Source: a virus. Taken from it: a stretch of 64,000 nt of DNA. The DNA is taken from the IMG/VR virus record IMGVR_UViG_3300037333_000056, positions 9,660-73,659 of that record. The stretch is one strand, 5' to 3'. Shown here one piece after another: positions 1-64,000 of this stretch. The position numbers were made by a program, and so were the translations under genes. The notes below the pieces were generated by a model that did no database searches, had not been told where the DNA came from, and worked only from the letters and a program-made list of their open reading frames with translations. Numbering within the stretch: position 1 is the stretch's first letter; each line of letters begins with the position of its first letter.

Positions 1-1
1 T

Positions 2-190
2 GGTCACGAACTACAAATAGAAATATCTGATTATCACAATATGTTGCCAGGTGGAGATTATGTGCTATCTAAAAATAAATATCTAAATACAGAAGGAGGA
101 TATAGCATTGGGGAAACATATACAATAGATGATGAACTACTTGCATGTGACTATCAATATTCTGAATTTGAAATATATTGGAGTGAATAA
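2..190 (+). CDS. 5'-truncated small hypothetical protein, paralog of 190..450
   Basis: Frame-2 ORF ...LLACDYQYSEFEIYWSE* resembles LLNCSYQHSEFIFYWRK of the next ORF; TAATG stop/start overlap at 188-192. Confidence 0.7.
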   Translation, partial: GHELQIEISDYHNMLPGGDYVLSKNKYLNTEGGYSIGETYTIDDELLACDYQYSEFEIYWSE

Positions 191-450
191 TGAATAAACA
201 GATTAGACTGAATATTAATACACAGTACTCTGCCTATATTTCGTCTACAAACGGTAACGAAAAGCAATATATTGACAAGTATAAAAATGAATTTAATCTT
301 ATTCATGAAAAATTTATAGGACTAGAATATGAGTGGTATGAATCAGAAAATACAACAACACGTATAAAAACATTACTTAACTGCTCATATCAACACTCAG
401 AATTTATATTTTATTGGAGAAAAGATGAAAAAGCAATCATGTTTGACTAA
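190..450 (+). CDS. MxKQ-family mini-protein
   Basis: Starts MNKQIRL; coupled to the upstream stop. Confidence 0.7.
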   Translation: MNKQIRLNINTQYSAYISSTNGNEKQYIDKYKNEFNLIHEKFIGLEYEWYESENTTTRIKTLLNCSYQHSEFIFYWRKDEKAIMFD

Positions 451-622
451 AGAATTTATTGATATAAATAACTATATGGATGGGTTTGAAAATATGGATA
501 ATGAACATTATGTTAATCATAAAGCATGTAGATACTGTAGCGATGAGAAAGACAAGACAATTACGATGATACAAAATAATATTACACCATACAAGAAGGA
601 CGATTGGATTAAAAATGGTTAA
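425..622 (+). CDS. MxKQ-family mini-protein
   Basis: MKKQSCL...ITPYKKDDWIKNG; GGAG upstream of ATG. Confidence 0.7.
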   Translation: MKKQSCLTKEFIDINNYMDGFENMDNEHYVNHKACRYCSDEKDKTITMIQNNITPYKKDDWIKNG

Positions 623-802
623 ACAGTTATCAACATCAAAAGATGCAGTTGAAATAAGTACTTTTGGAGTAGACAATGAAATGTCAAGAAACACAAGACA
701 TAAGGCAGTATATTATATTGGTGATAAAGAAGGTAAATTATTAACAATGACAAAACCATTAATTACACCATACAAGAAGGACGATTGGATTAAAAATGGT
801 TA
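581..802 (+). repeat. Perfect 41-bp direct repeat (581-621 and 762-802) spanning gene junctions
   Basis: ATTACACCATACAAGAAGGACGATTGGATTAAAAATGGTTA occurs twice, 181 bp apart; each copy holds a gene end plus the next ATG. Confidence 0.95.
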
Positions 803-803
803 G
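615..803 (+). CDS. MxKQ-family mini-protein
   Basis: MVKQLST...ITPYKKDDWIKNG. Confidence 0.7.
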   Translation: MVKQLSTSKDAVEISTFGVDNEMSRNTRHKAVYYIGDKEGKLLTMTKPLITPYKKDDWIKNG

Positions 804-999
804 GCAATTAAATGTAAGCAATAAACATCTAGTAGTTAATATAGAACTAGAAGATAGTGGACATATCTACTCAAAGCACAAATACTTAAGCTCTATATTT
901 GAAAAACAAACACTTATGGAATTTGTTTTATGTATCAGTAACAAGCTATGCTCTAATAAATATTGGAAAAAAGATATGGAACAAACGCAGAAGCACTAA
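796..999 (+). CDS. MxKQ-family mini-protein
   Basis: MVRQLNV...YWKKD. Confidence 0.65.
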   Translation: MVRQLNVSNKHLVVNIELEDSGHIYSKHKYLSSIFEKQTLMEFVLCISNKLCSNKYWKKDMEQTQKH

Positions 1000-1046
1000 C
1001 AACTACATATTATAATATTGTAGCAAACACAATAAAGGAGCAACGT

Positions 1047-3017
1047 ATGGATTTTAAATTAAGGCAGTATCAAGTAGAAGCTATTGATGCTATAGAGGGG
1101 AACATATTGTTCGGAGAAAAGAATATTATACTAAAGGCAACTACTTCATTTGGAAAGTCGTCAGTAATAGCAGGACTATGTGAACGCTTCAACGACAAAA
1201 GTATTTCTATTATTGTTAATATTGAGCCTCTAATAGACCAAATAGCTGTTTTCTTGAAACTACTTAATATAGACTATTCAATACTAAAGGCAGGGCGAGA
1301 ATCTGAATTTAGAGCGTCATCAAGAGTTCATCTTATCATGTCTCAAACATTATATGCAAGACTTGATAAGCTAGATATAAAATCTGATATATGTATCATA
1401 GATGAACGTCATATAGAGTATGATACAAAAAGAACCGGAGATGTGCTTAAACACATAACTCCTGACGTAATCATAGGAATGACTGCTACACCGTATAATC
1501 AAGCTGGTTTTGCACTAGCAAATGCAGAAATAGTTGAGACAGCAGATACTAACTGGTTAACAGAACAAGGGTATTTGTCTAAAGTAAACTACTATGTACC
1601 AAGATGGGCAGAAAAAGTTGACTATTCATCTGTTAGCAAGTCTGGCGTAGACTACAATCTATCATCACTAGACTCAATCATCAATTCAAAATCAAACATT
1701 AGCAAAATTGTAAAAGCAATGAACGATATGAAATGCAAAGATAAGAAAACGCTAGTGTTTTGTACGACAATAGACCAATGCAACTTAATTGCAGAAGCAC
1801 TTAGTAAGGACGGATATAGTGCGAAGGCTTATCATTCAGATAATTCAAAAAATGAAAATGAATATATACTTGATTCATTCAAGAACAATACTAAATTATT
1901 TGCTAATACAAGCGAAAATAAGACACTTTTTGATGAAAACGAACTATCTGTAGATAAAGACGCAGTTAAGTGCTTAATATCCGTTTCTAAGCTAACTACA
2001 GGGTTCTCTGTAAACGATATTGATATTGGAGTATCGCTTAGACCTAGTAAGGTGCGTTCGCTTGTAGAGCAGATTATAGGTAGAGTTAGAAGAACGTCAA
2101 ATTCTTTAGATGAGCTACTATCTAAGTATTCAAATGTTAAAGGCAAAAAAATTGCATTTGTATGCTCTGCGTACAATGAGAAAACAAAAATTAAAACTCA
2201 ACTAAAGCAACTTAAAGCATCACATATAGATGTATTTGAATACAAATCAGAACCAGATGAATACGATATAGTAGAGTGCAATGTTAGACCAAATAAGGAA
2301 TATGGTGAATATTTAGATCTAGCACAAAATATTAACACGCATGGTTTTCCTGAAGAAACTTACTATGCACCTGAATTTACTGGCTTTCACACTCAAGATA
2401 AGCAAAACCTTGAGGAAGCAACTAAAGACCTAAAAATGGACCATCTAATGGCTACAATAGGGTCAGATAAACCAGAGTGCATAACGAGAGATGGATACAA
2501 TATAAAAATAGAGCAGATAAAGAAAGATTCAACAAAATTAACTAATCTAACGATTAGACAACTATCAAACAAACTTGAAGTTGAGATGGATCCTACTACG
2601 ATTATATCTGTAACTTGTGTGCTGTTTGACAAGATGCATTGCTCTGGAGACTATGTAGATAAATTTGGGAAACAAGTACGTGGATATACTACTAATAAAG
2701 GAAAAGACGTAGTTAATTTTCTTAATCCTAGAAGCATTGGCTGGATAGCTGAAGACTGGGTAAAACAATTAGAACTAGAAAATGCATTCTATAAGCGAAA
2801 ATATATTAAGGCACTAAGAACCAGATGCAAAACTCTATTGCTGCAGAAAGGTTCAATATATGCAATAAAGTATTTCTTACAATTTCTACTAGAAGGAGAT
2901 GCAGAAGAAAAGAACAGGAACAATAGTGAGGAAGAAGAGGCTTCATATTCTGTTCAAATAGAAGACAGCAGTGGAAACATAGAAGTACATATAGACGATT
3001 GTGATATTCCATTTTAA
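1047..3017 (+). CDS. Superfamily 2 (DExH, Res/YejH-like) DNA helicase
   Basis: LRQYQ Q-motif, ATTSFGKS Walker A, IIDERH, GMTATP, QIIGRVRR; start moved to ATG 1047 after AAGGAG. Confidence 0.9.
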   Translation: MDFKLRQYQVEAIDAIEGNILFGEKNIILKATTSFGKSSVIAGLCERFNDKSISIIVNIEPLIDQIAVFLKLLNIDYSILKAGRESEFRASSRVHLIMSQTLYARLDKLDIKSDICIIDERHIEYDTKRTGDVLKHITPDVIIGMTATPYNQAGFALANAEIVETADTNWLTEQGYLSKVNYYVPRWAEKVDYSSVSKSGVDYNLSSLDSIINSKSNISKIVKAMNDMKCKDKKTLVFCTTIDQCNLIAEALSKDGYSAKAYHSDNSKNENEYILDSFKNNTKLFANTSENKTLFDENELSVDKDAVKCLISVSKLTTGFSVNDIDIGVSLRPSKVRSLVEQIIGRVRRTSNSLDELLSKYSNVKGKKIAFVCSAYNEKTKIKTQLKQLKASHIDVFEYKSEPDEYDIVECNVRPNKEYGEYLDLAQNINTHGFPEETYYAPEFTGFHTQDKQNLEEATKDLKMDHLMATIGSDKPECITRDGYNIKIEQIKKDSTKLTNLTIRQLSNKLEVEMDPTTIISVTCVLFDKMHCSGDYVDKFGKQVRGYTTNKGKDVVNFLNPRSIGWIAEDWVKQLELENAFYKRKYIKALRTRCKTLLLQKGSIYAIKYFLQFLLEGDAEEKNRNNSEEEEASYSVQIEDSSGNIEVHIDDCDIPF

Positions 3018-3036
3018 TATACAAAGGAAAGATACT

Positions 3037-3234
3037 ATGGTAAAACAATTTAGAGTTGTAGGCGATAGAACAAAAATGGGATACTACAATCCAGCACAGA
3101 TTATGTCTTATCTGCCTATAAAATACACATTCAGCACGGTATTGAATAGTGGCTCAAGTTCAAGAAAAATACTGTATATGGATAACAATAATGCTGATGA
3201 AAAAACTTTCTGGGAAAAGACGAAATATGTTTAA
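3037..3234 (+). CDS. MxKQ-family mini-protein
   Basis: AAAGGA RBS, MVKQFRV...KMGYY...ILYM...DEKTFWEK. Confidence 0.7.
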   Translation: MVKQFRVVGDRTKMGYYNPAQIMSYLPIKYTFSTVLNSGSSSRKILYMDNNNADEKTFWEKTKYV

Positions 3235-3481
3235 GCAATCTAAAATGATAAGTAATGGAGCTAAAATGGGATACTACTATCCATCTATCGATCCATTTTG
3301 TGATTCATCTACTGCTGTAGACTATATGAACATAAAATTTATATACAATAAAGGTATAAGATTTGAAGATGGAGGAATATTATATATGGAAAGTGAATGC
3401 ATATCGTCTACTCACCGTACTGACGAAAAAGCTTTTTGGATAAAGAGTAGGAAACACACTATCAATAAAGAATATGTGTAG
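3227..3481 (+). CDS. MxKQ-family mini-protein
   Basis: MFKQSKM...KMGYY...ILYM...DEKAFWIK; clear paralog of the previous ORF. Confidence 0.7.
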   Translation: MFKQSKMISNGAKMGYYYPSIDPFCDSSTAVDYMNIKFIYNKGIRFEDGGILYMESECISSTHRTDEKAFWIKSRKHTINKEYV

Positions 3482-3542
3482 CATAGACCGTATTATTTAA
3501 GCTAAAACAGTTAAATTAATATGCGTATGAAAACATAAACTG

Positions 3543-3648
3543 CTTCTGCGGTTGTGGAGGAGTAGACGTGACACGCATTTTCGAGCAAGCCGAAGGCTGT
3601 CGCAGAAAAGCGTATTGCGAAAGCTACGATAGCCACATAACGGAGAAG
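3543..3648 (+). other. GC-rich intergenic rod-like hairpin A (ncRNA or ssDNA signal)
   Basis: Nested pairings CTTCT/AGAAG, GTGG/CCAC, GTAG/CTAC, ACGC/GCGT, TTTT/AAAA; apex AGCC-GAA-GGCT. Confidence 0.6.
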
Positions 3649-3676
3649 AACAATTGAGCACCAAGAAAGGAATAAT

Positions 3677-3886
3677 ATGTTTAAGCAAATATCTCTAGGG
3701 AATGACAAAACAACAATGGGATCCATTTTTAAACGTAAATATATATCAATACAATTCAACAATCAGGATAGGCATATTTATGAAGAAAAATTTAGATTAA
3801 TAGACTTATTCCATACAACAATTGTAAGTTATGGAACAATAAGTTATTTATTCGATATAAACATATTCCAGAAAGAGATAGCATGA
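3677..3886 (+). CDS. MxKQ-family mini-protein
   Basis: AAAGGA RBS, MFKQISLGNDKTTMG. Confidence 0.7.
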   Translation: MFKQISLGNDKTTMGSIFKRKYISIQFNNQDRHIYEEKFRLIDLFHTTIVSYGTISYLFDINIFQKEIA

Positions 3887-4077
3887 GAAAACAACTAATG
3901 ATTATTGATGGGTATTGCAACATTGAAGGAATGAATCCTAAGACTTTAGTATCTACTTTCTCTCAAAGGAGAACGCCAATAAAACTCGATAATCTGCTGT
4001 ACATGTACAGGCTTATGATAATTCAAGAAAAGATGGTTATGATAGGGAAACTTACTATATTTAATAAAGATCAATAG
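3883..4077 (+). CDS. MxKQ-family mini-protein
   Basis: ATGA overlap, MRKQLMI...IFNKDQ. Confidence 0.65.
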   Translation: MRKQLMIIDGYCNIEGMNPKTLVSTFSQRRTPIKLDNLLYMYRLMIIQEKMVMIGKLTIFNKDQ

Positions 4078-4098
4078 TTTCTGGTTCTCATTTGTTAT

Positions 4099-4222
4099 GT
4101 AACTATTTGCAGTATCCTTCGGTAGCTGCTGTTTCTCGTTTTTGAGCTATGGCTATCGCCATACCCTCTGGGCACGCTCTTCAACTGCGATACAGGTCAA
4201 CCTTGAATACTACAATAGTTAC
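4099..4222 (-). other. Intergenic rod-like hairpin B, inverted homolog of A
   Basis: Closing stem GTAACTATT...AATAGTTAC, inner TATGGC/GCCATA; G-U pairs favour the minus strand. Confidence 0.6.
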
Positions 4223-4345
4223 GGACTAATTTTTATAGTATTATCTATATAATATATATAGCTCTATATAGAGAAAGTTATAAAAAATAGTACCTAAAAT
4301 GCTCATAAAGCACGGTGTACTGGGAGTTTGATAAGTTTTAAATAA

Positions 4346-4468
4346 TACTCACAGTATGAATATAGAAGTTGAGTAATATATGCAGACTGTGAGTACTTTT
4401 ATAGCTACAAATTGTATTCAGTATTGAGTATAATTTTAAGCTATATGTAATATTAAATTGTATATAAT
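4346..4468 (+). promoter_or_regulatory. 18-bp inverted repeat (4346-4363 / 4378-4395), TGAGTA repeats and sigma70-like -10 (TATAAT 4463-4468) upstream of RepL-like gene
   Basis: TACTCACAGTATGAATAT and ATATGCAGACTGTGAGTA are 16/18 complementary. Confidence 0.6.
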
Positions 4469-4573
4469 TAGGGATATTAAAAGACACACCATGGTTTTTA
4501 GGTTGGCTCCTACCATAGTGCGAAGAAAGTTTTTAATTATGAACACATCATACAAACACAATGGGAACATAAC

Positions 4574-5452
4574 ATGACTGAATTATACAATGAACACAAT
4601 GAAATAGAGCTTATCTCAGAGACAACTTTAACATCAGATAGCGGACTTGCTATAGCAAAAATAGAATCAACAACTTTACAAAGAATAAAAAAAGGAAAAA
4701 GAGCAATGATGACACCAATGATAGCAAAATACGCAGTTAAAGGAGTAATAAATAGCAACAAATTTATAGGAGAAAAAGGGCTTAAAGAAATAATGAATAA
4801 GTATGATAGCTCCGCATTTAACGTTTTTATAGAGGAAACTATATGTGGACTAATGAATGATTACGGATGTATAATTTCTGATAGTTCAGTTACGAAACTC
4901 ATATATAGTAAAGCTAAAGTATCTAAAAGCTCTTTTGATAGATACATGAAGCTATTACGGGACAATAATGTGATTCGTAAGGTGAATAATAAGCTTATAG
5001 TGATTAACCCATATCAGCTATACAAAAATTGTACGATTTCAGGAGAACATCTATGGCAACTTCAGGCTAACTGGGAACTAGAGAAGGTAATGACACACTG
5101 GTTCGAGATAGATGACGAAGCAAGACTTGATGTGCTACGATCTAAAGCAGAGCTTGATAAGGCTTGGGCAGAAGAAAAGCTAGAAAAGATTAAGAAGAGT
5201 AATGCAGAGGTTGCATCTATCTATGAAGAACCGGAGAAGTATGCTACAGCTATAGAGGCTTTTACAGATTATAATGTAGAGAAAGGATTAATAGTTACAA
5301 CTTTTGCAGACTATCTTAGTGATGACACTGGTTCTAGACACTTTAGATCGTGGTATTTAAGCGAAAAAAATACTACTCATAGGCCAAAGCTACAATATGA
5401 CTATAAAGACCGTAGAGCGTATGCTGATGCGTTTATAGAGATATCGAAATGA
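4574..5452 (+). CDS. RepL-like winged-helix replication/DNA-binding protein
   Basis: KAKVSKSSFDRYMKLLRDNNVIRKVNNKLIVINPY fits the wHTH + INP pattern of RepL-type proteins. Confidence 0.6.
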   Translation: MTELYNEHNEIELISETTLTSDSGLAIAKIESTTLQRIKKGKRAMMTPMIAKYAVKGVINSNKFIGEKGLKEIMNKYDSSAFNVFIEETICGLMNDYGCIISDSSVTKLIYSKAKVSKSSFDRYMKLLRDNNVIRKVNNKLIVINPYQLYKNCTISGEHLWQLQANWELEKVMTHWFEIDDEARLDVLRSKAELDKAWAEEKLEKIKKSNAEVASIYEEPEKYATAIEAFTDYNVEKGLIVTTFADYLSDDTGSRHFRSWYLSEKNTTHRPKLQYDYKDRRAYADAFIEISK

Positions 5453-5646
5453 TAAAGCAACTAATTATATTAGCAGAAAGAAAAAAAAGAATAAAAGGAA
5501 TATATAGCTTCAATATAAAATATATTGATAGAAATAGCATAAATAGCTTAGGTGCAATATTAACTATGTATGACGACATACACACATCAGATGGTGAATA
5601 TGAATACCTTGGACAAAAAGGATTTTTTGATAAAAAAAATGGATAA
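5449..5646 (+). CDS. MxKQ-family mini-protein
   Basis: MIKQLII...RIKG...FFDKKNG. Confidence 0.7.
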   Translation: MIKQLIILAERKKRIKGIYSFNIKYIDRNSINSLGAILTMYDDIHTSDGEYEYLGQKGFFDKKNG

Positions 5647-5652
5647 ATTATA

Positions 5653-5838
5653 ATGATAAAGCAACTAAAGATTATAAACATAAATAGTGAAGTGCATAGA
5701 ATAAAAGGAATGCTTGGTGATATAAATATGAAAATTACACGAAAAAAGAATGTATTGCCAGCATTAATTGGATCATGCAGCAGTATTGTTACAGCAAACA
5801 AGATGTATTGGAACAGAAAATACTGGAATAAAAGGTAA
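5653..5838 (+). CDS. MxKQ-family mini-protein
   Basis: MIKQLKI...RIKG...YWNKR. Confidence 0.7.
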   Translation: MIKQLKIININSEVHRIKGMLGDINMKITRKKNVLPALIGSCSSIVTANKMYWNRKYWNKR

Positions 5839-5849
5839 AGGAATAATTT

Positions 5850-6329
5850 ATGAAAAAAAACAACACAACAGAATGGAATAAGGCAATTGAACTATTATCT
5901 AATGTAGCAGAATACGAAGCATCAAGCATTGAATATGAGGTAGCTGACACAACAACAAATTCATGGGAAGAGTTTAAAGAAAAATGTAAAAAAGATGGAT
6001 ATATTACTGTATCTAAAGATGAATGTGATAACTCTATATACGATAGCCCTATAGTTAACAGAATGGCACGTGTATGGCACGATAAGTTACATTTGAATCA
6101 TAACCTTAGTTTTTCATTAGAAGACGAAATAAAGGTAGCTAAATATCAACAATTAGATATTGATAATTATAGAATGATGCACTTTAGTGAATACTCTCAA
6201 TCTGTAGTAGATTTAGCAAAAAAAATCATATATATTGATGTAGCAGAACAACTAAAATACTATTATGAGAATAATGAATATGTTGAGAACCAAAAGGCAT
6301 TCGTACTTAATATTATATACAATAAGTAG
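5850..6329 (+). CDS. Hypothetical protein
   Basis: 159-aa ORF with AAAGGA RBS. Confidence 0.75.
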   Translation: MKKNNTTEWNKAIELLSNVAEYEASSIEYEVADTTTNSWEEFKEKCKKDGYITVSKDECDNSIYDSPIVNRMARVWHDKLHLNHNLSFSLEDEIKVAKYQQLDIDNYRMMHFSEYSQSVVDLAKKIIYIDVAEQLKYYYENNEYVENQKAFVLNIIYNK

Positions 6330-6334
6330 ATACC

Positions 6335-6556
6335 GTGTTAAAGCAATTCAAGATGGCTGTAGAAAATAATAGCAGAGTATTAGCCGAAGAATTCAGTAGT
6401 AACTACTTGGAAAGAAAGTATATATATAGTCCAGTTGTATACAAAGAGACAAAGGAGTGCAATAATGTAATTGGGCAATCATTCATAATGCATTCATGCC
6501 ACGAGTACAATGACTATTCTTCATCTAAATCAGCATGGATAAAAGGAAATAATTAA
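6335..6556 (+). CDS. MxKQ-family mini-protein (GTG start)
   Basis: MLKQFKM...AWIKGNN. Confidence 0.6.
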   Translation: MLKQFKMAVENNSRVLAEEFSSNYLERKYIYSPVVYKETKECNNVIGQSFIMHSCHEYNDYSSSKSAWIKGNN

Positions 6557-6618
6557 TGACTAAGCAATTAACATTAGTGAAGGATAATAAATACACTAAT
6601 AATAAAATTGAAAAATAA
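6556..6618 (+). pseudogene. Truncated MxKQ-family remnant (20 aa)
   Basis: TAATG overlap, AAAGGA RBS, MTKQLTLVKDNKYTNNKIEK*. Confidence 0.5.
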
Positions 6619-6652
6619 GTTACAAAAAAGCTTTTAAAACAAGGAGACTAAA

Positions 6653-6970
6653 ATGGAATTAACAGAAAAACAATACGGTAATCTAAATAGAAGATTTATG
6701 GAGGCAAAGATGGAATTAGACAAAGCTACAGAAGCATTTAATGCAATTAAGGATGAAGTAAAAGATGCAGCATCTGGTTCTGAACTTGAAATGGAAAACG
6801 TTACAGTATTCTATTCAAGTAGAACTACAGTGAATTATAAAAAATTCATTGAGGAAAATAAGCTTAATATTCCAGACGAATATGTAACTATAAAAGATGT
6901 TGAGACTGTACGATATGTTAGTCCACAAGAAGAACCTGTTGGGATGATTAGCATAAATGGAGATGAATAA
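6653..6970 (+). CDS. Hypothetical coiled-coil protein
   Basis: AAGGAG RBS, 105 aa. Confidence 0.8.
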   Translation: MELTEKQYGNLNRRFMEAKMELDKATEAFNAIKDEVKDAASGSELEMENVTVFYSSRTTVNYKKFIEENKLNIPDEYVTIKDVETVRYVSPQEEPVGMISINGDE

Positions 6971-7191
6971 TGAGTGATAAAAAAACATTCTCAGTAAAGC
7001 TTGAATTTGACAAGGTGCTTACTATGCTTCTAGATGTAGAAGTTAAAGCAAGCACAAGAGAGAAAGCAATTAGAATTGCAATAGAAAATTACAAGAATAA
7101 TATGTATGCAGATTCAGACATGTATGAAGCAGATGATGCATTTGTTACAATGAATATAAACAGCAGCGACTGGATTGTTGATGAAGAATAG
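6970..7191 (+). CDS. Hypothetical protein
   Basis: Coupled ORF with VEVKASTREKAI motif common in small phage proteins. Confidence 0.75.
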   Translation: MSDKKTFSVKLEFDKVLTMLLDVEVKASTREKAIRIAIENYKNNMYADSDMYEADDAFVTMNINSSDWIVDEE

Positions 7192-7193
7192 AT

Positions 7194-7394
7194 ATGTTTA
7201 CATATAGAGACAGAACTTGGTGCAATGAAAAAACATGTACTAATACGAAATGCAATAGATTACTTACAGATAAAGAAAAAGCGAAAGCAACAAGAGAATG
7301 GACAGGATCGCCTATATATTCTCTTGGAGAGCTTAGAGACACAGAACTATGTATTGGATACACAACAAAGGAATACAATGAAAACAATAAATAA
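7194..7394 (+). CDS. Small Cys-containing hypothetical protein
   Basis: YRDRTWC...C...C pattern, 66 aa. Confidence 0.6.
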   Translation: MFTYRDRTWCNEKTCTNTKCNRLLTDKEKAKATREWTGSPIYSLGELRDTELCIGYTTKEYNENNK

Positions 7395-8268
7395 GAATGG
7401 AATAGAATACGAGTTACCAAGCGTTACACTATTGAATGTTGCTGGATTAGGAATATCTGAATTTGCTGGGAGAACAGCATACAATAGCTTTGACAAATCA
7501 GAAAACAGTGCAATAAAAGACCTAGATGTACTATTGACAGAAAACGAAATTAAAGGCGTAGATTTAGATGTTTCTATTAAGAAAGTAAATGCAGTTGAAC
7601 ATTCAAACTTGCTAGATAGTTTAGCATGGGTGCATCATCATCATAGCGTGCTAGAGCAATGTGAGCTCTGGTTCTCAGTAAAAGGTACAAGCAGAGGAGT
7701 ACTGCAGGAGCATAGCAGGCACAGACATCAGGAGCTTACAGTCCAATCGACAAGATATACAATGTCATCTGTAATCAATGCGTTTATTGCATCGTACACA
7801 AGATACAATAGCACTAGCACAATAACAGCAAAAGGAATGTTTAATAAACTTGTAATTGAATTAAATATGTTTGTTATTGCAGATAAATATATGATTGAAA
7901 TAGAGTCAAACTCAATGTATGACAAATTATTGTATCAGCTGAGAGTATTAGGAGAAGATAAATTTATTGAACTTGCAACATCAAAAAACATGAGGGAAAA
8001 CGGAAGTCTAGATCTTGAAACTACGATTGATATATTTGATGCACTTGAGCAATCAAAACAGGTTAGAAATATTGGAGACAACTTCAAACATATAGTAACA
8101 GACAACTGGAAGGTTGATATGGTATTTAAGATGAATCTTAGGTCACTAAAAAACTACTTGACATTACGAGACTCAGGATCAGCTTATTTCCTAATGAAAG
8201 AATTAGCTATTGCAATCAAAGAAGCTACTCCTAAAAACTACTTAGATTTAATTATTAAACAAAAGTAG
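7378..8268 (+). CDS. thyX: Flavin-dependent thymidylate synthase
   Basis: HHSVLE, SRGVLQEHSRHRHQELTVQSTRY (RHRx7S), NLRSLKNYLTLR; start at ATG 7378 after AAAGGA. Confidence 0.9.
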   Translation: MKTINKNGIEYELPSVTLLNVAGLGISEFAGRTAYNSFDKSENSAIKDLDVLLTENEIKGVDLDVSIKKVNAVEHSNLLDSLAWVHHHHSVLEQCELWFSVKGTSRGVLQEHSRHRHQELTVQSTRYTMSSVINAFIASYTRYNSTSTITAKGMFNKLVIELNMFVIADKYMIEIESNSMYDKLLYQLRVLGEDKFIELATSKNMRENGSLDLETTIDIFDALEQSKQVRNIGDNFKHIVTDNWKVDMVFKMNLRSLKNYLTLRDSGSAYFLMKELAIAIKEATPKNYLDLIIKQK

Positions 8269-8277
8269 AAAAATGTT

Positions 8278-8778
8278 ATGTCGTATAATTACATAAGAAC
8301 AATTAATGAATACTTAGAACAAAAGAAGAAGAAAGGAACTACAGCAGGAGGAAGAATGTCGTTCAGCAATGATGTTCTATATTCGTATGACTCAGTACTA
8401 GCTATAATTGATAAGAAAAACAATATATTGCTTATTGACAACAGTATAAGCAATATATCGAACACATCAAGAAAACACGCAAGGATATTGCTAAGTGAAA
8501 ATATGGGGCACGAATACTCAGTACTAGCAATAGCGTACATAAATAACTATAGAGAATCAGCACGTATATTGGGTGATAACATAGAGCACTGCATACAAAA
8601 AGCAAATAGAGCAAGAACAATGCATACTAAAGAGAAATGGAAAGAAAAATCTATTAGCAAATATATGATGTTGAAACTATTATCAAATACTTATTTAGAT
8701 AAAAGAACAAAAGAGTATAGACTTAAAGATAAAGCATTTAAATTGCTATTTGAAAACAATATGCTTACAGTACAATAA
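8278..8778 (+). CDS. Hypothetical protein
   Basis: 166-aa ORF in operon. Confidence 0.75.
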   Translation: MSYNYIRTINEYLEQKKKKGTTAGGRMSFSNDVLYSYDSVLAIIDKKNNILLIDNSISNISNTSRKHARILLSENMGHEYSVLAIAYINNYRESARILGDNIEHCIQKANRARTMHTKEKWKEKSISKYMMLKLLSNTYLDKRTKEYRLKDKAFKLLFENNMLTVQ

Positions 8779-8790
8779 TAAAGGACAAAT

Positions 8791-9966
8791 ATGAACAAAA
8801 CTGAAATTGCAATTATAAAAAACAACATTAATGCACAACTAGAAAACAAAGAAATTGCACCATTATTTATTAGTGGTGCACCTGGAATAGCAAAAACAAC
8901 AACAATTAAGCTTATAGCAGAAGAGTTAGATATGAATGTATCATCAATTTCTGCACCAACACTTTCAAGCGAGGTGCTAACTGGATTACCAGACGACTAT
9001 TTGGAACCAAAACTTGACAAATATACTGTTGACGGGTCAAAGGCTATTGCAACAAGATGGTCAATACCAGAATTAATTGCTGACGCAAATAGACTAGCAG
9101 AGAGCAAACCAACAATTCTATTGCTAGATGATTTTCATATGATAGGTTCTCACTTACAGTCTTACTTTTTTAAGTTACTACTAGAACGTTCAATTGGAAA
9201 CTATAAGCTTTCGGATAACGTAGTAATCTTGGGAACAATGAATAGCTCGGAGGAAGCAGGATTTTCAAACATTAACTCAGCAGTACGCAATAGAATGTCT
9301 ATTCTTGAAGTAGAATTAAATTTTGAACACTGGTTCGAGAGCTATGGGAAAAGATTGCATTATCTTGTAGCGTCATATCTTAAGGCTAAGCCTAGCAAGA
9401 TAACAGAACCAGAGTCAGTAGACATAGAAGGATATTCTACAGCAAGATCATGGTCTGCACTGTCTCATGAATTAAACTATATTGATAATGACTTCATAGT
9501 TAATAATGCAGAAAAGTTATGTGCAATGCAACATTCAAAATCTGCAGCTAAATCATTTGCATCTCACGTTGCAAAGGTGAATGCAATTAACTTTGAAAAT
9601 ATAGTTTCTGTGAGAAGCATCATAAATATTAGAAACTTGTCAGACCCTATTGCATCTATTTTGTATTCATATATAGTTAACTTTATTTATACAGTTGAAG
9701 ACGGAATATATCTAATGGAACTGATTGATGAAAATATTAAAGATAGGACTTTTATTGGATTTCTAATGGGTGAACTATACACATTGTACACACAGGAAGA
9801 CAAAAATACTGATGGAATAAGACTTGTTATTGACAAGGTTCTTGGTACAGATGCAGACAAAAAACTATACACAAATACATCTGATGCAAAATTTAAAAAA
9901 GCAGAAAAATATGTATTTAAAAATAAGGACGAAGTGATGGATATTGCATCACAATATTTAATTTAA
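8791..9966 (+). CDS. MoxR-like AAA+ ATPase (N4 gp24-like)
   Basis: GAPGIAKT Walker A, LLLDD Walker B, SAVRNRM arginine finger, STARSW. Confidence 0.85.
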   Translation: MNKTEIAIIKNNINAQLENKEIAPLFISGAPGIAKTTTIKLIAEELDMNVSSISAPTLSSEVLTGLPDDYLEPKLDKYTVDGSKAIATRWSIPELIADANRLAESKPTILLLDDFHMIGSHLQSYFFKLLLERSIGNYKLSDNVVILGTMNSSEEAGFSNINSAVRNRMSILEVELNFEHWFESYGKRLHYLVASYLKAKPSKITEPESVDIEGYSTARSWSALSHELNYIDNDFIVNNAEKLCAMQHSKSAAKSFASHVAKVNAINFENIVSVRSIINIRNLSDPIASILYSYIVNFIYTVEDGIYLMELIDENIKDRTFIGFLMGELYTLYTQEDKNTDGIRLVIDKVLGTDADKKLYTNTSDAKFKKAEKYVFKNKDEVMDIASQYLI

Positions 9967-9976
9967 AGGCAAGATA

Positions 9977-11380
9977 ATGAGTACAGAAGAAATAAAAAAA
10001 CAATTCGAACAAGATACTGAGAGACTATTATATACAGAACTAGCAAAGAATTTAAATTTGCTAGTTGGGACAAACAAAACATCAGCAGCCTCTCTAGGAT
10101 TATTTCTTAGTCTACCAATTAAAGTAGAACTTAGAAAGATGCAAGATGAGGTTCTTGTGTCGGCAAAAAGAAAGAAAATACACAACAGTGTGACTAGCTA
10201 CATCAAGCATGACGACACAACAAAGGTTATTATAGTATTTTACTACTCAAAAGACTCGCAGATCAAGAAGTTCAATAAGATGCTTGAAAAAGAGTATTCT
10301 TTTGTGTATTTAACATACTTGTATGCAAGAGAAATGATGAGAATCAGTATGAACCACAACACTAAAGCTCACTATGATTTTATGTCTAGACATATTTCTT
10401 ACGTACAATCGAATTTAAAACTTTTTGCAGTAAATACATGCTCATATTATATTGTAAATAAATTCATCTACAAACTTATGTCGACTAGCTTCACATCAAA
10501 AGATGTAACTAATGTTTTCGCGAACCAACTATTCACTACTGCATATGACAATCTGACAGATATAGAAATACTAAAAGAAGTAGAGCAAAATATCTTACAC
10601 AATACTGTAGTGCTAGATGAAAACTTATTTCAACTTGTTCTTGAGGAGGAAAACATATTACTCACAAATCATGAACTAGTGAATGATGAATACGACGAAC
10701 ATATTGTAGACCTAGGTGAATCACTTAAACAAACGATAAAGCAATACGGAAGAGGAACTGCATCTGCTGAGATTTTCGGAGAAGCATTCACTGCAAAAAA
10801 AGTAAAGGCAGGATGGTTTAAAAAGTTAAAAAATACATTTAGTAGACAAGTATACTATGCGACAAATGATTATTTTACATCGTGGTCATCAATCAATTCA
10901 ACATACAGAAAAAAGTTTAAGTCTCCAAAGCATAAATTTGAAGAGCATAAACTAAATGTAATACTTTCAATTGATCATTCTGGTTCCGTGCTTACTGAGG
11001 AACTACAAAGGTTATACGGACTTATTGAATCAAAAGCAAAGCATATCGGAAAACTTACTGTACTAATCCACGATACTGAAATCATTAAAGAGTTTGTTTT
11101 ATCTGGTTCTAGCATTAAGACTGACCAACAATTCAAGGCAGCACTTGCAACTAGATATGGAGCAGGAGGAACATCTCATTATAATGTATTTAAGCGAGTG
11201 GATGAGATTGTTACAGAACCAGAAAAGACAATTTATATGTCATTTAGCGATAATTACTCAGACATTCCACAATCACTAGATAAGTATCAAGTTATTAAAA
11301 AACTATCTCCAATATGGATATGTTCTATAGATAATCATCTAAATGCATCATGTGGTGGAACAAATATAACACTGAAGTAG
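9977..11380 (+). CDS. vWA-domain protein with degenerate metallopeptidase region (N4 gp25-like)
   Basis: IDHSGS MIDAS, GAGGTS, FSD; directly follows the AAA+ gene. Confidence 0.8.
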   Translation: MSTEEIKKQFEQDTERLLYTELAKNLNLLVGTNKTSAASLGLFLSLPIKVELRKMQDEVLVSAKRKKIHNSVTSYIKHDDTTKVIIVFYYSKDSQIKKFNKMLEKEYSFVYLTYLYAREMMRISMNHNTKAHYDFMSRHISYVQSNLKLFAVNTCSYYIVNKFIYKLMSTSFTSKDVTNVFANQLFTTAYDNLTDIEILKEVEQNILHNTVVLDENLFQLVLEEENILLTNHELVNDEYDEHIVDLGESLKQTIKQYGRGTASAEIFGEAFTAKKVKAGWFKKLKNTFSRQVYYATNDYFTSWSSINSTYRKKFKSPKHKFEEHKLNVILSIDHSGSVLTEELQRLYGLIESKAKHIGKLTVLIHDTEIIKEFVLSGSSIKTDQQFKAALATRYGAGGTSHYNVFKRVDEIVTEPEKTIYMSFSDNYSDIPQSLDKYQVIKKLSPIWICSIDNHLNASCGGTNITLK

Positions 11381-11401
11381 AGAATTTAAAAAAGGAAAAA
11401 A

Positions 11402-12397
11402 ATGATTGTACACGGGATAAATATCGATGAAGTTGTAAAGCTTATACCTAAGTCAGGAAGCAAGACATCACCTAAAGACGACAAATACAATATGACATAT
11501 AGACTTGCTTTGCTATCAGAAATGAACAGAGTATATACGTTAAGAAAATTTACTGGATACAATATAGATATTGCAGAGGCGAGAAATGACGCAGTGAAGT
11601 ATTGGATGATAGATGGCGGAGTGCAGTACAAGAACGATGCGAAAGATAACAGATGGAGGTTTAGATTTAAAAACAGCACAGAACAAAAACTTAAAGAAGT
11701 GGAAGATGCAATAGCATCAAAATGCTTAGACTCACAGCTTAAATACTTGCCAAACTCAATTACATACAGTAAAATACACAAAATAAACAGAAAAAAAAGC
11801 AAGGAACTAGATATTTCTCTAAATAACTTCTCACTTAGTATGTTTAAAAGCAAAACAAAAAATAAAAATTTTTCATCTACAGAAGTAATGACATATATAG
11901 AAAAGCTAATAGTGGAAAATAACGAAGTAGATGCACATGGTAAAGAAGTAGAGATTCTTGAAGAATATATTAATTATATGCTTGACAATACAAAAACTGT
12001 ATCATATGAGCTAATAAATGTTCTGTCAAAATTAACATATAAATATAAAGATACTATAAAAATAAATATTGGAGTGTTATCAATTGGAGCGATAAATAGA
12101 TACACTCGTAAAGACAATAATAAATTTTTAACTCAAAATAAAATATTAAACATAACATCGTCAACTCCTATATCAACAAGATCTTCAAAGCCAAAAGAAA
12201 AGAAATATCATGGAGAAGAATATTATATTTACGCATTATTTCTTGAAATGTATCCAGAGTATCCAAAGTGTAAAGAGTTAAAAGACTGGTTGTATAAAAA
12301 CATAAACTTATCGGAACATAAATATAAACGAATGGACAATGCAATAGCTGAAGTAAATAAAAGAATAGATAGCACACAAAGAAGGAAACAAAAATGA
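11402..12397 (+). CDS. Hypothetical basic protein
   Basis: 331-aa ORF, AAGGA RBS. Confidence 0.8.
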   Translation: MIVHGINIDEVVKLIPKSGSKTSPKDDKYNMTYRLALLSEMNRVYTLRKFTGYNIDIAEARNDAVKYWMIDGGVQYKNDAKDNRWRFRFKNSTEQKLKEVEDAIASKCLDSQLKYLPNSITYSKIHKINRKKSKELDISLNNFSLSMFKSKTKNKNFSSTEVMTYIEKLIVENNEVDAHGKEVEILEEYINYMLDNTKTVSYELINVLSKLTYKYKDTIKINIGVLSIGAINRYTRKDNNKFLTQNKILNITSSTPISTRSSKPKEKKYHGEEYYIYALFLEMYPEYPKCKELKDWLYKNINLSEHKYKRMDNAIAEVNKRIDSTQRRKQK

Positions 12398-13227
12398 TAC
12401 ATGCAGATTTAAGAGATGACATAGTAAATATTGACAAGTTTAAGTATATGTCATACATAAAAAAAATAAACAACATGAAAACGAAAAAAGAAAGAACAGA
12501 ATTCATTACAATGTTGTCATGGGTAATATATAAAACTGATAAAGCTGAATCATTTTCAGAGTACACAAGGATTACGTCACTATGTTTAAGCAGTAAAGAT
12601 TTAAATAAATTTATAATGAGATACAAACTATTTAAACTACTGTATTCAAAAAGCAGACTTGCTACAGAGCCACGTGTTGTAGATAAACTAGCACACAGAA
12701 TAGATAAGGTATTTACATGTGGACTATTGACTCACGATATAGATATTAGCCCAAAAGAATTTATGTCTATATTTGAATTTGGAGGAACTATAGATATTGG
12801 GAGAAAGGAAATAGGTGTTGACGTAATGTGTGAATTCATACATAAGATTGAAAATGTATATGACGAAAACAAACTTATTGAGAATTTCATATTAGGCACT
12901 ATAATTAGTGAATTTGATGGAGGAAGCGGAATAAGATATGGAAGAGTAGAACAGAACAGTAGGTATAAAGAAATAGATATTCTAAGGAAAATAGGATACG
13001 TAAAACAATATTCATCTAACAACATAGCTAAAAATGGTAAAAAGTACATAGAGATACTACTAAAGAGTCTTGAGCAAAAGTTAAGTAGCATTGATACAAA
13101 AGAAGATATTACATGTGAAAACATAAAGGAACTAAAAATTTCACTATCGATGTATAATAAACATATAGTTGATGAGTTAAGAAGAGTAAGAGAATATGAT
13201 AAATTATTTGGAGATATATATGCATAA
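12394..13227 (+). CDS. Hypothetical protein
   Basis: 277-aa coupled ORF. Confidence 0.8.
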   Translation: MIHADLRDDIVNIDKFKYMSYIKKINNMKTKKERTEFITMLSWVIYKTDKAESFSEYTRITSLCLSSKDLNKFIMRYKLFKLLYSKSRLATEPRVVDKLAHRIDKVFTCGLLTHDIDISPKEFMSIFEFGGTIDIGRKEIGVDVMCEFIHKIENVYDENKLIENFILGTIISEFDGGSGIRYGRVEQNSRYKEIDILRKIGYVKQYSSNNIAKNGKKYIEILLKSLEQKLSSIDTKEDITCENIKELKISLSMYNKHIVDELRRVREYDKLFGDIYA

Positions 13228-13666
13228 TATTAAAGAAATTAAGTTAAAAAATTCTGAAGGAACAGAGCTTGTAACTAAAAAGCAGACACTATATGGATAC
13301 AAAAAATTTTTTGTTAATACAGGAAACAAGATAAACATATACAAGCAAATGATATTGCACACAAAGAGGTCAAATACAAAAATATGGAAATTTTTAACTG
13401 AGACTGCAAATCTAGAGGACGATGTTATTTTAATAGTTGATGAATTTGAGGAATTAAAAAGAAAAGCATTAAAAGAAAAGGAGAGTATTATAGAAAAAAA
13501 GCTAAAATCAGCTCTCGACATTAAAGACTTTATTTTATTCCTTAATTACAAAGGAGCTGATGTAACAAATATGTATTATGAATATATAGGCAGAATTCAG
13601 AGTGATGATGTTCCACACAGAAACACTAATAATCAACACGTAGAAACAGCAATAGAGGAATTATAG
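13220..13666 (+). CDS. Hypothetical protein
   Basis: GGAG RBS before ATG 13220. Confidence 0.75.
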   Translation: MHNIKEIKLKNSEGTELVTKKQTLYGYKKFFVNTGNKINIYKQMILHTKRSNTKIWKFLTETANLEDDVILIVDEFEELKRKALKEKESIIEKKLKSALDIKDFILFLNYKGADVTNMYYEYIGRIQSDDVPHRNTNNQHVETAIEEL

Positions 13667-14058
13667 TGACAAAGAAAGAACTAGAAGATAGAGTATCAGA
13701 ACTAGAGACTGAACTAATCTTCGAAAGAAAGAAAATATCAAGAATGTCTGACACAATAATTAGTGTAACAGAGCATATGAAAGAGCTATCGAAAAAAAAT
13801 ATAAAATCTTCGTTATCAACTAACAATGCAGAACCAGAAAAGAAAAGAAATTGTAAGCACGGGTTCTTCGTAAAAGAAGGAAATGAAACAGATACATCGA
13901 ATATGCTATTCATAGAAGTGCTTGGAGATCTTGATATGTTAAAAGATTCAGAACAAAAGTGTAAGACACTATTTACATTCAAGCCAGAGGACCTACAGAA
14001 CTGGTTCGCACAGATAAGTAAAATAATGAAGGAGAAGCAAGCAAAATGCAAAACATAA
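13666..14058 (+). CDS. Hypothetical protein
   Basis: GTG start overlapping the upstream stop. Confidence 0.7.
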   Translation: MTKKELEDRVSELETELIFERKKISRMSDTIISVTEHMKELSKKNIKSSLSTNNAEPEKKRNCKHGFFVKEGNETDTSNMLFIEVLGDLDMLKDSEQKCKTLFTFKPEDLQNWFAQISKIMKEKQAKCKT

Positions 14059-16151
14059 AAGTAAAGAAGAGGGATGGGACACTAGAGCAGTTAGACATCT
14101 CAAACATTAGAAAACAAACTATTCCTGCATGTGAAGGCCTTAACGCATCATATGAATCACTAGAATTAGAAGCAGGAATTTCATTTAAAGACGGGATGAA
14201 AACATCAGAGATTGCTGACCTGCTAGAGTTTTCTGCATTACGAAAATGTGATGTTGACACTCCAGATTGGACATTCGTAGCAGCAAGGCTAAAACTATAT
14301 AGAATATACCATTCAGTAAAGCATACGTACTTACCAAAAAAAGAAAAAGGAGATGTTTACAGCATAGTTACATTTAAAAACTATCTTGATATGGTGAGTG
14401 ATAGATTATCATTCGACTATAAAGATATTAACGTCAATGTAGAGAAATTAAATAACAGTATAAAAAGCGAAAGAGACTTGCTATTTACAGCACAAGCAGT
14501 AGATATGTTGTCAGGACGGTATTTAATTAAAGAAAATAAAACTGTAATTGAATTGCCACAGCACTTCTTTATGTGCCTAGCATTATTTTTAGCACAAAAC
14601 GAAGAAGATGTTACGTCGAAAGCAATTGAATTTTATAATGATATGTCGACACTTAAGTTTCTGCCTGCTACACCAACACTTGCAAACGGAAGACTAAAAA
14701 ATGGAAACTGCTTTAGTTGTGCAACAGGATCAACTGAAGATAATATAGAGTCTATCTTTGATACATATAAAACACAAGCACTTGGCTCTAAATCAGGAAC
14801 TGGATGGGGATGGGATTGGACAAGAGTACGTGCACTTGGTGGAACAATTCAAAACATTTCTGGAGCAGCTGGAGGACTTGTACCTTGGATGAAGCTAGAA
14901 AATGATGTAGCTATTGCAGTTGACCAACTAGGGAATAGACTTGGAGCAATAAATTGTTCAGTAGAGTCATGGCACTTAGATATTGAAGATTTCATCGACT
15001 TAAAAAAGAATGGTGGAGAGGATAGACGCAGAGCAAAAGAATTGTTCATAACTATTTCATGTTCAGATTTATTTATGTCCAGAGTTGAAAACAATCAAGA
15101 CTGGACGCTATTTGATCCAGCAGATGTGCCTATTCTAGCAGAGACATATGGAGAAGAATTTGAACGTGAATATCTAGCAGCGGAGGATCTTGCACATAAC
15201 GCAGCTGAGAAGTTTTCAAATGAGCCTAAAAATATAAACGCTAAAATATTATGGAAGAAAATGCAAACAATGTTCTCAGAAACTGGAATGCCATTTATAT
15301 TCTTTAAAGATAATGTAAATAACGCAGCGGACCTAACTCTGGTTGATGGGATTATTAGATCAGCAAATCTATGCATGGAATATTTTACACCAGTAAAAAA
15401 CGACGAAGTAGTATTGTGCAACTTAGGATCAATAAACCTAAGTAAAGTAAATATAGATGACAAAGATGAGATGAAGCGTGTTATAGATTCAGCAATAAGA
15501 ATGCTTGACAACGTAATAGACTTAACAGAGTATCCTATTCCAAATTCAGAATATACACAAAGAACCAGAAGAAGCATAGGACTAGGAGTTGCTGGAGAAG
15601 CAGAATACATTGCAGGTCTAAAGATTACATATGGATCAGAAGAGCATAAGTCAAAAGTAGTTGAGTTGTACTCACACTTTCAAGAGTGTGTAGATAACGC
15701 ATCAGTAAAACTTGCTAATGAGCGAGGACCATGGAATAAAGATAGTGTATATAGAAACTATGTTAGGAGTTGTGTAGCACCAACAACTTCAGTTGCAGTT
15801 ATAATGGGGACAACTGCAAGCATTGAGTCTGCGTACGATAAAGTATGGACAGAAGAAATTAAGCTTGGAACATACAAAGTTACAGCACCAAACATTAACG
15901 TAGACAACTATAATTATTATATTCCAGCATACAAGGTTGATGCAAGAACATCTGTAGAGCTTACAGCACTTCGACAACCTTGGTTCTGTATGGGAATATC
16001 GCACAATATGAATTTCGATCCTAAGACAGCGACAGGAAAAGAAGTATTTGATGCATACATGCTTGCATGGAAACTTAAAATGAAAACAGTATATTATTAC
16101 AGAAGCAAATCTTTAAGAGTAGAAGATGCATGCATAATGTGTGCTGGGTAA
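14046..16151 (+). CDS. nrdA: Class I ribonucleotide reductase alpha subunit with ATP cone
   Basis: VKKRDG ATP cone, ATPTLANG, SC, NLCME, CNLGSINL, APT, C-terminal CxxC. Confidence 0.95.
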   Translation: MQNIKVKKRDGTLEQLDISNIRKQTIPACEGLNASYESLELEAGISFKDGMKTSEIADLLEFSALRKCDVDTPDWTFVAARLKLYRIYHSVKHTYLPKKEKGDVYSIVTFKNYLDMVSDRLSFDYKDINVNVEKLNNSIKSERDLLFTAQAVDMLSGRYLIKENKTVIELPQHFFMCLALFLAQNEEDVTSKAIEFYNDMSTLKFLPATPTLANGRLKNGNCFSCATGSTEDNIESIFDTYKTQALGSKSGTGWGWDWTRVRALGGTIQNISGAAGGLVPWMKLENDVAIAVDQLGNRLGAINCSVESWHLDIEDFIDLKKNGGEDRRRAKELFITISCSDLFMSRVENNQDWTLFDPADVPILAETYGEEFEREYLAAEDLAHNAAEKFSNEPKNINAKILWKKMQTMFSETGMPFIFFKDNVNNAADLTLVDGIIRSANLCMEYFTPVKNDEVVLCNLGSINLSKVNIDDKDEMKRVIDSAIRMLDNVIDLTEYPIPNSEYTQRTRRSIGLGVAGEAEYIAGLKITYGSEEHKSKVVELYSHFQECVDNASVKLANERGPWNKDSVYRNYVRSCVAPTTSVAVIMGTTASIESAYDKVWTEEIKLGTYKVTAPNINVDNYNYYIPAYKVDARTSVELTALRQPWFCMGISHNMNFDPKTATGKEVFDAYMLAWKLKMKTVYYYRSKSLRVEDACIMCAG

Positions 16152-16162
16152 GAGAGGAAAAC

Positions 16163-17176
16163 ATGAAAAAATACTATAATCCAGATTCTAACGAAAAATT
16201 CAACGACGCAAAAATTGTAGGTGGAAACCCTACTGGAATTATAAACTCATCAATTAGCCCACATAAGTGGGCATTGCCATTATATAGGCTTATGGAGTCA
16301 TACACATGGTATCCAGAAGAATGTAATTTGTCTGACGACAAGACATTGTATATGGAGCTTCCTGCAGAAATGAGACGATCATATGACATGGCATTGGCAC
16401 AATTAATACAGAATGATTCTGTTCAGGCTAAACAGTTACCTGAGGGAATTGCCCCATATGTAACTTCGCCAGTTGTATCAATGTGTCTAACAAGACAAGC
16501 ATACGAGGAAACAAACCATGCAAGAACTTATGCACTTGGAGCAGAAGAAATATGTGACGATGTAAACAGAATCTATACAATGGATAAGCAAGAACCAGCA
16601 CTGATGAAGAAAAACTTAGCAGTATCAAGAATGTATGAATCTATAACATCTGACTCAGAGCCGACTCATCAAGACTTACTTAAAATAGCTACAGCAAATC
16701 AAATTTTAGAAGAGTTAGTTTTCCCTGGTGGATTTTGTGTGTTGTGGTCATTTAAATTTCCAGGAACAAGTAAAGCAATCGGGTTCATCCAAAGAGATGA
16801 GCAGGGAACACATGTACCACTCTTCCATAATATCTATAGGGAAATGAAGAATATTGAAGCACCAACTGAGCAGACATTAAAAGAAATAAAAAAAATGATA
16901 ACTGATATGGTGGATGAAGAGAAGATGTGGACAAAAGAAATTTCTAAACCGTTAATGGGGTTCAGTGACAAGGCAATAGATATGTTCATTGAGAACCAAG
17001 GCAACTCAGTATGTAAAAACCTAGGTTTGTCAGATTTATTTGAGCGTACAGACGGTGGACCACTATTAGAGTTCATGAATCTAAATTCAATGATATCTGG
17101 AACTTCAAAAAAAACAAACTTTTTTGAAGTGGCAGTTGGCGACTATGCAGTAAACTCACTAGACGAGGACTATTAG
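16163..17176 (+). CDS. nrdB: Ribonucleotide reductase beta subunit
   Basis: WYPEE, EETNHARTY, IQRDE..H, TNFFE. Confidence 0.95.
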   Translation: MKKYYNPDSNEKFNDAKIVGGNPTGIINSSISPHKWALPLYRLMESYTWYPEECNLSDDKTLYMELPAEMRRSYDMALAQLIQNDSVQAKQLPEGIAPYVTSPVVSMCLTRQAYEETNHARTYALGAEEICDDVNRIYTMDKQEPALMKKNLAVSRMYESITSDSEPTHQDLLKIATANQILEELVFPGGFCVLWSFKFPGTSKAIGFIQRDEQGTHVPLFHNIYREMKNIEAPTEQTLKEIKKMITDMVDEEKMWTKEISKPLMGFSDKAIDMFIENQGNSVCKNLGLSDLFERTDGGPLLEFMNLNSMISGTSKKTNFFEVAVGDYAVNSLDEDY

Positions 17177-17287
17177 TATGACGCATAGTAACTATGTAGA
17201 TATGGCAATCATATGGAACTCAGTTCTTCAATCAGGATGGTTCATATGGAGCTATTCAATACACAAGAGAAAACATAAGGAAGATAG

Positions 17288-17488
17288 ATGATTATTGCAC
17301 ATTTACAGGTTGGCGACACAATTTTCAGAAAGAAGAACAAGAAAGAGTTTACTGTAACAAAGATAACAAACGCTTATAATGCAACATTCATTACTGTAGA
17401 AGATGTGGAGTCAGATGAAAAGAAAACATTAACATATGGAAACAAGGCACTGTTAGACATTTATGACTCAAAAGGATCAAAAATCTAA
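17288..17488 (+). CDS. Small hypothetical protein
   Basis: AAGGA RBS; LQVGD start motif. Confidence 0.7.
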   Translation: MIIAHLQVGDTIFRKKNKKEFTVTKITNAYNATFITVEDVESDEKKTLTYGNKALLDIYDSKGSKI

Positions 17489-17500
17489 GAAAGGATTAAC

Positions 17501-19603
17501 ATGGACATAGATGAAATATTAGACTCTCTTGAGACTTGTGGTAGACGCAAGACTCCTCGCATTATTTGGGAATCAGTATTGTATTATTATGGCTCAATAT
17601 TGCTAAACAAATATAGATTCAAAAAAACAGTTGGAACTGATAGGCACATAAAATATTACAGTATAGTGTTTGCAAAAAGTGGACAAGGAAAAACATTCAG
17701 CTCTGGCGTTGTTGAAAAGCTATGCAGGCTAGAGAAATATCCAGATTCAATGATGTCGTATTACATGAAGTATCTTGAATCGCTTCCTGTTGACATAGCA
17801 GAAGAGTCAAACGATGTAATAAAGTATATGCCAAAATCTGTAACAATAAGCGTAGAAGGTACAGCAGAAGGTCTATTTGACATGATTAAGTCTCAAGTAG
17901 AATCAAATTTTGGAAGTACAAATTTATTTACAGATGAATTTGGTGAAGTAATTGCATCGTCATCTGGACTACTTAGTAAGTTAAAAGAAGCATATGATGG
18001 AACAATTAAAGCTAAAGTGATACGTGGTTCTGAAGATCAATCAGTACGGAATGATATTACTAATATAACATGTAATTTTCTAGGACTAGGGTCAAGAAAA
18101 GGAGTATCAACAGAGTCTGAAAAAGAATTAAAACGTATTGCATCATCTGGAATGTATAGACGTACATTTATTATTGAAAACAAAGATTTAGTTGAAAAGA
18201 ATACAACAGAAAGCGACATATCAAAACTAGAAGTGTACTTTGAAGAAATAAACAAAAAGCATACTAACGCTCTATCAACATTATCAGCCTCAGTTGGAAC
18301 AGTATTTATAGATAGATTCATGAAATACTCAAATGACTATAATGAAAGAATTGAAACTATAGATGACGAATTAATAGCTTCTGCACATTCAGACCAATTA
18401 AATGAATTTGCACAATACAACACAGGTTCTTTAGAGATTGTAATTGATTTATCGCATATTATAGCATTTTTAGAGGATGATGACGAGCTTAAACTTAAAC
18501 ATATAGAAAAAGCATATGATTTTATGGTAAGAACAAGAGAGAGCGTAGAAGATACATTTAAATCAGTACACCCATATAAGCTTATGTATGACCTATTAAA
18601 GATGAAGTCTAACATGACTATATCTGAAATGACAGAATTTGAAGATCAGATACCAGTACAAAAAACTAAAATTCAAGATAATTTAGATTTACTGGAAGAG
18701 TTATGTTATAGACGTGATGAAATATTAGTTAAAAACAAAGGAAAAGTAACAAGATACAGTATTGAATCACTGCCTAAAACGAATCTGAAGAAACTTATAT
18801 TATCAATGTCTACAGATAACAAAGGAAAGTTTGCTATAAACTTTAAGCCAGGAGAACTTGCATGGGAAAACTTTGAAAAACTAGTGACATCAAAGAATGT
18901 AGATAGCTTCACAACTTGTCATTACGAACCTACATCAAAAGCACCAGAAGGTCACAGAGAAGCAAAAAGTGCAATAGAGGGGCAAAATATGATTGCCTTT
19001 GATATAGATGAGAATATGACGATTGAGGAGGCACAAGAAGCACTAAAAGAGTACACATACATAATGTACACAACAAAGTCGCATCAAAAAGATAAAAATG
19101 GTGAAATATGTGATAGGTTTAGGATAATACTACCTACTGAGACTATGTTCTATGTTACTCCTGAACAACACAAGCTTATGTATGAGAACATTGAAAAAGT
19201 GCTAGGCATACACTCAAACGATCCACAGACAAGAAATGTATCAAGATTATTTTATACAAATCCAGATGCAGATGTGTTTCATAACGATGGAGAACGTTTA
19301 GTAGATGTGTCATGCTGTATACCATCAACAGATAAATCTGACAAGATTATGCCTATAATGGAAAATATAGCAGAACAAGAAGAGTCTGGAGAAATGGATA
19401 GGCGTGAAGCTGGAATAATAAAATGGGTTCTAATGAACACAACTACAGGAAATAGAAACGGAAACCTATTCAGAGCAGGAATGTTCTTCAAAGACAACGG
19501 ACAAGATTTTGCATACAAATTGCAATACATAAACAATATGCTACTAGAGCCAGTTGATGATAGAGAGTTAAAAGCTATAGTATCTAGTGTAGCTAGAAAA
19601 TAA
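17501..19603 (+). CDS. DNA primase (N-terminal P-loop domain + AEP/PriCT-like primase; N4 gp43-like)
   Basis: AKSGQGKT, DEFG; FDID, YTTKSH, RFRIILP, GNRN; size and synteny match N4 primase. Confidence 0.85.
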   Translation: MDIDEILDSLETCGRRKTPRIIWESVLYYYGSILLNKYRFKKTVGTDRHIKYYSIVFAKSGQGKTFSSGVVEKLCRLEKYPDSMMSYYMKYLESLPVDIAEESNDVIKYMPKSVTISVEGTAEGLFDMIKSQVESNFGSTNLFTDEFGEVIASSSGLLSKLKEAYDGTIKAKVIRGSEDQSVRNDITNITCNFLGLGSRKGVSTESEKELKRIASSGMYRRTFIIENKDLVEKNTTESDISKLEVYFEEINKKHTNALSTLSASVGTVFIDRFMKYSNDYNERIETIDDELIASAHSDQLNEFAQYNTGSLEIVIDLSHIIAFLEDDDELKLKHIEKAYDFMVRTRESVEDTFKSVHPYKLMYDLLKMKSNMTISEMTEFEDQIPVQKTKIQDNLDLLEELCYRRDEILVKNKGKVTRYSIESLPKTNLKKLILSMSTDNKGKFAINFKPGELAWENFEKLVTSKNVDSFTTCHYEPTSKAPEGHREAKSAIEGQNMIAFDIDENMTIEEAQEALKEYTYIMYTTKSHQKDKNGEICDRFRIILPTETMFYVTPEQHKLMYENIEKVLGIHSNDPQTRNVSRLFYTNPDADVFHNDGERLVDVSCCIPSTDKSDKIMPIMENIAEQEESGEMDRREAGIIKWVLMNTTTGNRNGNLFRAGMFFKDNGQDFAYKLQYINNMLLEPVDDRELKAIVSSVARK

Positions 19604-19613
19604 AAGGAGAACT

Positions 19614-19841
19614 ATGAACAACAAAACACAAGTTGGTGGCGATCATTATGACAAGATGGTAATATCACCTATAGATTATATAGAAGCAAACGAAATGAAG
19701 TTTGCAGAAGGAAATGTTATAAAATACATTAGTAGATTCGAATCTAAAAATGGAGTAGAAGACCTCTATAAGGCGAGGCAGTACTTATCGTTTGTAATAG
19801 AAAGAGAAGAAGCAAAACTTGGAGAAAAAGAAAATGACTAG
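19614..19841 (+). CDS. DUF3310-type protein
   Basis: VGGDHY...FAEGNVIKYISR..KNGVEDL.KA..YL. Confidence 0.85.
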   Translation: MNNKTQVGGDHYDKMVISPIDYIEANEMKFAEGNVIKYISRFESKNGVEDLYKARQYLSFVIEREEAKLGEKEND

Positions 19842-20361
19842 AGAAACAAGGACATACTTAGATAAAATGGAAGATGAAAAAGATGAAAAATACAAAGAGA
19901 GACATATGAGGAAGCAAGATCCACTAGAAGAGATGATGAGATTTCAAACAGACAGGGGGTTAAATTTACAAGAGTATGATGCGATGAATGAAGCTACATC
20001 TATTTTTGAAGAAATATTAGAGTCACTTGGATTTGATGTGCCAAAAGAGAACAGAAAGAGACTAAGAGGGCACATATCGACATTCATAGAATCACTTAAT
20101 ATGTTAAATATTGCTATGCCAGCAATAGATGGAAAACCTACTGGGTCAGACAGAGTTGATCCACATGCAGATATGATTGAACTTAATATAGGTGCAATAA
20201 TGAAGCTAGGACACAATGTTCCAGAATCTCTACTAGAAATGGCTAGAGAAATTAACGGACGCAAAGGTGAAATTGTAAACGGAAAGTTTGAAAAATATAA
20301 ACCTAATCATCCAAAATATGAAGAGCCATACAAGGCAAATTACAACAACACAAAATTATAA
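19834..20361 (+). CDS. MazG-like nucleotide pyrophosphohydrolase (putative)
   Basis: EEILE...VDPHAD...GKIVNGKFEK-like pattern typical of phage MazG/PRA-PH proteins. Confidence 0.55.
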   Translation: MTRETRTYLDKMEDEKDEKYKERHMRKQDPLEEMMRFQTDRGLNLQEYDAMNEATSIFEEILESLGFDVPKENRKRLRGHISTFIESLNMLNIAMPAIDGKPTGSDRVDPHADMIELNIGAIMKLGHNVPESLLEMAREINGRKGEIVNGKFEKYKPNHPKYEEPYKANYNNTKL

Positions 20362-20374
20362 AAAAGGACAAGGT

Positions 20375-20668
20375 ATGATGCTTATTGAGAGATTAACAGA
20401 AGAATTAAAGAAAAACAACGGTAAGATACCTAAGTCGTTCGTGGAAAGTATCTTGAACCATAAGGATACAAAAGTGTCACATGCTAAGTTGACACCGAAC
20501 ACGAGAGTGTGCGTTATTACAACAGTGTATGGGCATGACTTAGTTGGCTATGCACAGGTTCTAGATGCGTCAAATGACGTTGAACTAACTGGGCAATCAA
20601 TTGCATACAAAAATGCTGCTGATCAACTATGGTCAGTACTTGGCTCAGTTGCAAAAATATTACAGTAA
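20375..20668 (+). CDS. N4 gp49/Sf6 gp66-family protein (Acb4-like sponge candidate)
   Basis: TRVCVIT..YGHDLVGYAQVLD....ELTGQSIAYKNAADQLWSVLG. Confidence 0.65.
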   Translation: MMLIERLTEELKKNNGKIPKSFVESILNHKDTKVSHAKLTPNTRVCVITTVYGHDLVGYAQVLDASNDVELTGQSIAYKNAADQLWSVLGSVAKILQ

Positions 20669-20685
20669 ATAATTAAGGAGAAAAC

Positions 20686-20736
20686 ATGGCATGCAAAACC
20701 AAAAAGAAAAAAAGAACAACAAAGAAGAAAAAGTAA
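20686..20736 (+). CDS. 16-aa poly-lysine peptide
   Basis: AAGGAG RBS then MACKTKKKKRTTKKKK*. Confidence 0.5.
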   Translation: MACKTKKKKRTTKKKK

Positions 20737-20749
20737 AGAAAGGAAAAGT

Positions 20750-20983
20750 ATGAAAAAAATTGAAATCGGAGACACTGTCTATTTTATGAATCAAGACGAC
20801 TTCATGATTGTAAACGATATTATTGTCGAGATAACACAAACAGCAGACGGATACGAGTATTTTACTGCTAACGGAAATAGATTTGTTAATCCAGAACTAT
20901 TTTACACATCAAAAGAGTCATTTGCAAAAGCATGGCTAGATGCTAATGGATTAGCTATTGAAGCTACATTAACGAACATTTAA
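20750..20983 (+). CDS. Hypothetical protein
   Basis: AAGGA RBS; IGDTVYF start. Confidence 0.75.
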   Translation: MKKIEIGDTVYFMNQDDFMIVNDIIVEITQTADGYEYFTANGNRFVNPELFYTSKESFAKAWLDANGLAIEATLTNI

Positions 20984-21006
20984 AATTATAACACAAAGGA
21001 AACACA

Positions 21007-21186
21007 ATGGAAGCATTAACAGAAATTAAAGAGCAATTAGTAGACACATTAGAACTTATTGAGAAGCAAGAAGCAGGTTCTACATGGAACAAAGCAAACT
21101 CTGCAAGAATAAGAGTAGCACTTGGCAACATCAAACACGCTGTAACTCCAACTAGAAAAGAACTTCTAGCTGAAGATAAAAAGTAG
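21007..21186 (+). CDS. Hc1/histone-H1-like small protein (59 aa, missing from ORF track)
   Basis: AAAGGA RBS; WNKANSARIRVALGNIKHAVTPTRKELLAEDKK. Confidence 0.65.
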   Translation: MEALTEIKEQLVDTLELIEKQEAGSTWNKANSARIRVALGNIKHAVTPTRKELLAEDKK

Positions 21187-21192
21187 TAACGT

Positions 21193-21423
21193 ATGAAAGA
21201 GCTTACAGTTATAAAGGAAGAGCTCACTGCTGCTTTAGATAGGGCAGATACACTAATTGATTTAATAGCAAATGACGATTGGGACTTTACTGAGTCGCTA
21301 AGACTAAGAACTGAACTTGAAACGCTAAAAAAGAATGTATCTCCAACAAAAGTAGCATTAGTATATTATGACGATGCAATACTAGCTGCTGAAGAAGCAG
21401 AGGCTGAAGAAGAAGCTGAATAA
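21193..21423 (+). CDS. Acidic paralog of the Hc1-like protein
   Basis: LTVIKEEL...W....SLRLRTELETLKKNVSPTK aligns to the previous ORF; EEAEAEEEAE tail. Confidence 0.65.
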   Translation: MKELTVIKEELTAALDRADTLIDLIANDDWDFTESLRLRTELETLKKNVSPTKVALVYYDDAILAAEEAEAEEEAE

Positions 21424-21440
21424 TAAACATACACTACACA

Positions 21441-21469
21441 TAGAACCAGTGCGTCTTTTGCTGGTTCTA
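21441..21469. terminator. AGAACCAG/CTGGTTCT family hairpin
   Basis: TAGAACCAGT-GCGTCTTTT-GCTGGTTCTA. Confidence 0.65.
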
Positions 21470-21690
21470 CATCAAAGTGCATTTTAGGCAAAACATGCCA
21501 AAGAAATACAATCATAACTTTTTAAAGATAGGCAATATAATATCTGTATCAATATTTTATTTAAATAAAGAATACGGTATCTATATAACTATCAAAAATA
21601 AACAATCAAACATGTCATCATTAAGGAAACTTGTTGAGTTGAAACATGACATGATAAAACAATTAAACACAATATAAAAAAAGGATTAAT

Positions 21691-22362
21691 ATGGCAGAAC
21701 CAATATTAGTATTGGCAAAATCAGGATCTGGAAAAACTACTTCGCTTAGGAATTTAAACCCTAAAGACGTAATGGTTATCCAACCAAGGAAAAAGAGGCT
21801 TCCTTTCCCAAATAATGGATGGAACAAATGGGATAAAGACACCTCAGAAGGGTCAATATTTCAAGTAAATACATTCTCTGGAGTTAAAGCAGTGCTTGCT
21901 AAAATGCAAGAAGTAGGGAAGAAAGTTGTAGTTATAGACGACTTTGTCTATATCATGGCTCAAAGAGTAATGGACGATATAGACGACAAAGGATACGACA
22001 AATGGACTCAGCTGGCTGCAGACTTTAACAGTATGATGACATTTATTGACGACATGGACGAAAATATGAGAGTGTATATTTTAACACATACAGATAGCGA
22101 TGAGATGGGTAATGTAAAAATGAAAACAGCAGGAAAGCTTATTGATAACCTATTGACTCCAGAAGGAATGTTCAATATAGTATTTGGTATGGCGAAAACT
22201 GATTCAGATTCATTCTTTCTAACTAAGGGATCTACAATGGATCCATATAAAACTCCAATGGGAATGTTTAAAGACAAACAGATTCCTAACGATTTAAAAA
22301 TGGTGGATAATACTATTTGCGATTTCTATGGCATAGACAATAAATTAACACCTGTTTCTTAG
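21691..22362 (+). CDS. Sak4-like / AAA_24 ATP-binding protein (N4 gp44-like)
   Basis: AKSGSGKTTSLRNL, VVIDDF, GYDKW, KTAGKLID, KTPMGMF. Confidence 0.85.
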   Translation: MAEPILVLAKSGSGKTTSLRNLNPKDVMVIQPRKKRLPFPNNGWNKWDKDTSEGSIFQVNTFSGVKAVLAKMQEVGKKVVVIDDFVYIMAQRVMDDIDDKGYDKWTQLAADFNSMMTFIDDMDENMRVYILTHTDSDEMGNVKMKTAGKLIDNLLTPEGMFNIVFGMAKTDSDSFFLTKGSTMDPYKTPMGMFKDKQIPNDLKMVDNTICDFYGIDNKLTPVS

Positions 22363-22444
22363 TGTTTAGGACGCAAAATTAGAGCTTATCTAGACTACAG
22401 ATGATACCTAGTATTGTTTGGTCTAATTAACCAGTACAGAACCA

Positions 22445-22765
22445 GTGAATGGAAAGGATTATATTGTGAACAATGGAAAAGATTTCAATTATGCACTTCA
22501 GATGATAAAAGAAAATAGATCAGTTAGAAGACGAGGAAATAAAGATAGAACAATTTCAATAAGTTACATACGAAACAGCTTTGCAAAAGCACAAGGGTAT
22601 TCAGGAGGATTTAAAACAACCAATGAATTACTTAGTAATGGAAAAGATGTAGATATAAAAGCATATATAATGGAATATGGCAACGACGGAAAGAAAAGTA
22701 TATTTGTTCCAACTAGCGATGACATGTTTTCAGAAGACTGGGAAGTTGTTAAAGACACTGAATAA
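22445..22765 (+). CDS. DUF2829 / Tad2-like protein
   Basis: DFNYALQMIKENRSVRRRG...YI...FVPTSDDMFSEDWEVV. Confidence 0.65.
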   Translation: MNGKDYIVNNGKDFNYALQMIKENRSVRRRGNKDRTISISYIRNSFAKAQGYSGGFKTTNELLSNGKDVDIKAYIMEYGNDGKKSIFVPTSDDMFSEDWEVVKDTE

Positions 22766-22773
22766 CCAAATGC

Positions 22774-23010
22774 AGAACCAGTAACTAAGAGTATTAAATA
22801 AAAAGTATACTTGCCTCTGGTATGAAGATGTTATTGAAGATACGCATCGTATTTCGAAGATATAATGGCTTGCCTTTACAGCTTTTGCTGTAAAGGTTTC
22901 GTGCGTAGCCGAAATCATTATTCAAGAAAGCGAAGCGTAATCTGATATGGCATCTGTAATACCAGAATGATTTAGATAATAATGATAGAGGAGTATAGTT
23001 TACTGGTTCT
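22774..23010 (+). ncRNA. Candidate structured RNA/ssDNA rod C closed by AGAACCAGTAAC/GTTTACTGGTTCT
   Basis: Nested stems TCTGGTAT/ATACCAGA, AGATGTTAT/ATGGCATCT (two G-U), ACGC/GCGT, ATAATG/CATTAT; 10-bp CCTTTACAGC/GCTGTAAAGG hairpin; followed by a T-run. Confidence 0.55.
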
Positions 23011-23035
23011 TTTTGAATCTTAATCTATATCTCAT

Positions 23036-23176
23036 ACCTCTACAATTTGATATTTCACCAAACTTCCGTTCCTCAACAAATTATGATTTCTTCTGCCGTT
23101 CTTCGAACAGCATCAGAACCACTCACGTTATCAAATTATGTTTGCGGTACGGTTTTGCCTCATATCATTGTAGAGT
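23036..23176 (-). ncRNA. Candidate structured RNA/ssDNA rod D, convergent on C
   Basis: CTCTACAAT..TGATAT/ATATCATTGTAGAG, CCGT/ACGG, GTTC-TTC-GAAC apex; minus-strand TATAAT at 23201-23196. Confidence 0.45.
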
Positions 23177-23254
23177 ACGGGGTAGGTAATTTGGGATTAT
23201 AAGTATAAGTTATATTTACCGTATTAATTGATACGAATTACATAAATATGAAAG

Positions 23255-23393
23255 TGTTCACGTGTGAACAGTCGAGAATTATTCAAGAATCCTGTGCCGT
23301 ATAGATAAATAGTATGTTTAGTGTAAACTTTTATGCATTATTCGATCGAATAATGTGTTATTCTAATAAAGATAGGCTTATTCGATCGAATAA
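23255..23393. promoter_or_regulatory. Palindromic operator / parS-like sites
   Basis: TGTTCACGTGTGAACA (23255-23270), CATTATTCGATCGAATAATG (23336-23355), TTATTCGATCGAATAA (23378-23393). Confidence 0.75.
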
Positions 23394-23408
23394 AGAATGC
23401 TCTCTGGC

Positions 23409-23437
23409 TTGACTTAATTCAGGAAAAGTAGTATAAT
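23409..23437 (+). promoter_or_regulatory. Near-consensus sigma70 promoter
   Basis: TTGACT-17 bp-TATAAT. Confidence 0.8.
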
Positions 23438-23459
23438 ACATTAACATTTCGGAATAGAA

Positions 23460-24341
23460 ATGAATCACACGAAGGATTTCCTAATGGAAAAAGACAAAAA
23501 AATCAGGAATGAAGAGATATTCGCAAAGAGGATTGAAGAGGTTGAAATTCATACAATGGCTGAAATCAACCCTATGCAGAGCAAGGATGATTTTGTTGCT
23601 CTAAAATATAGTATAGAGCAGATAGGACAACAAGAACCAGTAGTTATGTTTAAAGGCAAACTGGTAGACGGGAGGAATAGACTTAAAGCAATTAAAGAGC
23701 TATATAATGAAGTTGCAGAAGAAGAAAAATTCAAATATAGAATGGTCAAATATAAAAAGCTACCGACAACCTTAAGTATATCAGAACTTGAAGAGATCAT
23801 TATAGGTAAAGAGACAAGAAGACATAAGACTTCTACTCAAAAAGCTGTTCAAGCAATGAACTACTATATCAAAAAAACAGAAGAAGGCATTGATATAAAC
23901 ATGACAAAAGTAGGGAAAATATTTGGAGCTTCACAAGCACAGTTGTCTAGAGCAATAACTTGCAGGAAGGCTGCAGGAGAGCTAGTGATTCAAAGACTTT
24001 TTAATGGTGAAAAGATAACGATCAGTAAATCAAAAAAAGATGGAACTATCTATAAAACTCAAACAGACAGCTTAGATGCAATTACTAAGTATTATAATGC
24101 AATAAATAAAAGTAACGCCTTAGGAAGATCTTCAGAACAGACTATTAGCTCAATAGAATTAAGCTATTCACAGATACTAGCAACAGAAATAATAGACGAC
24201 ATGTCATACGATGGGATAAATTACTTAATAAATATATTAGAGTCAAATAAAGACACACTAAAAGTAAATTATAACGTAACAAAAATGAAAACAGTAACAG
24301 GATTAGAAACAGTCTCGACAATAAATAAAGATAGTCAATAA
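23460..24341 (+). CDS. ParB N-terminal-domain protein with HTH
   Basis: LKYSIEQIGQQEPVV..GKLVDGRNRLKAI; RRH motif; HTH MTKVGKIFGASQAQLSRA. Confidence 0.85.
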   Translation: MNHTKDFLMEKDKKIRNEEIFAKRIEEVEIHTMAEINPMQSKDDFVALKYSIEQIGQQEPVVMFKGKLVDGRNRLKAIKELYNEVAEEEKFKYRMVKYKKLPTTLSISELEEIIIGKETRRHKTSTQKAVQAMNYYIKKTEEGIDINMTKVGKIFGASQAQLSRAITCRKAAGELVIQRLFNGEKITISKSKKDGTIYKTQTDSLDAITKYYNAINKSNALGRSSEQTISSIELSYSQILATEIIDDMSYDGINYLINILESNKDTLKVNYNVTKMKTVTGLETVSTINKDSQ

Positions 24342-25162
24342 TGGATATTACTTATTTCTCAAGATTTAAGAAGCAAATTGAAAATGAAAATACTAAGATA
24401 ACAGCAATCAACCTTATAAAAGAAGATGATGCAGGCGGATTATACAGCGTCAGCTTTATAAGGTCTTCAGTGATCTATCGAGTAAAGTTCATTGATAATA
24501 GAATTTACATAGGCCAGACAGCAAATTTTAACAACAGGATGGAACAACATAATTTACGCTTTGGTAGTATTAACATAGATAATGTAAAAATAATTAAATA
24601 TTATGCAGAACAAGATGATGAGATAAATTACATAAGAAAGTATAGAAAACGATATGGCTGGGACAATGTAGTAAATGTCGATAGAGGTTCTGTGGTTCCA
24701 GCGATGACAACAGATATTATCTCAAGGTGGTTCAATAGAACACCTAGCCAACTAGCAATAAAGTCTTGGTATTATTATTGCAATAAAGAGAACAAGTGCA
24801 CATTGGCTGAAGCTGCTGCGAAAACTGGTGCTTCTGTTGCTAACGTAAAAAGAGCAAACAAGATAGGTGGAGTCAAGCAGAACCAGTTTAAACGTCCAGA
24901 TATACTTGATCTATTGTATAATGGCGAAAAGTTTCCATTAGATAATTTTATGGAAACAGATTCTCTTGCAGCAATTGAAAACTTCCTAAGAAAGCAAGAA
25001 TTATCAAGAAAAGAAAAACTAACTGGGATAGCTGTTAACAAAGAAGAGCTATCAGAAGCAGAGAATGACATAGTAGATTCAATACTAATTAAGATAGACG
25101 GCGAAGCAAACAGAGTAAAAAAGGCTATAGCGAGCAAAATATATGCACAGGTAATGCAATAA
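24341..25162 (+). CDS. GIY-YIG-like nuclease fused to the ParB-type HTH/C-terminal region
   Basis: VIYRVKF....YIGQTANFNNRMEQH; C-half (LAEAAAKTGASVANVKRA, LYNGEKF, TDSLAAI) is paralogous to the upstream protein. Confidence 0.7.
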   Translation: MDITYFSRFKKQIENENTKITAINLIKEDDAGGLYSVSFIRSSVIYRVKFIDNRIYIGQTANFNNRMEQHNLRFGSINIDNVKIIKYYAEQDDEINYIRKYRKRYGWDNVVNVDRGSVVPAMTTDIISRWFNRTPSQLAIKSWYYYCNKENKCTLAEAAAKTGASVANVKRANKIGGVKQNQFKRPDILDLLYNGEKFPLDNFMETDSLAAIENFLRKQELSRKEKLTGIAVNKEELSEAENDIVDSILIKIDGEANRVKKAIASKIYAQVMQ

Positions 25163-25265
25163 AATAACAACTATAGCAAACAAAGAATACCTGAGACGGT
25201 AAGTTGATCACAAAAATGAATGTGAGAAAGATAAATAAAAACAAAATAAATAAAAGGAAATAAAC

Positions 25266-25892
25266 ATGAGTAACATTTTTGACGAATTAGGATTAGACGC
25301 AGCAGCATACACAGAGGCAGAAGCACAAGAGGTATCATCAGGATTTGAGGTATTACCATCTGGTTCTTACGTAGCTGAAGTAAAACTACTTGCAACATTT
25401 ACAACTGAAAAAGGTGCTGGTATGATGCTAGCAGACATAGAAGTGACAAATGGAGATGATAAACGCACAATTACAGTGTACCAAAACGTTAAGAAAAAGA
25501 ATGGTGAGGCAAACCCTATTGGAACTGCTACATTCAAGCATATCATCGAAGCAACTGGTTCTGAGATGGCAGCACTGACAACAAAGAAAGAAACAATTAA
25601 AGCATATGGTAAAGACGTAGAAGGTACTGTTGTTAATGGTATTGCTGGAAAGAAATTATTGGCTCTAGTAAGACACGTATTTGCTGAGGGTGAAGACTAC
25701 GAAAACTTCAATGAGATTGAAGGATATGTAAAGACAGACGGTACAAACTCAAAAGGCGAAAACCAGCTTGATGCATTTAAGGAAAAGATTGAAAAGAATC
25801 CTATTCTAAAAAGAAAACCGAAAGCAGGGGCTAAACAACAGTCCACTACAGATGCAGGAACAACTGCAGCCGACGTAGCCAGCATGCTATAG
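25266..25892 (+). CDS. Single-stranded DNA-binding protein (N4 gp45-like)
   Basis: GFEVLPSGSY.AEVK..A...KGA; position after gp44-like and before the resolvase. Confidence 0.7.
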   Translation: MSNIFDELGLDAAAYTEAEAQEVSSGFEVLPSGSYVAEVKLLATFTTEKGAGMMLADIEVTNGDDKRTITVYQNVKKKNGEANPIGTATFKHIIEATGSEMAALTTKKETIKAYGKDVEGTVVNGIAGKKLLALVRHVFAEGEDYENFNEIEGYVKTDGTNSKGENQLDAFKEKIEKNPILKRKPKAGAKQQSTTDAGTTAADVASML

Positions 25893-25921
25893 CAGAGTAT
25901 ATACAATTATATATTTATGTA

Positions 25922-25953
25922 TTAGTATCCATGATCTTGTATCTGGGTACTAA
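25922..25953 (+). terminator. Hairpin after SSB gene
   Basis: TTAGTATCCA...TGGGTACTAA. Confidence 0.5.
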
Positions 25954-25976
25954 CTAAGCTAGAGTTGGTTTTGCTG

Positions 25977-26135
25977 TGGTATAATTATGATGTTGCTGAA
26001 ACATAATAGATATTAACAAACCATAATATCCTATGCATAGACTAACAATATGCACAGACTTTTTTAATTTTCTATTTTTCCTTCCTTTTTTGATTTAAAA
26101 TTATTTATCTATAATATCATTATGAGTAGGCAACA
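25977..26135 (+). ncRNA. Extended -10 promoter and candidate sRNA with C/U-rich anti-SD loop
   Basis: TGGTATAAT 25977-25985; stem TGTTGC..CATAAT..GATATT / AATATC ATTATG..GCAACA enclosing TTTTTCCTTCCTTTTTT. Confidence 0.45.
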
Positions 26136-26211
26136 CAAAATATACTACACCTGAACCAACTTTACTCTACACTGCAATACACAGCACAAACATATAACAA
26201 TAGGATAATGT

Positions 26212-26634
26212 ATGGAAAATACAATACTTCATAGACGCATACCTTTGCCAAAAAAAAAGACAAGATCTAAAAGTACAAACAAAGTAACTGAGACAATATG
26301 CACACTAAACAACATATCCTCATGGATTAGATTTAGCAAAACAAAGATAAAGAATGACTATAAAAATCTACTTCAAGACTTGTTTATTCCAGAACCAGAC
26401 AAGGAGTATAAGAGTATAGTAATTGAGTATAGGATACTTAGAGACTCAAATAGGCAGATCGACAAGGATAACGTCGTGTTTTCACTAAAATGGCTCTCTG
26501 ATCTTTTGGAGGAACTAGGATACATAAAAAATGATAATGTAGTTAATTTCAGAAGCTTCGACACGAAGCATGATTTAACACTAGATGAGACTATGCTAGA
26601 GATAAGAATAGTAGACAAGGATGAAAAATGGTAG
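26212..26634 (+). CDS. RusA-like Holliday junction resolvase
   Basis: RQIDKDNV...KWLSDLL...GYIKNDN. Confidence 0.7.
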   Translation: MENTILHRRIPLPKKKTRSKSTNKVTETICTLNNISSWIRFSKTKIKNDYKNLLQDLFIPEPDKEYKSIVIEYRILRDSNRQIDKDNVVFSLKWLSDLLEELGYIKNDNVVNFRSFDTKHDLTLDETMLEIRIVDKDEKW

Positions 26635-26641
26635 TGAAACA

Positions 26642-26782
26642 ATGTTTGTTAGATTTTTAATATTTACTGCTACAGCAGCAATTAAAGGTCTAGCTACAAG
26701 AGAAAACGCAGAGAAAGCATATAAATTGTACAAAAAGAAAAAGAAAGCAAAATCAAAAAAGAAAAGAAAAGGGAGAAAATGA
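26642..26782 (+). CDS. Small Lys-rich protein (46 aa)
   Basis: MFVRFLIFTATAAIKG...KKKKKAKSKKKRKGRK*, ATGA overlap with the next gene. Confidence 0.45.
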   Translation: MFVRFLIFTATAAIKGLATRENAEKAYKLYKKKKKAKSKKKRKGRK

Positions 26783-28209
26783 CAGATGAACAACAAATAG
26801 CTGTACAAAAAATAAAAGAACCAACATGTAACCTTCTAAAGATAGCAGCGAAGAGTGGATCAGGCAAAACATATCTACTTATTAAATTGGCAGAAGAGCT
26901 TAACGTAAAAAGTGGAATGTACCTTGCATACAATAAGTCAATTGCGTTAGAAGCAGCAGAAAAGTTTAGTGCAAATGTAGAATGTATGACTACCCACTCA
27001 TTGGCATACAAGTCAGTAGTAAGGCAGTTAAAATTAAAGGTAGGTTTTTTTGGGTACAAATCAATACAAGAAAAAATGAGATACGAGCATAAGCTAATGA
27101 CAATAGACACAATAACAGACTTTTGCCTATCAAAACACACTACTTTTGACAACTATAATAACTCAGATACAAGAAGAACTGAAAGCTTAAACAACATAAA
27201 TCCAAAGATTCTGTATCTGGCAAAATCATATCTACAGAAAATGTTTACTGGGTCAATACCTTTGTTCCATCAACATTACTTAAAGCTGTACCACATGATG
27301 CTTGCATCTGGAAAAATAAATCAAAGTGAGCTAGACTATTTAGCAATGGATGAGTGTGGAGACATAAATAGTGTAACACTTGAAATATTCAAACTACTTA
27401 ATGCAAAAAAAAAAGTTATGGTAGGAGACCCAGAGCAAAACATATACACATTTAACAAAACAGTTAATGGGTTTAAAGAGCTTAGTGGAATAGGAGAAGA
27501 GGTATATCTAACTAGATCATTTAGATGTAGTACGGATATTGCAAAAAGAGTTGAGTTATTTATGAACATACACATTGATCCATATGCACGTTTTGCTGGG
27601 ACAGATACTCCGGAACCAGATATTAAAGATGAAGTATACATATCAAGAACAAACTCAGCAATGATTGGAACCATGATAGAGCTAATAAAAGAAAATAAAA
27701 AGTTCAATATGGCAAGAAATCCAAAAGACGTGTTTGAACTGGTTCTTATACTGTTGCATCTAAAACCAGGAGGAGAGGTATTGTCTCAGGAATGGAATCA
27801 CATGCAAACAGACGCAGACACATGGGGAGTATCAGAGTCTTTACAGAAAGAGCATGGAAGTGTTTTGTCATATATACTTAGTAAATATGGAGAAGATATA
27901 TCAATTAAGACAGCATTCAACATGATAAAAAAATATGGATATGACGATATAATGATGGCATATACATATGCAAAAAAGCATAAAGACGACGATTGCAAGC
28001 ATACAATAACACTAAGCTCATCACACTCTGTGAAGGGTCTAGAATTCTATAAAGTATATATAAACGATGATCTTAATGCATCAGTATCTGCAGTTATTGA
28101 AAAAAAAGAACCTAATGAATATGACGATAAAGAACTTGAACTAATGAGGTTGTATTATGTTGCATGCACAAGAGCTAGCCACGTATTACTTAATGCTGAA
28201 CATTTATAA
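26779..28209 (+). CDS. UvrD/Rep-like SF1 helicase
   Basis: AKSGSGKT, YLAYN, THSLAY, MDECGD, VGDPEQNIY, LTRSFRC, HSVKGLE, YVACTRA. Confidence 0.9.
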   Translation: MTDEQQIAVQKIKEPTCNLLKIAAKSGSGKTYLLIKLAEELNVKSGMYLAYNKSIALEAAEKFSANVECMTTHSLAYKSVVRQLKLKVGFFGYKSIQEKMRYEHKLMTIDTITDFCLSKHTTFDNYNNSDTRRTESLNNINPKILYLAKSYLQKMFTGSIPLFHQHYLKLYHMMLASGKINQSELDYLAMDECGDINSVTLEIFKLLNAKKKVMVGDPEQNIYTFNKTVNGFKELSGIGEEVYLTRSFRCSTDIAKRVELFMNIHIDPYARFAGTDTPEPDIKDEVYISRTNSAMIGTMIELIKENKKFNMARNPKDVFELVLILLHLKPGGEVLSQEWNHMQTDADTWGVSESLQKEHGSVLSYILSKYGEDISIKTAFNMIKKYGYDDIMMAYTYAKKHKDDDCKHTITLSSSHSVKGLEFYKVYINDDLNASVSAVIEKKEPNEYDDKELELMRLYYVACTRASHVLLNAEHL

Positions 28210-28221
28210 AAAAAGGAAAAA

Positions 28222-28357
28222 CATGAATGAATATTTAAACATAAGTGGAGGAATTATTTTTGGGCTAGCAGTAGTCACGCTGATAGCGTTCCCACTATTC
28301 TTCTTTTTATCAATAGCTGGATATTTTATATTTAAAGAACTTAACGAGAACCAGTAA
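28222..28357 (+). CDS. Small membrane protein (start approximate)
   Basis: AAGGA RBS, MNEYLNISGGIIFGLAVVTLIAFPLFFF hydrophobic segment. Confidence 0.55.
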
Positions 28358-28371
28358 AACAAACTGGTTCT
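28347..28371. terminator. Bidirectional terminator-like hairpin at the convergence of the two genome arms
   Basis: AGAACCAGT-AAAACAA-ACTGGTTCT. Confidence 0.7.
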
Positions 28372-28379
28372 TTGCTACA

Positions 28380-31300
28380 TTATCCTACTATCTGAGGGAA
28401 AAATGCATCGCTACTTAGTAGTGGGGCATTTATAAAATCTAACCCATTTCCATCAAAATGCTTTCCAAACATCTTAACAATTATGTTGCTATCAATTATT
28501 GTATCTGGATGGATATCAATAAACTGTTGAATACTTGTACCAAATGCAACTCCAGCTGGATTAGCCTTTACAGTAGCAAGTATTACTTTCTGAATCCTCA
28601 TCCAGAATGATGGGAATAGCAGAACACCATAATCACTTAGTGCTTTTACTTCTTTAGGCATATTTATTTTGTAATCAACAAATGATTCAAGAGTAATTTT
28701 TATTGCATCATGCTCGCTTTTGCCTTGAGCAATAAGAGTGTCTAGTAATATTTTCCTTGACACTATATCTATCGATTGCACAGCAAACGATCCAAATCTT
28801 ACCATTGCACTATCTGGCGAGGCAATAAACTCTGATATGTATTTTGCCATATCTCCAGTCTTCTTGTTGTGCTCTATTCTATCTCCAGACTCAATTAGAT
28901 TATCACCAAAAGATTGCAATGCTTTAAAGTTTTTAGCACTTTTGCCAGCAAACTGCAACAGCGTCTCTACGTTCATGCTTTGGTGACCACTTTGAGATAG
29001 GGCTTTAATAGCTTTTGCAAGACCGTTATTTTTACCATTGCTGTCTTTCAAGAACTTATTTAATAATGATTCTATGTCGTTTTGTAGACCAGAAATAACA
29101 GACTCATCTTTATTCATTACTTCAACTGATATTGATTGCATCATTCCAGTATTTAACATTATTGCCATAGGATGTGTTTTTATTGACTCTTTGACGCGTT
29201 TAAGTTTGTTATCAACATCTTCACCAGAATACTTTTTTATCTCAAGCTCTAGTTGTTTTAGTCTTAGCTTTTCAAGTGATTTCATATCTACTATAGACTC
29301 TTTTATTAGCCTTGGAATTTCTTGAACTGGAACACCATACGCTAGTAATATTGCAACGTTTGATGTTGTGTCTCCAAATATTTTTGGAATATTTGTGATT
29401 ACCCAATGTATTTTGGTTAACTTTACTGCTTGTCTTATAGCAAATGCTGCCTTTTTGAGCGAATCATTATTGCTAAACAACACAGGATCGTTAAACCCTA
29501 TAGCAATGTCTGAAAAATCCTTTCTTACTAGATGAAGATGCTCGTTAATACCACCTACGGTTGTGACATTTGATACTACTTTATATCTGTCTCCTATTAG
29601 TTTATGTGTCTCAAGAACCTCTTTTGCAGTTGAAGAATCTGGCAAGCTTAAAAACAATGGAATATCTTTTGTATCAATATCTGCAAGGTCTTCTTCAAGC
29701 TTATCTATTGACGAACTTGTCTTTAGATATTTTGTCATAGTTTGACTAAGCAATTCATCTCTTGCAGCTTGAGTATTATGTATTTCAATTGACCTACCAT
29801 ACGACCTTACAATAGCATCAGCAGGGTTCTTGTTTAGTCCGAGAAGATCTAATTGATCAGGCGTAAGAACTATTTTTTGAAATGAGCCTTTTAAAGTTTT
29901 GATGCTGTATACATTATTCATGCCTTTCAGCTCTTTATCTTTTGGAACAATTATGTCTTGGTTGAGGTAGTGGACACTTGTTCCTGCTCCTTCTTGGCTT
30001 GTTTGTTCGACTCTGTCTCTGTATACTATTCCGTAGTCTTTTGATGTAGGCTTTTGAAGTATTCTCCATCCAGATTCTTTTGTGTAATCATTATGGTTAA
30101 GATCTTTCTTTGTTACAATAGCAAATTCTTTTGGAACAGTAAATGATTCATATAACAGGTTCTCTTTTCCAAGCATTTTATCTTTAGTTGTAGCATACAT
30201 CTTATTGTGTGAGCCAAACATTCCAGCGGATAGTGTCATTAATTCTGATGCAAATTTTTTATTCTTTCTTAATAGCTTAAATGCATTCTCGTACTCTCTT
30301 ACAGTATTTCCTTCTTTATTTATACGTGTATTCTCTTTTATGCTATATAGTGCAAGAAGTGCTCCTAGATTTAGACGCTCTGCACTATCTTGTGGATGCA
30401 TTTGTGCAATATTGTATGCGTCAGTGGTTCTTGATGGAGTTCTTTTGCCAGCGTATATCTGTGCCATTGCTCTTATTCTGTGTATCTTGCTTGTATTACC
30501 TATTTTAGACTCATATTCTTTTATGTATTCATCAATTGCTATTGTTATATCTCCTGCACGCTTATTTATAAGATTACTCATTATCTCGTTAGAACCAATA
30601 AGGTAGAAAATTGGAGATCTTGCAAAGGTATAGTATATGTTATCCTTGTCTCTGTCTGACATATGCTCCATAAGTTTATTTAGTTTAGATATTTTATTAT
30701 CTTCGAATTGCTTACGTTTTTGTGCACTTGTCATTGTGAGCGTAATTGCACTGTTTAAGCTATCAAATGTTCCTAGCCTACCCCAAGTATCAAGATATCC
30801 TTTTAGTGACTGTAGCCAGTCAGCTGAACCCCAATAGTCTTCTGCTCTATCAAATTGCATTTTATATACGTCAAAATTTTGATACATAAACTCATGAGCT
30901 TTTGCAACTCCAGATTCAGTCTTTGGACCTATAGTGCTTGTATATATATCTCCAAGGCCATTTGATATACTCTTGTTTAACATAAATAGAGATTTATCAA
31001 GGATTGAATCAATATCAACCTTATGTTCTTTACCTTTATATACATAGCTCATTGTTTCTTTTAGAGATTCTTCAGCTTTCTGTTTTGTATCTTTTGGCTG
31101 AGAATCAGTACTAGAACCAGCGTGCACGGTATTTGTTATGTCGTCTTCTTTTTTGTTTTTATCTTGTTTTTTTGCCTTGCCACTACTAGATGAACTCTTG
31201 TCATACTTTTCATTATATGTTCCGTACACTACATCAACAGTAGCGTCAAGTGTGTATTCTTTCCCGTCTAAATGAGTTATTTTATTATAGTTTTCTCTTG

Positions 31301-34300
31301 CATGCTTTCCTGTCATAAAAGGTTTTATTCCATTGTCTTTATTGACATAATCTGTTATATGAAGAGGCGTTCCATCAGGTTGCCTAGAATACACTGTTCC
31401 ATTTGCCTCAACAAGAACAGTTCTGTATTCCATATCATCATTCTTAAAGTGCCCGATAACAGTTACTTTAGCATTATCACCTTCCTTGCCAGGAATTTCT
31501 GGGCCATAACTATACTCGCCCTCAGGATTAAAATTAAATGTTATATGCTTTCCATCACTAAGCTTGAACTGACTAAATAATTTAATCTTGTCTCCATTTA
31601 TAAACAGTGCATTAAATTTATTGCTGATCTTTTTGCGGATATTTACACCTTTACCTGCGTTGTTAAATCTTACTCCGGATGCCATAACTCCATGTATTGC
31701 AAGCTTAAGTATGTCTGCATCTACAATTTCTTTTGAACTAATCTCGTTGAATTGCTTATTCGTTACTTTTGATATTCTACCTTTTATATTGTTCCATAGT
31801 TTGATAACATTATTTTTAAGAGTTGTAGATGTAATGTTTCCACTCTGCTTATTTATATGTTTTATTGCAGCATATGTCAATTTTGCCGTAGAGTCCTCTG
31901 CTACCATTACTGCTTCAAATTCAGCAGTCCTATGCAGTTCGTCTTCTATCTTAAGCACGTCCTGTATACGTTTAGGAAGCTTATTTATTACTTTTTCGTC
32001 AAGTCTTGAAAGTATCTCTAGTGTCTTTTTTATATATTTTGCATTTTGATCAGATTTTCCACTCGCAGAATATAAGTACCCAACAGTAGAATAGTGAACT
32101 ATCTCGTGTGCTATTGCAGTTTCAATATCTAGGCCAGAACCAGACAGTGATTCTTTTGTACCTATAGTAATTCCATGTACGCTAGGGTCATACGAGAATT
32201 CAGAACCAGATGTGAGAGACTTAACATTTTCACTTTTTATGAATTCAGATATTATTTGATTATCTTTATACTTATTTATGTCAAGTGTTTTGTTCTCTGC
32301 TCTTTTTACTAATTCTCCTATAATATTAGATAGGACTTCAACATCGTGCGATGCATCATGTGCCTTACCATCTTTTTTTACACCTAATAGACTTTCTACT
32401 GCAGATTGCGTCCTATCAAACTTTGTTCTGTTGTTACCTTTGTTGTCTACAAATTCAACGTCATCTTCATTTGAGTCTCTTAGCTCGCTAACAGCAAGCA
32501 ATTTTGCATCAAATATTTCAAATTTGTTTGATAGAAGTTCATCTACGCCAGAATATGATGACAATATATCGAAGTCAGACTTTATACCATTGTATGCAAT
32601 TATTGGAGTCTTTCCTCCATCAACGCTTAATGATTCAAGAGCGTCTCGTATTGATTTTGCAACACTATCCTCGTTGTATTCTTTTGCTGAGTCAGGTATG
32701 TCTCGCTTATATTCACTGTACTCTTTCATATCAAGTATAGCATCGAAGTCATTGCTTGACGGCTTATATTCGAACGTTACAGGATCTCCATCTTGTACAA
32801 TTGTGCCATTTTCATATTTATATTTTCTTGCGTACAGCTGTAGTAGTTCTTTTGATTTTCCGCCTTTAGCATGGTCATATCGTCTTTCGTCGCTAGGGTC
32901 AAATGTATTTTCAATATCTATTACAACAACAGGTTCTCCACTAGAGACAATATCAATTATCTTGTTAGCGTGATCTGTTACAAACTCTGATATTTTATCT
33001 CCATCTATAAATGGTCTATCTTTATGTCCAGTAGGAGTTATTGCATATGTATCAAGATATTCACTGCTTATTTCGTCTTTCCATGACGATGTATCTGCAT
33101 CATTGTTGTTGCCGTTGTTATTATTATCATTTTCTGTAACGTCTATATAAGTGTCTTTTTTATCTGATTCTATATCATTATTATCCAACCTATAGTTTTC
33201 TTTGCCTGCAATATTGTTTCCATTAAACCCAAACAATAAGTGGTTCTCAGACATACCAGCATTATATACATACTTCTTGATGAACTTTCTTTTTTTATCT
33301 ATTTTTTCACTGACAGAATCAAGATTGTTTGTGTTGTCTATAAATATTGACTTCTTTATTTGCTCTGCAGAAATAATATTTTCATCATGTCCAACATCTG
33401 CTATCTGATCCTGAAATGAATCATATAGCAGAACCAGTTGCTCGGATATATCATATTCATAGTTTATTTCAGATGTAAGTTTTTGATACTCAACATCATA
33501 TATGTCACCATACACTGGTACACTATGTATAGCATCATATATTCCAGCTGTACCATTCTGAAGTACATTTAGCAGGTCATCACGATCATTCTCAAGTGAC
33601 CTGATGTACTCATTGTCAGATCCATCAATCCTGTTTAGTTCACGTACCTCTAGGTTTATATCAAGTATCTTTTGCTTAATTATGCGTCTTGTGTTTCTGT
33701 GTGCTAACTTTTCTAGTCCTGAATCTATGCTATGTATACCAGATACTGCTGGAATTAATCCATTTGATAGCTCCTTCTTTATAGGAACATATCCAGCTCT
33801 GTCAGATTCTACAAGAACCTGTCGCTTAGAAGTTATTGGCATTCCGTACTGCTTAATCATTTTCATGTACCATGCTCTATACTCAGGAGTACCTTTTGCA
33901 GTAATCTTTAAGTTATCTTCACTATGTGTTTTGCCATATAAGATATGGTCAGGATTACGTTCTACTCCATTGTCATCAGTATTACTTTCTGTTATTATCA
34001 TCCATGTTCCTGCAGGAATTATCATCCTAGGGAACCTGTCGGCAGCATCATGATAGTGTTTACTTGCGTCAGAATAGAATGTGTCTATATTTCTGTAATA
34101 TGAGCTTAGATCATTCTTGTATGCAGTAGTAGCTTGACCAAGCGTGCTATCAAGTAGCCCAGCTAGCCTATCAACTAACCCAACACCTTCCTGTGCAAAG
34201 TATGCTTGAATTGCAAGATAAACTCCAGGTATAGCAGCAAAATCTAATTCAGTATGCTTAGATAGATCTAAAACATTTTCGTACTTATGAAGTTCTGCAG

Positions 34301-36782
34301 ATTTATACAGATCTTCGTCAACTTCTTTTATTGATGAAACAAGTAAGTTTAGTGCTGAAACCCTATCGTTAGTGCTTCCACTTGTTGCGGCAGTATCTAA
34401 GTACTCAAATACATCATTAGTCATGTCTCTTGATGCAGACGCTCTTGTCCCAGCAGCCCCTGCTTGATAGTTTTTAACCATAGTAACTGGCTTAAGCATG
34501 TCGCGTATAGATCCAAATATTCCAAGACTTGTAAACTTAGACATTACAGTAAAAGTTGATTCATCGGTATCTTCTTCTTGAGAGTTTGCATGTTCATCGT
34601 CTACTGCTTTTCTTAGTATTGCATATGCATCTGCAAGATATTCATCTTCACTAAGATCTTTTCCAGAATCCTTTGCAATCTTCATTTTGATAAGTAAATC
34701 TTTTATCATCTCATCAGCCACATCATTAGAGCCTAGTGCTTGATATAATGTCAATATTACACCAGAAGCAGTTGCATCAGACTTGGTTCTGTAATGAGTG
34801 GTTATTTTGTCAGATCCTGATTCTTTTGCACTTCTAATATCAGATATTGCAGATAAAGAGTCTATTGCTGACCAAACGCTCTTGGTTTTGAATTTAAACT
34901 TAGTTGCTTTTCCGGAAACCATTATTTCATTTTTAGCAAGTATCTTCATTAGCGTTGACATTGCTGACACTCTTTGATCACTAGTTAACTCTTTATTCTG
35001 AGTCTTTCTAAATAGCTTAACAAGATTATCTAATGGCTTATTTATTCCTTCGTTTTCTATAGCTTGATACCGCTTTATCTCTTCTTGTATTTCACTTGAT
35101 CCTATGAATTCGTCGACTATAGAACCGAACACCTTGTAATATGCAGATGTTCCAACTTTAAAGCTTGACTCTCCGCCAGAAACTATTGACCTAGACATTT
35201 TGTCTGATATTTCATTAAGTACATTTGATGTTGGCATTGAACGACTATTTCTTACTATCTTATGCTTCTTTACATATTTTTTCCCATCTTTGAACCTGTC
35301 GAATGTAATAAGTAGATTTGCTAGTGGAGTCTCTTTAGAGATTGACATGCCGACCTCATTATCTACTCTTTCCTGCGTCAACGCACCATCATATGAACCA
35401 AAAATCTTATTCTTAAGTGCTACATCTTTTATTCCAATAGATTCATACACTTTATTTAGAGAGACCTTATCATCTATTCCAGAATCATTATTAAACACAT
35501 TGCTCATACTTGATAAAAGGTCGTTGAATATTGGGTTAATCATATTTTCTGTTTTTGAAAGACCAACCTTGTCTTCAGTAAATATTTTTGCATACTCATC
35601 TGGAACTCCAAGATTTTGCTTTCCATCATTGCCAGATCCTTGCTCTACAGTAAATAATTGATTTTTTAATTCAGTAGGAACTCTATATTTTTCATTTGGA
35701 GGGATTGTATCGTCTGCGGCATCAAGTTCTTCTTTTTTTATTAGCTTCTCAATATAGCTATTGTTTGTTGGTGCTTCCATATTTTGAGTTGTTGTCATCT
35801 TATTTATTGCTTGTGATGCGTTATACGTTGCCTGCAAAACTGGATATGCAGTTATTTTTTTAGTATTAAAAGAACCAGTGTTTAGAATCTCTGCAACAGT
35901 ATTCTTGTCTTCAGGTTTTGTTGATTTTCCTAATAGCTTTGTTGTGTTTATATATATAGCATCTGCACCGTCAATAATTGGTTCTACACTTATATTGCCT
36001 CCAAACATATCTTTAAAGTTATTATTTAGTGTTTGTCCATTCTCTATTACTTTAACTAACCCATTACCGTATTCATCTACTGCAACCTCTGTTAGTGCAT
36101 TAACTGCAGATTTTCCTATTGATATATACGCTTCATTAGCAGATATTGTGTCTGTCTCAAACTTGATTCCAGATGCTATTGCTATCTGCCTACCTATTGC
36201 TCCATACAGATTAATTGAACTAAGAATTGTTGTTCCATACTCAGATTTTAGAGTATCTTTTACAGACAACTTATCTTCTGGAGACAAGTTGAGATTCTGT
36301 AATATATGATTTTCTGCTTTTCCAGCATTTGCTATTGCATTAAATGCTATACCTACAGCACGCATAGTTGAACCTATAGTTCTTATCTCCTTATTTAGGA
36401 GCTCTTCATTTTCATCTTTTGATAACTTATCATTATACTTATATCCTACTGGATCTACTCCATCTATATCTAGTATTCCGTCGAATAATATATTTGCTGA
36501 GGTGTTTCCTATCTTTGTTCTTGACTTGTTTATTGCACTATGTATAGCAGATTTTATTTTTGGAATCTTTACTTCGCTATCAAGCTTAGACATAATCTCT
36601 TCTTTAATTGAAGCATCAATATTTGACATCATGTATACATAGTCTTCTGCTTTAATAGACTGAATATTCCAAGCAATAGGAGTGCTGCTTCCTGAACTAT
36701 TATCCAATACTGCAGATTTCATTCTTATTTTGCCAGTCTTAGTATTTAATAATATCTTTGCATACTCTTTACATTTTCTCAT
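28380..36782 (-). CDS. Virion-encapsidated single-subunit RNA polymerase (N4 vRNAP-like) with extra domains
   Basis: 2800 aa; RNSR, motif A KSDATASG, motif B RDMLKPVTMVKNY, IHSID, motif C GIYDAI; plus DEDDh, HEIVH and 2x HIT motifs. Confidence 0.9.
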   Translation of the reverse strand: MRKCKEYAKILLNTKTGKIRMKSAVLDNSSGSSTPIAWNIQSIKAEDYVYMMSNIDASIKEEIMSKLDSEVKIPKIKSAIHSAINKSRTKIGNTSANILFDGILDIDGVDPVGYKYNDKLSKDENEELLNKEIRTIGSTMRAVGIAFNAIANAGKAENHILQNLNLSPEDKLSVKDTLKSEYGTTILSSINLYGAIGRQIAIASGIKFETDTISANEAYISIGKSAVNALTEVAVDEYGNGLVKVIENGQTLNNNFKDMFGGNISVEPIIDGADAIYINTTKLLGKSTKPEDKNTVAEILNTGSFNTKKITAYPVLQATYNASQAINKMTTTQNMEAPTNNSYIEKLIKKEELDAADDTIPPNEKYRVPTELKNQLFTVEQGSGNDGKQNLGVPDEYAKIFTEDKVGLSKTENMINPIFNDLLSSMSNVFNNDSGIDDKVSLNKVYESIGIKDVALKNKIFGSYDGALTQERVDNEVGMSISKETPLANLLITFDRFKDGKKYVKKHKIVRNSRSMPTSNVLNEISDKMSRSIVSGGESSFKVGTSAYYKVFGSIVDEFIGSSEIQEEIKRYQAIENEGINKPLDNLVKLFRKTQNKELTSDQRVSAMSTLMKILAKNEIMVSGKATKFKFKTKSVWSAIDSLSAISDIRSAKESGSDKITTHYRTKSDATASGVILTLYQALGSNDVADEMIKDLLIKMKIAKDSGKDLSEDEYLADAYAILRKAVDDEHANSQEEDTDESTFTVMSKFTSLGIFGSIRDMLKPVTMVKNYQAGAAGTRASASRDMTNDVFEYLDTAATSGSTNDRVSALNLLVSSIKEVDEDLYKSAELHKYENVLDLSKHTELDFAAIPGVYLAIQAYFAQEGVGLVDRLAGLLDSTLGQATTAYKNDLSSYYRNIDTFYSDASKHYHDAADRFPRMIIPAGTWMIITESNTDDNGVERNPDHILYGKTHSEDNLKITAKGTPEYRAWYMKMIKQYGMPITSKRQVLVESDRAGYVPIKKELSNGLIPAVSGIHSIDSGLEKLAHRNTRRIIKQKILDINLEVRELNRIDGSDNEYIRSLENDRDDLLNVLQNGTAGIYDAIHSVPVYGDIYDVEYQKLTSEINYEYDISEQLVLLYDSFQDQIADVGHDENIISAEQIKKSIFIDNTNNLDSVSEKIDKKRKFIKKYVYNAGMSENHLLFGFNGNNIAGKENYRLDNNDIESDKKDTYIDVTENDNNNNGNNNDADTSSWKDEISSEYLDTYAITPTGHKDRPFIDGDKISEFVTDHANKIIDIVSSGEPVVVIDIENTFDPSDERRYDHAKGGKSKELLQLYARKYKYENGTIVQDGDPVTFEYKPSSNDFDAILDMKEYSEYKRDIPDSAKEYNEDSVAKSIRDALESLSVDGGKTPIIAYNGIKSDFDILSSYSGVDELLSNKFEIFDAKLLAVSELRDSNEDDVEFVDNKGNNRTKFDRTQSAVESLLGVKKDGKAHDASHDVEVLSNIIGELVKRAENKTLDINKYKDNQIISEFIKSENVKSLTSGSEFSYDPSVHGITIGTKESLSGSGLDIETAIAHEIVHYSTVGYLYSASGKSDQNAKYIKKTLEILSRLDEKVINKLPKRIQDVLKIEDELHRTAEFEAVMVAEDSTAKLTYAAIKHINKQSGNITSTTLKNNVIKLWNNIKGRISKVTNKQFNEISSKEIVDADILKLAIHGVMASGVRFNNAGKGVNIRKKISNKFNALFINGDKIKLFSQFKLSDGKHITFNFNPEGEYSYGPEIPGKEGDNAKVTVIGHFKNDDMEYRTVLVEANGTVYSRQPDGTPLHITDYVNKDNGIKPFMTGKHARENYNKITHLDGKEYTLDATVDVVYGTYNEKYDKSSSSSGKAKKQDKNKKEDDITNTVHAGSSTDSQPKDTKQKAEESLKETMSYVYKGKEHKVDIDSILDKSLFMLNKSISNGLGDIYTSTIGPKTESGVAKAHEFMYQNFDVYKMQFDRAEDYWGSADWLQSLKGYLDTWGRLGTFDSLNSAITLTMTSAQKRKQFEDNKISKLNKLMEHMSDRDKDNIYYTFARSPIFYLIGSNEIMSNLINKRAGDITIAIDEYIKEYESKIGNTSKIHRIRAMAQIYAGKRTPSRTTDAYNIAQMHPQDSAERLNLGALLALYSIKENTRINKEGNTVREYENAFKLLRKNKKFASELMTLSAGMFGSHNKMYATTKDKMLGKENLLYESFTVPKEFAIVTKKDLNHNDYTKESGWRILQKPTSKDYGIVYRDRVEQTSQEGAGTSVHYLNQDIIVPKDKELKGMNNVYSIKTLKGSFQKIVLTPDQLDLLGLNKNPADAIVRSYGRSIEIHNTQAARDELLSQTMTKYLKTSSSIDKLEEDLADIDTKDIPLFLSLPDSSTAKEVLETHKLIGDRYKVVSNVTTVGGINEHLHLVRKDFSDIAIGFNDPVLFSNNDSLKKAAFAIRQAVKLTKIHWVITNIPKIFGDTTSNVAILLAYGVPVQEIPRLIKESIVDMKSLEKLRLKQLELEIKKYSGEDVDNKLKRVKESIKTHPMAIMLNTGMMQSISVEVMNKDESVISGLQNDIESLLNKFLKDSNGKNNGLAKAIKALSQSGHQSMNVETLLQFAGKSAKNFKALQSFGDNLIESGDRIEHNKKTGDMAKYISEFIASPDSAMVRFGSFAVQSIDIVSRKILLDTLIAQGKSEHDAIKITLESFVDYKINMPKEVKALSDYGVLLFPSFWMRIQKVILATVKANPAGVAFGTSIQQFIDIHPDTIIDSNIIVKMFGKHFDGNGLDFINAPLLSSDAFFPQIVG

Positions 36783-36793
36783 TATATTCCTTA

Positions 36794-39700
36794 TTATCTT
36801 TTAATACAGAAGGTAAATTCTTCTTCAATCAATGCCTGTTTTTCACTATCTACAAGCTCTTCATCTGATATTATATCGTACAACTCTTCAATCTCGTATT
36901 CATTTTCAATCTTCTCATTGTGTGATAAATATACTATTTCATCTTTGTTCTTTTTTATATTTTTAATCTCTTCTTTTAACTCACTCTTCCTTCTTATCTG
37001 TTCTATGTCTGCGTTTCCAGAGTTTATTTCCTGTTCGATTCCAAGCAACTCACTTTCAATTTTGTATTGCTTCTTATCTAGCTTTTTCATCTCTTTATCT
37101 ATCTGTTTTGAGCTCTTGATTAGTTTAGTGTTTCTATATATCTTTTTTTGCTTACTTGTTAGCTCAGTGTCTGTTGCATTAACGCCTCTAGCATTAATTA
37201 CTCTTCTAAATATCTCAGCCTCTTTGCTTGTTATATTCTTTGCATCTTCTGCTACATTTATAAGATTATGAACAAATTCAACCTCTTGCTTTGATCTGAT
37301 ACTGCTCTTTTTTGCATACTTCAGTATAGTATTATATGCATCAATATTATGGTTGTCCATAAGATTTGCATCTATGATTTCATCGTTTTTTGCAGATTTT
37401 AGTCCAGTTGCAGCTTCGCCTATTATTGCAACAAGTGTTTTGTTATATTCTTTTGGACTAGAGTTTTCATCTGAGTCAAAAACTATATTTAGACTGTTTA
37501 TCGCAGACTTTAGGTTCTCAGCTTTCTTTTTGTCTAAACCAGAGCTGTTGTATAGTTTTTCGGCTACATCCTGCAGGAGACGCATTCCTTCATCTTGAGA
37601 TGTTATTGCAAGGCTATATGAACGCATTATTCCCTGTATTTGGTCAATAACTTCGTTTGAATACTTATATGTACTCTTTTTTGCAACCTCTGATGATATA
37701 TTTTTAAGAACGTCTCTCGTGTGTATATTCTTTGATGAGTTTATCCTAGTAGCAAAGTCTTCACCATCCTGCTCCTCAACTTTTGCTATTTCTATTCTAG
37801 CAGCATTTCTTGTTTTAAATACTGATTCTATTGCAGCTTTCATTGCCTTACTTGCAGACGGATCATTAAAGGCTTCCTTTAGCGACTCATCTGAATATGT
37901 TCTTATATTCTTTTCTATCTTGCTTTTTGTCCCAAATGATCTCAATTTATGCATGAATGTTTTAGGGTCACTTTTGTACTCGTTTACATCTATCTTGTCA
38001 TTACTAAACTCATTTACAGCAGAACCTGACGACAATGCTTCTTGTCTCTTTATCTTGTGTCCATCTAACCTATCAAGCCTTGCTTGAATTGTTTTTGCTA
38101 GAGTATCAGCTTTATTGTTTATAGCGTTTACTTGTTCATGAATAATACCATTGTCTTTATCAAATACACTCTTTTCTACTGTGTATAGTGGACTATACTT
38201 GCTGTTTCCTACAGTATGTAATCTATCCATTGAATATATATTTGTTCCAGGAAGAAATATTTCTCTACTAGTGCCACTGGTTCTTGTATTGTTGTCAATT
38301 TTATGCATATCTCTTTTTTGCTCTGGAGTAGCATTAAGATACAGTTCCTTCATGTATGCCTGACGCTCATCTGTATCCATAAGACTTATTTTCTTCATAA
38401 CTTCTTCATCAACAGCACCAGAATCACCAAGAATTTTGTCTTTAACACCTAAAGCGTTAAGAGTTTCAGTGGTTATAAAACTTGATTTTGAAAACTCTTC
38501 AGCAGCTTTTTCGTTATACTCATCATTATTGTCGAACACTGACAGCATAGATTGCTCTCTTATTGCATTACCTAAGTCTCTTACTTCAGGTATTGCTGAG
38601 TCTGTTAGCTCTGATATGTCTTTTGCTTTTTTTGTTGCTTCTACTGCGTCTTTCATTATATGCCAGTTATCTTGCATAACTTCAATATCTTTAGACTCAT
38701 TTGCAGCATAAAAATCAAAATCAGTTTGATCCATATTGTTAACCATCGTATCGATGTTTGCTTTAGCTCTTTTTTCTGCAATTTTTGTATTAACAGATTT
38801 TGCAAAACTTTTAGCAAAAGACAAAGAGCTTGAAGGAGCTTTTGGCACCATATGCATCAATCCACCTGCTCCAGCACCAGCTATTGCAGCTTGAAACGCT
38901 TGGCTTCTATTCTTTTCGTCACGCAGAATGTCTTCGACATCCTTTTCGCTTATTCCATATTGTTGTCCAATTATCTCTCCCCATGTCTGAGTATACTCTT
39001 GAAATCCTTCCTCAGTCATACTTGCTAATGCAGAACCAGTTTTATTCAATAGCTTGTTTGTAAAAAATGGCTTTAGAGTATCTGGCATTTTGTTATATGA
39101 CGACTTTAATATTGACGTTGTTGGCTTTGTTGCTTTTGACAACTTACTTATTCCAGATACGTGATCAAAGGATAGCTTATCAAGAAGTGTAAAAGGCATC
39201 TCGAATGCATACAGTGCTGTAGCTTCTCCAACACTAACTGATGGATCTTCTCCTGCTTCAAGCTTTGCCTTTATTCTCTCATCAAGTATTCTGTTTGTGT
39301 TTACTAAGTTTATTGTCTCGACTCCAGCACCTTTAGCAAGCAAGTTTAAGCCTTTAAGCATCTGCTCAGAGTCTTTGTATTTATTGTATACGCTCAACTC
39401 TCTAGGCTTAAACGATGCCTTTCCTACATCAACTATTTTCTTTATATCAGATGCTGATGCCCCAGCAGCCTTTGCTTTATTTACGTTTGCAACCAATCTT
39501 AGTGCTCCAGCTGTACCTGATACTTCACTTACGCCTATAGACATACCAGCCATGTACGGTAACGACTCAGCTACGAATGACGGTGCAGACTGTGCAACAC
39601 TCCATAGTCCAGATGCTATATCGCCACGATTAAACGCAGCTTCAGCTTCTACAACTTTACTTTGAGCGTAATGCCTATCATATCCAACAAATTTATCTGC

Positions 39701-40759
39701 CCATTCTTGCTGATAATCATTAAGAAGCGTGTTGTCATCACCAGGAAGCAGGTCAAGCAATGCGTCTGCTGTTCCAGTTACGAGACCAAGTGCACCAGCC
39801 TGAAACGCGTCAACGAAGTTACTATCCCATGGACGACTCCTACTGTGCTGATACATAAATTTTGATCGTTCAAGGTTTCTAGCATAATCTTCACTTGTTC
39901 CAGTATCTAATCCTAGAAGATCTTGATCATATAGTTCTGTTTTCCCTGCACCAAAATTTATACCTGATGCTTCATCTCTAGACTTTAGCCCATCAGGAGT
40001 CATAACCTTGTCAGATGACATTACTCTATGGTCAAGGTTCTCGTCAAGTGCATGCCATTTGTTTTCCCAATCGAGTGCTCCAGCAAATTTCTTTTCACCA
40101 ATAAGTTCCCATCCGTCTTGAGTATATTGGTCTTTGTATCTTCCGTATGCACCATCATGTGCATATCCAAGCTTATAGATATATTTTGTGCTTCCATCGT
40201 CATTATATCCATCAAATTTCCTAAGGTTATATACTCCACCTTCAGCATCAGGATTATCTTCTGCATTATTATATTGATCTATTAAGTCTTGCCTTGTTAA
40301 CCCTTTAGCTCCAATAAAGTCTTTATTCTGCATATTATACTTGCGACCATTTCGTTCAGCCTGAAATCCATCTCTATGGGTTATCCAGTCCCCTTGACCA
40401 TAATCGAGTACATTTTCTGTTGCTTCTAAGAACCAGTCTACGGCGTGTATCCCAGCATTAGCAACTTCTTTTGCTCTGAGCATTGAGTCGCTGTCATTAA
40501 TGAGTGTTCCATCTTGCTCATACTTGAGATCAGCTTTTCTATATATTGACTTACGCTTTAACTCTGCAGCTCTAGCAAGCTTTGTTCTCCTGTCAAATTG
40601 TGCATCTAATTGTTCTATGTCATATTCAGATTGAGCTATTGCTTGCTGTAAATATGGGTCAATTGAAACATCAGGCTCTTTGTCGTACGGAGTATACTCT
40701 CCAGTAGTATCATCTATATATCCTTGTGGTTCATCGTCGTATATGTAGTCTTCTGCCAT
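36794..40759 (-). CDS. Large internal virion/ejection protein, probable detached vRNAP N-terminal region
   Basis: 1321 aa; EEGFQEYTQ and AAIAGAGAGG segments typical of injected proteins; 11 nt upstream of vRNAP. Confidence 0.65.
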   Translation of the reverse strand: MAEDYIYDDEPQGYIDDTTGEYTPYDKEPDVSIDPYLQQAIAQSEYDIEQLDAQFDRRTKLARAAELKRKSIYRKADLKYEQDGTLINDSDSMLRAKEVANAGIHAVDWFLEATENVLDYGQGDWITHRDGFQAERNGRKYNMQNKDFIGAKGLTRQDLIDQYNNAEDNPDAEGGVYNLRKFDGYNDDGSTKYIYKLGYAHDGAYGRYKDQYTQDGWELIGEKKFAGALDWENKWHALDENLDHRVMSSDKVMTPDGLKSRDEASGINFGAGKTELYDQDLLGLDTGTSEDYARNLERSKFMYQHSRSRPWDSNFVDAFQAGALGLVTGTADALLDLLPGDDNTLLNDYQQEWADKFVGYDRHYAQSKVVEAEAAFNRGDIASGLWSVAQSAPSFVAESLPYMAGMSIGVSEVSGTAGALRLVANVNKAKAAGASASDIKKIVDVGKASFKPRELSVYNKYKDSEQMLKGLNLLAKGAGVETINLVNTNRILDERIKAKLEAGEDPSVSVGEATALYAFEMPFTLLDKLSFDHVSGISKLSKATKPTTSILKSSYNKMPDTLKPFFTNKLLNKTGSALASMTEEGFQEYTQTWGEIIGQQYGISEKDVEDILRDEKNRSQAFQAAIAGAGAGGLMHMVPKAPSSSLSFAKSFAKSVNTKIAEKRAKANIDTMVNNMDQTDFDFYAANESKDIEVMQDNWHIMKDAVEATKKAKDISELTDSAIPEVRDLGNAIREQSMLSVFDNNDEYNEKAAEEFSKSSFITTETLNALGVKDKILGDSGAVDEEVMKKISLMDTDERQAYMKELYLNATPEQKRDMHKIDNNTRTSGTSREIFLPGTNIYSMDRLHTVGNSKYSPLYTVEKSVFDKDNGIIHEQVNAINNKADTLAKTIQARLDRLDGHKIKRQEALSSGSAVNEFSNDKIDVNEYKSDPKTFMHKLRSFGTKSKIEKNIRTYSDESLKEAFNDPSASKAMKAAIESVFKTRNAARIEIAKVEEQDGEDFATRINSSKNIHTRDVLKNISSEVAKKSTYKYSNEVIDQIQGIMRSYSLAITSQDEGMRLLQDVAEKLYNSSGLDKKKAENLKSAINSLNIVFDSDENSSPKEYNKTLVAIIGEAATGLKSAKNDEIIDANLMDNHNIDAYNTILKYAKKSSIRSKQEVEFVHNLINVAEDAKNITSKEAEIFRRVINARGVNATDTELTSKQKKIYRNTKLIKSSKQIDKEMKKLDKKQYKIESELLGIEQEINSGNADIEQIRRKSELKEEIKNIKKNKDEIVYLSHNEKIENEYEIEELYDIISDEELVDSEKQALIEEEFTFCIKR

Positions 40760-40841
40760 GCATAAGCCTTTTTTATTTTTAATATATTATTGAGGTTATT
40801 ATATCGTAGTATTGATTTTGTAGAGGTATGACTATGCTACA

Positions 40842-40871
40842 TAAAGAACCAGTTGCGTCACTGGTTCTTTA
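40842..40871. terminator. AGAACCAG family hairpin, 12-bp stem
   Basis: TAAAGAACCAGT-TGCGTC-ACTGGTTCTTTA. Confidence 0.7.
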
Positions 40872-40877
40872 GTTACG

Positions 40878-42317
40878 TTATGGCTTATATGTTCCAGCCT
40901 CTTTCTCTGCTTTTATTCTATCTGCTTTTGTTTTCTTGTATTGTTCTCTTTTTATCTTTAGCTCAAGTAGTTGTTTTTCTGTAGGATTTTTTAATCCCTC
41001 AAGCTCGATGACTCTTTTATTTAACGCAATCTCTTTTTCTTTTTTTATTGCAAGGTTATTTTCAAACACCTTGTGCCCAACGTATGTCTTTTCTTTTCTT
41101 GCAGCTTCTCGTCTTTTTTTTGCTTCTGCTGCCTTTACATTTGCTCTTGCTACGTGCCCAGCCATATCAGAGTTCTTTTGCTCTCTCAGTACTTTAACCT
41201 TAGCTAGCTTTTGCTGCTGAGTTAAGCCTGGGTCAGATATGACTCCATTAATTCTATCTGTATACACATTATACAGTTTGTTCTCATACTGTCTTGTGCT
41301 CATTGTTGCAGGAACAGTTTCAGTCTTTTTTGCATATACTGGAGTAGAATATTTTTTAGCAATAGCTGCTTGCTTCCCATAGAATGCATCATACTCTTTA
41401 CGCGTTTTGTCGTTTTCTTCTTTTTGCTTTTGCAATGCAAGTATACGTTTTCTTGTAGCAGAATACAGATCTGAATTATCCTTTTTTTCTATCCTATGCT
41501 TATCTTCCCATTCAGCTTTTTCGAGATCCGTTGAGAACATTCCAGGTTTATCCCACCATCTGTTTATCGATGGCATAATTTTAGACTCAGCGTATCCTAT
41601 AGCTCCACCAGCAAGACCACCGGCAATACCACCAGTGGCAGTACCGGCAAGTGCACCAGCAGACATTCTGCTAGCTGTATATGGATCAGGTAATATTGAA
41701 TCTGCTGTAGTCTTTCTGTTAGTGTCTGTTCCAAAAAACATTGACTTTTGTTCAAGAAACTTAAGCTCTTCTACTTTTCTTTTTGCAGGATCTTTTATTG
41801 AATTTATTTTGTTCCAGCCTGAAAGTATATCTTTTTGTACGCCAGTTATCTTTTTATCAGAAGCAACATCTTTCGGTGCATATGTTCCATTTTTTGTTAA
41901 TATGCTTAATTCACTATCTATTGAGTCAGTGTCGTACTCTTCTCCAGTAATATTATCTTTATCATCAACAGTTCTAGTAACGTCAGTAATATCACTAACA
42001 GGCTTAGATATGTTTGCTAACGCATCAAGTAATGCAGCATTTTTGCTTTCCTTCTCTTTTCTATTGGCACTTGCTCTAGCTTCTTCTCTAACATTTGCAT
42101 CTTTTCTCATTTGAAGTTCATCTAGTTTTAATTGATAGTTTCTATCAAGTTCTGCTTGTCTTGCTGCCTGCTCAGCGTCATATCTATCGTTCTTTAGCTT
42201 CTCATCCTCATGCCTCTTTAATGCTCCTCCAAGATTTTGCAGCGACTGATAGAAGCCATTTCCCAAGTTATAACTTATTGCATCTGGAAGTTTTACTACT
42301 CTATCAAATCCAGGCAT
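40878..42317 (-). CDS. Internal virion protein (N4 gp51-like position)
   Basis: Cys-free, coiled-coil and Gly/Ala-rich segment; synteny. Confidence 0.55.
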   Translation of the reverse strand: MPGFDRVVKLPDAISYNLGNGFYQSLQNLGGALKRHEDEKLKNDRYDAEQAARQAELDRNYQLKLDELQMRKDANVREEARASANRKEKESKNAALLDALANISKPVSDITDVTRTVDDKDNITGEEYDTDSIDSELSILTKNGTYAPKDVASDKKITGVQKDILSGWNKINSIKDPAKRKVEELKFLEQKSMFFGTDTNRKTTADSILPDPYTASRMSAGALAGTATGGIAGGLAGGAIGYAESKIMPSINRWWDKPGMFSTDLEKAEWEDKHRIEKKDNSDLYSATRKRILALQKQKEENDKTRKEYDAFYGKQAAIAKKYSTPVYAKKTETVPATMSTRQYENKLYNVYTDRINGVISDPGLTQQQKLAKVKVLREQKNSDMAGHVARANVKAAEAKKRREAARKEKTYVGHKVFENNLAIKKEKEIALNKRVIELEGLKNPTEKQLLELKIKREQYKKTKADRIKAEKEAGTYKP

Positions 42318-42832
42318 TATACGTAATCCGCTCTATTTTTTTCTCTAACGTCTTTACCAGTTCCTTTATATTCACTTTTAGCTAGATTTTTTTTTGCCGT
42401 ATTGTTGTCATTATATGCTTTTGCTTGATTATTAAAAGATGTCTTTTGTAGTTTAAAATTTTTATCTGCAATATCTTTTTGCATATACATTCCGTATATA
42501 TTTGCACCAGCATTCAATAGTTCTCCACCACTTAGCCCTCCTAGACCACCATTTGATCCAATATCTATAGGCTTATCCATCCCAGCAGAGAATGTTTGTT
42601 TCACTCCATTTCCTGATAAATCTCCTGTGACTCCAGTAATTCCATTAGGCTTAAATGCTCCAGTATCAAATGAAGACCCAACAGTTCCATCCTTTAGTGT
42701 TCCTGTGTACTCTGTCTTGCCAAGACTATCGCCTCCCAATCCAGATATCGAATTACTGATTCCAGCACCAATGTTTCCTATGCCTGAGAATATATCGCTA
42801 CCAATATTTGATAACCCATCAAAAAAGCCCAT
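42317..42832 (-). CDS. Small Gly-rich virion protein (N4 gp52-like)
   Basis: Gly-rich N-terminus, GANIYGMYMQ..A...F.LQK..FN pattern; synteny. Confidence 0.6.
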   Translation of the reverse strand: MGFFDGLSNIGSDIFSGIGNIGAGISNSISGLGGDSLGKTEYTGTLKDGTVGSSFDTGAFKPNGITGVTGDLSGNGVKQTFSAGMDKPIDIGSNGGLGGLSGGELLNAGANIYGMYMQKDIADKNFKLQKTSFNNQAKAYNDNNTAKKNLAKSEYKGTGKDVREKNRADYV

Positions 42833-42869
42833 GTTGTATCCTTATATGTTTTATACAATTATAGCAGAA

Positions 42870-45170
42870 CTAACCTGCCACAATATTTACTCTTGTGTTT
42901 AGTTCTGTTGATGAATCAAATAGTGACTCATAATTGTATGGGCCATCATACATTGTTGAATATAATGCGTCAGGAGACTGAGAGTCTACAGCGGATACAG
43001 TTGACGACAAATCAGCCTTCAAGACATGAGTATCAGAGTTCTCACTATTTCTTCTTGCTGACTCAAGAAGACTATTTCTTTCTTCTTCATCTTTCATGTC
43101 TTGAGCTTTAAACGAGTTAACAATATCCATAGCTGATGATGCAAATGATGTTATTTCTGAAGCAAGCTTCAAGAATGCCTCAGATGTAAACTTTGTTAAG
43201 TCTTGTATCATATTTTGAAAATTTCCTAGTCCTGTAACTATAAATGATAATATTGATCTAAGTAATGGACTTTTTATAAGTTCAAGTGCTTTTGATATTA
43301 TGAAAGAGATTACTGTATTTACAACAAAATTTGTAATTGTGACTACAAGACTTGCTCCACCAGTAAGTATTGCTATGAATAAAGATATTATTAGGCCAAG
43401 AAACTTGTCATACCAGTGAGTCTTAACTACTTTTATAGCATATGCAAGAAAAAAAGTACCATATTCTTTTACAACTGAGTATGTTGTGAAGTCTGCACTA
43501 TTCATTATATCAAGAGGTATGAGGAGCCTTGGTTCTGTGCTCTTTATTTTTGAATATTCTGATGTATCAGTGTTTGATATATCTGTAGTTCTTATGAATT
43601 TGTGACCAGATATTGATGTTATTTGCTCACAAGAAGCTATGTGTATATCTCTATACTGTGTTGCATTTAACTGCGTCTTTAGGGATATGTATCTAGATTT
43701 TACTGTAAGAGTTTCGCCTTCATCAAGTGAGATTAAATCACTTAAAGTATAATAATATTCGTATGCGTTTCCTTTGTCAAAAGATTCCTTATGTGATCCT
43801 TCAATTGAATAGTATGATTGATCAATATACTGCATCCTTCCAAGAAACCATGCTAGGTCATGTTCCTCTGTTGTGTACACAGTAGTTATGTCAGATGCAC
43901 CAACACGAATAGAACCATCTTTTTTTTCAGAACCAGAAACTGCACCATCTACTATCTCTGATTCATAATTTAATGTTGTTGTAATTGTTAGTGTATGTGT
44001 AGAAAACGATGTTGTGCCAGGATCTTGTGACTCTATTATATCTCCAACAAATTTTAGATACTTTGATCTCTTTATTCTGTTCTTTTTTAGCCACCAATCA
44101 GACAACTCCTGACTAATTGTAACCTCTGTTTCGTCATCATTGTACTCAGCTTTTCTTAATATATCAACTGGAAACGATTCTGCTTCAGTAGATGTGTATG
44201 TTCTAGGATAGATGAAATAGATATCTCTGATTCTTACTCCAGACATTAAATACATATTGTCAAGGTCTGGGTTGTCAAGCGTTTCAATTAAATTGTCTGG
44301 TGATAGTGCGTATTTTCTTAAAAGCTTTCTTGTTGTTTTCTTCTCAGTTGACACAACATTGTCTTCTTTTAATGGTATAATTGGAAGCATCTCGGTTCCG
44401 GATCCATCAATAACAACAGAGTCATTATCATATAAGTCTATTATGTAATAGTATAAGTCATCGCTATCTTCTCGTCTATATTGTACATACACTGATACAT
44501 TTTTATAGTCATTATCAAAAGTATGCACAATTGGTTCTATATCATCATTCAACGATGATGCTAGAGTAACCTCTATAGTATCATAATCATCATCAGTAAG
44601 TGGATCATCGTCTAGATTAGGAAATGCATACGATACTCTATCATATATAGCCTTACATGTTTTCTGATTATCTTCATCATCACAATCTTCATTGTCGCAG
44701 TCGTCATTGTCCTCACAACACTTACACTCTACGATACCATCAGCACCACTACAACACAAGTCGTCACTATTTGACCCATCATATTTTGTAATTATGCTAA
44801 AAAACTTATGATCGAATTCGTCATTATATTTATCTTGCAGAAACTTTAACGACAGTATCGATAGATTATTTACAGATACGGATGTAGTGTATATTGAATA
44901 CGCTAAAGAGTCATACTCTTGTATTTCTTGTAGCAGTTTATCATTGTCTATACTTGATGTGTCGATATCACTCTTATATTCTATGTTGTACTTATCAAGA
45001 TATCTTTTTGAGAATCTTCCTCTATAGCTTCTTTTAAATTCAAAATAACTATCAGAGAATTCTTTAAAACTGCTAGAATCTGCATATGATGACAACTTTG
45101 CATCTCTAACAGTTTTATCTTTATCATATAAATCTACAAACGAAAGAGATGTGAATGTCTTATGCCCCAT
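42870..45170 (-). CDS. Virion structural protein (N4 gp53-like)
   Basis: PIIPLK, VVKTHWY followed by a hydrophobic segment; synteny. Confidence 0.6.
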   Translation of the reverse strand: MGHKTFTSLSFVDLYDKDKTVRDAKLSSYADSSSFKEFSDSYFEFKRSYRGRFSKRYLDKYNIEYKSDIDTSSIDNDKLLQEIQEYDSLAYSIYTTSVSVNNLSILSLKFLQDKYNDEFDHKFFSIITKYDGSNSDDLCCSGADGIVECKCCEDNDDCDNEDCDDEDNQKTCKAIYDRVSYAFPNLDDDPLTDDDYDTIEVTLASSLNDDIEPIVHTFDNDYKNVSVYVQYRREDSDDLYYYIIDLYDNDSVVIDGSGTEMLPIIPLKEDNVVSTEKKTTRKLLRKYALSPDNLIETLDNPDLDNMYLMSGVRIRDIYFIYPRTYTSTEAESFPVDILRKAEYNDDETEVTISQELSDWWLKKNRIKRSKYLKFVGDIIESQDPGTTSFSTHTLTITTTLNYESEIVDGAVSGSEKKDGSIRVGASDITTVYTTEEHDLAWFLGRMQYIDQSYYSIEGSHKESFDKGNAYEYYYTLSDLISLDEGETLTVKSRYISLKTQLNATQYRDIHIASCEQITSISGHKFIRTTDISNTDTSEYSKIKSTEPRLLIPLDIMNSADFTTYSVVKEYGTFFLAYAIKVVKTHWYDKFLGLIISLFIAILTGGASLVVTITNFVVNTVISFIISKALELIKSPLLRSILSFIVTGLGNFQNMIQDLTKFTSEAFLKLASEITSFASSAMDIVNSFKAQDMKDEEERNSLLESARRNSENSDTHVLKADLSSTVSAVDSQSPDALYSTMYDGPYNYESLFDSSTELNTRVNIVAG

Positions 45171-45639
45171 ATTTAAATACCTTTTTAACTCTGTCTACAA
45201 ATGATTTCTTAAAAGAATATACATTTGATCCTTTAATTGCAACATTATCGACATACCTATAGAATGATTTATTGTTTTCATGATATATCAATATTTTATC
45301 AACGTCATAGTTTGAAAACAAATGGTTTAACAAATACAATGATATTTTTGTATGCCTATAGTCAATTGAAGTATAATAGTCTTCAACAATAATGTAGTCT
45401 CCTGATTCTACTATCTGTATATGTCCAGCATAGTTGCCGTATAAAAATAAACACATTGAGCTTTTGTCTTTAGATAGAACTGTTCGTATTTTTATTTTAA
45501 CATCATGCCTTTCGTTTATATTAGAATACATATTGCCAATTATAGTTCTAAACATTGATATTCTGTCTCTCTTCCATAATTTTTTTGCATTAAATATTTT
45601 TAAACCATTATGTGAAACTATAACCTTACTGTTTACCAC
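45160..45639 (-). CDS. Possible GNAT-fold protein
   Basis: YAGHIQI...YYTSIDYRHTKIS..LL...NKSFY. Confidence 0.4.
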   Translation of the reverse strand: MVNSKVIVSHNGLKIFNAKKLWKRDRISMFRTIIGNMYSNINERHDVKIKIRTVLSKDKSSMCLFLYGNYAGHIQIVESGDYIIVEDYYTSIDYRHTKISLYLLNHLFSNYDVDKILIYHENNKSFYRYVDNVAIKGSNVYSFKKSFVDRVKKVFKYGA

Positions 45640-46196
45640 AATATGTTTCCTTCCTCCATATCTTTTACTATGTCTGTCATAAGTATTTTCCCTGCAGATA
45701 TTAATAGCCTAGAATCTTCTACTGAATCAAGTGTTGCGATGCTATTTGTTCCAATAATTACATCATCGCTATCACTTGTGTTTGCGATAGATCTAGTTTT
45801 TTTATCAATTATAGCATACAGTGCATACATTGACTCAGAATATAAATTACTATGAGGAGAAAAAACAAAGTTTCCTGTGGGGATAGAAAACTCTATAACT
45901 GTAGTGTCTGATATAATAATCTGCTTGCCAATCACTTCAATCTTTTCTATTCCAGTAAAATTTCTATTTCCTGACACAAGAATAAGAACAAATGAATCTG
46001 CAATGTTTCCACCACTCACACCATTTATTTTTACGTCAAACACTATCTTAGCTATATTCTCAGCCTTGTCAATAAAAAAGTTGAAGTTATTTGAGTTTAC
46101 ATTGTATTGCTCAAACTCATTGTCGTTAGCGTACTCATCATTGTTCATTATATTAGCAGATAGTATGTCTCTCAATTCTACGGTTGATTCTTTCAT
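45633..46196 (-). CDS. Hypothetical (likely structural) protein
   Basis: GGAG RBS, 187 aa. Confidence 0.7.
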   Translation of the reverse strand: MKESTVELRDILSANIMNNDEYANDNEFEQYNVNSNNFNFFIDKAENIAKIVFDVKINGVSGGNIADSFVLILVSGNRNFTGIEKIEVIGKQIIISDTTVIEFSIPTGNFVFSPHSNLYSESMYALYAIIDKKTRSIANTSDSDDVIIGTNSIATLDSVEDSRLLISAGKILMTDIVKDMEEGNILW

Positions 46197-46235
46197 TGAT
46201 TATTCTCCAATTATGGTTATGTTGTTCTCAAGCAT

Positions 46236-47753
46236 TTATCTTGTATATTTTATTGAGTATTCTTTAAATAGACATTCGATATCTATATACACTAGCGACT
46301 CCATATCACCTATCTCAACAGATATACCAAGTATGGCTCCATTGGATGACAGGTTCTTGCCGAAAGAAGAAAATGACTCATCTCCTATAGTGCTGAAGTC
46401 TATTGCTATAAGAAAAATTAAATTTATCTTATCACTGCTCTCGTATTTAGATACATAATAAAAATATACACGTCCATATTTATCTGTTCCAAGCAACTCA
46501 CTATTAAGTGATGACACAACCAAAATATTTCCTATAAACATTGATGAATATCCATATGAGCCTGGGATGCTGGTCCCGTCGTCATTTGTTAGTGACAGCG
46601 GCATATTAATAAAACCGTCATTATCTTTTGTTCCGGTATATGTAGTTATATCTGATAGTTTATGAAAGTCTATACCTCTTCTGGTCTTATCTGTTCCATC
46701 GATAGTGGTGTATGTGATAGATGACGTATTCACTACAGACAAAAATTCTCCAGAATTATGAAAACTACATGCTCTTGAACCAAGATATGAGTCGTTCTCT
46801 CTGTTTATTGCAGTGTTGTACCATGTATCTATATTCTGTGCACACACTTTAAAGTGGCCATCCGACACATTGTATATTACTACACACGATGTCGAATGTT
46901 TATAAGCACCGGAACCAGGTACACCGATAAGCTCAAAAATAACATCTCCAATTCCTATTGATATATTGTCGTAAGACACAGAGATTACAGCTCCATACAT
47001 GTTAAACCTTACTATGTTGTCATCATCGTCTCTATACACATCTTCATGTGATATAAAGCTAGATGGAGTGTATTTTTTTGTAAACACATTGCTTACTGTT
47101 TTTTCATTGTCATCGAATGTTAGCCTACAGTACTCAACGCACTCATTTTCAGTGTAATTGTTTTTTGATGGAAAACCTACAGCAGCAGCAACTTTAATTA
47201 TGCTGTCAGATACGTCAACAAATAATGCCAATGTTTGGCCAGTATCACATAGTCCAACAAGATTCCTTTGCTCAGTTCTTATATCATGAATGGCAGTATA
47301 CTTTTCAGTTTCGTCATCGAATGCATACAATATTGCAACAACATCATTTATTGTACTGTTAACTATTGTAGTAGGCCTAACGGCAATTAATAAAAATTTG
47401 TCTCTAGCTATTGCATTCGTAATCAGGTATGGGTTGTCTTCATTCTTCATAACTCCGTACGGATACAAATGCTGATATGCATTACCATTGTTTCTGTTGT
47501 CTCCATATACAGCAACAAAGCTAGAATAATAACATCCAGTAGAATAGTCAATGTATGGATCAGCTATGTCTTCAACTTCACCAATGCATCCATAATGTAT
47601 ATTATCAATAATAAATGAGTGGTTACGTTTTTTGGTTAGAGATAAATCAGCAATCTTGAAAAAATCATTACATCCAACCACATCGTCACTGGTTCTTGCA
47701 GAGACATCAAATGGTTTGATTATTCTATTTATGGTGAGATTATTTGTCAACAT
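46236..47753 (-). CDS. Beta-rich hypothetical virion protein
   Basis: 505 aa; FG-GAP-like YGYSS..G..LVVSS...GRVYFY segments. Confidence 0.6.
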   Translation of the reverse strand: MLTNNLTINRIIKPFDVSARTSDDVVGCNDFFKIADLSLTKKRNHSFIIDNIHYGCIGEVEDIADPYIDYSTGCYYSSFVAVYGDNRNNGNAYQHLYPYGVMKNEDNPYLITNAIARDKFLLIAVRPTTIVNSTINDVVAILYAFDDETEKYTAIHDIRTEQRNLVGLCDTGQTLALFVDVSDSIIKVAAAVGFPSKNNYTENECVEYCRLTFDDNEKTVSNVFTKKYTPSSFISHEDVYRDDDDNIVRFNMYGAVISVSYDNISIGIGDVIFELIGVPGSGAYKHSTSCVVIYNVSDGHFKVCAQNIDTWYNTAINRENDSYLGSRACSFHNSGEFLSVVNTSSITYTTIDGTDKTRRGIDFHKLSDITTYTGTKDNDGFINMPLSLTNDDGTSIPGSYGYSSMFIGNILVVSSLNSELLGTDKYGRVYFYYVSKYESSDKINLIFLIAIDFSTIGDESFSSFGKNLSSNGAILGISVEIGDMESLVYIDIECLFKEYSIKYTR

Positions 47754-47754
47754 G

Positions 47755-48693
47755 TTAGGACTCTATTACTCTATTTTTTATCTCATCAAACATATTGTTT
47801 AGCGATACCTCGTTAAAACAATCAGCTACAGTTTCAAGATCAGCAGCTTCAAATACCATTGCGTATGCTTGAGCTTGAACTTCAAATATTTTCTGTCTTG
47901 CATTATCTCTAAATCCTTCAGCCTGAATACCATAAAGGTCTGCTTGTGCACCCATTAGATCTTGAGAGTTTTTACAATCACATTCCCATTTTGCTATTTG
48001 AGAATCATCAATACGAATCTTCTCGTCATTCATTCTCTCTTGCTCAATAATATCACTAGATATCTTTTCAATTTGCTTATCCTCTAGCTCCATATCTTTG
48101 TATGTTTTTTCTATCTGCTTTGAATCTACAAGAATCTTACTATCAGTTTGTTTTGTTGCGTTGTCACAATCACATTCCATTTTAGCAATCTTTGCAGTAT
48201 TCATTCTGTTCTCTTCACTTATCTGAGCATCATCAACACGAATCTTCTCAACTAATGTTCTCTCACTTATGTCACAATCACATTCCATTTTAGCAATTTG
48301 AGCATCATCGACACGTGTTCTTTCTGCTAGGTCTGCATTATCAAGTAGCATCTTGTGATACTGATACTTAACTTGAGCGTCAACATTTGCTATTTCTTTT
48401 TGTGCCTTACCGTGACTTAGCTCGAACATTACAGCTTGTTGCATAGCCGCTGTAAGTGCTTGAGCAAATACTTCACCTGCTGCAGAACCAGTTAAGTGAC
48501 CTTTTGCTTTTGCGTCGGCTATATGAACAGATGACAACGATAACAGTTGTCCAAAATATCCACCGTTTTCAAGCGTTCCATTGCCAACAATATCAGAGAA
48601 TGATATATTTTCGCATTTAGTGTATGAATCACACTCACCAATTGTTGTTTTCTCTGAGATTATCTTTATATATGATTCTTCTAGCTCTGTCAT
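47755..48693 (-). CDS. Coiled-coil structural protein (N4 gp54-like) with CxC repeats
   Basis: G.F..L....HI......G.LTG..AGEVF; LY..QAEGF..NA.QK; three AK(M/W)ECDC repeats. Confidence 0.65.
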   Translation of the reverse strand: MTELEESYIKIISEKTTIGECDSYTKCENISFSDIVGNGTLENGGYFGQLLSLSSVHIADAKAKGHLTGSAAGEVFAQALTAAMQQAVMFELSHGKAQKEIANVDAQVKYQYHKMLLDNADLAERTRVDDAQIAKMECDCDISERTLVEKIRVDDAQISEENRMNTAKIAKMECDCDNATKQTDSKILVDSKQIEKTYKDMELEDKQIEKISSDIIEQERMNDEKIRIDDSQIAKWECDCKNSQDLMGAQADLYGIQAEGFRDNARQKIFEVQAQAYAMVFEAADLETVADCFNEVSLNNMFDEIKNRVIES

Positions 48694-48726
48694 TTATTTT
48701 TGTCCTTACATAATTATATATCACAC

Positions 48727-48754
48727 TAGAACCAGTGTGCTGCTACTGGCTCTA
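48727..48754. terminator. AGAACCAG family hairpin
   Basis: TAGAACCAGT-GTGCTGCT-ACTGGCTCTA. Confidence 0.6.
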
Positions 48755-48763
48755 TCTAATATA

Positions 48764-49432
48764 TTAATCTAAGTCTCTAGTAGAGTTCTCTCTAATTATT
48801 TGTCTCTTTGCAATTATGGCAAGTTCTTCTTTTGTTGGAAGTGGAAGCTCTTGTATAATATATGCAGGTATTGTCTCCTGCTTTACAACTACACCTTCAT
48901 CGTTTGTTATTGACTTTATAATTTTCTTATTCTTTAGATTATTAAGTGCACCTTTACGTATCATCCATGGTTTACCAACAACAAAGATGTCCGTATAATG
49001 GCCTGTACTATTACCCCACGTAACGTACTCTGCCTGAGTTGATAATCTATTTTGATTTGGGTCGTTTGAGTTTATTATTACACGAACTTTAAATTGGTTC
49101 TCTCTTTTTTTCTTCAATCTTGATCTTGCCTTGTCTTTTCTCTTTTGCTCTTCAATTTCTTCAGGTGTAAGATTTATAATTGCAGGCGTTGTAACGTTAT
49201 CTGTTGCACTTGGAATTATTCCTGCCTCAAGCTCCATCTTTGCAATCTCTGCATCTATTTCATCGTCTGTGGCTACAGATGTTTTTGGGATAGCTGCTTC
49301 ATACTCAGATATAGCAAGTAAAAGCTCTGCCTTTGTTGGTTTACTTACATTCTTTGACTCAACATTGATTCCCATAAGAGTACAATACTCAGTTAATTCT
49401 TTATTTGTCATACTGCTTGTGTCTTTTTGCAT
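48764..49432 (-). CDS. N4 gp55-like protein
   Basis: VRVIINSNDPN...TWGN...PW...AY.IQELPLPTKEEL..IAKRQ. Confidence 0.7.
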   Translation of the reverse strand: MQKDTSSMTNKELTEYCTLMGINVESKNVSKPTKAELLLAISEYEAAIPKTSVATDDEIDAEIAKMELEAGIIPSATDNVTTPAIINLTPEEIEEQKRKDKARSRLKKKRENQFKVRVIINSNDPNQNRLSTQAEYVTWGNSTGHYTDIFVVGKPWMIRKGALNNLKNKKIIKSITNDEGVVVKQETIPAYIIQELPLPTKEELAIIAKRQIIRENSTRDLD

Positions 49433-49609
49433 TGCTGTGTGTTCCTTTGTTTTATTGTATATGTATAGTCATAAAGTACAATATATGTAACGTATACGTA
49501 TATGTAGATGTATTATATCACAAGTTGTTGAAGTTGCGGAATGCGTGTCAATGATTTTATTAAGTATATGTAGCGAAATTGTATAGATAGAGACTAGACA
49601 ATGAATCGT

Positions 49610-49930
49610 CTAGCTTGCGTATCTCCACTGATAACCTCTATGGGTTTTTATTTTTCCATTACAGCAATTTGATATTTGGTTAGCTAAACTGTTCGTAGAT
49701 TCAGCAGCTTCTTTTATGCTATTAAATACCTTTAATACAGAACCAGAGTCTAACTGTTCTACGCGTCTATTTCTTACTGAGTTACACAATATAGATGTTG
49801 GAATTATTTCTATGTTGTCATTATTTACTGTTATGCTAAGTTTAATATCCCCATATTTTTTTACTGCAGATGTCCATAAAGGAGCAATCACTGAATCAAA
49901 CTTTTCAGTTGTATTTATTACTGATGGCAT
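49610..49930 (-). CDS. NUMOD1-type DNA-binding domain (probable frameshifted C-terminus of 50010..51116)
   Basis: VEQLD.G.VLKVFNSIKEAA.......ISNCCNGKIKTHRGYQWRY. Confidence 0.75.
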   Translation of the reverse strand: MPSVINTTEKFDSVIAPLWTSAVKKYGDIKLSITVNNDNIEIIPTSILCNSVRNRRVEQLDSGSVLKVFNSIKEAAESTNSLANQISNCCNGKIKTHRGYQWRYAS

Positions 49931-50009
49931 ATTCTTTGCTCCACCAAGCTTACTTCTTAAGGCTATTTGAGCTTTTCTAAGATAATCAGGTCTAGTGTTT
50001 TTCTTACGC

Positions 50010-51116
50010 TTAATTGAAACTTTTTTTTACATCAATATCATATTGACTCTTCTGCACTGGTTCTTTATGAACAAGTTTTGAGCTTTTAGGTGTTGTATGT
50101 TTTATGGTTGTTGGAAATATCTTGGATGATGGGTATAACCATTTTTTTCCATCAAGCGTACATTCCACAATATCCATAGCATTTTTAAGTTCGTTGTCGG
50201 TTAAATTAAACCATTCGTAGTGAATGTTTACGCTTTTGAAGGTCGCATGTAAGTATTTCTCAACATCTATTGCGTTGTCAATTTCATAATAAGTTATAAG
50301 AGAGTAGCTGTGAATAGAGCTTGCTCTTAAAGTCTGTAGTCTGGCTTCGATATTGCTAGTAATCCCTATCTTAATGGCACCCTGATGCTCGATAAAATAC
50401 AACTTGTTGCTTGAAATTTTATTTGTACTCATCACTATATGCTTTAATGCATTATACTGACTTTTTGTGAGAATAATGCTTTTTGTTTTTTTGTTTCTAA
50501 TTGTGGGATGAGTTACGTCTAGAATATTTGAAATATCAATTCTGTCGGAAATATCAGTTCGTAAATTATACTTCCTAACTGCAGTCTTTATAACACCAAT
50601 AGATTTGCCTGTAAGCACTGATAGTGCATTTGTATCATATATATTATTCTCGATTCTTCTCTCTGCATTATTTTTTGATATCAAACTAATGGCTTCGCTT
50701 TGAGTTATTGCAACAAATGATGACAAAGAATTACTGCCATCTTTTGACATTATTGTAGCCGATGGGTGTGATATTCGTATATTTGAGTATTGGTCAGATA
50801 TATGATTATAAAATTCTTTGAGGGTAAAAGCTTTTGTGGCAATTGCCTCATATTTTTTTCTTATTACATCATAGAATGGTTCTGAGGAGATAGATGCTTT
50901 ATTTTTGTGTTTATTGCCTACTGAATTTTTATTTAAAGCAAATACTTCGCGTCTGCACTCTCTCGACCCACAAGATTTTGCAGAGTACCCTTTAACTAAT
51001 CTTTTTTCAGTATGTATTTTACAGACTGGACATTCAAACAATCCAAACGTAGCAGACTGTTTTTTGCCAGCATTGCTACGCCACGTTTTTATACCTAAAT
51101 TTTTTATTAATTTCAT
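50010..51116 (-). mobile_element. Free-standing homing-endonuclease-like gene (Zn-finger + T5orf172/GIY-YIG-like)
   Basis: FECPVC...KSCG; LYFIE....IKIGITSNIEARL..L...VEKYLH..F.....EWF; sits between MCP and gp55-like genes. Confidence 0.75.
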
Positions 51117-51170
51117 GTTAATACTTATTTTTTTATTAATAAGATTATAACGTGAACTATATATATTTAA

Positions 51171-51194
51171 CCTGAAACCCTAGTGGATTTCAGG
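51171..51194 (-). terminator. Terminator-like hairpin after major capsid gene
   Basis: CCTGAAATCC-ACTA-GGGTTTCAGG on the minus strand. Confidence 0.65.
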
Positions 51195-51199
51195 AATAA

Positions 51200-52492
51200 T
51201 TACACCATTTTCATAGAACATGCAATTTGACGAATCCATTCTGGACGTAAATAAAGCATACCAAAGTAGTGAGAGATTGACACTGCACCTTTTTTACCAA
51301 ACACATCATTGTACGCATCAGCTTTAGGCATTACAGTTGTAACTCTAGCAACATCTCCTTGGAATCCAACAGATGCAAATGATGTCGAACCTACAAATAA
51401 GATAGGGAATACATCATATCTTTCTTTCCCATCTGCACCGATTGATGTGTATCTATTTGCTACATCTTCATCATCAACGTCATCTGTTGTGTCTGCACCT
51501 TGACCAGAGTAATTTGGCATCTCTGCAACTTCAATAAATCTAAATGCTCCAATTCTACCAATTTCACCTTCAGCTGTATTTGTGCCATCTGCATAGTTTT
51601 CAACAGGGTCCCAGATGTTAACGCCATTATGCTCCATATCTTCAAGAGTAGGAAGTGCCTCTTCTCCAACATATACATATCTTGCTTTCCCAATTGGGGT
51701 TGTTCCATATTTCTTAGAACCGTCATTCAACGCAGTATCTTTAGGACATCTTGCATCCTTAAGAGACTTGTCCATCATTCTTAAGTCACCATAAGTAAGT
51801 GTGTCTCCAGAACCAATCTCATCAATAGCTGTTGCGTCTCCAGAGTACACTCTGTTTTGCTCAGATGCACCAATCAGCCCGTTACGAATCATAGCTTCAC
51901 GTTGGTCTCCTTGGAGAACACCAAGTTCTTTTGCATAGCGAGTCAATAGACCTTTCTCTGTATCCATATCTAGAGATCTCTTTGTAAATGTCATGTGGAT
52001 ACCGTACTCGGCAACCTGTGCTTCAACCATAAGACGTTTCATACCAACACCGTTGACAACTCCACCTTCTTCTGTTAGTGGAGCAAATGCACCATTCTGC
52101 ACAGAAATATCTTTTGATCCACCGAACAAATTACCGTTACCACTTAAGATAGAACCAGTGTCACCAGCTGCTGCTTTTGCCTCGTGCTGTGTATCGTACT
52201 CACCAAGTTGTGCACCAGATGCATCATATGCGTACCACTTTCCTGCAATAAGCTTTGCACCATTTGCATCAATACCTTGATCATTAATGTTTCTCTCATC
52301 AAGAATTGGAATCTCTACATATTTCTTGATTGTGTCTCCATAATGCTTTGGCTGAACCTCAGCACTACCTAGTTGCGAGAATGTTTTAATCTTTCTAGCC
52401 TCTGTTACTGCTACTTTTGACCAGAAATGATCATTAAACTGAATACCAATAGAAGAGCCTGTTGCTCCACCAGTTCCAAAACTTTGTGCCAT
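51200..52492 (-). CDS. Major capsid protein (N4 gp56-like)
   Basis: QFNDHFW..A..EARK...FSQL...PKHYG.TIK..V.IPILDERNINDQGIDANG; NGNLFGGSKD; GEIGRIG.FRFI; LRPEWI. Confidence 0.95.
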   Translation of the reverse strand: MAQSFGTGGATGSSIGIQFNDHFWSKVAVTEARKIKTFSQLGSAEVQPKHYGDTIKKYVEIPILDERNINDQGIDANGAKLIAGKWYAYDASGAQLGEYDTQHEAKAAAGDTGSILSGNGNLFGGSKDISVQNGAFAPLTEEGGVVNGVGMKRLMVEAQVAEYGIHMTFTKRSLDMDTEKGLLTRYAKELGVLQGDQREAMIRNGLIGASEQNRVYSGDATAIDEIGSGDTLTYGDLRMMDKSLKDARCPKDTALNDGSKKYGTTPIGKARYVYVGEEALPTLEDMEHNGVNIWDPVENYADGTNTAEGEIGRIGAFRFIEVAEMPNYSGQGADTTDDVDDEDVANRYTSIGADGKERYDVFPILFVGSTSFASVGFQGDVARVTTVMPKADAYNDVFGKKGAVSISHYFGMLYLRPEWIRQIACSMKMV

Positions 52493-52522
52493 ATTTTATT
52501 CCTTAAATATTATACTTGTATA

Positions 52523-53848
52523 CTAACTATACATGAGCGAGTTATAGAACTCTTCAAACTTTTCATCATCCAACTTCATTGGATCGAATTTAGTACTCTT
52601 TTTTCTAGTAGTAGTCTTTTTCTTACTTACTGATGCCGCTTTCTTGCGTGCATGTTCTGCTGCCTCATTTTTTTCTTTAACCTTAAAAGAATACTCTCTT
52701 TCGGCTTTAATCTTAGCAATTTCTGCTTGCACTGCAGCTTCATCAAAACTTTGTCTTGTGTTTACTGCATTCTGGCTTCTATTAATCTCAGCAGCTCTTT
52801 GAGCCTGAACAACCTCATTCTCTAATTCGATTACAGCTTCCTTGTACTGATCTATTGACTTTTTGTTTGAAAAAGTACCAAGAACATCTGTCATCTTCTT
52901 TTGTGCTATTCTTTCCTGAACCATATCATATACGCCATTACTCATGTGAGACACAAGATCTGATGTGCTATGAGGGTCCTCTAACAACTCCAAAACGCTT
53001 TCGTTGTCCCAGTCCTTGCTTATTACAGAGTTAACTCTATCTTGAACACCAAATTGTGATGCATTATCCATAAGATCTTCAACTGCAATATTTAGTGGTG
53101 AAGCTACTACATTTGTTGGTTTATAGTTAACTTCTTCCATATCTAGTTCAAGTGGGTCAATATCTGACTGCTTAAGAAATGCTTTTACTGCCTCTTTATC
53201 CCCACTCATAGCATTCATCATTAGGTTAAATTTATCTGGATTATCTAGAATGCCATGTTCTTTTAGTGGGTTTATAAACGGTCTATACTCCTTAAACGCC
53301 CTCATCTTCTCACTATACCCAGCTGCCATTTGTTGTGCTTGGATTATCTTGTCTGGATCCTTAAATCCTTTCATTGTTTTACCATTTGCAACAAACTCCG
53401 ACGTAGCCTTATCATAGAACGCTTTGTATTCTTTCATTCTATTTAGCTCTTCAATTGTTCTTTCGTATTCTGCCTTGTAATTAACTTCGTCTTGACTTGT
53501 ATTGTCAGCGGACTTATCCTCTACTTCATCATTGCTAGAACCATCATCTTGAGTGTTTTCTCCATCTTCAGAGTCATCATCATCGTAAATATCATCTTCT
53601 GTATCATCAGTATCGTCGTCACCATACTCATTCGTTTCAGAATCAGATTCTTCATTTAGATCATAATCGTCGTGGTCAGTGTCCTCAATATTCTTGTCAT
53701 CTACACTCTCTTCTGAAGAGTAATCATTTTCAATTGAGCTATCTTCTTTTAAGCTATCGTCATCATATTTTCCGCTCTGTACATCATCCACAAGAGATTC
53801 AAAATCCTCATCGCTCATACCGTCAAAATCTATTGTTGAATCACTCAT
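52523..53848 (-). CDS. N4 gp57-like protein (acidic N-terminus)
   Basis: F.ANGK......PD.II...QM.A.Y..KM...K; directly upstream of MCP. Confidence 0.8.
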   Translation of the reverse strand: MSDSTIDFDGMSDEDFESLVDDVQSGKYDDDSLKEDSSIENDYSSEESVDDKNIEDTDHDDYDLNEESDSETNEYGDDDTDDTEDDIYDDDDSEDGENTQDDGSSNDEVEDKSADNTSQDEVNYKAEYERTIEELNRMKEYKAFYDKATSEFVANGKTMKGFKDPDKIIQAQQMAAGYSEKMRAFKEYRPFINPLKEHGILDNPDKFNLMMNAMSGDKEAVKAFLKQSDIDPLELDMEEVNYKPTNVVASPLNIAVEDLMDNASQFGVQDRVNSVISKDWDNESVLELLEDPHSTSDLVSHMSNGVYDMVQERIAQKKMTDVLGTFSNKKSIDQYKEAVIELENEVVQAQRAAEINRSQNAVNTRQSFDEAAVQAEIAKIKAEREYSFKVKEKNEAAEHARKKAASVSKKKTTTRKKSTKFDPMKLDDEKFEEFYNSLMYS

Positions 53849-54231
53849 TCTTCTTCTCCAGTATTAGACAATAGGCTATCTCTTTCATTTTCTAATGCAC
53901 CAAGATTTTCAGCAGCAAGAAACACATCATTCTGTATTTTACCCATAAATGTTTTAAAGTGTCTAATGGCTGCCATCTTCTCAACACAAGAGTCTAGCTG
54001 ATCTCTCTTAAGAAAATTTGGTGATAGTAGCGTGTTTGACAATCTTTTGCCTTCGTCCTCAAAATATGCTTGTTCAACTACAGCTTTATACGAATCGTTT
54101 TCAACAAGACTTTTTAGATTATCAAATAGCTTTACAAGCCCCTTTGTATGCTCTATCTCTTTGTCTATCTCTTTAATTCGCTCATCAATGTACTGTGTAT
54201 CTAGTGTAGAATTATCTTCCAGTGCTTGCAT
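53845..54231 (-). CDS. N4 gp58-like protein
   Basis: L..L.EN..YK.V....YFEDE..RL; start after AAAGGG RBS. Confidence 0.7.
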   Translation of the reverse strand: MQALEDNSTLDTQYIDERIKEIDKEIEHTKGLVKLFDNLKSLVENDSYKAVVEQAYFEDEGKRLSNTLLSPNFLKRDQLDSCVEKMAAIRHFKTFMGKIQNDVFLAAENLGALENERDSLLSNTGEEE

Positions 54232-54348
54232 ATGTATACCCTTTTTTATTTTGTTATCGTAAGAAAAGTGGTGCAATAATGCAGAGCACTTGTTCTTATG
54301 ACAAAAATTATATCATAATTTATTGTTATATAAATAAAAAGTTGTAAA

Positions 54349-54630
54349 TTATTGCAGTGATGATACAATATTTGCAGCAATCTTAGTTATGTTGTTTGGG
54401 TCCTTCACATACTTGCTTTTAGTTTTTTTACCAGCATCAACAAGTCTGTTTCTCTTTATGTTAGAAACACTCGCCTTTACTCCTTCAGGAAGTGACTTAA
54501 ATATTTCGGCAATATATCTTGGGTCTTCACCATTTGCTTGCATCTCATCTAATTTATTTACAGTATCATTTGCTATTACTTCATTTAAATTATATGTAGA
54601 TGAAAGTCCAAGACCACTATTATCAATCAT
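54349..54630 (-). CDS. Hypothetical protein
   Basis: AAAGGA RBS, 93 aa. Confidence 0.65.
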   Translation of the reverse strand: MIDNSGLGLSSTYNLNEVIANDTVNKLDEMQANGEDPRYIAEIFKSLPEGVKASVSNIKRNRLVDAGKKTKSKYVKDPNNITKIAANIVSSLQ

Positions 54631-54646
54631 TATGTATCCTTTGCTA

Positions 54647-56929
54647 CTATATATTGGTATCGTTGTTATTTTTAATACTCATCTGATAAGAACCAACAAG
54701 TGCTCTAAGCTCTTCAAGTTCTCTTGCATGGTCAAGCTTCATCTTTTCCATTTCCTGTTCATGCTTCATTTTAGCTATCATCTCATCAATCTTGTCTTCC
54801 CTTTCATTTCCGTCAAATTTATTCAAGAACGAAAGATTTGCATTGTCAGTCTCTGCTGCAATCTTGTCTGCCTGTGCATTCTTTAACCTTGCAGTAGCCT
54901 TGTTTTCCTCAGTCTCACTGTTTAGATTTTGAGCAGTTCTTGATGCTCTTTCCTCTATTTTGCTATCTTCTGATTCTATAAGTTTTGCAGATTTTGCTAT
55001 CTCCATCTTTAATTTTGCATTCTCAAGCTGTGCATTTTCTAATTGTAGCTGCTGAATCTGTTGTTGCATTTGATCTGGTTCTGGCTGAAACTCCTCAACT
55101 TCTTTTGCTAGATCAGGCTCTTTCCATAGCTTAGCGATTCTTGCATATATTATTTTAGACAATCCAGGATCCATACTCGCAGCATTTGTTTGCATTAGTG
55201 TATTTAATTTTTCTGCCTTCTCATTATCTTTCTCTGGTGTAGATACATCAACGATTAGGTCAAACTCTCCAGCAAGCTCTTCACGCTTTATCGTAACAAA
55301 TTCTTCATTTGTTATTCTAATAACTTCTTCTTCTTCTAGAAAAGTCTGGTTCATTATTATTGATTTTCGTGCTATATCTTTAAATATTTGCTCAGATAAT
55401 CTACGAAGAATACTTAGTTCTCTTTTTGCGGTTGCATCAAGTGCTGACCTTATTCCTGTTGCTACAGAACCAAGTGATTGACTACCTATACCTTGTGAAA
55501 AAGATTTTGTTCCTGACATTGACTCTGCATCATTTTGATGGTAATTTATCATATCAAATACAGCTCTAGGAACAGGGTCCACTGATGATTTGTAAATAGC
55601 AGTACTAGGATTCATTCCGTGCCTAAAGAATGTAGTCTTTCCAGTCTTGTAGTTCTGTATCTGCAATGGAGATAAGAACTGCTCATCAATGAACTCCTGA
55701 CCTACTGCCTGAGTAGATGTAATATCGTGTGCAGCACGCATCATGTTACCTATCGCATCTTGATTCTCACTTAGAAGTTCTCCATCCGGTTCTCCATATA
55801 TCTCATCTTTTCTAGGCATATACTTTGCAAGAGAAAATGGAAGTTCATTAAAAGGAAAAGGATTTTCCTCCATCCTTATTAGAGTTTTCCCTATCCATGT
55901 TGCAATTATTGGCTTTGTTTCTCCTGTTCCATCTATATCCCAGTATCCCCAATATTCATATGCTCTTAGTTTTTTTCTAGGGTCGTCGCTAAATTTAAAG
56001 TCTGTTTTGCCGTTTTCTCCATCAACCCTAGTATCATGATCATATTCACGTATAGAATCGTTTGCCTCATTCTTGACATTTATTGTGTCAAGGTTCATAT
56101 AGATACCTGACGACGACACAACATTGCCATCAGCGTCTACCTCTTCTGAATACTCTTGAAGCTTAAGAGTTGACATATCAGTATCATACTCGTGTATAAC
56201 GAACTGTGCAGAACCAATACTTCCGTTACATGTAGGGTCAATTATTACATCTCTTAGATTACACACTTCATATGTTGGATTATTTCTTGTAACTATTGTT
56301 TTTTGATACTCTTCAATCTTTGTACCTATTTGTACAGGCTCGCCAGCGTTTAGCTTTGCCATCATCTCTTCATTTGTCATTTTGCCTTGAGCAACCATAG
56401 TCTGAAGAGTTAAAAGTGATTGCTCTGGAGTAGCATACACTGGAACTTCTCTTTCCATTGTAACTTCAGACTCCTCAACTTCCCATCCAGTCTTTACAAT
56501 AACTGTACCTTCATCGACTATACCTCTAACTATATCACCTACAAGTGCAGTTTTATCTATTTTTGTTGACCATTGGTAGTTGAGAACAAGTTCATTCTGC
56601 TCAGATGCCTTTCTGTCTTCATATGTTCTTGGCTTTATTCTAAACATATTTTCTGTATTTAGAAACGGCTCTTCTAATGCTGGATACTTCCACTCTGCTT
56701 GCTTTCTTATTAGTTTTGGTCTTATTGAGCTTCTGCCTTTTGCGACCTTCTTCTCTGGTCCTCCATCCATATATACAGAGTACCTATCGAGATTTGCTAG
56801 CATTATTCCGTGGTCTGACTGTGCCTCCTGATAATCCTTATATAAATCTTCAAACTTTGGCTCATTCTTCCAGTCAGTTATCTTTACATATGCTTCTACG
56901 TCTTCTTCCATAAAACTATTCCTTGTCAT
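54647..56929 (-). CDS. Portal protein (N4 gp59-like)
   Basis: TDWKNEP, GRSSIRPKLIRKQAEWKYPALEEPFL, AYEYWGYWDIDG, IRMEENPFP, LDATAKRELSILRRL. Confidence 0.95.
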   Translation of the reverse strand: MTRNSFMEEDVEAYVKITDWKNEPKFEDLYKDYQEAQSDHGIMLANLDRYSVYMDGGPEKKVAKGRSSIRPKLIRKQAEWKYPALEEPFLNTENMFRIKPRTYEDRKASEQNELVLNYQWSTKIDKTALVGDIVRGIVDEGTVIVKTGWEVEESEVTMEREVPVYATPEQSLLTLQTMVAQGKMTNEEMMAKLNAGEPVQIGTKIEEYQKTIVTRNNPTYEVCNLRDVIIDPTCNGSIGSAQFVIHEYDTDMSTLKLQEYSEEVDADGNVVSSSGIYMNLDTINVKNEANDSIREYDHDTRVDGENGKTDFKFSDDPRKKLRAYEYWGYWDIDGTGETKPIIATWIGKTLIRMEENPFPFNELPFSLAKYMPRKDEIYGEPDGELLSENQDAIGNMMRAAHDITSTQAVGQEFIDEQFLSPLQIQNYKTGKTTFFRHGMNPSTAIYKSSVDPVPRAVFDMINYHQNDAESMSGTKSFSQGIGSQSLGSVATGIRSALDATAKRELSILRRLSEQIFKDIARKSIIMNQTFLEEEEVIRITNEEFVTIKREELAGEFDLIVDVSTPEKDNEKAEKLNTLMQTNAASMDPGLSKIIYARIAKLWKEPDLAKEVEEFQPEPDQMQQQIQQLQLENAQLENAKLKMEIAKSAKLIESEDSKIEERASRTAQNLNSETEENKATARLKNAQADKIAAETDNANLSFLNKFDGNEREDKIDEMIAKMKHEQEMEKMKLDHARELEELRALVGSYQMSIKNNNDTNI

Positions 56930-56951
56930 GTGTTTTCATAATTATACAATA

Positions 56952-57344
56952 TTATATTTTATCTATGATTGTGTCACTACTTGTTGTGAACACAGAATAG
57001 TCTTTTTTGTCTGCATCTATTTCCCATATGTATGAATTCATGCAGTGATTTTTTCCAAAGATAAAATCTATAACACTTGAGAACATGCAAGAATTACTAG
57101 AACCCGTTTTGCACAGAAAATATGTATAGCTACTAATTGTATAATTTTCTTTTTCATATATTGCTGCACCACCAGCCTGGTCAAGGCCGATAGCACACAC
57201 ATTTAGATACTTTGATATTTTAGAGTAGATATCATTATCTGATTTATTATATATCTTATACAAAATAGTTACAACAACAACAATAGGAAACAGTACAACT
57301 ACAAGAATATACGCTACAAGAAGTAGCATTAATTGCTTAAGCAT
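56952..57344 (-). CDS. Membrane-anchored hypothetical protein
   Basis: N-terminal TM segment; AIGLDQ.G......TISS...IDFIFGKNHC. Confidence 0.65.
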   Translation of the reverse strand: MLKQLMLLLVAYILVVVLFPIVVVVTILYKIYNKSDNDIYSKISKYLNVCAIGLDQAGGAAIYEKENYTISSYTYFLCKTGSSNSCMFSSVIDFIFGKNHCMNSYIWEIDADKKDYSVFTTSSDTIIDKI

Positions 57345-58577
57345 CTATATTGCTTCTTTTTCTGTATACAATAGTTGTAGTACCGGAGGCTCTATTCCTG
57401 CAGGAGAATTAGTTCTCCCATCTTCGTTAAATTCAGCACTAACAGATACGACATTTATGTTTTCTGGAATATCATACTTTGGGTGAATATAGTCATCTCT
57501 AAACACCTCTACAATATATCTGTTTGATAGGTCAGATACAAATATTCTTCCATTTATTACTGCTATTCCATATGGAGAATTTAATGCGTTCGCTTCGTGA
57601 ACAGCACCAGAGTAGGCTTCATAATTGTAGTGACCAACAGCAAACTCAATATCTCCAGTTATCATATTAAACGCTATAACTTTAACCATAGCAGGTGATA
57701 CAATATACATAATGTCTCCATCAATACAGAATGAATTAAGATCAAGCTCTCCAACATCAACATCTTGAGGCTTTCTTATTGTATTTATATGAGATAGCTC
57801 TTGAGATTCACTATCGTATTCCATTATATCAACCCTTGTAGAACTTCCAATGTATACAGTGTTTCCTACGTGCGTTATGTCTCTTGGGTTATATATCTCT
57901 CCAATAGATGCATCTCCTGTTGTCTTGTACTCAAGCAGTGTCTTTATATAATTACCATCCGTATCAAATAGCTCTACTGTTCCTCTATATATGTCTGTTT
58001 CGTCTGCACCGTCATAAACTGCAAGTATTATGTTTCCATCATCTAAAACGTCAATCTTTCTGACATCGCCTAGCTTCCCGTCCTTACACTTTCCTCTAGA
58101 GTTATATGTTCCAAATACCCATTCAACAGAACCGTCATCTTTATTAAACGATGCTATCTGCTTATAGTACCCTCCTGATAAATAACTATTTTCTGTTGCC
58201 GCAGCACAGAATGGGTACAACATCCCTCCATCTACATTTGTTTTTATTTGACGCATAAGCACCATATTTGAGTCATACACATTTATTCTTTGCCCGTCTC
58301 TATCTCCAGTAATGATAGTGTCTTCATCTACAAACATTGCATGTGACTTGTTTGTTATGCTTGAATCTGCATAGTACCCACACATAAAACCATTCTCTAT
58401 TATTCCGTAGTCATATGGTTCAAGTTCCACAAACTTAAGTTGTGATGCGATCATTCTATCAATACACATAGGCAGTACTGCACTATACGTTTTTGGTTCT
58501 GTGTTTATTGCTGCATCAACTACCTTGTAGTCTCCACTCTTAATTAGGTGTAAAAAGTCATTTATCATTGTACTCAT
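57345..58577 (-). CDS. NHL-repeat beta-propeller protein
   Basis: LNSPYGIAVINGRIFVSDLSN, YNPRDIT, LYPF repeats. Confidence 0.7.
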   Translation of the reverse strand: MSTMINDFLHLIKSGDYKVVDAAINTEPKTYSAVLPMCIDRMIASQLKFVELEPYDYGIIENGFMCGYYADSSITNKSHAMFVDEDTIITGDRDGQRINVYDSNMVLMRQIKTNVDGGMLYPFCAAATENSYLSGGYYKQIASFNKDDGSVEWVFGTYNSRGKCKDGKLGDVRKIDVLDDGNIILAVYDGADETDIYRGTVELFDTDGNYIKTLLEYKTTGDASIGEIYNPRDITHVGNTVYIGSSTRVDIMEYDSESQELSHINTIRKPQDVDVGELDLNSFCIDGDIMYIVSPAMVKVIAFNMITGDIEFAVGHYNYEAYSGAVHEANALNSPYGIAVINGRIFVSDLSNRYIVEVFRDDYIHPKYDIPENINVVSVSAEFNEDGRTNSPAGIEPPVLQLLYTEKEAI

Positions 58578-58581
58578 ATTA

Positions 58582-58962
58582 TTATCCTTGTTGTTTTATT
58601 TTGTTTTTTGCATACGTTCTAAGTTCAGAGATAGCGATCTCTGCCTCATCAAACTTCCCATAAGATATAAGATCCTCTATTACATTTCTCTTGTCGTTAA
58701 TGGCTCTATTCATTAGGGCTACATTCTTCTTTGAGATATGGTTCTTCTCTTTGATTGCATCTTTATTCTTCTTGCTCATTTTACCAAACACATTATGATT
58801 TACATTATCAAGCATAAGCTCATACGACTCATACTGCAATGCAAGTGTTTGAGAAGAAAGATAGTGCTTGCCTATGCCTTTTCTTTTTACATTGATTAGT
58901 GCATCATACAGTTTCAGATTGTCAAGCTTTCTATCAGGTGTTCCATATGCTATTTTTTTCAT
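58582..58962 (-). CDS. Hypothetical protein
   Basis: 126-aa ORF in operon. Confidence 0.65.
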   Translation of the reverse strand: MKKIAYGTPDRKLDNLKLYDALINVKRKGIGKHYLSSQTLALQYESYELMLDNVNHNVFGKMSKKNKDAIKEKNHISKKNVALMNRAINDKRNVIEDLISYGKFDEAEIAISELRTYAKNKIKQQG

Positions 58963-58965
58963 ATC

Positions 58966-59376
58966 TTATTGTAATTTATTTTTTAGTAATTGTTTGAACT
59001 CGTATGAGCCAAATATCCCATACTCATCACCTACCAACTCAGATATCTCGAATGACTCATTCGTTATGTCATTTAAATCTGCATCTCCGAGTATTTTCCT
59101 GGTTGCTTCCTCATCTGAAGTGTCATTGACAATCTTTTTGTCGAACGACCATCTTATAAACATAAGAGAACCTGTGTCAGTGAATGGTAAAGGTGTAAGT
59201 AATCGTCCTAGCTCACGGCTCAACTCATTGATTGAATAGTATCCTACAATTTCCCCATCTTCGTCATATTTAGCCATCTTTGGCAACTCTACAGGAACAT
59301 CTCCCATAGCCTTAGGGTAAACGATATATTCGCCACCACTTTTAAGCCTTTCGGCTAAATCTCTTATTGTACTCAT
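58966..59376 (-). CDS. Hypothetical protein
   Basis: 136-aa ORF, GGAG RBS. Confidence 0.7.
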   Translation of the reverse strand: MSTIRDLAERLKSGGEYIVYPKAMGDVPVELPKMAKYDEDGEIVGYYSINELSRELGRLLTPLPFTDTGSLMFIRWSFDKKIVNDTSDEEATRKILGDADLNDITNESFEISELVGDEYGIFGSYEFKQLLKNKLQ

Positions 59377-59379
59377 TTA

Positions 59380-59670
59380 CTACTCCGTTTCAACGACTTC
59401 TGTACTGTCGTCTGAATATGTTATTGTTACTTTTGAAGTGTTACCATCAATTTTTTTAATGTCTTTTACAACAAGGAAATCTTTCGGTGTATCAAGTGGG
59501 AGTGTTATGTATCTCCCATCTACACCACAAACAAGTTTATCGCTACAACTTGTGATTACCCCATTATTGTCAGCATTAAACTTAATTTTTGAAGCACCAA
59601 TGCTTGAATTATTCAAATCATCCCTACAACTATCTGTATAGTTGTTTATTATAATAAAGTTATATTCCAC
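59380..59670 (-). CDS. Hypothetical protein (GTG start)
   Basis: GGAGG RBS before a GTG overlapping the LRR gene stop. Confidence 0.6.
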   Translation of the reverse strand: MEYNFIIINNYTDSCRDDLNNSSIGASKIKFNADNNGVITSCSDKLVCGVDGRYITLPLDTPKDFLVVKDIKKIDGNTSKVTITYSDDSTEVVETE

Positions 59671-61751
59671 TAGTATCCTCCAGTAACCGTTACCGTGCAA
59701 CCATTGTCTCTAAGTGTGTCAATGTTTGCCTTACCATCATCACTTGGTTCTTCATTGTCGCCACCCTCCAGCCTTACATACGTATTTGTTGTATCTCCGT
59801 CAACCAGTGCCTTAAGTATTGCATCTATTGCACCTTGAGGTAACTTATTATCTGTTATATATAACTGTCCTCCAGTAATAGATATTGTTCCACCAGCAAA
59901 GCCATCTAAATCATTATATGATAGGTTAATTCTAATCAACCTATCTGCATTACTTAAGTCTGGAACGTTTCCGTTTAGGCTATTTCCTCTTACGTAAAAA
60001 TATTTTACATAATCAAACACAACATTATCTAAATTACCACTAATATTATTATACTCAATATCAACTGTATCAAGTTTTGTATTATTTTCAAATGTAGGTA
60101 GTTCCCCACTAAAATTATTGTTATACAGACGTAAATATATTAGCTCTGTATTGTTTTCAAATGTAGGTAGTTCCCCACTAAAATTATTGTTATATATATA
60201 CAAACTTGATAGCTTTGTATTATTTTCAAATGTAGGTAGTTCACCACTAAGATTATTGGTATTTACGTACAATCTTGATAACTCTGTATTGTTTTCAAAT
60301 GTAGGTAGTTCTCCACTAAAATTATTGTTACTAAAGTATAAATATATTAGTTTTGTATTATTTTCAAATGTAGGTAGTTCTCCACTAAAATTATTGGTAC
60401 TTGCATATAAACCTGATAACTCTGTATTATTTTCAAATGTAGGTAGTTCCCCACTAAGATTATTACTACCTATATCAACTATATCAAGTTTTGTATTATT
60501 TTCAAATGTAGGTAGTTCCCCACTAAGATTATTGTTATTTACGTACAAACGCTCCAATTCACTATTATTATCCAATGCAGGAATACTACCTACAAGTAGA
60601 TTATAATCAAGATAAAGCCTTTTAAGCTTCTCGTTAGAAGCCATACTTGGTATTGTGCCAGTAATATAATTATTTCTTATATAAATAAATTCTAGGTTTA
60701 CAAGTGTATCAACTTTTGGAAGTGTTCCGTAAAAGTTTGAGTGCCCAGTATCAAAATACGTTATCCCATCGCCACTAAATGTGAATATATTATGTTCTTC
60801 TGTGATTTGAAGAGACACATCATTGTCATCATCTCCGTAGTATTTAACTCCATTTAATTCAACGTATTCGTCTGCTGGAGATTTAAATGTAAAAATATCA
60901 AATGATGTTGTCTTAAAATAGAAATATTTATCGGTAGCTGAACATAAATCATTCATAATCATCTGTGTATCTGTATAGTCACCAACGTACAAACTCAAAA
61001 TATCATCTTTAATAAAACTTAATTCACTAATCGTTTCATCAAACCACAACTTGCGAATATCATCAGGGTTAGCGTTCAGATGTGTTAAATCATCATCAGT
61101 TGTAATTACTCCAAGCAACGTCAGGTCACTAAAGCTTACCGTCCAATTCTTTTCGGTTAAATTTGGAATATCGGTAGTCTTCTTCCATTCTTTATCTTCA
61201 TAGTCAAACCAAATTATGCTTTTAACAAGAACCTCATCAATCACTCTAGCTTCAAGAATTTCAACATCTCCAGTAAACCCATCAGCATCTAAAATGTTGC
61301 CATCTCCAATCGTGTAGAATATACCGTTCATCTCTTTACCATAAAGCGTTCCACTATCATAATTTGAAATTCTAAACTTAATCACACAATCCCCATCGCT
61401 TGAAATATCACTTAGATTAGACGTTGCATCATCTGCTGTGTAGCTATTATCTCCGTTGTCTGTCCAATCATCCCCTAGTGTAGCTGTTTGTAGGCTGTCA
61501 TCAAGCAATGTATGCTTTAGAGGTATGTCAATGCTTTGGTCTGTTCCGTTAAGCTTTATGTGGCTTGAAGCGTTACAGATTAACTTGTCATCAAGTGTAC
61601 CATCATTTTTAACGTATCTCGTACCGTCTGTATCTGTTAGGATTTCTCCCATTTTATATAGAAGCTGTACTAAGCCTAGAGAGTAGTCAAAATTCCTACT
61701 ATCGTAAGCCCTATATCCACTGCTGCTATCGTAGTCGAGAAACATCGTCAT
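59670..61751 (-). CDS. Leucine-rich-repeat tail/receptor-binding-like protein
   Basis: LxxLxLxxNxLSGELP repeats; likely start ATG 61751 just after the stop of the upstream ORF. Confidence 0.85.
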   Translation of the reverse strand: MTMFLDYDSSSGYRAYDSRNFDYSLGLVQLLYKMGEILTDTDGTRYVKNDGTLDDKLICNASSHIKLNGTDQSIDIPLKHTLLDDSLQTATLGDDWTDNGDNSYTADDATSNLSDISSDGDCVIKFRISNYDSGTLYGKEMNGIFYTIGDGNILDADGFTGDVEILEARVIDEVLVKSIIWFDYEDKEWKKTTDIPNLTEKNWTVSFSDLTLLGVITTDDDLTHLNANPDDIRKLWFDETISELSFIKDDILSLYVGDYTDTQMIMNDLCSATDKYFYFKTTSFDIFTFKSPADEYVELNGVKYYGDDDNDVSLQITEEHNIFTFSGDGITYFDTGHSNFYGTLPKVDTLVNLEFIYIRNNYITGTIPSMASNEKLKRLYLDYNLLVGSIPALDNNSELERLYVNNNNLSGELPTFENNTKLDIVDIGSNNLSGELPTFENNTELSGLYASTNNFSGELPTFENNTKLIYLYFSNNNFSGELPTFENNTELSRLYVNTNNLSGELPTFENNTKLSSLYIYNNNFSGELPTFENNTELIYLRLYNNNFSGELPTFENNTKLDTVDIEYNNISGNLDNVVFDYVKYFYVRGNSLNGNVPDLSNADRLIRINLSYNDLDGFAGGTISITGGQLYITDNKLPQGAIDAILKALVDGDTTNTYVRLEGGDNEEPSDDGKANIDTLRDNGCTVTVTGGY
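60062..60544 (-). repeat. Seven tandem 69-bp (23-aa) coding LRR repeats
   Basis: GTATT(A/G)TTTTCAAATGTAGGTAGTTC.CCACTAA recurs at 60079, 60148, 60217, 60286, 60355, 60424, 60493. Confidence 0.95.
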
Positions 61752-61755
61752 AATT

Positions 61756-62007
61756 CTAGAGTTCCATCTCTGACACATAGAAGCTTCTAGGCAGTTTGCC
61801 CACTGCACTAATGTAAATGTCCATATTTGCAGAGAATGAACGCTCCGCATATGGAGGTAGCCATCGACCCATATTAGATGGAGTAATCTCATACTCGCTC
61901 CATCTAACCTCCGTATTGCCTGCTTGTATTGTTTTTACGTTAGTTATTTTTAGCTGTTCGTCTCCGACACTAATGTTTCTTCCTTTTACTAAATCAATTG
62001 TTATCAT
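61756..62007 (-). CDS. Hypothetical protein
   Basis: AGGAG RBS, 83 aa. Confidence 0.65.
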   Translation of the reverse strand: MITIDLVKGRNISVGDEQLKITNVKTIQAGNTEVRWSEYEITPSNMGRWLPPYAERSFSANMDIYISAVGKLPRSFYVSEMEL

Positions 62008-62027
62008 ATTCTATTCTCCTATGCTTT

Positions 62028-63998
62028 CTATACTTCTTCTATACTAAGGCTACCATCATTAACAAACAGTCTCCATTTCTTGTCATCATTTCTGTCATTT
62101 AGTATTACTCCAGTGAGTTCATCGGTGAACTCTATATCTCCCGATACAGAACCAGCTTGATCGTTCCTTAATAATTGGCTAGATTCTAATCCATCAAGTT
62201 TATCTGCATCTAATTCTGAACCGGCCCCATCGTTATCGCTATGCCATACTGTGTGACCATTAAATGTAATTGTATCATCATCTTTAATCTTAAGAGACTC
62301 AATTGCATTATCGTCTTTATCTCTAATTGTTAGCTCAAGTGCTGTTCCGTTGTCGTACATATTTAGATGACCAGCTCTAGTAGTTGTATCGTCGGCACTT
62401 CTGTTTGCCCATAGTTCGATATGATTGTCACTTATTTCAGTCTGATTGTCAGCATCAAGCTTTATGTACATACCGGAGTCTTTTAGTGATGACCCTGCAC
62501 CTGATGTGGTTACAGATACTTCATTAACACTAGCATTATATTCTTTTGTATCATTGACTAGGCTTATAGACTCATATGTTTCAGTAAGTTTAACGTCTCC
62601 ATTGCTAATCTCTGCTGAACCTGGTTCTGACTTATTGATTAGCGTTCCATCAGTAATTATAGAAGATTGCTTTGTTGATTCATTTGAATATGTATCATCA
62701 CTGATTTTCACACTGGTTCTTGATGATGCGAACGTATCAGTTCCATCTGTAATCTCAATTGATTTTTTTGTTAAGGTGTTGCTATAATCATCATCAGATA
62801 TAGTAATTGATGTCTTCGTTGTAACTGCTGAATCAGTAGTGTCAGACACAGATACAGACGTTTTGCTCATTGCTGATGAGTCTGTACCATCGCTTATATG
62901 CGATTCAGTCTTTGATGCATAAAATTCATCGGTACCATCAGTGATAGTAATATCTGTTTTTGTTCCAGTTAAACTATCAGTATCGTCCTTTGTGTATATA
63001 GTTGTCTTTGTAACTTTTGTTTCGTCGTTTGAATCTTTTATTTTAACATACTCTTTTGTGGACTCAAATGAATCAACATCATCAATTATTACAAGGCTAT
63101 CTCTAGTTATCTCACTATAGCTAGTAGTCTCGTCATATATCTTTGAGCTGTCTTTGTTTAGCTTACTGTGGTTTACACCATCTGTTATATCTACAGTTTC
63201 TTTTGTAATATCTATTGAATATGTTCCATCATTTATATGAAAATGATCAGTATCTACTAGAGATTCATTACTAGTACTAGTATTTCTGTATGTCGACGTA
63301 TTGTCAGAGTGTGTGCTTTCGGTATCTCCACCTTCATTGTATATTCTTACTGCAACTTTATTTTCACTTACTACAGGATATGACGTAGCTATTCCAACTG
63401 TATTTTCTATTGTTTGTGTTGGTTTATCAGAACCAGATGACAGTTCTGCTGACGCATCTGAATACTTCTCTACACTTCTTTTTCCAACAACTGTAACTTT
63501 ATCAGAACCAGAGATGTCTATGTTTGACGTAACTCCGTCTTCATTTCTAACATATGCAGTAAGACTTGTTGCGGCCATAATATTCAATACATTATAAGAA
63601 CCAGTTATTACACCATAGTTGCTGTCATCATTATTGATAGTTGCAGATAACGGTTTAATAGTGTTTCCAGTACCTTCTATATTAAACAGTTTACATTTTC
63701 CGTCACTGTTGTTGTCTACATATAATTCTTGCATATTAAATGTATTTCCAACAACATAGTCGCCTATTGCAGATAGCAAGAATGATTTATCGCCGTCAAA
63801 ATCACTGTCAGATACGTCATGTGTATTTGATATTTTACCACCATTTATTACATTTCCAGTAAGTCCGTTAGCATCTGTTATATTCTAAAGTTTTGCACCA
63901 ACAATTGGATCTGAGATAATACCTATATTTATAGTGTTCGACGTAACATTTCCGTCTGTAGGCTTAAGCCTTACTCCACACGTTCCATTGATTGTAGA
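62028..63998 (-). CDS. Tail fiber-like protein, 5'-truncated by the window, with in-frame TAG at 63887-63885
   Basis: VWHSDNDGAGSELDADKLDG fiber motif; Thr/Ser/Asp pseudo-repeats; frame open to the window end except for one TAG. Confidence 0.7.
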
Positions 63999-64000
63999 CA

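Follow-up and report, generated by a model that had tools for sequence, protein, structure and literature searches.

Introduction

The T4-type phages contain hyperplastic regions with PeSL cassettes (Arbiol et al. 2010, PMC2839356; Comeau et al. 2014, PMC4122927), in which the common element is a non-coding promoter with a stem-loop and the flanked ORFs are unrelated to each other. The internal proteins of T4 are another diverse set, which carries a common capsid-targeting sequence (PMC3012670); this sequence ends in a protease site and acts in head assembly. Small early proteins, such as gp8, are also known from coliphage N4, and they presumably act on the host.

The locus described in this study is an array of mini-genes in an uncultured, divergent N4-like podovirus of ~74 kb. 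It resembles the PeSL regions in that small, fast-turnover ORFs of unknown function occupy fixed slots between core genes and that short conserved sequences at the gene boundaries apparently act as recombination points, but its common element lies within the coding sequence (codons 1-7 and a C-terminal motif) and its ORFs form one family, here called MxKQ. Like T4 IPI, IPII and IPIII (PMC3012670), its products are small, diverse and have a short N-terminal sequence in common, although the MxKQ family lacks the protease site and has an early/middle position. The N4 early proteins are likewise small, early and of N4 type, but they have no sequence similarity to the MxKQ family and are not a paralog family with common ends.

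Results

The mini-gene array

The window, i.e., the whole 64,000-nt stretch analysed, covers bases 9660-73659 of a 73.7-kb viral record that is 88% complete. The array lies on the + strand in the early/middle, replication-side arm, where the surroundings on the same strand include nuclease, helicase, ThyX, RNR and primase genes, and its neighbours are the nuclease, the helicase, a winged-helix protein and ThyX. More than 40 kb separate the mini-genes from the head genes, which lie on the - strand. NAD-salvage genes are sited at the array's end of the genome. The features are as follows, in window coordinates:

2..190, + strand: 3' part of the 88-aa member MLKQL...YQYSEFEIYWSE, which starts at genome 9583, 76 nt upstream of the window
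190..450, + strand: member MNKQI, 86 aa, ends FYWRKDEKAIMFD; body paralog of the preceding MLKQL member
425..622, + strand: member MKKQS, 65 aa, ends DDWIKNG
581..621 and 762-802, + strand: copies of a perfect 41-bp repeat spanning stop/start junctions
615..803, + strand: member MVKQL, 62 aa, ends DDWIKNG; body paralog of 425-622
796..999, + strand: member MVRQL, 67 aa, ends KYWKKDMEQTQKH; codon 2 GTT as in 615-803, body unrelated
1047..3017, + strand: SF2 helicase (ResIII + Helicase_C), ends ...DIPF; conserved anchor gene, not a member
3037..3234, + strand: member MVKQF, 65 aa, with KMGYY, ends FWEKTKYV
3227..3481, + strand: member MFKQS, 84 aa, with KMGYYY, ends FWIKSRKHTINKEYV; body paralog of 3037-3234; no gene within 190 nt downstream
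3677..3886, + strand: member MFKQI, 69 aa, ends IFQKEIA
3883..4077, + strand: member MRKQL, 64 aa, ends IFNKDQ
4574..5452, + strand: 292-aa protein, context gene; sub-threshold RepL/winged-helix match only
5449..5646, + strand: member MIKQL, 65 aa, with RIKG, ends GFFDKKNG
5653..5838, + strand: member MIKQL, 61 aa, with RIKG, ends KYWNKR
5850..6329, + strand: 159-aa protein (phrog_7806, function unknown); conserved anchor gene, not a member
6335..6556, + strand: member (GTG)LKQF, 73 aa, ends SAWIKGNN; its start was placed at an inner Met by the gene caller (P0067)
6556..6618, + strand: 20-aa remnant MTKQLTLVKDNKYTNNKIEK

A mini-gene family with a shared N-terminal motif and hypervariable middles is real. 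The first-pass annotation had counted about 13 members; the family itself was borne out and its size was too low, as the genome encodes 16 M-x-K/R-Q ORFs (15 of 61-88 aa, mostly basic, and the 20-aa remnant), which all fall within genome bases 4230-16277 of the + strand. The twelve ORFs that it had listed by position and first five residues were all present (eleven of 61-86 aa and one of 20 aa, starting at window positions 190, 425, 615, 796, 3037, 3227, 3677, 3883, 5449, 5653, 6335 with GTG, and 6556), and the truncated paralog that it saw at the window start is indeed the end of the MLKQL member. The region upstream of the window adds three members (genome 4230, 5308 and 5780) as well as two degenerate candidates (genome 5108 and 6007). 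Most members were thought to be translationally coupled, which agrees with our count of starts in the window: 8 of 12 overlap the upstream stop by 1-26 nt and three more lie at most 19 nt past it. As for the genes with which the array was said to be interleaved, the helicase is a true SF2 helicase, while the name RepL of the 292-aa protein has only a sub-threshold Pfam match behind it (45 residues of a winged helix; E = 0.029 and 14.3 bits, where the cut-off is 20.3), and PHROGs gave no match for this protein.

The N-terminal motif reads M-x-[K/R]-Q-[L/I/F]-x-[hydrophobic], with K/R3 and Q4 invariant in 16/16 members despite unrelated bodies. The tag is commoner than chance: the window has 24 occurrences of ATGNNNAARCAR, where shuffles give 5.55 +/- 2.48, with 13 of the 24 falling within the first 6.6 kb, and a longer motif pattern gave 13 forward occurrences and none for the reversed control. 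Only one gene outside the array begins with the motif. The C-terminal motif is aromatic-[W/F]-x-K; in line with the earlier description, [W/F]-x-K stands 4-14 residues ahead of the stop in 14 of the 15 aligned full-length members, and the remaining one ends Y-W-S-E. This motif is more than a mere ribosome-binding site: a TGG codon lies 10-11 nt ahead of the next ATG in only 4/15 members, six of the 15 have no downstream start within 80 nt, and five use Phe (TTY), which is incapable of Shine-Dalgarno action.

Coding signal and relatives

With a codon model trained on the long genes of the phage, the own frame scored best in each of the 15 full-length members and in both degenerate candidates (17 of 17 ORFs tested), but in none of 55 spurious ORFs, a contrast flattered by the fact that the latter were taken from the training genes of the model. 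Judged from this signal, the mini-genes are almost certainly coding. AlphaFold2 models of members had mean pLDDT values of 53 and 51 and were uninformative on the fold.

No homologue of the mini-genes was found in Pfam, PHROGs, the PDB, 5.8 billion proteins or 1.84 billion representatives. The helicase of the nearest relatives is 57-61% identical, and the 159-aa protein is 64% identical in relatives; the 292-aa protein is missing from the nearest relatives. Synteny with the phages L046, L048 and L009 showed that the core genes are conserved and the mini-genes are not, so that variable ORFs stand between conserved core genes as in the PeSL regions. In the corresponding slots, the sister phages L046 and L048 carry 11 mini-ORFs of 52-60 aa with a W-x-K end, but their tag is M-I-N-I-hydrophobic-x-T, without Gln, and sequence comparison detected no homology to the MxKQ family. 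Between these two phages the mini-genes have dN/dS values of 0.18-0.38 (0.05-0.10 for the flanking core genes), which indicates that they are under purifying selection. In a third and more distant phage, L011, the helicase is surrounded by an array with the C-terminal mark ...L-H-D-T-N. Because searches and synteny revealed no cassette common to any other genome, nothing points to exchange out of a shared pool. With adjacent paralogs on one strand, a coding signal and a lineage-restricted spread, the array has the characters of a tandemly expanded family of small accessory proteins.

Constraint on the tag and growth of the array

Synonymous and peptide constraint in the tag were compared, and the synonymous sites vary like the rest of the genome. 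K3 is encoded by 6 AAA and 9 AAG, with one AGG (Arg), against a genome-wide split of 65:35, and Q4 by 13 CAA and 3 CAG (69:31 genome-wide); AAG is mildly over-used at codon 3 (9/15, P = 0.04). Eight different codons are in use at position 5, the hydrophobic residues at positions 5 and 7 are maintained through many different codons, and position 3 departs from K just once, by the conservative change to R (AGG). Upstream of the starts, the 30 nt examined show no conservation. No terminator-like sites were found and promoter-like sites are fewer than in shuffles, so that a conserved promoter and stem-loop flank is lacking. The constraint thus acts on the peptide, because the synonymous codons of the tag vary as they do genome-wide and the upstream DNA is not conserved.

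The view that neighbours are most alike was confirmed by three clear body pairs, namely 425-622 with 615-803 (BLASTP E = 3e-16), 3037-3234 with 3227-3481 (E = 2e-8) and the 88-aa MLKQL member with 190-450 (E = 1e-7), and every other pair was not significant. These three pairs have unlike codon 2. On the other hand, four neighbour pairs share codon 2 exactly and their bodies have no significant similarity; such pairs would be expected 0.5 times (permutation P = 3e-4), in a staggered pattern that consists of two or three triplets only. The 41-bp repeat takes in the final 13 codons of one gene (ITPYKKDDWIKNG) plus 7 nt at the beginning of the gene that follows. The 15 nt AATATGTTTAAGCAA of the member at 3677 are identical to the start region of the one at 3227, and the first 16 nt of the member at 5653 are identical to those of the one at 5449. 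The junction repeat and the staggered duplication suggest that recombination occurs at the tag. The free codon 2 shared by neighbours with differing bodies, together with the repeat, fits unequal recombination at the common start.

Discussion

The reading that we hold to be somewhat better than even is that of a translated, phage-specific, fast-diverging accessory family, with peptide selection on its ends, growth by recombination at the start and a role in host takeover or counter-defence. Peptide selection would preserve both ends (M-x-K/R-Q-hydrophobic-x-hydrophobic and aromatic-W/F-x-K) and leave the middle free to vary. We infer that in one small domain the ends most likely provide a common scaffold or contact surface, and that the variable middle may carry specificity. 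The array would expand by tandem duplication through unequal recombination with breakpoints within the common start, and members would be gained and lost in the fixed slots between core genes (nuclease, helicase, the 159-aa gene and a 105-aa gene). The set would likely be a diversified one for host takeover or counter-defence.

The invariance of K/R3 and Q4 over unrelated bodies could also mean that the N-terminal motif serves as an address, or for docking, with one common partner (a protein of the phage or host, a protease timing removal of the members, or an enzyme that modifies them), by which all members share one place or fate and the sister tag has co-evolved with its own partner. That each genome has its own tag, and that the helicase-flanking array of L011 bears its mark at the C-terminus, speak for this possibility, but we consider it unlikely: no candidate reader was found, no enzyme gene consistently adjoins the arrays, and a motif of seven N-terminal residues might just as well form the initial strand of a fold. 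A broader version is rather less probable, in which MxKQ, M-I-N-I-hydrophobic-x-T and perhaps the LHDTN of L011 would be lineage-specific addresses marking a library of otherwise unrelated mini-proteins for one reader, a phage or host factor that places, removes on time or modifies the mini-proteins, and the same codons would serve as microhomology for expansion. An array of RiPP-like precursors was considered and rejected, since the common N-terminus has 5-7 residues against a leader of ~15 or more and no maturase is found among the neighbours. The tag may instead work below the peptide level. The choice of codons 3-5 can reportedly shift the yield of a protein by orders of magnitude, the Shine-Dalgarno sequence is poor in several members, which rely on coupling, and the over-use of AAG would agree with an A-rich, unstructured ramp at codons 2-5 for translation start or early elongation, the peptide being without role. 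This is improbable, in that other phage genes, including long and presumably highly expressed ones, do without the motif (with the one exception outside the array), and in that the K to R change by AGG and the many codons for the hydrophobic positions preserve the amino acid property. The first-pass annotation had also offered a DNA junction motif that drives cassette shuffling, in which case the peptide would be incidental. The perfect junction repeat, the 15-16 nt identical starts of neighbours with unrelated bodies and the staggered codon 2 speak for the recombination part of it; however, only ~9 bases are specified family-wide, the motif is always in frame at exactly codons 3-5 after the start codon, and the DNA motif more probably follows from selection on the peptide than causes it, because its synonymous sites vary and the start regions show no conservation beyond codons 1-5. 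As the reason for the tag, a DNA junction is very improbable.

Two specific destinations were also weighed. Sliding-clamp motifs such as QL[SD]LF and QLxLxL can be N-terminal, as in Hda, small staphylococcal phage polypeptides reportedly bind the clamp, and N4 gp8 is said to inhibit the host clamp loader. Q-[L/I/F]-x-[L/I/M/V] might by analogy bring the mini-proteins to the host beta clamp or block it, and the residue after the invariant Gln is L, I or F in 14/16 members and the third one after it is hydrophobic in 15/16. The fifth consensus position (fourth after Gln) is hydrophobic in only 8/16, the tag of the sister lineage in the corresponding slots has no Gln, and 16 clamp binders in one 74-kb genome would be without precedent, which makes this proposal highly doubtful. 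The idea that the tag is a capsid-targeting signal, by which the mini-proteins are packed into the head and then injected, has the formal likeness to the T4 internal proteins (PMC3012670) as its sole support and can hardly be upheld. The genes lie among replication genes on the early/middle strand, the 16 members have no conserved (L/I)-x-E cleavage site in the tag, at which a prohead protease would cut off a leader of ~10 residues (an acidic residue is found at position 9-10 in only 10/16), and the nearest relatives have a different tag though their head genes are conserved. The HK97-type prohead protease PF04586 (S78) had no match in the 88%-complete record, for which the control worked; the T4-type protease PF03420 also had no match, with a control that was equally silent.

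None of these results alters current concepts, short of the discovery of a shared reader for the tag. Host-takeover and counter-defence functions come mainly from small early phage proteins, which are mostly orphans that resist grouping. Sixteen orphans in one genome linked by two short motifs provide a handle for their study as a set. The staggered duplication pattern offers a concrete and testable route of array growth, and the differently tagged set of the sister phages in the same slots is a natural experiment on whether the tag serves fold, address or translation.

Members of the family and their two motifs

The small ORFs that start M-x-K/R-Q (MxKQ) form a larger family than the approximately 13 mini-genes of the first-pass annotation. 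All twelve ORFs named there were found by ORF listing and a start-pattern scan, and the 5'-cut paralog (window 2-190) proved to be the 3' part of an 88-aa member that begins MLKQL shortly before the window (bases 9660-73659 of a 73,659-bp record, estimated to be 88% complete). Three further members upstream, MTKQF, MTKQI and MKKQL, start at genome 4230, 5308 and 5780, and two degenerate candidates were found at genome 5108 and 6007. In total the genome has 16 family ORFs, 15 of them full-length (61-88 aa) and one a 20-aa remnant, and all map to the + strand from genome 4230 to 16277. The tag is more frequent than expected, as the window contains 24 occurrences of the start pattern ATGNNNAARCAR versus 5.55 +/- 2.48 in shuffles, with 13/24 within the first 6.6 kb. 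Outside the array, the motif starts only one real gene, on the other strand, which encodes a 130-aa membrane protein. This protein (MLKQL, window 56952-57344, - strand), which has a strongly hydrophobic N-terminal segment and adjoins the portal gene, is probably unrelated to the mini family.

The N-terminal tag is present as M-x-K-Q-hydrophobic, and the actual motif extends further: M, any residue, K (R once), Q (16/16), L, I or F (14/16), any residue and a hydrophobic residue at position 7 (15/16), followed by mostly turn-type residues at positions 9-11. A C-terminal [W/F]-x-K, already described for most members, lies 4-14 residues before the stop in 14 of the 15 full-length members, and the fifteenth ends Y-W-S-E. 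The middles are largely unrelated and neighbours are most alike, as was first noticed; the bodies are similar in three neighbour pairs only (E = 3e-16, 2e-8 and 1e-7), and the other pairs share just both ends. The pI is at least 8.5 in ten of the fifteen.

A frame-specific codon model trained on the phage's 28 longest genes scored the annotated frame best in 17/17 ORFs (the full-length members and the two degenerate candidates) versus 0/55 spurious ORFs of similar length, a contrast flattered by the fact that the control ORFs came from inside the training genes. The ORF positions agree with a mostly translationally coupled arrangement: in the window, the start overlaps the preceding stop in eight of 12 cases and follows it by no more than 19 nt in another three. 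The public gene calls P0071 (window 3227-3481) and P0067 (6335-6556) begin at an inner Met and miss the MxKQ start, and the call P0073 runs through the TGA stop of the member at genome 5780, probably owing to a code-4 gene model applied to low-GC DNA.

Genomic context and database searches

The genome belongs to a divergent podovirus of the N4-like type. The portal shares 41% identity with its counterpart in Klebsiella phage Pylas, the major head, primase and helicase proteins fall into N4-type families, and one ORF of 2800 aa has a match to the virion RNA polymerase family. At ~28 kb both strand and skew change over, and the minis are located on the replication-side strand among PD-(D/E)XK nuclease, helicase, ThyX, RNR and primase genes. 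The gene labelled 'RepL' exists as a 292-aa gene, with a sub-threshold RepL match only, and synteny showed that it is missing from the relatives. The following features share a genome end with the array or lie inside it:

Genome G000:C1:60-4206: NAD-salvage-like ORFs and NAMPT, at the array's end of the genome
Window 3535-3655, + strand: GC-rich non-coding island, folding versus shuffles z = -3.4
Window 4090-4230, - strand: GC-rich non-coding island, folding versus shuffles z = -5.6

NAMPT was identified upstream of the window by a Pfam match, and a candidate NMN adenylyltransferase and a Nudix protein were recognized there by eye only, from ORF translations. We take this set to resemble known NAD-restoring counter-defence genes, so a counter-defence set of this kind is possible at the array's end of the genome. 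The two GC-rich islands, which fold much more stably than shuffled sequences, bracket the minis at 3677-4077; they have no Rfam match, and Rfam and tRNA scans of the region were negative.

Pfam and PHROGs scans of ten members returned noise only, and PDB profile searches found no match. A profile search of 5.8 billion proteins recovered the phage's own members only, and an exhaustive HMMER search of 1.84 billion representatives gave 13 hits, all from the same phage. Two members are present in the ESM Atlas with poor models (pLDDT 0.35 and 0.40); their feature matches to beta-sandwich domains scored at most 0.92 with few shared features, and the possible beta-sandwich likeness is taken as a lead only. 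AlphaFold2 was uninformative, with mean pLDDT of 53 from the family alignment and 51 from the relatives' alignment. The phage had no DNA similarity to GenBank phages, and tblastn with the helicase against them found relatives of < 30% identity only. No further array was found by a single-protein scan of viral contigs, or among the matches listed in a two-tag DNA pattern scan of them.

Mini-genes of the related contigs

The SF2 helicase embedded in the array (window 1047-3017) has relatives and was used to fetch related contigs. The helicases of the nearest contigs, L046 and L048, are 61% and 57% identical to it, and the core genes are common and in the same order. The helicase tail (window 2995-3017) is acidic and ends ...D-I-P-F, resembling the tip of bacterial SSB, and positions P655 and F656 hardly vary among 15 relatives (alignment A1). 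Neither L046 nor L048 encodes any MxKQ ORF. Eleven other ORFs of 52-60 aa occupy the same slots as the MxKQ minis, some between the nuclease and helicase genes, some downstream of the helicase and some next to the conserved 105-aa gene:

L046:9254-10759: minis of the relative L046
L048:3508-3690 and 6656-7680: minis of the relative L048

All eleven start M-[I/M/K/V]-N-I-hydrophobic-x-[T/I], and 10/11 carry W and a basic residue in the last 4-7 residues (eight W-x-K, two W-R-T-T). The dN/dS between L046 and L048 was 0.18-0.38 for three orthologous mini pairs and 0.05-0.10 for flanking core genes; therefore these minis are coding genes, though less constrained than the core. They are confined to a narrow clade. 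Alignment of the two families by hhalign covered the last 14 columns only, at 0.9% probability, and the HMM of each family scored no sequence of the other above shuffled sequences. Position, size and the common C-terminal motif make homology of the two families plausible. The 986-aa helicase at L048:3677-6637 belongs to a protein cluster (P0003) that carries the intein domain PF14890.

A more distant relative, the 113-kb L011 (IMGVR_UViG_3300048629_000034), has a helicase 37% identical to that of the phage, flanked at L011:6072-13021 by about ten paralogs of 113-152 aa, which belong to no Pfam family and all share the ending ...[F/I]-x-L-[H/Y]-D-T-N. The start of the next gene (MTQ) overlaps this ending in some of them.

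Nature of the tag

The constraint acts on the peptide, or at the very most on some nine mRNA bases, rather than on a wider DNA element, because the codons vary, the upstream bases differ and the motif always lies exactly at codons 3-5 after the start codon. Lys in the tag is AAA in 6 members and AAG in 9 (65:35 genome-wide), Arg is AGG in 1, Gln is CAA in 13 and CAG in 3 (69:31 genome-wide), and eight different codons occur at position 5; the 30 bases preceding the member starts have nothing in common. This synonymous variation weakens the suggestion that the tag is purely a DNA junction through which cassettes are shuffled, and no shared cassette pool was found. A translation ramp is still conceivable, but it leaves the use of the motif by the mini family alone unexplained. 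The C-terminal motif is also a protein feature. The idea that W-x-K serves solely as a Shine-Dalgarno sequence for the following gene was rejected since it fails for most members: TGG stands 10-11 nt before the next ATG in four members, which fits a ribosome-binding site, but in six members no start follows within 80 nt, and in five Phe replaces Trp. In some members the motif thus doubles as a ribosome-binding site.

At the protein level, the tag had been likened to the beta-clamp motif. The sequences now make clamp binding appear less likely, because the fifth consensus position is poorly kept in the members and the tag of the sister lineage has no Q. The tag had also been read as a packaging signal, by analogy with the T4 internal proteins and their capsid-targeting sequence (PMC3012670). 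This was not borne out: the gene position does not fit, the cleavage site is missing, and the S78 prohead protease was not found in the phage.

Growth of the array

Four pairs of neighbours have the same codon 2 (ACA/ACA, GTT/GTT, TTT/TTT and ATA/ATA) where 0.5 are expected (permutation P = 3e-4). The bodies of these pairs have no significant similarity (E >= 1 in three, 0.1 in the fourth), and the three pairs with similar bodies differ in codon 2. Two triplets (window 425/615/796 and 3037/3227/3677) are ordered tag1-bodyA, tag2-bodyA', tag2-bodyC. Growth of the array by unequal recombination with breakpoints in the shared start would give this order, because the duplicated unit would then run from just past one start to just past the next. 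The first triplet contains a perfect 41-bp repeat, made up of the final 13 codons of a gene plus the opening 7 nt of the one that follows, and the 88-nt stretch around it is only 75% identical, which points to a recent duplication or conversion event. The shared start codons may have supplied microhomology as an incidental result of selection on the peptide and so promoted array expansion, as we infer from these few cases.

The minis are a new family of a known kind, the tandemly expanded and fast-evolving small accessory proteins of a plastic phage region. The two-ended motif, the distinct N-terminal mark that the sister lineage uses in these slots, and the tag-centred duplication pattern are worth following up.

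Follow-up and report, generated by a model that had tools for sequence, protein, structure and literature searches.

The question raised by this locus is whether a giant phage protein resembling a virion RNA polymerase carries an embedded 2H phosphoesterase domain and, if so, what that enzyme would do in the infected cell. The window, the whole 64,000-nucleotide stretch analysed here (positions 9,660 to 73,659 of IMG/VR record IMGVR_UViG_3300037333_000056), contains a single open frame of 2800 codons. We found that its translation holds KHITFNF at residues 1745-1751 (window 31530-31550), LHITDY at residues 1807-1812 (window 31347-31364) and GIKP at residues 1818-1821. H1746 and H1808 are 62 residues apart, the motifs and spacing that an earlier note on this DNA had described. 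A plus-strand reading of the coordinates in that note, which named no strand, was rejected because the frame is full of stops. On the minus strand H1746-I-T-F and H1808-I-T-D provide two H-x-T/S-x motifs within a single domain, as in the 2H superfamily.

Features of the split virion RNA polymerase and its 2H domain, in window coordinates
Feature	Position	Strand	Basis or remark
Upstream 1321-aa ORF	36794..40759	-	11 nt upstream of the 2800-aa ORF
2800-aa ORF (P0001), large piece of split N4-like virion RNA polymerase / polyvalent protein	28380..36782	-	Profile and tblastn
RNAP module, aa 478-798, motifs A and B	34389..35351	-	BLASTP and motif parallels with N4
Extra region, aa 1262-1500, DEDDh-exonuclease-like motifs	32283..32999	-	Motifs read in the translation; phrog_192
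Zincin-like metallopeptidase (MPTase) module, aa 1510-1703	31674..32255	-	BLASTP with PT11-V19; N4 alignment
Compact 2H phosphoesterase domain, aa 1727-1870	31173..31604	-	Structured core aa 1732-1855 = window 31218-31589
HxT motif 1, H1746-I-T1748, then F1751	31539..31547	-	Conservation and CNPase equivalence (H230/T232/F235)
HxT motif 2, H1808-I-T1810	31353..31361	-	35/35 members; CNPase equivalence (H309/T311)
G-I-K-P loop, aa 1818-1821, entering the domain's only helix	31320..31331	-	Conservation and model
Ser/Lys-rich low-complexity linker, aa 1871-1934	30981..31172	-	Sequence; model pLDDT < 50 past residue 145
C-terminal vRNAP module, aa 1935-2751	28530..30980	-	BLASTP with PT11-V19; N4 C-terminus; phrog_2206

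The protein contains seven loose Hx[TS] motifs, and 38% of shuffles gave at least as many pairs 40-110 residues apart. A loose pair at this distance is not significant in a protein of such size. The stricter H-[ILVM]-T pair was seen in 1.5% of shuffles. Judging from the alignments, the real support for the 2H motifs is their conservation and not the spacing of a loose pair. The domain, roughly 125-140 residues long, recurs in about 35 proteins, and among 1.84 billion proteins 25 representatives matched solely the 2H span; these include solo proteins of 103-200 residues and giant phage proteins. Pairwise identity within the family is only 30-55%. H1746, T1748, H1808, T1810 and G1825 are nonetheless each present in all 35 members, as are an aromatic residue at 1736 and F or Y at 1751, while Q1801 and the proline of GIKP (P1821) are kept in 33 of the 35 and the glycine of GIKP in 27. 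In a 19-sequence alignment (A1) H89/T91 were invariant, and H27/T29 were absent solely from one N-terminally truncated member.

The structure of the domain was then modelled (pLDDT 84, pTM 0.74), and the predicted fold was 2H, as the earlier note had proposed, with its structured core at the place given there. The fold is bilobed and LigT-like, both HxT motifs lie on central strands, and its sole helix comprises model residues 102-111. A Foldseek search of the PDB returned CNPase, RICH and Trl1-CPD as the best matches (probability 1.0), and matches in BFVD included giant-virus RNA-ligase fusion proteins, cyclic phosphodiesterases and Acb1. Residue equivalence was assessed from the identity of the model to CNPase PDB entries, mutant entries being compared with the others. 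Identity dropped in 12 of 12 entries mutated at H230, T232, F235, H309 or T311, which are catalytic and base-stacking residues of CNPase (PMC4643303), and it fell by two steps in the double-His mutant, but it dropped in only 6 of the 25 other CNPase entries (Fisher p 1e-5). This indirect, residue-level test places the two histidines on the CNPase catalytic positions, so that both are predicted to face one active-site cleft. Alignments, model and structure search thus agree on a genuine 2H-fold domain in which both HxT motifs are kept.

Like the CNPase, RICH and fungal tRNA-ligase CPD clade, the phage domain has two HxT motifs. With CNPase it also shares two aromatic positions, one five residues past the first histidine (compare the base-stacking F235) and the other on the first strand (compare Y168), and a proline-containing loop ahead of the helix that follows motif 2; by offset, GIKP would correspond to the CNPase beta5-alpha7 loop (P320/V321). 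However, CNPase has about 210 residues against about 125 structured residues here, where nearly all of the helices are missing, and in contrast to the clade the phage domain is embedded in a giant virion protein, has no ligase or kinase partner and has no detectable sequence-profile similarity. None of 19 members reached the cut-off of curated 2H Pfam families (CNPase, tRNA_lig_CPD, LigT_PEase, 2_5_RNA_ligase2, CPDase and others), the best match being tRNA_lig_CPD at E 0.073 in one member, and the domain profile matched no PDB sequence. The domain is placed at the superfamily level only. By its modelled fold the closest relatives are RNA-end and 2',3'-cNMP enzymes and not Acb1, to whose family neither sequence nor close structural similarity assigns it, and the chemistry suggested by the fold is that of a 2',3'-cyclic phosphodiesterase. 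A Pfam match to Ntox28 (E 1e-3) was rejected as chance because its 19.6 bits fall below the cut-off of 25 and it spans 40 residues around motif 2.

We also asked what kind of protein carries the domain. The C-terminus of the 2800-residue protein matched phrog_2206, 'virion RNA polymerase' (E 5e-23 to 5e-26), and tblastn with the last 606 residues matched vRNAP-annotated genes in 149 N4-like phages. By BLASTP the C-terminal module aligned with residues 1269-2036 of the annotated RNA polymerase of Alteromonas phage PT11-V19 (E 1e-48), and it resembles the C-terminus of the N4 vRNAP. The RNAP module aligned with residues 398-714 of the same PT11-V19 protein (E 2.5e-8) and contains motif A, D669-ATASGV, and motif B, R760-x3-K-x7-Y-x2-G, which parallel N4 D1556 'DGVTNG' and R1663 'RGIAKNPLTITIYGSG'. 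This match to N4 is at the motif level only; phmmer against the solved N4 mini-vRNAP gave no direct match, and PDB sequence searches with the RNAP region and the exonuclease/protease region returned nothing useful. The MPTase module, with HEIVH at residues 1559-1563 (window 32094-32108), matched residues 1041-1225 of the PT11-V19 polymerase, which also hold HEIVH (E 4.5e-4), and aligns with the HELVH region of N4 vRNAP, residues 2180-2241. The MPTase has been described as a constant companion of N4-like RNAPs (PMC5512222). Nearby genes on the same strand code for a portal and a major head protein of the N4 type (phrog_1216, phrog_1357). These matches bear out the identification of the carrier as a divergent N4-like virion RNAP homologue; as in polyvalent proteins, it is a large multidomain product with an MPTase hub, encoded among virion genes.

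The polymerase appears to be split. The 1321-residue product of the upstream ORF is probably its N-terminal piece: residues 156-679 matched residues 20-509 of a 2758-residue ORF in another locus, L003 (E 3e-45), which also holds an RNAP motif A, and PT11-V19 has the same two-gene layout. The upstream ORF itself had no Pfam or PHROG match. Compared with N4 gp50, the carrier shares the C-terminal module, the HExxH protease module, RNAP motifs A and B and the N4-type neighbouring genes. Unlike gp50, a single chain of 3500 residues that has neither a 2H domain nor an HxT pair of this kind, it is divided into pieces of 1321 and 2800 residues and carries two extra modules. The second of these, the exonuclease-like region, has the motifs IDIEN (1288), SDFDIL (1402) and HDASHD (1475) and a weak match to phrog_192 (E 1e-3); it had no Pfam match, its single-sequence AF2 model (pLDDT 40) was unusable, and viral contigs yielded no close relative.

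The gap between the protease and the C-terminal module is 44 residues in PT11-V19 and 232 residues here by BLASTP. Relative to this closest cultured relative, the 2H domain is a clean insertion between the two modules; the Ser/Lys-rich linker that follows it has no counterpart in PT11-V19. In other carriers, which keep both HxT motifs, the domain is joined to MPTase, NADAR, SF1 helicase or RNAP. The module occupies three different positions among related giant proteins, which illustrates how such proteins are assembled by domain shuffling, and solo homologues occur without any polymerase. Searches of 50,697 phage records by tblastn with the region and megablast with the gene gave no match, a word-based search among long proteins returned the query itself only, and a scan of bacterial genome contigs with P0025 found no relative.

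Taken together, we think it fairly probable that a compact 2H domain in a split, injected vRNAP acts as a cyclic-phosphate or nucleotide phosphodiesterase and early counter-defence effector. Residues 1727-1870 are predicted to fold as a compact, helix-poor 2H phosphoesterase whose catalytic set is intact: a first-strand Y/F, H-x-T-x-x-F, H-x-T, the G-x-x-P loop and a G-x-[R/H] element. The module was inserted into a split N4-like vRNAP, with the zincin protease on one side and the C-terminal module on the other. Judging from its N4 homologue, the carrier would most likely be packaged in the capsid and injected alongside the DNA, and delivery of this kind would put the 2H enzyme in the cell ahead of any phage gene expression. 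The adjacent protease may free the domain by cleavage. The domain would most likely hydrolyse, without a metal, either a 2',3'-cyclic phosphate or a related nucleotide phosphodiester with a 2'-5' or 3'-5' linkage, and its likeliest role would be early counter-defence against nucleotide second messengers or the products of host RNase-type defences. It probably entered the protein as a means of cleaving cyclic-phosphate nucleotides or RNA ends as soon as infection begins. Few vRNAP copies are present in each N4 virion; a similarly small number expected here would limit the amount of signal destroyed.

A second reading, which we regard as rather unlikely, is RNA end-healing, in which a CNPase- or Trl1-CPD-type cyclic phosphodiesterase would make 2',3'-cyclic phosphate ends sealable by a ligase. 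Host anticodon nucleases or HEPN RNases could produce such ends, and tRNA or mRNA would be rescued early in infection. We detected neither an Rnl2-type ligase nor RtcB in the phage record, which is 88% complete, so that a ligase could be missing from it. A search for Rnl1 (PF09511) also found no match, but as it found none in control genomes either, this result carries no weight. No ligase or kinase adjoins the solo homologues in two other loci (L004, L005), a Tpt1-type enzyme would also be required for the 2'-phosphate product, and such 2H versions were never seen with RNA ligases by Iyer et al. (PMC5512222). The earlier note had offered immune-signal degradation and RNA healing side by side; the 2H fold, the catalytic positions and the vRNAP carrier hold, while the healing option stands without a detected phage RNA ligase.

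It is quite unlikely that the domain is instead a Usb1-like 2H exo- or endoribonuclease that attacks host RNA or trims early transcripts made by the polymerase itself, with the neighbouring exonuclease-like region perhaps taking part, since CNPase is matched far better than Usb1, the exonuclease region is only putative, and the solo homologues lack a polymerase. A structural spacer or binding module with a 2H-like fold, or a chance pair of motifs, is very improbable: the loose pair is weak by itself and inactive 2H-fold binders such as AKAP18, which binds AMP, are known, but the invariant histidines and threonines, the retained flanking aromatics and the movement of the domain as a module among positions and proteins argue against it.

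The preferred reading, early counter-defence by an injected 2H enzyme, follows a published theme. Iyer, Burroughs, Anand, de Souza and Aravind (2017, PMC5512222) reported that phage polyvalent proteins include 2H domains, with MuF or portal domains as fusion partners, and proposed the 2H domains to be RNases or signal degraders with an anti-signalling role; counter-signalling by such domains is thus an idea already in print. The protein described here resembles theirs in combining 2H with a zincin MPTase in one large multidomain phage protein, in its solo phage versions, in the lack of RNA-ligase association and in the early, injected role proposed. It differs, when families are compared by the paper's description, in that the listed partners of N4-like RNAPs are only MPTase, ART, lysozyme and PBECR (PMC5512222). 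As no 2H fusion to an N4-like RNAP is listed there, the 2H-in-vRNAP arrangement is a new architecture, and the compact 2H family an uncatalogued one, within a known theme. Our literature search found nothing on a BCSR5 phosphodiesterase, nor any work joining vRNAP with Acb1.

The phage anti-CBASS nuclease Acb1 and two viral 2',5'-phosphodiesterases, the C-terminal domain of rotavirus VP3 and coronavirus ns2, share the superfamily fold; all of them are viral and degrade nucleotides that signal in host immunity. Phage enzymes of this type, Acb1 and Apyc1 among them, are as a rule produced once infection is under way. We suggest only tentatively, and with some doubt, that the compact CNPase-like 2H family, in its solo and polyvalent versions, is a new class of phage counter-defence enzyme delivered preformed in the injected polymerase and destroying alarm nucleotides or RNase-made cyclic-phosphate products before any phage transcript is made. 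If true, the enzyme would act in the interval preceding all phage gene expression. The 2H domain extends the list of effector modules of N4-like virion polymerases, and it defines a minimal domain of about 125 residues, a size handy for structure-function work, with solo homologues that are easy to express.

The earlier note had reported two HIT motifs followed by GIKP. The stretch given there falls within one long minus-strand ORF of 2800 aa, which does contain all three motifs with a His-His spacing of 62 residues; the plus strand of this region is noncoding. Seven Hx[TS] motifs occur in the protein, and in 38% of composition-preserving shuffles we found at least the observed number of Hx[TS] pairs 40-110 aa apart; taken alone, the motif pair is therefore poor support for a 2H phosphoesterase domain. 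The stricter H-[ILVM]-T pair was uncommon (1.5% of shuffles).

We searched 1.84 billion cluster representatives exhaustively with HMMER, taking aa 1660-1880 as query, and found 25 matching proteins, either solo proteins of 103-200 aa or giant proteins of 634-2185 aa, with every match confined to aa ~1727-1870. Both HxT motifs are invariant in an alignment of 19 sequences, barring one N-terminally truncated member. Additional members were drawn from word-based searches and viral contigs. The 35 segments tabulated for conservation were chosen by the two-HxT pattern; for H and T, only the 19-sequence alignment therefore gives an unbiased measure of invariance. The domain was recognised by no sequence profile in Pfam, PHROG and PDB searches and was found in no phage of a 50,697-record collection.

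The 19-sequence alignment yielded a confident AlphaFold2 model (pLDDT 84, pTM 0.74; core blocks 87-98) of seven strands and one helix, with each HxT at the start of a strand. When this model was compared with the PDB by Foldseek, the CNPase catalytic domain, goldfish RICH, the fungal tRNA-ligase kinase-CPD and a phage phosphodiesterase ranked at the top (probability 0.9-1.0, modest E-values). Phage BCSR5 phosphodiesterase, rotavirus VP3, Deinococcus CPDase, Acb1, Arabidopsis CPDase, YjcG, poxvirus cGAMP PDE, MHV ns2, LigT, Usb1, AKAP18 and ASCC1 were also matched, and the next unrelated fold was a topoisomerase domain (score 5.5). Predicted viral structures agreed, matching giant-virus RNA-ligase fusion proteins, cyclic phosphodiesterases and Acb1. 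A language-model look-alike search gave, as a lead only, a viral cluster annotated in part as tRNA_lig_CPD. The 2H fold proposed earlier holds.

CNPase mutant PDB entries were then used as a probe of residue equivalence, scored as identity to the model over 116 aligned residues. Wild-type entries were at 18% (21 residues). Each of the 12 entries with a mutation at H230, T232, F235, H309 or T311 was at 17% or less, with the H230Q/H309Q double mutant at 16%, compared with lowered identity in just 6 of 25 other entries (Fisher p 1e-5). V318I raised identity to 19% and G324D lowered it, shifts which agree with I1819 and G1825 at these positions if an offset of two residues is allowed. The test is somewhat noisy, in that Y168 mutants, R307 mutants and two wild-type entries were also at 17%. 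Because identity drops in entries mutated at matching positions, this indirect comparison suggests that H1746, T1748, F1751, H1808 and T1810 superpose on the CNPase residues with documented catalytic and base-stacking roles (PMC4643303). The paired histidines of the earlier note thereby gain an indirect equivalence with CNPase catalytic residues, in keeping with a single active site.

That the carrier is a virion RNA polymerase (vRNAP), as had been claimed, was borne out. Its last 600 aa gave matches both to phrog_2206, annotated 'virion RNA polymerase', and to the vRNAP genes carried by 149 N4-like phages. The HEIVH region can be aligned with the part of the N4 gp50 protease that bears HELVH, and single-subunit RNAP motifs A and B are present. 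The 73.7-kb viral record from which the window comes also codes for a portal and a major capsid protein, both of N4 type. In the best cultured relative, Alteromonas phage PT11-V19, a 1000-aa ORF precedes one of 2082 aa annotated as 'RNA polymerase', and three collinear blocks are shared. The gap between the protease and C-terminal modules is 232 aa here versus 44 aa in PT11-V19. Since the 2H domain and a Ser/Lys linker fill the enlarged gap, the domain is an insertion in the vRNAP.

The vRNAP is divided into two adjacent genes, and the position of the split varies among lineages. The first gene here (1321 aa) is the N-terminal region alone. In L003, a 120-kb viral contig, the first gene (2758 aa) holds the N-terminal region and RNAP, and the second runs from 2H (aa 541-685) through the protease module (HEVQH) to the C-terminal module.

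A second extra module, missing from the Alteromonas phage relative, is tentatively exonuclease-like. It matched phrog_192 at E 1e-3, had no Pfam match, and its single-sequence AF2 model had a pLDDT of 40. An Asn-rich run lies between this module and the RNAP module, and a Ser/Lys-rich run comes after the 2H domain; the two runs have the look of flexible linkers, or possibly of regions where the protein is cleaved.

Coordinates and conservation of the features described
Feature	Nucleotides	Strand	Residues (2800-aa ORF)	Remark
First vRNAP gene	window 36794-40759	minus		
Second vRNAP gene (2800-aa ORF)	window 28380-36782	minus		
vRNAP genes, L003	95-8371; 8381-13987			
vRNAP genes, locus L009	1435-4437; 4441-10689			
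RNAP module			478-798	PT11-V19 aa 398-714 (BLASTP)
Asn-rich low-complexity run	window 33100-33200	minus	about 1205-1235	NDNNNNGNNNDADTSS
DEDDh-exonuclease-like module	window 32283-32999	minus	1262-1500	VVIDIEN, NGIKSDFDIL, H-x4-D in KAHDASHDVEVL
Protease module			1510-1703	PT11-V19 aa 1041-1225 (BLASTP)
KHITFNF			1745-1751	
LHITDY			1807-1812	
GIKP			1818-1821	
Conserved residues			H1746, T1748, H1808, T1810, G1825	35/35 members
Aromatic (Y/F)			1736	35/35 members
F/Y			1751	35/35 members
Conserved residues			Q1801, P1821	33/35 members each
Conserved residue			P1753	32/35 members
C-terminal module			1935-2751	PT11-V19 aa 1269-2036 (BLASTP)
Solo 2H copy (117 aa)	L004:6001-6354			106-kb viral contig, PhiKZ-type major capsid gene

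The 2H domain moves as a module and occupies various positions in different proteins. It is N-terminal to an RNAP in P0009, upstream of an HExxH module in P0004, P0007 and P0033, and in the reverse order, HExxH first, in P0008. NADAR domains were found in P0005 (aa 1080-1189) and P0007 (aa 308-448; Pfam E 1e-15 and 7e-20, respectively), and P0005 also has a RecD-like SF1 helicase. Polyvalent proteins typically carry mixed effector sets of this sort. The solo copy on L004 lies between dUTPase/ThyX genes on one side and the gene for a divergent DnaB-like helicase on the other; an HNH endonuclease gene adjoins it. Neighbours of the second solo locus were uninformative. No RNA ligase or kinase lay near any copy examined. 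Searches of the phage record found neither Rnl2-type ligases nor RtcB; a search for Rnl1 (PF09511) found none but was uninformative, matching nothing in any control genome either.

Polyvalent proteins were defined by Iyer et al. 2017 with N4 vRNAP as the starting point. In that paper (PMC5512222), 2H domains are described in phage polyvalent proteins, where they are fused to MuF or portal domains, and as solo phage proteins; they were never seen alongside RNA ligases, and are proposed to be RNases or to degrade signals, with an MPTase proposed to free the effector domains. The paper lists no fusion of 2H with an N4-like RNAP, and we found none in later literature. The new elements are the architecture and a compact 2H family that is uncatalogued; the theme itself is already published.

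We consider it most likely that the domain is an active 2H phosphodiesterase, which would be packaged and delivered along with the polymerase and would act early as an effector, perhaps after proteolytic release. The predicted fold favours 2',3'-cyclic phosphodiesterase chemistry. The biological target may be a nucleotide signal of the immune system, cyclic phosphate products generated by RNases, or RNA ends awaiting repair. We rank counter-defence first because of the polyvalent-protein partners (MPTase, NADAR, helicase) and because no ligase was detected. The immune-signal-degrading or RNA-healing role suggested earlier would thus be a plausible, putative function.

We also compared the N-termini of P0001 (the 2800-aa protein), P0002, P0004, P0005, P0007, P0008, P0009, P0031 and P0033. 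Almost all carriers start with M-x(1-2)-C (MGC, MSC, MAQC, MAC, MSNC; MRKC here). The MRKC cysteine is the sole Cys of the 2800-aa protein, and the upstream 1321-aa ORF has one Cys, fourth from its end.

Follow-up and report, generated by a model that had tools for sequence, protein, structure and literature searches.

Organization of the split polymerase genes

The window, a 64,000-nt stretch of the viral record IMGVR_UViG_3300037333_000056 (positions 9,660 to 73,659), was derived from a distant N4-like phage whose giant virion RNA polymerase (vRNAP) was encoded as two proteins (Table 1). The 1321-aa upstream protein contained a single cysteine, Cys1318, with only three residues after it (C-terminal sequence FTFCIKR, then a TAA stop codon at 36794–36796), and the 2800-aa downstream protein contained a single cysteine at residue 4 (MRKCK). 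These script counts agreed with the first-pass annotation, as did the 11-nt gap and its AAGGA ribosome-binding site. The downstream ATG was located at 36780–36782, with the AAGGA sequence 5 nt on its 5' side. The two ORFs did not form one polypeptide of ~3000–3500 aa; they occupied separate reading frames, and each had a Shine-Dalgarno sequence, an ATG and a stop codon of its own. Neither piece was completely free of cysteine; each had one at the junction, and the remainder was cysteine-free like gp50 of N4.

Table 1. Features of the vRNAP locus in the window
Feature	Position	Strand	Basis
171-aa cysteine-free protein at the N4 gp52 position (ejection protein)	42317..42832	-	By position only
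479-aa cysteine-free protein at the N4 gp51 position (ejection protein)	40878..42317	-	By position only
Putative NTD piece, 1321 aa	36794..40759	-	ORF and translation; no cysteine apart from Cys1318
Cys1318 codon (TGT), proposed upstream half of the clasp	36806..36808	-	Three residues follow before the C-terminus; (near-)invariant column in alignments A1 and A2
Intergenic spacer, 11 nt, with Shine-Dalgarno AAGGA at 36788–36792	36783..36793	-	Direct reading
Cys4 codon (TGT), proposed downstream half of the clasp	36771..36773	-	Column C4, invariant in both A3 and A4
RNAP, accessory domains and CTD piece, 2800 aa	28380..36782	-	No cysteine apart from Cys4; phrog_2206, hhalign and fold
RNAP catalytic core motifs	33522..34781	-	Motif A SDATASGV 34758–34781; motif B RDMLKPVTMVKNYQAG 34458–34505; motif C IYDAIHS 33522–33542

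The 2800-aa protein gave tblastn matches to vRNAPs of the Schitoviridae, and its residues 2652–2777 matched phrog_2206, a virion RNA polymerase, with an E-value of 5e-23. When alignment A4 was compared with residues 1001–3500 of gp50 by hhalign, the match reached the end of the CTD (probability 93%, E 3e-7), which indicated homology of the CTDs. Residues Asp669, Lys764, Tyr772, and Asp1083 were invariant in alignments A3 and A4 and marked motifs A, B, and C of single-subunit (T7-like) RNAPs. Motif A comprised residues 668–675, as expected from its earlier placement about 670 residues into the protein. The AF2 model of residues 440–1200, with a moderate pLDDT of 62.9, had N4 mini-vRNAP (3c2p) as its best Foldseek match (probability 0.99, E 1.2e-3). 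By VIA-align, the top 34 rows were all single-subunit RNAPs, the Z values of the model ranged from 7.5 to 10.7, and superposition with 2po4 gave a Z of 9.7 and an rmsd of 6.1 over 488 aligned residues. A PDB sequence search with both proteins returned nothing useful, and a Pfam search gave no match above the cut-off.

The 1321-aa protein was assigned as the probable NTD piece of an N4-type vRNAP from the order of the genes and from comparison with a fused relative. In the fused, cysteine-free relative L008, a homolog of the window NTD preceded an RNAP and a CTD that matched gp50 by BLAST. The conserved core of the NTD piece (residues 130–700) recurred N-terminally in this protein and in proteins combining the NTD with the RNAP. 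When the window NTD profile A1 was compared with residues 1–1000 of gp50 by hhalign, the probability was 0.2% and no similarity was detectable. The earlier proposal that the upstream gene looked like the missing N-terminal region of vRNAP was thus favored by the fused relative and the gene order, and found no counterpart in similarity to the N4 NTD. The gp51-like and gp52-like neighbors had no PHROG match, so both assignments were made by position; the gp51 position was occupied by a cysteine-free protein in all related loci listed.

The locus shared with gp50 of N4 and gp71 of Pseudomonas phage DEV, both of the Schitoviridae, the RNAP core fold, the catalytic motifs, and a homologous CTD (PMC13434306, PMC11445570). 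A vRNAP gene placed after two genes for cysteine-free ejection proteins, a strong depletion of cysteine, and flexible domain linkers were also common to these phages. Unlike gp50, a single chain of 3500 aa in which no cysteine was counted, the window chain was cut at the NTD/RNAP linker, with one cysteine per piece at the cut.

The background cysteine frequency, calculated from the 34 other ORFs of at least 150 aa in the window, was 1.02%. At this frequency, 13.5 and 28.6 cysteines were expected in the 1321-aa and 2800-aa proteins, respectively, and one was observed in each (Poisson probability of at most one cysteine, 2e-5 and 1e-11). Given one cysteine per protein, the chance that both lay within four residues of the facing ends was 4e-6 for the window alone. 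A cysteine frequency of 0.00075% has been reported for the gp71 homologs of 191 viruses (PMC11445570).

Conservation of the terminal cysteines and the split sites

Seventeen distinct gene pairs were found in divergent relatives with 23–47% identity, one of which (L020) belonged to the set only with a TGA stop codon read through, and all readable pairs carried the terminal cysteine pair. There was one cysteine in each protein, located 0–5 residues from the C-terminus of the upstream protein and at residue 3–7 of the downstream protein. Fourteen more upstream homologs, for which only the protein was known, also had the upstream cysteine. Of the 18 RNAP-protein homologs that the search yielded, 15 had a single cysteine at residue 3–7. 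Two cultured Alteromonas phages were among the 17 pairs: PT11-V19, with Cys997 of 1000 residues upstream and Cys6 downstream, and AD45-P1, with Cys2493 of 2495 residues upstream and Cys4 downstream. The fused vRNAPs of N4, pVco-5, LUZ7, VCO139, phCDa, and L008 contained no cysteine (6/6). The comparison of split with fused homologs, which the first-pass annotation had put forward as a check, therefore gave the co-conservation that it anticipated.

A few relatives departed from this pattern in detail. P0033 was the sole protein with extra cysteines, all of which were located within an intein and would be removed by splicing. In L020, the upstream ORF ended at a TGA codon 16 codons ahead of the conserved, cysteine-bearing end; the other ORFs of this record contained no in-frame TGA, so TGA was not generally reassigned, and an alternative genetic code was ruled out. 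A search of the L004 record (72% complete) for a CTD partner gene found none. An ORF starting with MPC, located 1.6 kb downstream in that record, carried a P-loop motif, appeared helicase-like by eye, and was not counted as a partner.

Most of the downstream genes in the relatives were preceded by a purine-rich tract (AGGA/GGAG-like). In L001 and L002, the closest relatives, there was no in-frame start codon between the cysteine and codon 91, and the protein sequence upstream of codon 91 was conserved. Since the Cys4 column was also invariant, the later Met at MKSAV, which the first reading had considered as an alternative start of the RNAP protein, was not the start.

The polymerase was split at two different sites. 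In type A, to which the window belonged, the NTD was separated from the RNAP and CTD, and in type B the NTD and RNAP were separated from the CTD. Among the cultured phages, vB_AmeP_PT11-V19 and R22Y were of type A and vB_AmaP_AD45-P1 of type B. All eight long type B proteins had a cysteine at the C-terminal end. The cysteine pair was located at whichever site was split, and the unsplit site never carried cysteine. The two types were interleaved on the NTD tree, the starred branches of which imply at least five changes, and a single type B clade was rejected by the AU test (p 1.6e-62). These results indicate that the cysteine pair was gained or moved repeatedly. Two flexible linkers are described in N4 gp50 (PMC13434306), at residues 907–1006 and 2102–2123, and the two split sites corresponded to these linkers.

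Proposed joining of the two pieces

Because the cysteine pair was kept in split relatives and was absent from fused ones, a disulfide that ties the two halves head to tail is the most likely reading of the comparative pattern. The two genes would then represent one N4-type vRNAP cut at the NTD/RNAP linker, and an inter-chain bond between Cys1318 of the NTD piece and Cys4 of the RNAP and CTD piece would be present in the virion. Each of these residues lies no more than three residues from the facing chain end, so the product would be effectively one linear chain of ~4100 residues. Since the host cytoplasm is reducing, the bond could not form during assembly; it would form when the particle is exposed to oxidizing conditions, and the ends would have to be brought close by a putative non-covalent contact. 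A complex prediction for the C-terminal 132 residues of the NTD piece with the N-terminal 230 residues of the RNAP piece (alignments A2 and A4) gave a score of 0.02, which spoke neither for nor against binding.

Restoration of a single linear chain probably allows the polymerase to be threaded through the tail. Passage of gp50 in an unfolded state, as beads on a string, has been proposed for N4 (PMC13434306). The joined chain of the window phage would similarly be pulled unfolded through the ~35 Å tail channel, NTD first, in the order of fused gp50. A covalent link would be needed because unfolding abolishes any non-covalent interface of the halves. The least supported step is release, in which the reducing cytoplasm may cleave the bond and free the polymerase from a membrane-anchored NTD.

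A disulfide of similar geometry has been observed in an unrelated phage. The cryo-EM structure of the pre-ejectosome of cyanopodophage A4 (PNAS 2025) contained a disulfide between Cys1715 of gp27 and Cys5 of gp26 in the virion (PMC12002296). In the genome of this phage, Anabaena phage A-4L, gp27 (1717 aa) and gp26 (1114 aa) were encoded by adjacent genes on the same strand, and these residues were their sole cysteines. The window genes were also adjacent on one strand, with the sole upstream cysteine near the C-terminus, at residue 1318 of 1321, and the sole downstream cysteine at residue 4, close to residue 5 of gp26 and within the range of residues 3–7 in the relatives. Both gene pairs encode giant proteins of the ejection type, packaged in the cyanophage and presumably so here. 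Unlike the window phage, phage A4 is a 42-kb podophage of the Saffermanviridae, its two proteins are not RNA polymerases, and no sequence match was detected between them and the window proteins. Moreover, its authors described the bond as a contact that stabilizes a 'mortise-and-tenon' pre-ejectosome, and not as a means of chain continuity, as standing in for the peptide bond of a divided protein, or as a general rule (PMC12002296).

This description raises the alternative that the disulfide is real and serves assembly, either by co-packaging the piece that lacks the CTD signal or by stabilizing the pre-ejectosome, so that chain continuity would be irrelevant to ejection. In its favor, PMC3821669, citing Kazmierczak 2002, states that encapsidation in N4 depends on the CTD, and a piece without a CTD would thus need a partner for packaging. 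However, a purely stabilizing bond could occupy any point of the interface, whereas in all lineages examined both cysteines were no more than six residues from a chain end, at two split sites and in phage A4 as well. Such placement is what linear topology requires. Packaging also occurs in the reducing cytoplasm, before the bond would exist, and a role confined to assembly appeared unlikely. It is less probable still that the terminal cysteines are not bonded to each other and instead serve a third virion protein, a metal bridge, homodimers or a modification. Both cysteines came and went with the split and were absent from the fused forms, there was no other conserved Cys or His nearby as a metal ligand, and neither a lipobox nor a signal peptide was present. 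Homodimers linked through a single end would have to traverse the channel as a two-chain hairpin. Chance, with the cysteines as neutral leftovers in cysteine-poor proteins, or a miscalled start codon can practically be dismissed; against the positional probability calculated above for the window stands a pattern repeated in 17 pairs at two split sites, so that the comparative data already reject chance, and the lack of an alternative start before codon 91 in L001 and L002 argues against a miscall.

Translational bypass was considered as another reading of the junctions. In T4 gene 60, the ribosome skips a brief untranslated stretch bounded by matched codons, with a stop codon close to where it leaves the message; here, it would leave at the Cys codon of the upstream gene and land on that of the downstream gene to make one polypeptide. 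The Cys codons were 9–60 nt apart at 17 of 18 junctions (1635 nt in L004), a stop codon directly followed the upstream Cys in seven of the 18 cases, and one tRNA reads both Cys codons. Against this, the Cys codons were identical in 10 of 18 cases, with ~10.7 expected by chance, and bypass gives no account of the invariable use of a Cys codon in proteins otherwise free of cysteine. The downstream genes, unlike the landing site of gene 60, had their own start codons, mostly after a purine-rich, Shine-Dalgarno-like tract, which points to independent initiation. Two polypeptides are also documented in a relative. In phages AD45-P1 to P4 (vB_AmaP), the RNAP was made as two polypeptides of 270 and 175 kDa on gels of unstated conditions, and the stop codon at the split was verified by resequencing (Garcia-Heredia et al. 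2013, PMC3821669). The cryo-EM model of phage A4 likewise contained two disulfide-joined chains (PMC12002296). Bypass is therefore very improbable. Two further candidates were rejected. A split intein would need ~100 aa of N-intein and ~35 aa of C-intein, and only 0–5 residues followed the upstream cysteine and 2–6 preceded the downstream one; for a lipoprotein or a CaaX-type modification, the flanking stubs were too short and variable, and there was no signal peptide.

Implications for ejection of giant virion proteins

N4-like phages pose the question of how a polymerase of 3500 residues passes through a 35 Å tail channel. The 2026 N4 structure paper (PMC13434306) makes no mention of cysteine or disulfides, and split vRNAP genes were absent from the passages of it that were searched. 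The split polymerases are natural experiments in which the string was cut at one or the other linker and, it appears, tied together again by a reducible bond. The proposed bond would be breakable with a reducing agent and removable by a single Cys-to-Ser change. The Alteromonas phages that carry the cysteine pair are in culture, so that it can be tested directly in which order the pieces are ejected, whether the chain must be continuous, and what becomes of the NTD and CTD after entry.

AD45-P1 resembled the window phage in having a split N4-like vRNAP with one junction cysteine per piece by our own count, and differed from it in being split at the other linker, between the RNAP and the CTD. 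Its authors noted two cysteines in ORF127 and on this basis judged that the protein is not injected, leaving the terminal positions unremarked (PMC3821669). Head-to-tail joining would correct this published judgment.

A terminal-cysteine code may extend to podophages in general, although we consider this slightly more doubtful than probable. Giant ejection proteins would be cysteine-free except at chain joints, and a pair of C-terminal and N-terminal cysteines would mark proteins that exit as one disulfide-linked thread. The bond would replace the peptide bond at any flexible linker and would be repeatedly acquired or relocated in the course of gene splitting and fusion. Reduction in the cytoplasm would part the pieces, the polymerase from a membrane anchor or from an autoinhibitory CTD, only after delivery. 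Such a code would offer a route, from sequence only, to recognizing virion proteins that travel together. It would also add a reason for the avoidance of cysteine in ejection proteins, as a stray cysteine would cross-link the thread.

Identity of the two facing genes

The gene pair, contained in a window covering most of a 73.7-kb virus record, encoded a 1321-aa protein (NTD protein) and a 2800-aa protein (RNAP protein) in different reading frames. As the first-pass annotation had read, the genes were separated by 11 nt containing an AAGGA ribosome-binding site; this lay 5 nt upstream of the ATG of the second gene. The annotation's count of one cysteine per protein, at the facing termini, was exact by script: Cys1318 in the C-terminal end FTFCIKR, and Cys4 in the N-terminal start MRKCK. 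The cysteine background of the 34 other window ORFs of at least 150 aa was 1.02%, so 13.5 and 28.6 cysteines were expected in the NTD and RNAP proteins, respectively. With a single cysteine per protein, the probability that each falls no more than 4 residues from its facing terminus was 4e-6.

Features of the gene pair and its upstream neighbours
Feature	Protein residues	Window coordinates	Strand	Remark
NTD-protein ORF, 1321 aa		36794..40759	minus	
Most conserved NTD block	174-200 (NTD protein)	40160-40240	minus	
479-aa and 171-aa Cys-free genes		40878-42832	minus	position of N4 gp51/gp52
RNAP-protein ORF, 2800 aa		28380..36782	minus	
Single-subunit RNAP motif A	668-675 (RNAP protein)			
Single-subunit RNAP motif B	760-775 (RNAP protein)			
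Single-subunit RNAP motif C	1081-1087 (RNAP protein)			
DEDDh-like and HExxH motifs	1285-1564 (RNAP protein)	32091-32930	minus	

The C-terminus of the RNAP protein matched PHROG 2206 'virion RNA polymerase' (E 5e-23), the protein matched Schitoviridae virion RNA polymerases (vRNAPs) in tblastn, and its profile aligned to the end of the CTD of the N4 vRNAP, gp50 (hhalign probability 93%). The catalytic residues of motifs A, B, and C were invariant in the alignments, and motif A was found where it had been placed, about 670 aa into the protein. The AF2 model of residues 440–1200 (pLDDT 62.9) had N4 mini-vRNAP 3c2p as its top Foldseek match (probability 0.99, E 1.2e-3). With VIA-align, the top 34 rows were all single-subunit RNAPs (Z 7.5–10.7), and N4 2po4 was aligned over 488 residues with a Z of 9.7.

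The stretch of the RNAP protein that separates the RNAP core from the CTD contained DEDDh-like exonuclease motifs (VVVIDIE, 1285–1291; AYNGIKSDFD, 1396–1405; HDASHD, 1475–1480) followed by AHEIVHY (HExxH motif, 1558–1564), of which H1559, E1560, and H1563 were invariant in a 13-sequence alignment. A Pfam search of the protein, this region included, returned no domain; the relative P0029 gave a weak RNase_T match (E 1.7e-4).

The NTD protein had no family match in Pfam or PHROGs. Its conserved core (residues 130–700) corresponded to the N-terminus of the relative L008, a single ORF of >3074 aa whose later parts matched the RNAP domain (1328–1967) and CTD (2478–3450) of gp50 by BLAST. The proposal that the upstream gene is the N4 NTD region was supported by the L008 fusion and the gene order, and not by similarity to the N4 NTD, which was undetectable by hhalign. 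The 479-aa and 171-aa proteins encoded upstream had no PHROGs match; cysteine was likewise absent from N4 gp51, gp52, and the same-position genes of related loci. From the RNAP matches, the fused L008, and these Cys-free neighbours, the gene pair is, as judged from sequence, a vRNAP of the N4 type whose chain is split where the NTD meets the RNAP domain. The most conserved NTD block, GGVYNLRKFDGY ... KYIYKLGYA followed by invariant R207, E232, and N233, resembled the GIY-YIG or T5orf172 pattern, and had no match in the Pfam search.

Terminal cysteines at two split sites

Homologs of both proteins and related loci were analysed by script. Two arrangements were found, NTD split from RNAP+CTD as in the window (type A) and NTD+RNAP split from CTD (type B). 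In 12 distinct type A pairs, with 23–47% identity to the window protein, the sole cysteine of the upstream protein lay 0–5 residues from the C-terminus and that of the next gene product at residue 3–7. One of these pairs, from the cultured Alteromonas phage vB_AmeP_PT11-V19, had Cys997 in a 1000-aa protein and Cys6 in a 2082-aa 'RNA polymerase'. Exactly one cysteine, at residue 3–7, was present in 15 of the 18 RNAP-protein homologs returned by the search (one duplicating an analysed locus); the three Cys-less sequences all started inside the protein. A later start at MKSAV, named beforehand as a refuting condition, was ruled out: Cys4 was an invariant alignment column, and L001 and L002, the nearest relatives, had no in-frame start after the cysteine until codon 91, which was preceded by conserved sequence.

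In type B (L003, L004, L005, L020, L023, and P0030–P0037), the NTD homolog started a 2500–3800-aa protein that included the RNAP domain and had one cysteine within its last 1–3 residues, and the CTD was encoded by the next gene, starting MASC, MAVC, MTC, or MGC. The unsplit linker was always without cysteine in both types. The split sites matched the two flexible linkers of gp50, residues 907–1006 and 2102–2123 (PMC13434306). In contrast to these split relatives, which kept the pair, the fused vRNAPs N4 gp50 (as claimed), pVco-5, LUZ7, VCO139, phCDa, and L008 had no cysteine in 3022–3500 aa, and the cysteine frequency in homologs of gp71, the DEV counterpart of gp50, from 191 viruses was 0.00075% (PMC11445570). 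Types A and B were interleaved in the NTD-core tree, in which the starred branches required at least five changes, and a single type B clade was rejected by the AU test (p 1.6e-62). Therefore, the split site changed repeatedly and the cysteine pair moved along each time.

Three type B relatives were apparent exceptions. The 3491-aa P0033 had five non-terminal cysteines, all inside an intein (Pfam Intein_splicing, residues 277–517, E 4e-5, under the Pfam cut-off) that interrupted the NTD core at residues 230–503; the core picked up again at 504. The 3070-aa ORF of L020 stopped at a TGA (L020:19120-19190), read-through of which added 16 residues ending VNCKP, as in the relative P0035. No in-frame TGA was present in the other ORFs of this locus, and the TGA may reflect an error in sequencing, a nonsense mutation of recent origin, or programmed read-through. 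The L004 protein ended in cysteine directly before a 1.6-kb insertion (L004:19412-21037) with two antisense ORFs of 258 and 66 aa. The sense ORF that followed started MPC, had a P-loop motif, and, judged by eye, resembled a helicase. The record, which is 72% complete, yielded no CTD gene. The 3782-aa relative P0036 contained an internal AAA_30/AAA_19 (RecD-like helicase) domain at residues 1498–1685. The giant ejected chains of this clade seem to acquire additional enzyme domains.

Known splits and the predicted disulfide

The cultured Alteromonas phage AD45-P1 was of type B, with Cys2493 of 2495 aa and Cys4 of 1409 aa. Its split was reported by Garcia-Heredia et al. in 2013, with the stop codon verified by resequencing and polypeptides of 270 and 175 kDa visible on gels, for which the paper gives no conditions (PMC3821669). 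Those authors counted two cysteines in ORF127 and hence considered it not injected (PMC3821669), whereas our recount gave one per ORF, at the junction. The GenBank record (KF005317, 15624-27348) annotates the split vRNAP solely as a 'potential frameshift' misc_feature.

The unrelated cyanopodophage A4 shares the terminal sole-Cys signature, and there the bond has been seen: its cryo-EM pre-ejectosome has a disulfide between gp27 Cys1715 and gp26 Cys5 (PMC12002296). In the A-4L genome, gp27 (1717 aa) and gp26 (1114 aa) were adjacent genes, each with the bonded residue as its single cysteine; the signature thus corresponds to an actual disulfide in this podophage. This is the sole known case, unrecognised there as a peptide-bond substitute in a split ejection protein. 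Our literature search found no paper giving a terminal-Cys rule for split vRNAPs, and cysteine is unmentioned in the N4 structure paper (PMC13434306).

In the model of that paper, gp50 passes a ~35 Å channel like beads on a string, with the NTD going into the inner membrane and the polymerase autoinhibited by the CTD (PMC13434306). A disulfide between the C-terminal cysteine of the NTD protein and the N-terminal cysteine of the RNAP protein would give a single linear thread, while a mid-chain cross-link would give a branched or looped object. The extremely terminal position of both cysteines, in every lineage and in A4, is the placement that threading through a narrow channel demands. A disulfide serving co-packaging or stability alone is unlikely. 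Because unfolding destroys non-covalent contacts, a covalent link would be required; without it, the polymerase would be left behind by the NTD, which leads the way and, in N4, engages gp51.

Pairing of the terminal cysteines with other partners, or through a metal bridge, appears less probable still. Translational bypass joining the products of both genes is very improbable: most downstream genes have an SD-like tract and a start codon, the identity of the Cys codons is at chance level, AD45 gave two polypeptides, and the A4 structure has two chains. Chance as the origin of the pattern is close to negligible. The disulfide interpretation of the first-pass annotation agrees with every available computational test and is supported, the bond itself being predicted. 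It would form after exit from the reducing cell and be reduced after entry. The best reading is that a head-to-tail disulfide would restore one linear chain from a split vRNAP.
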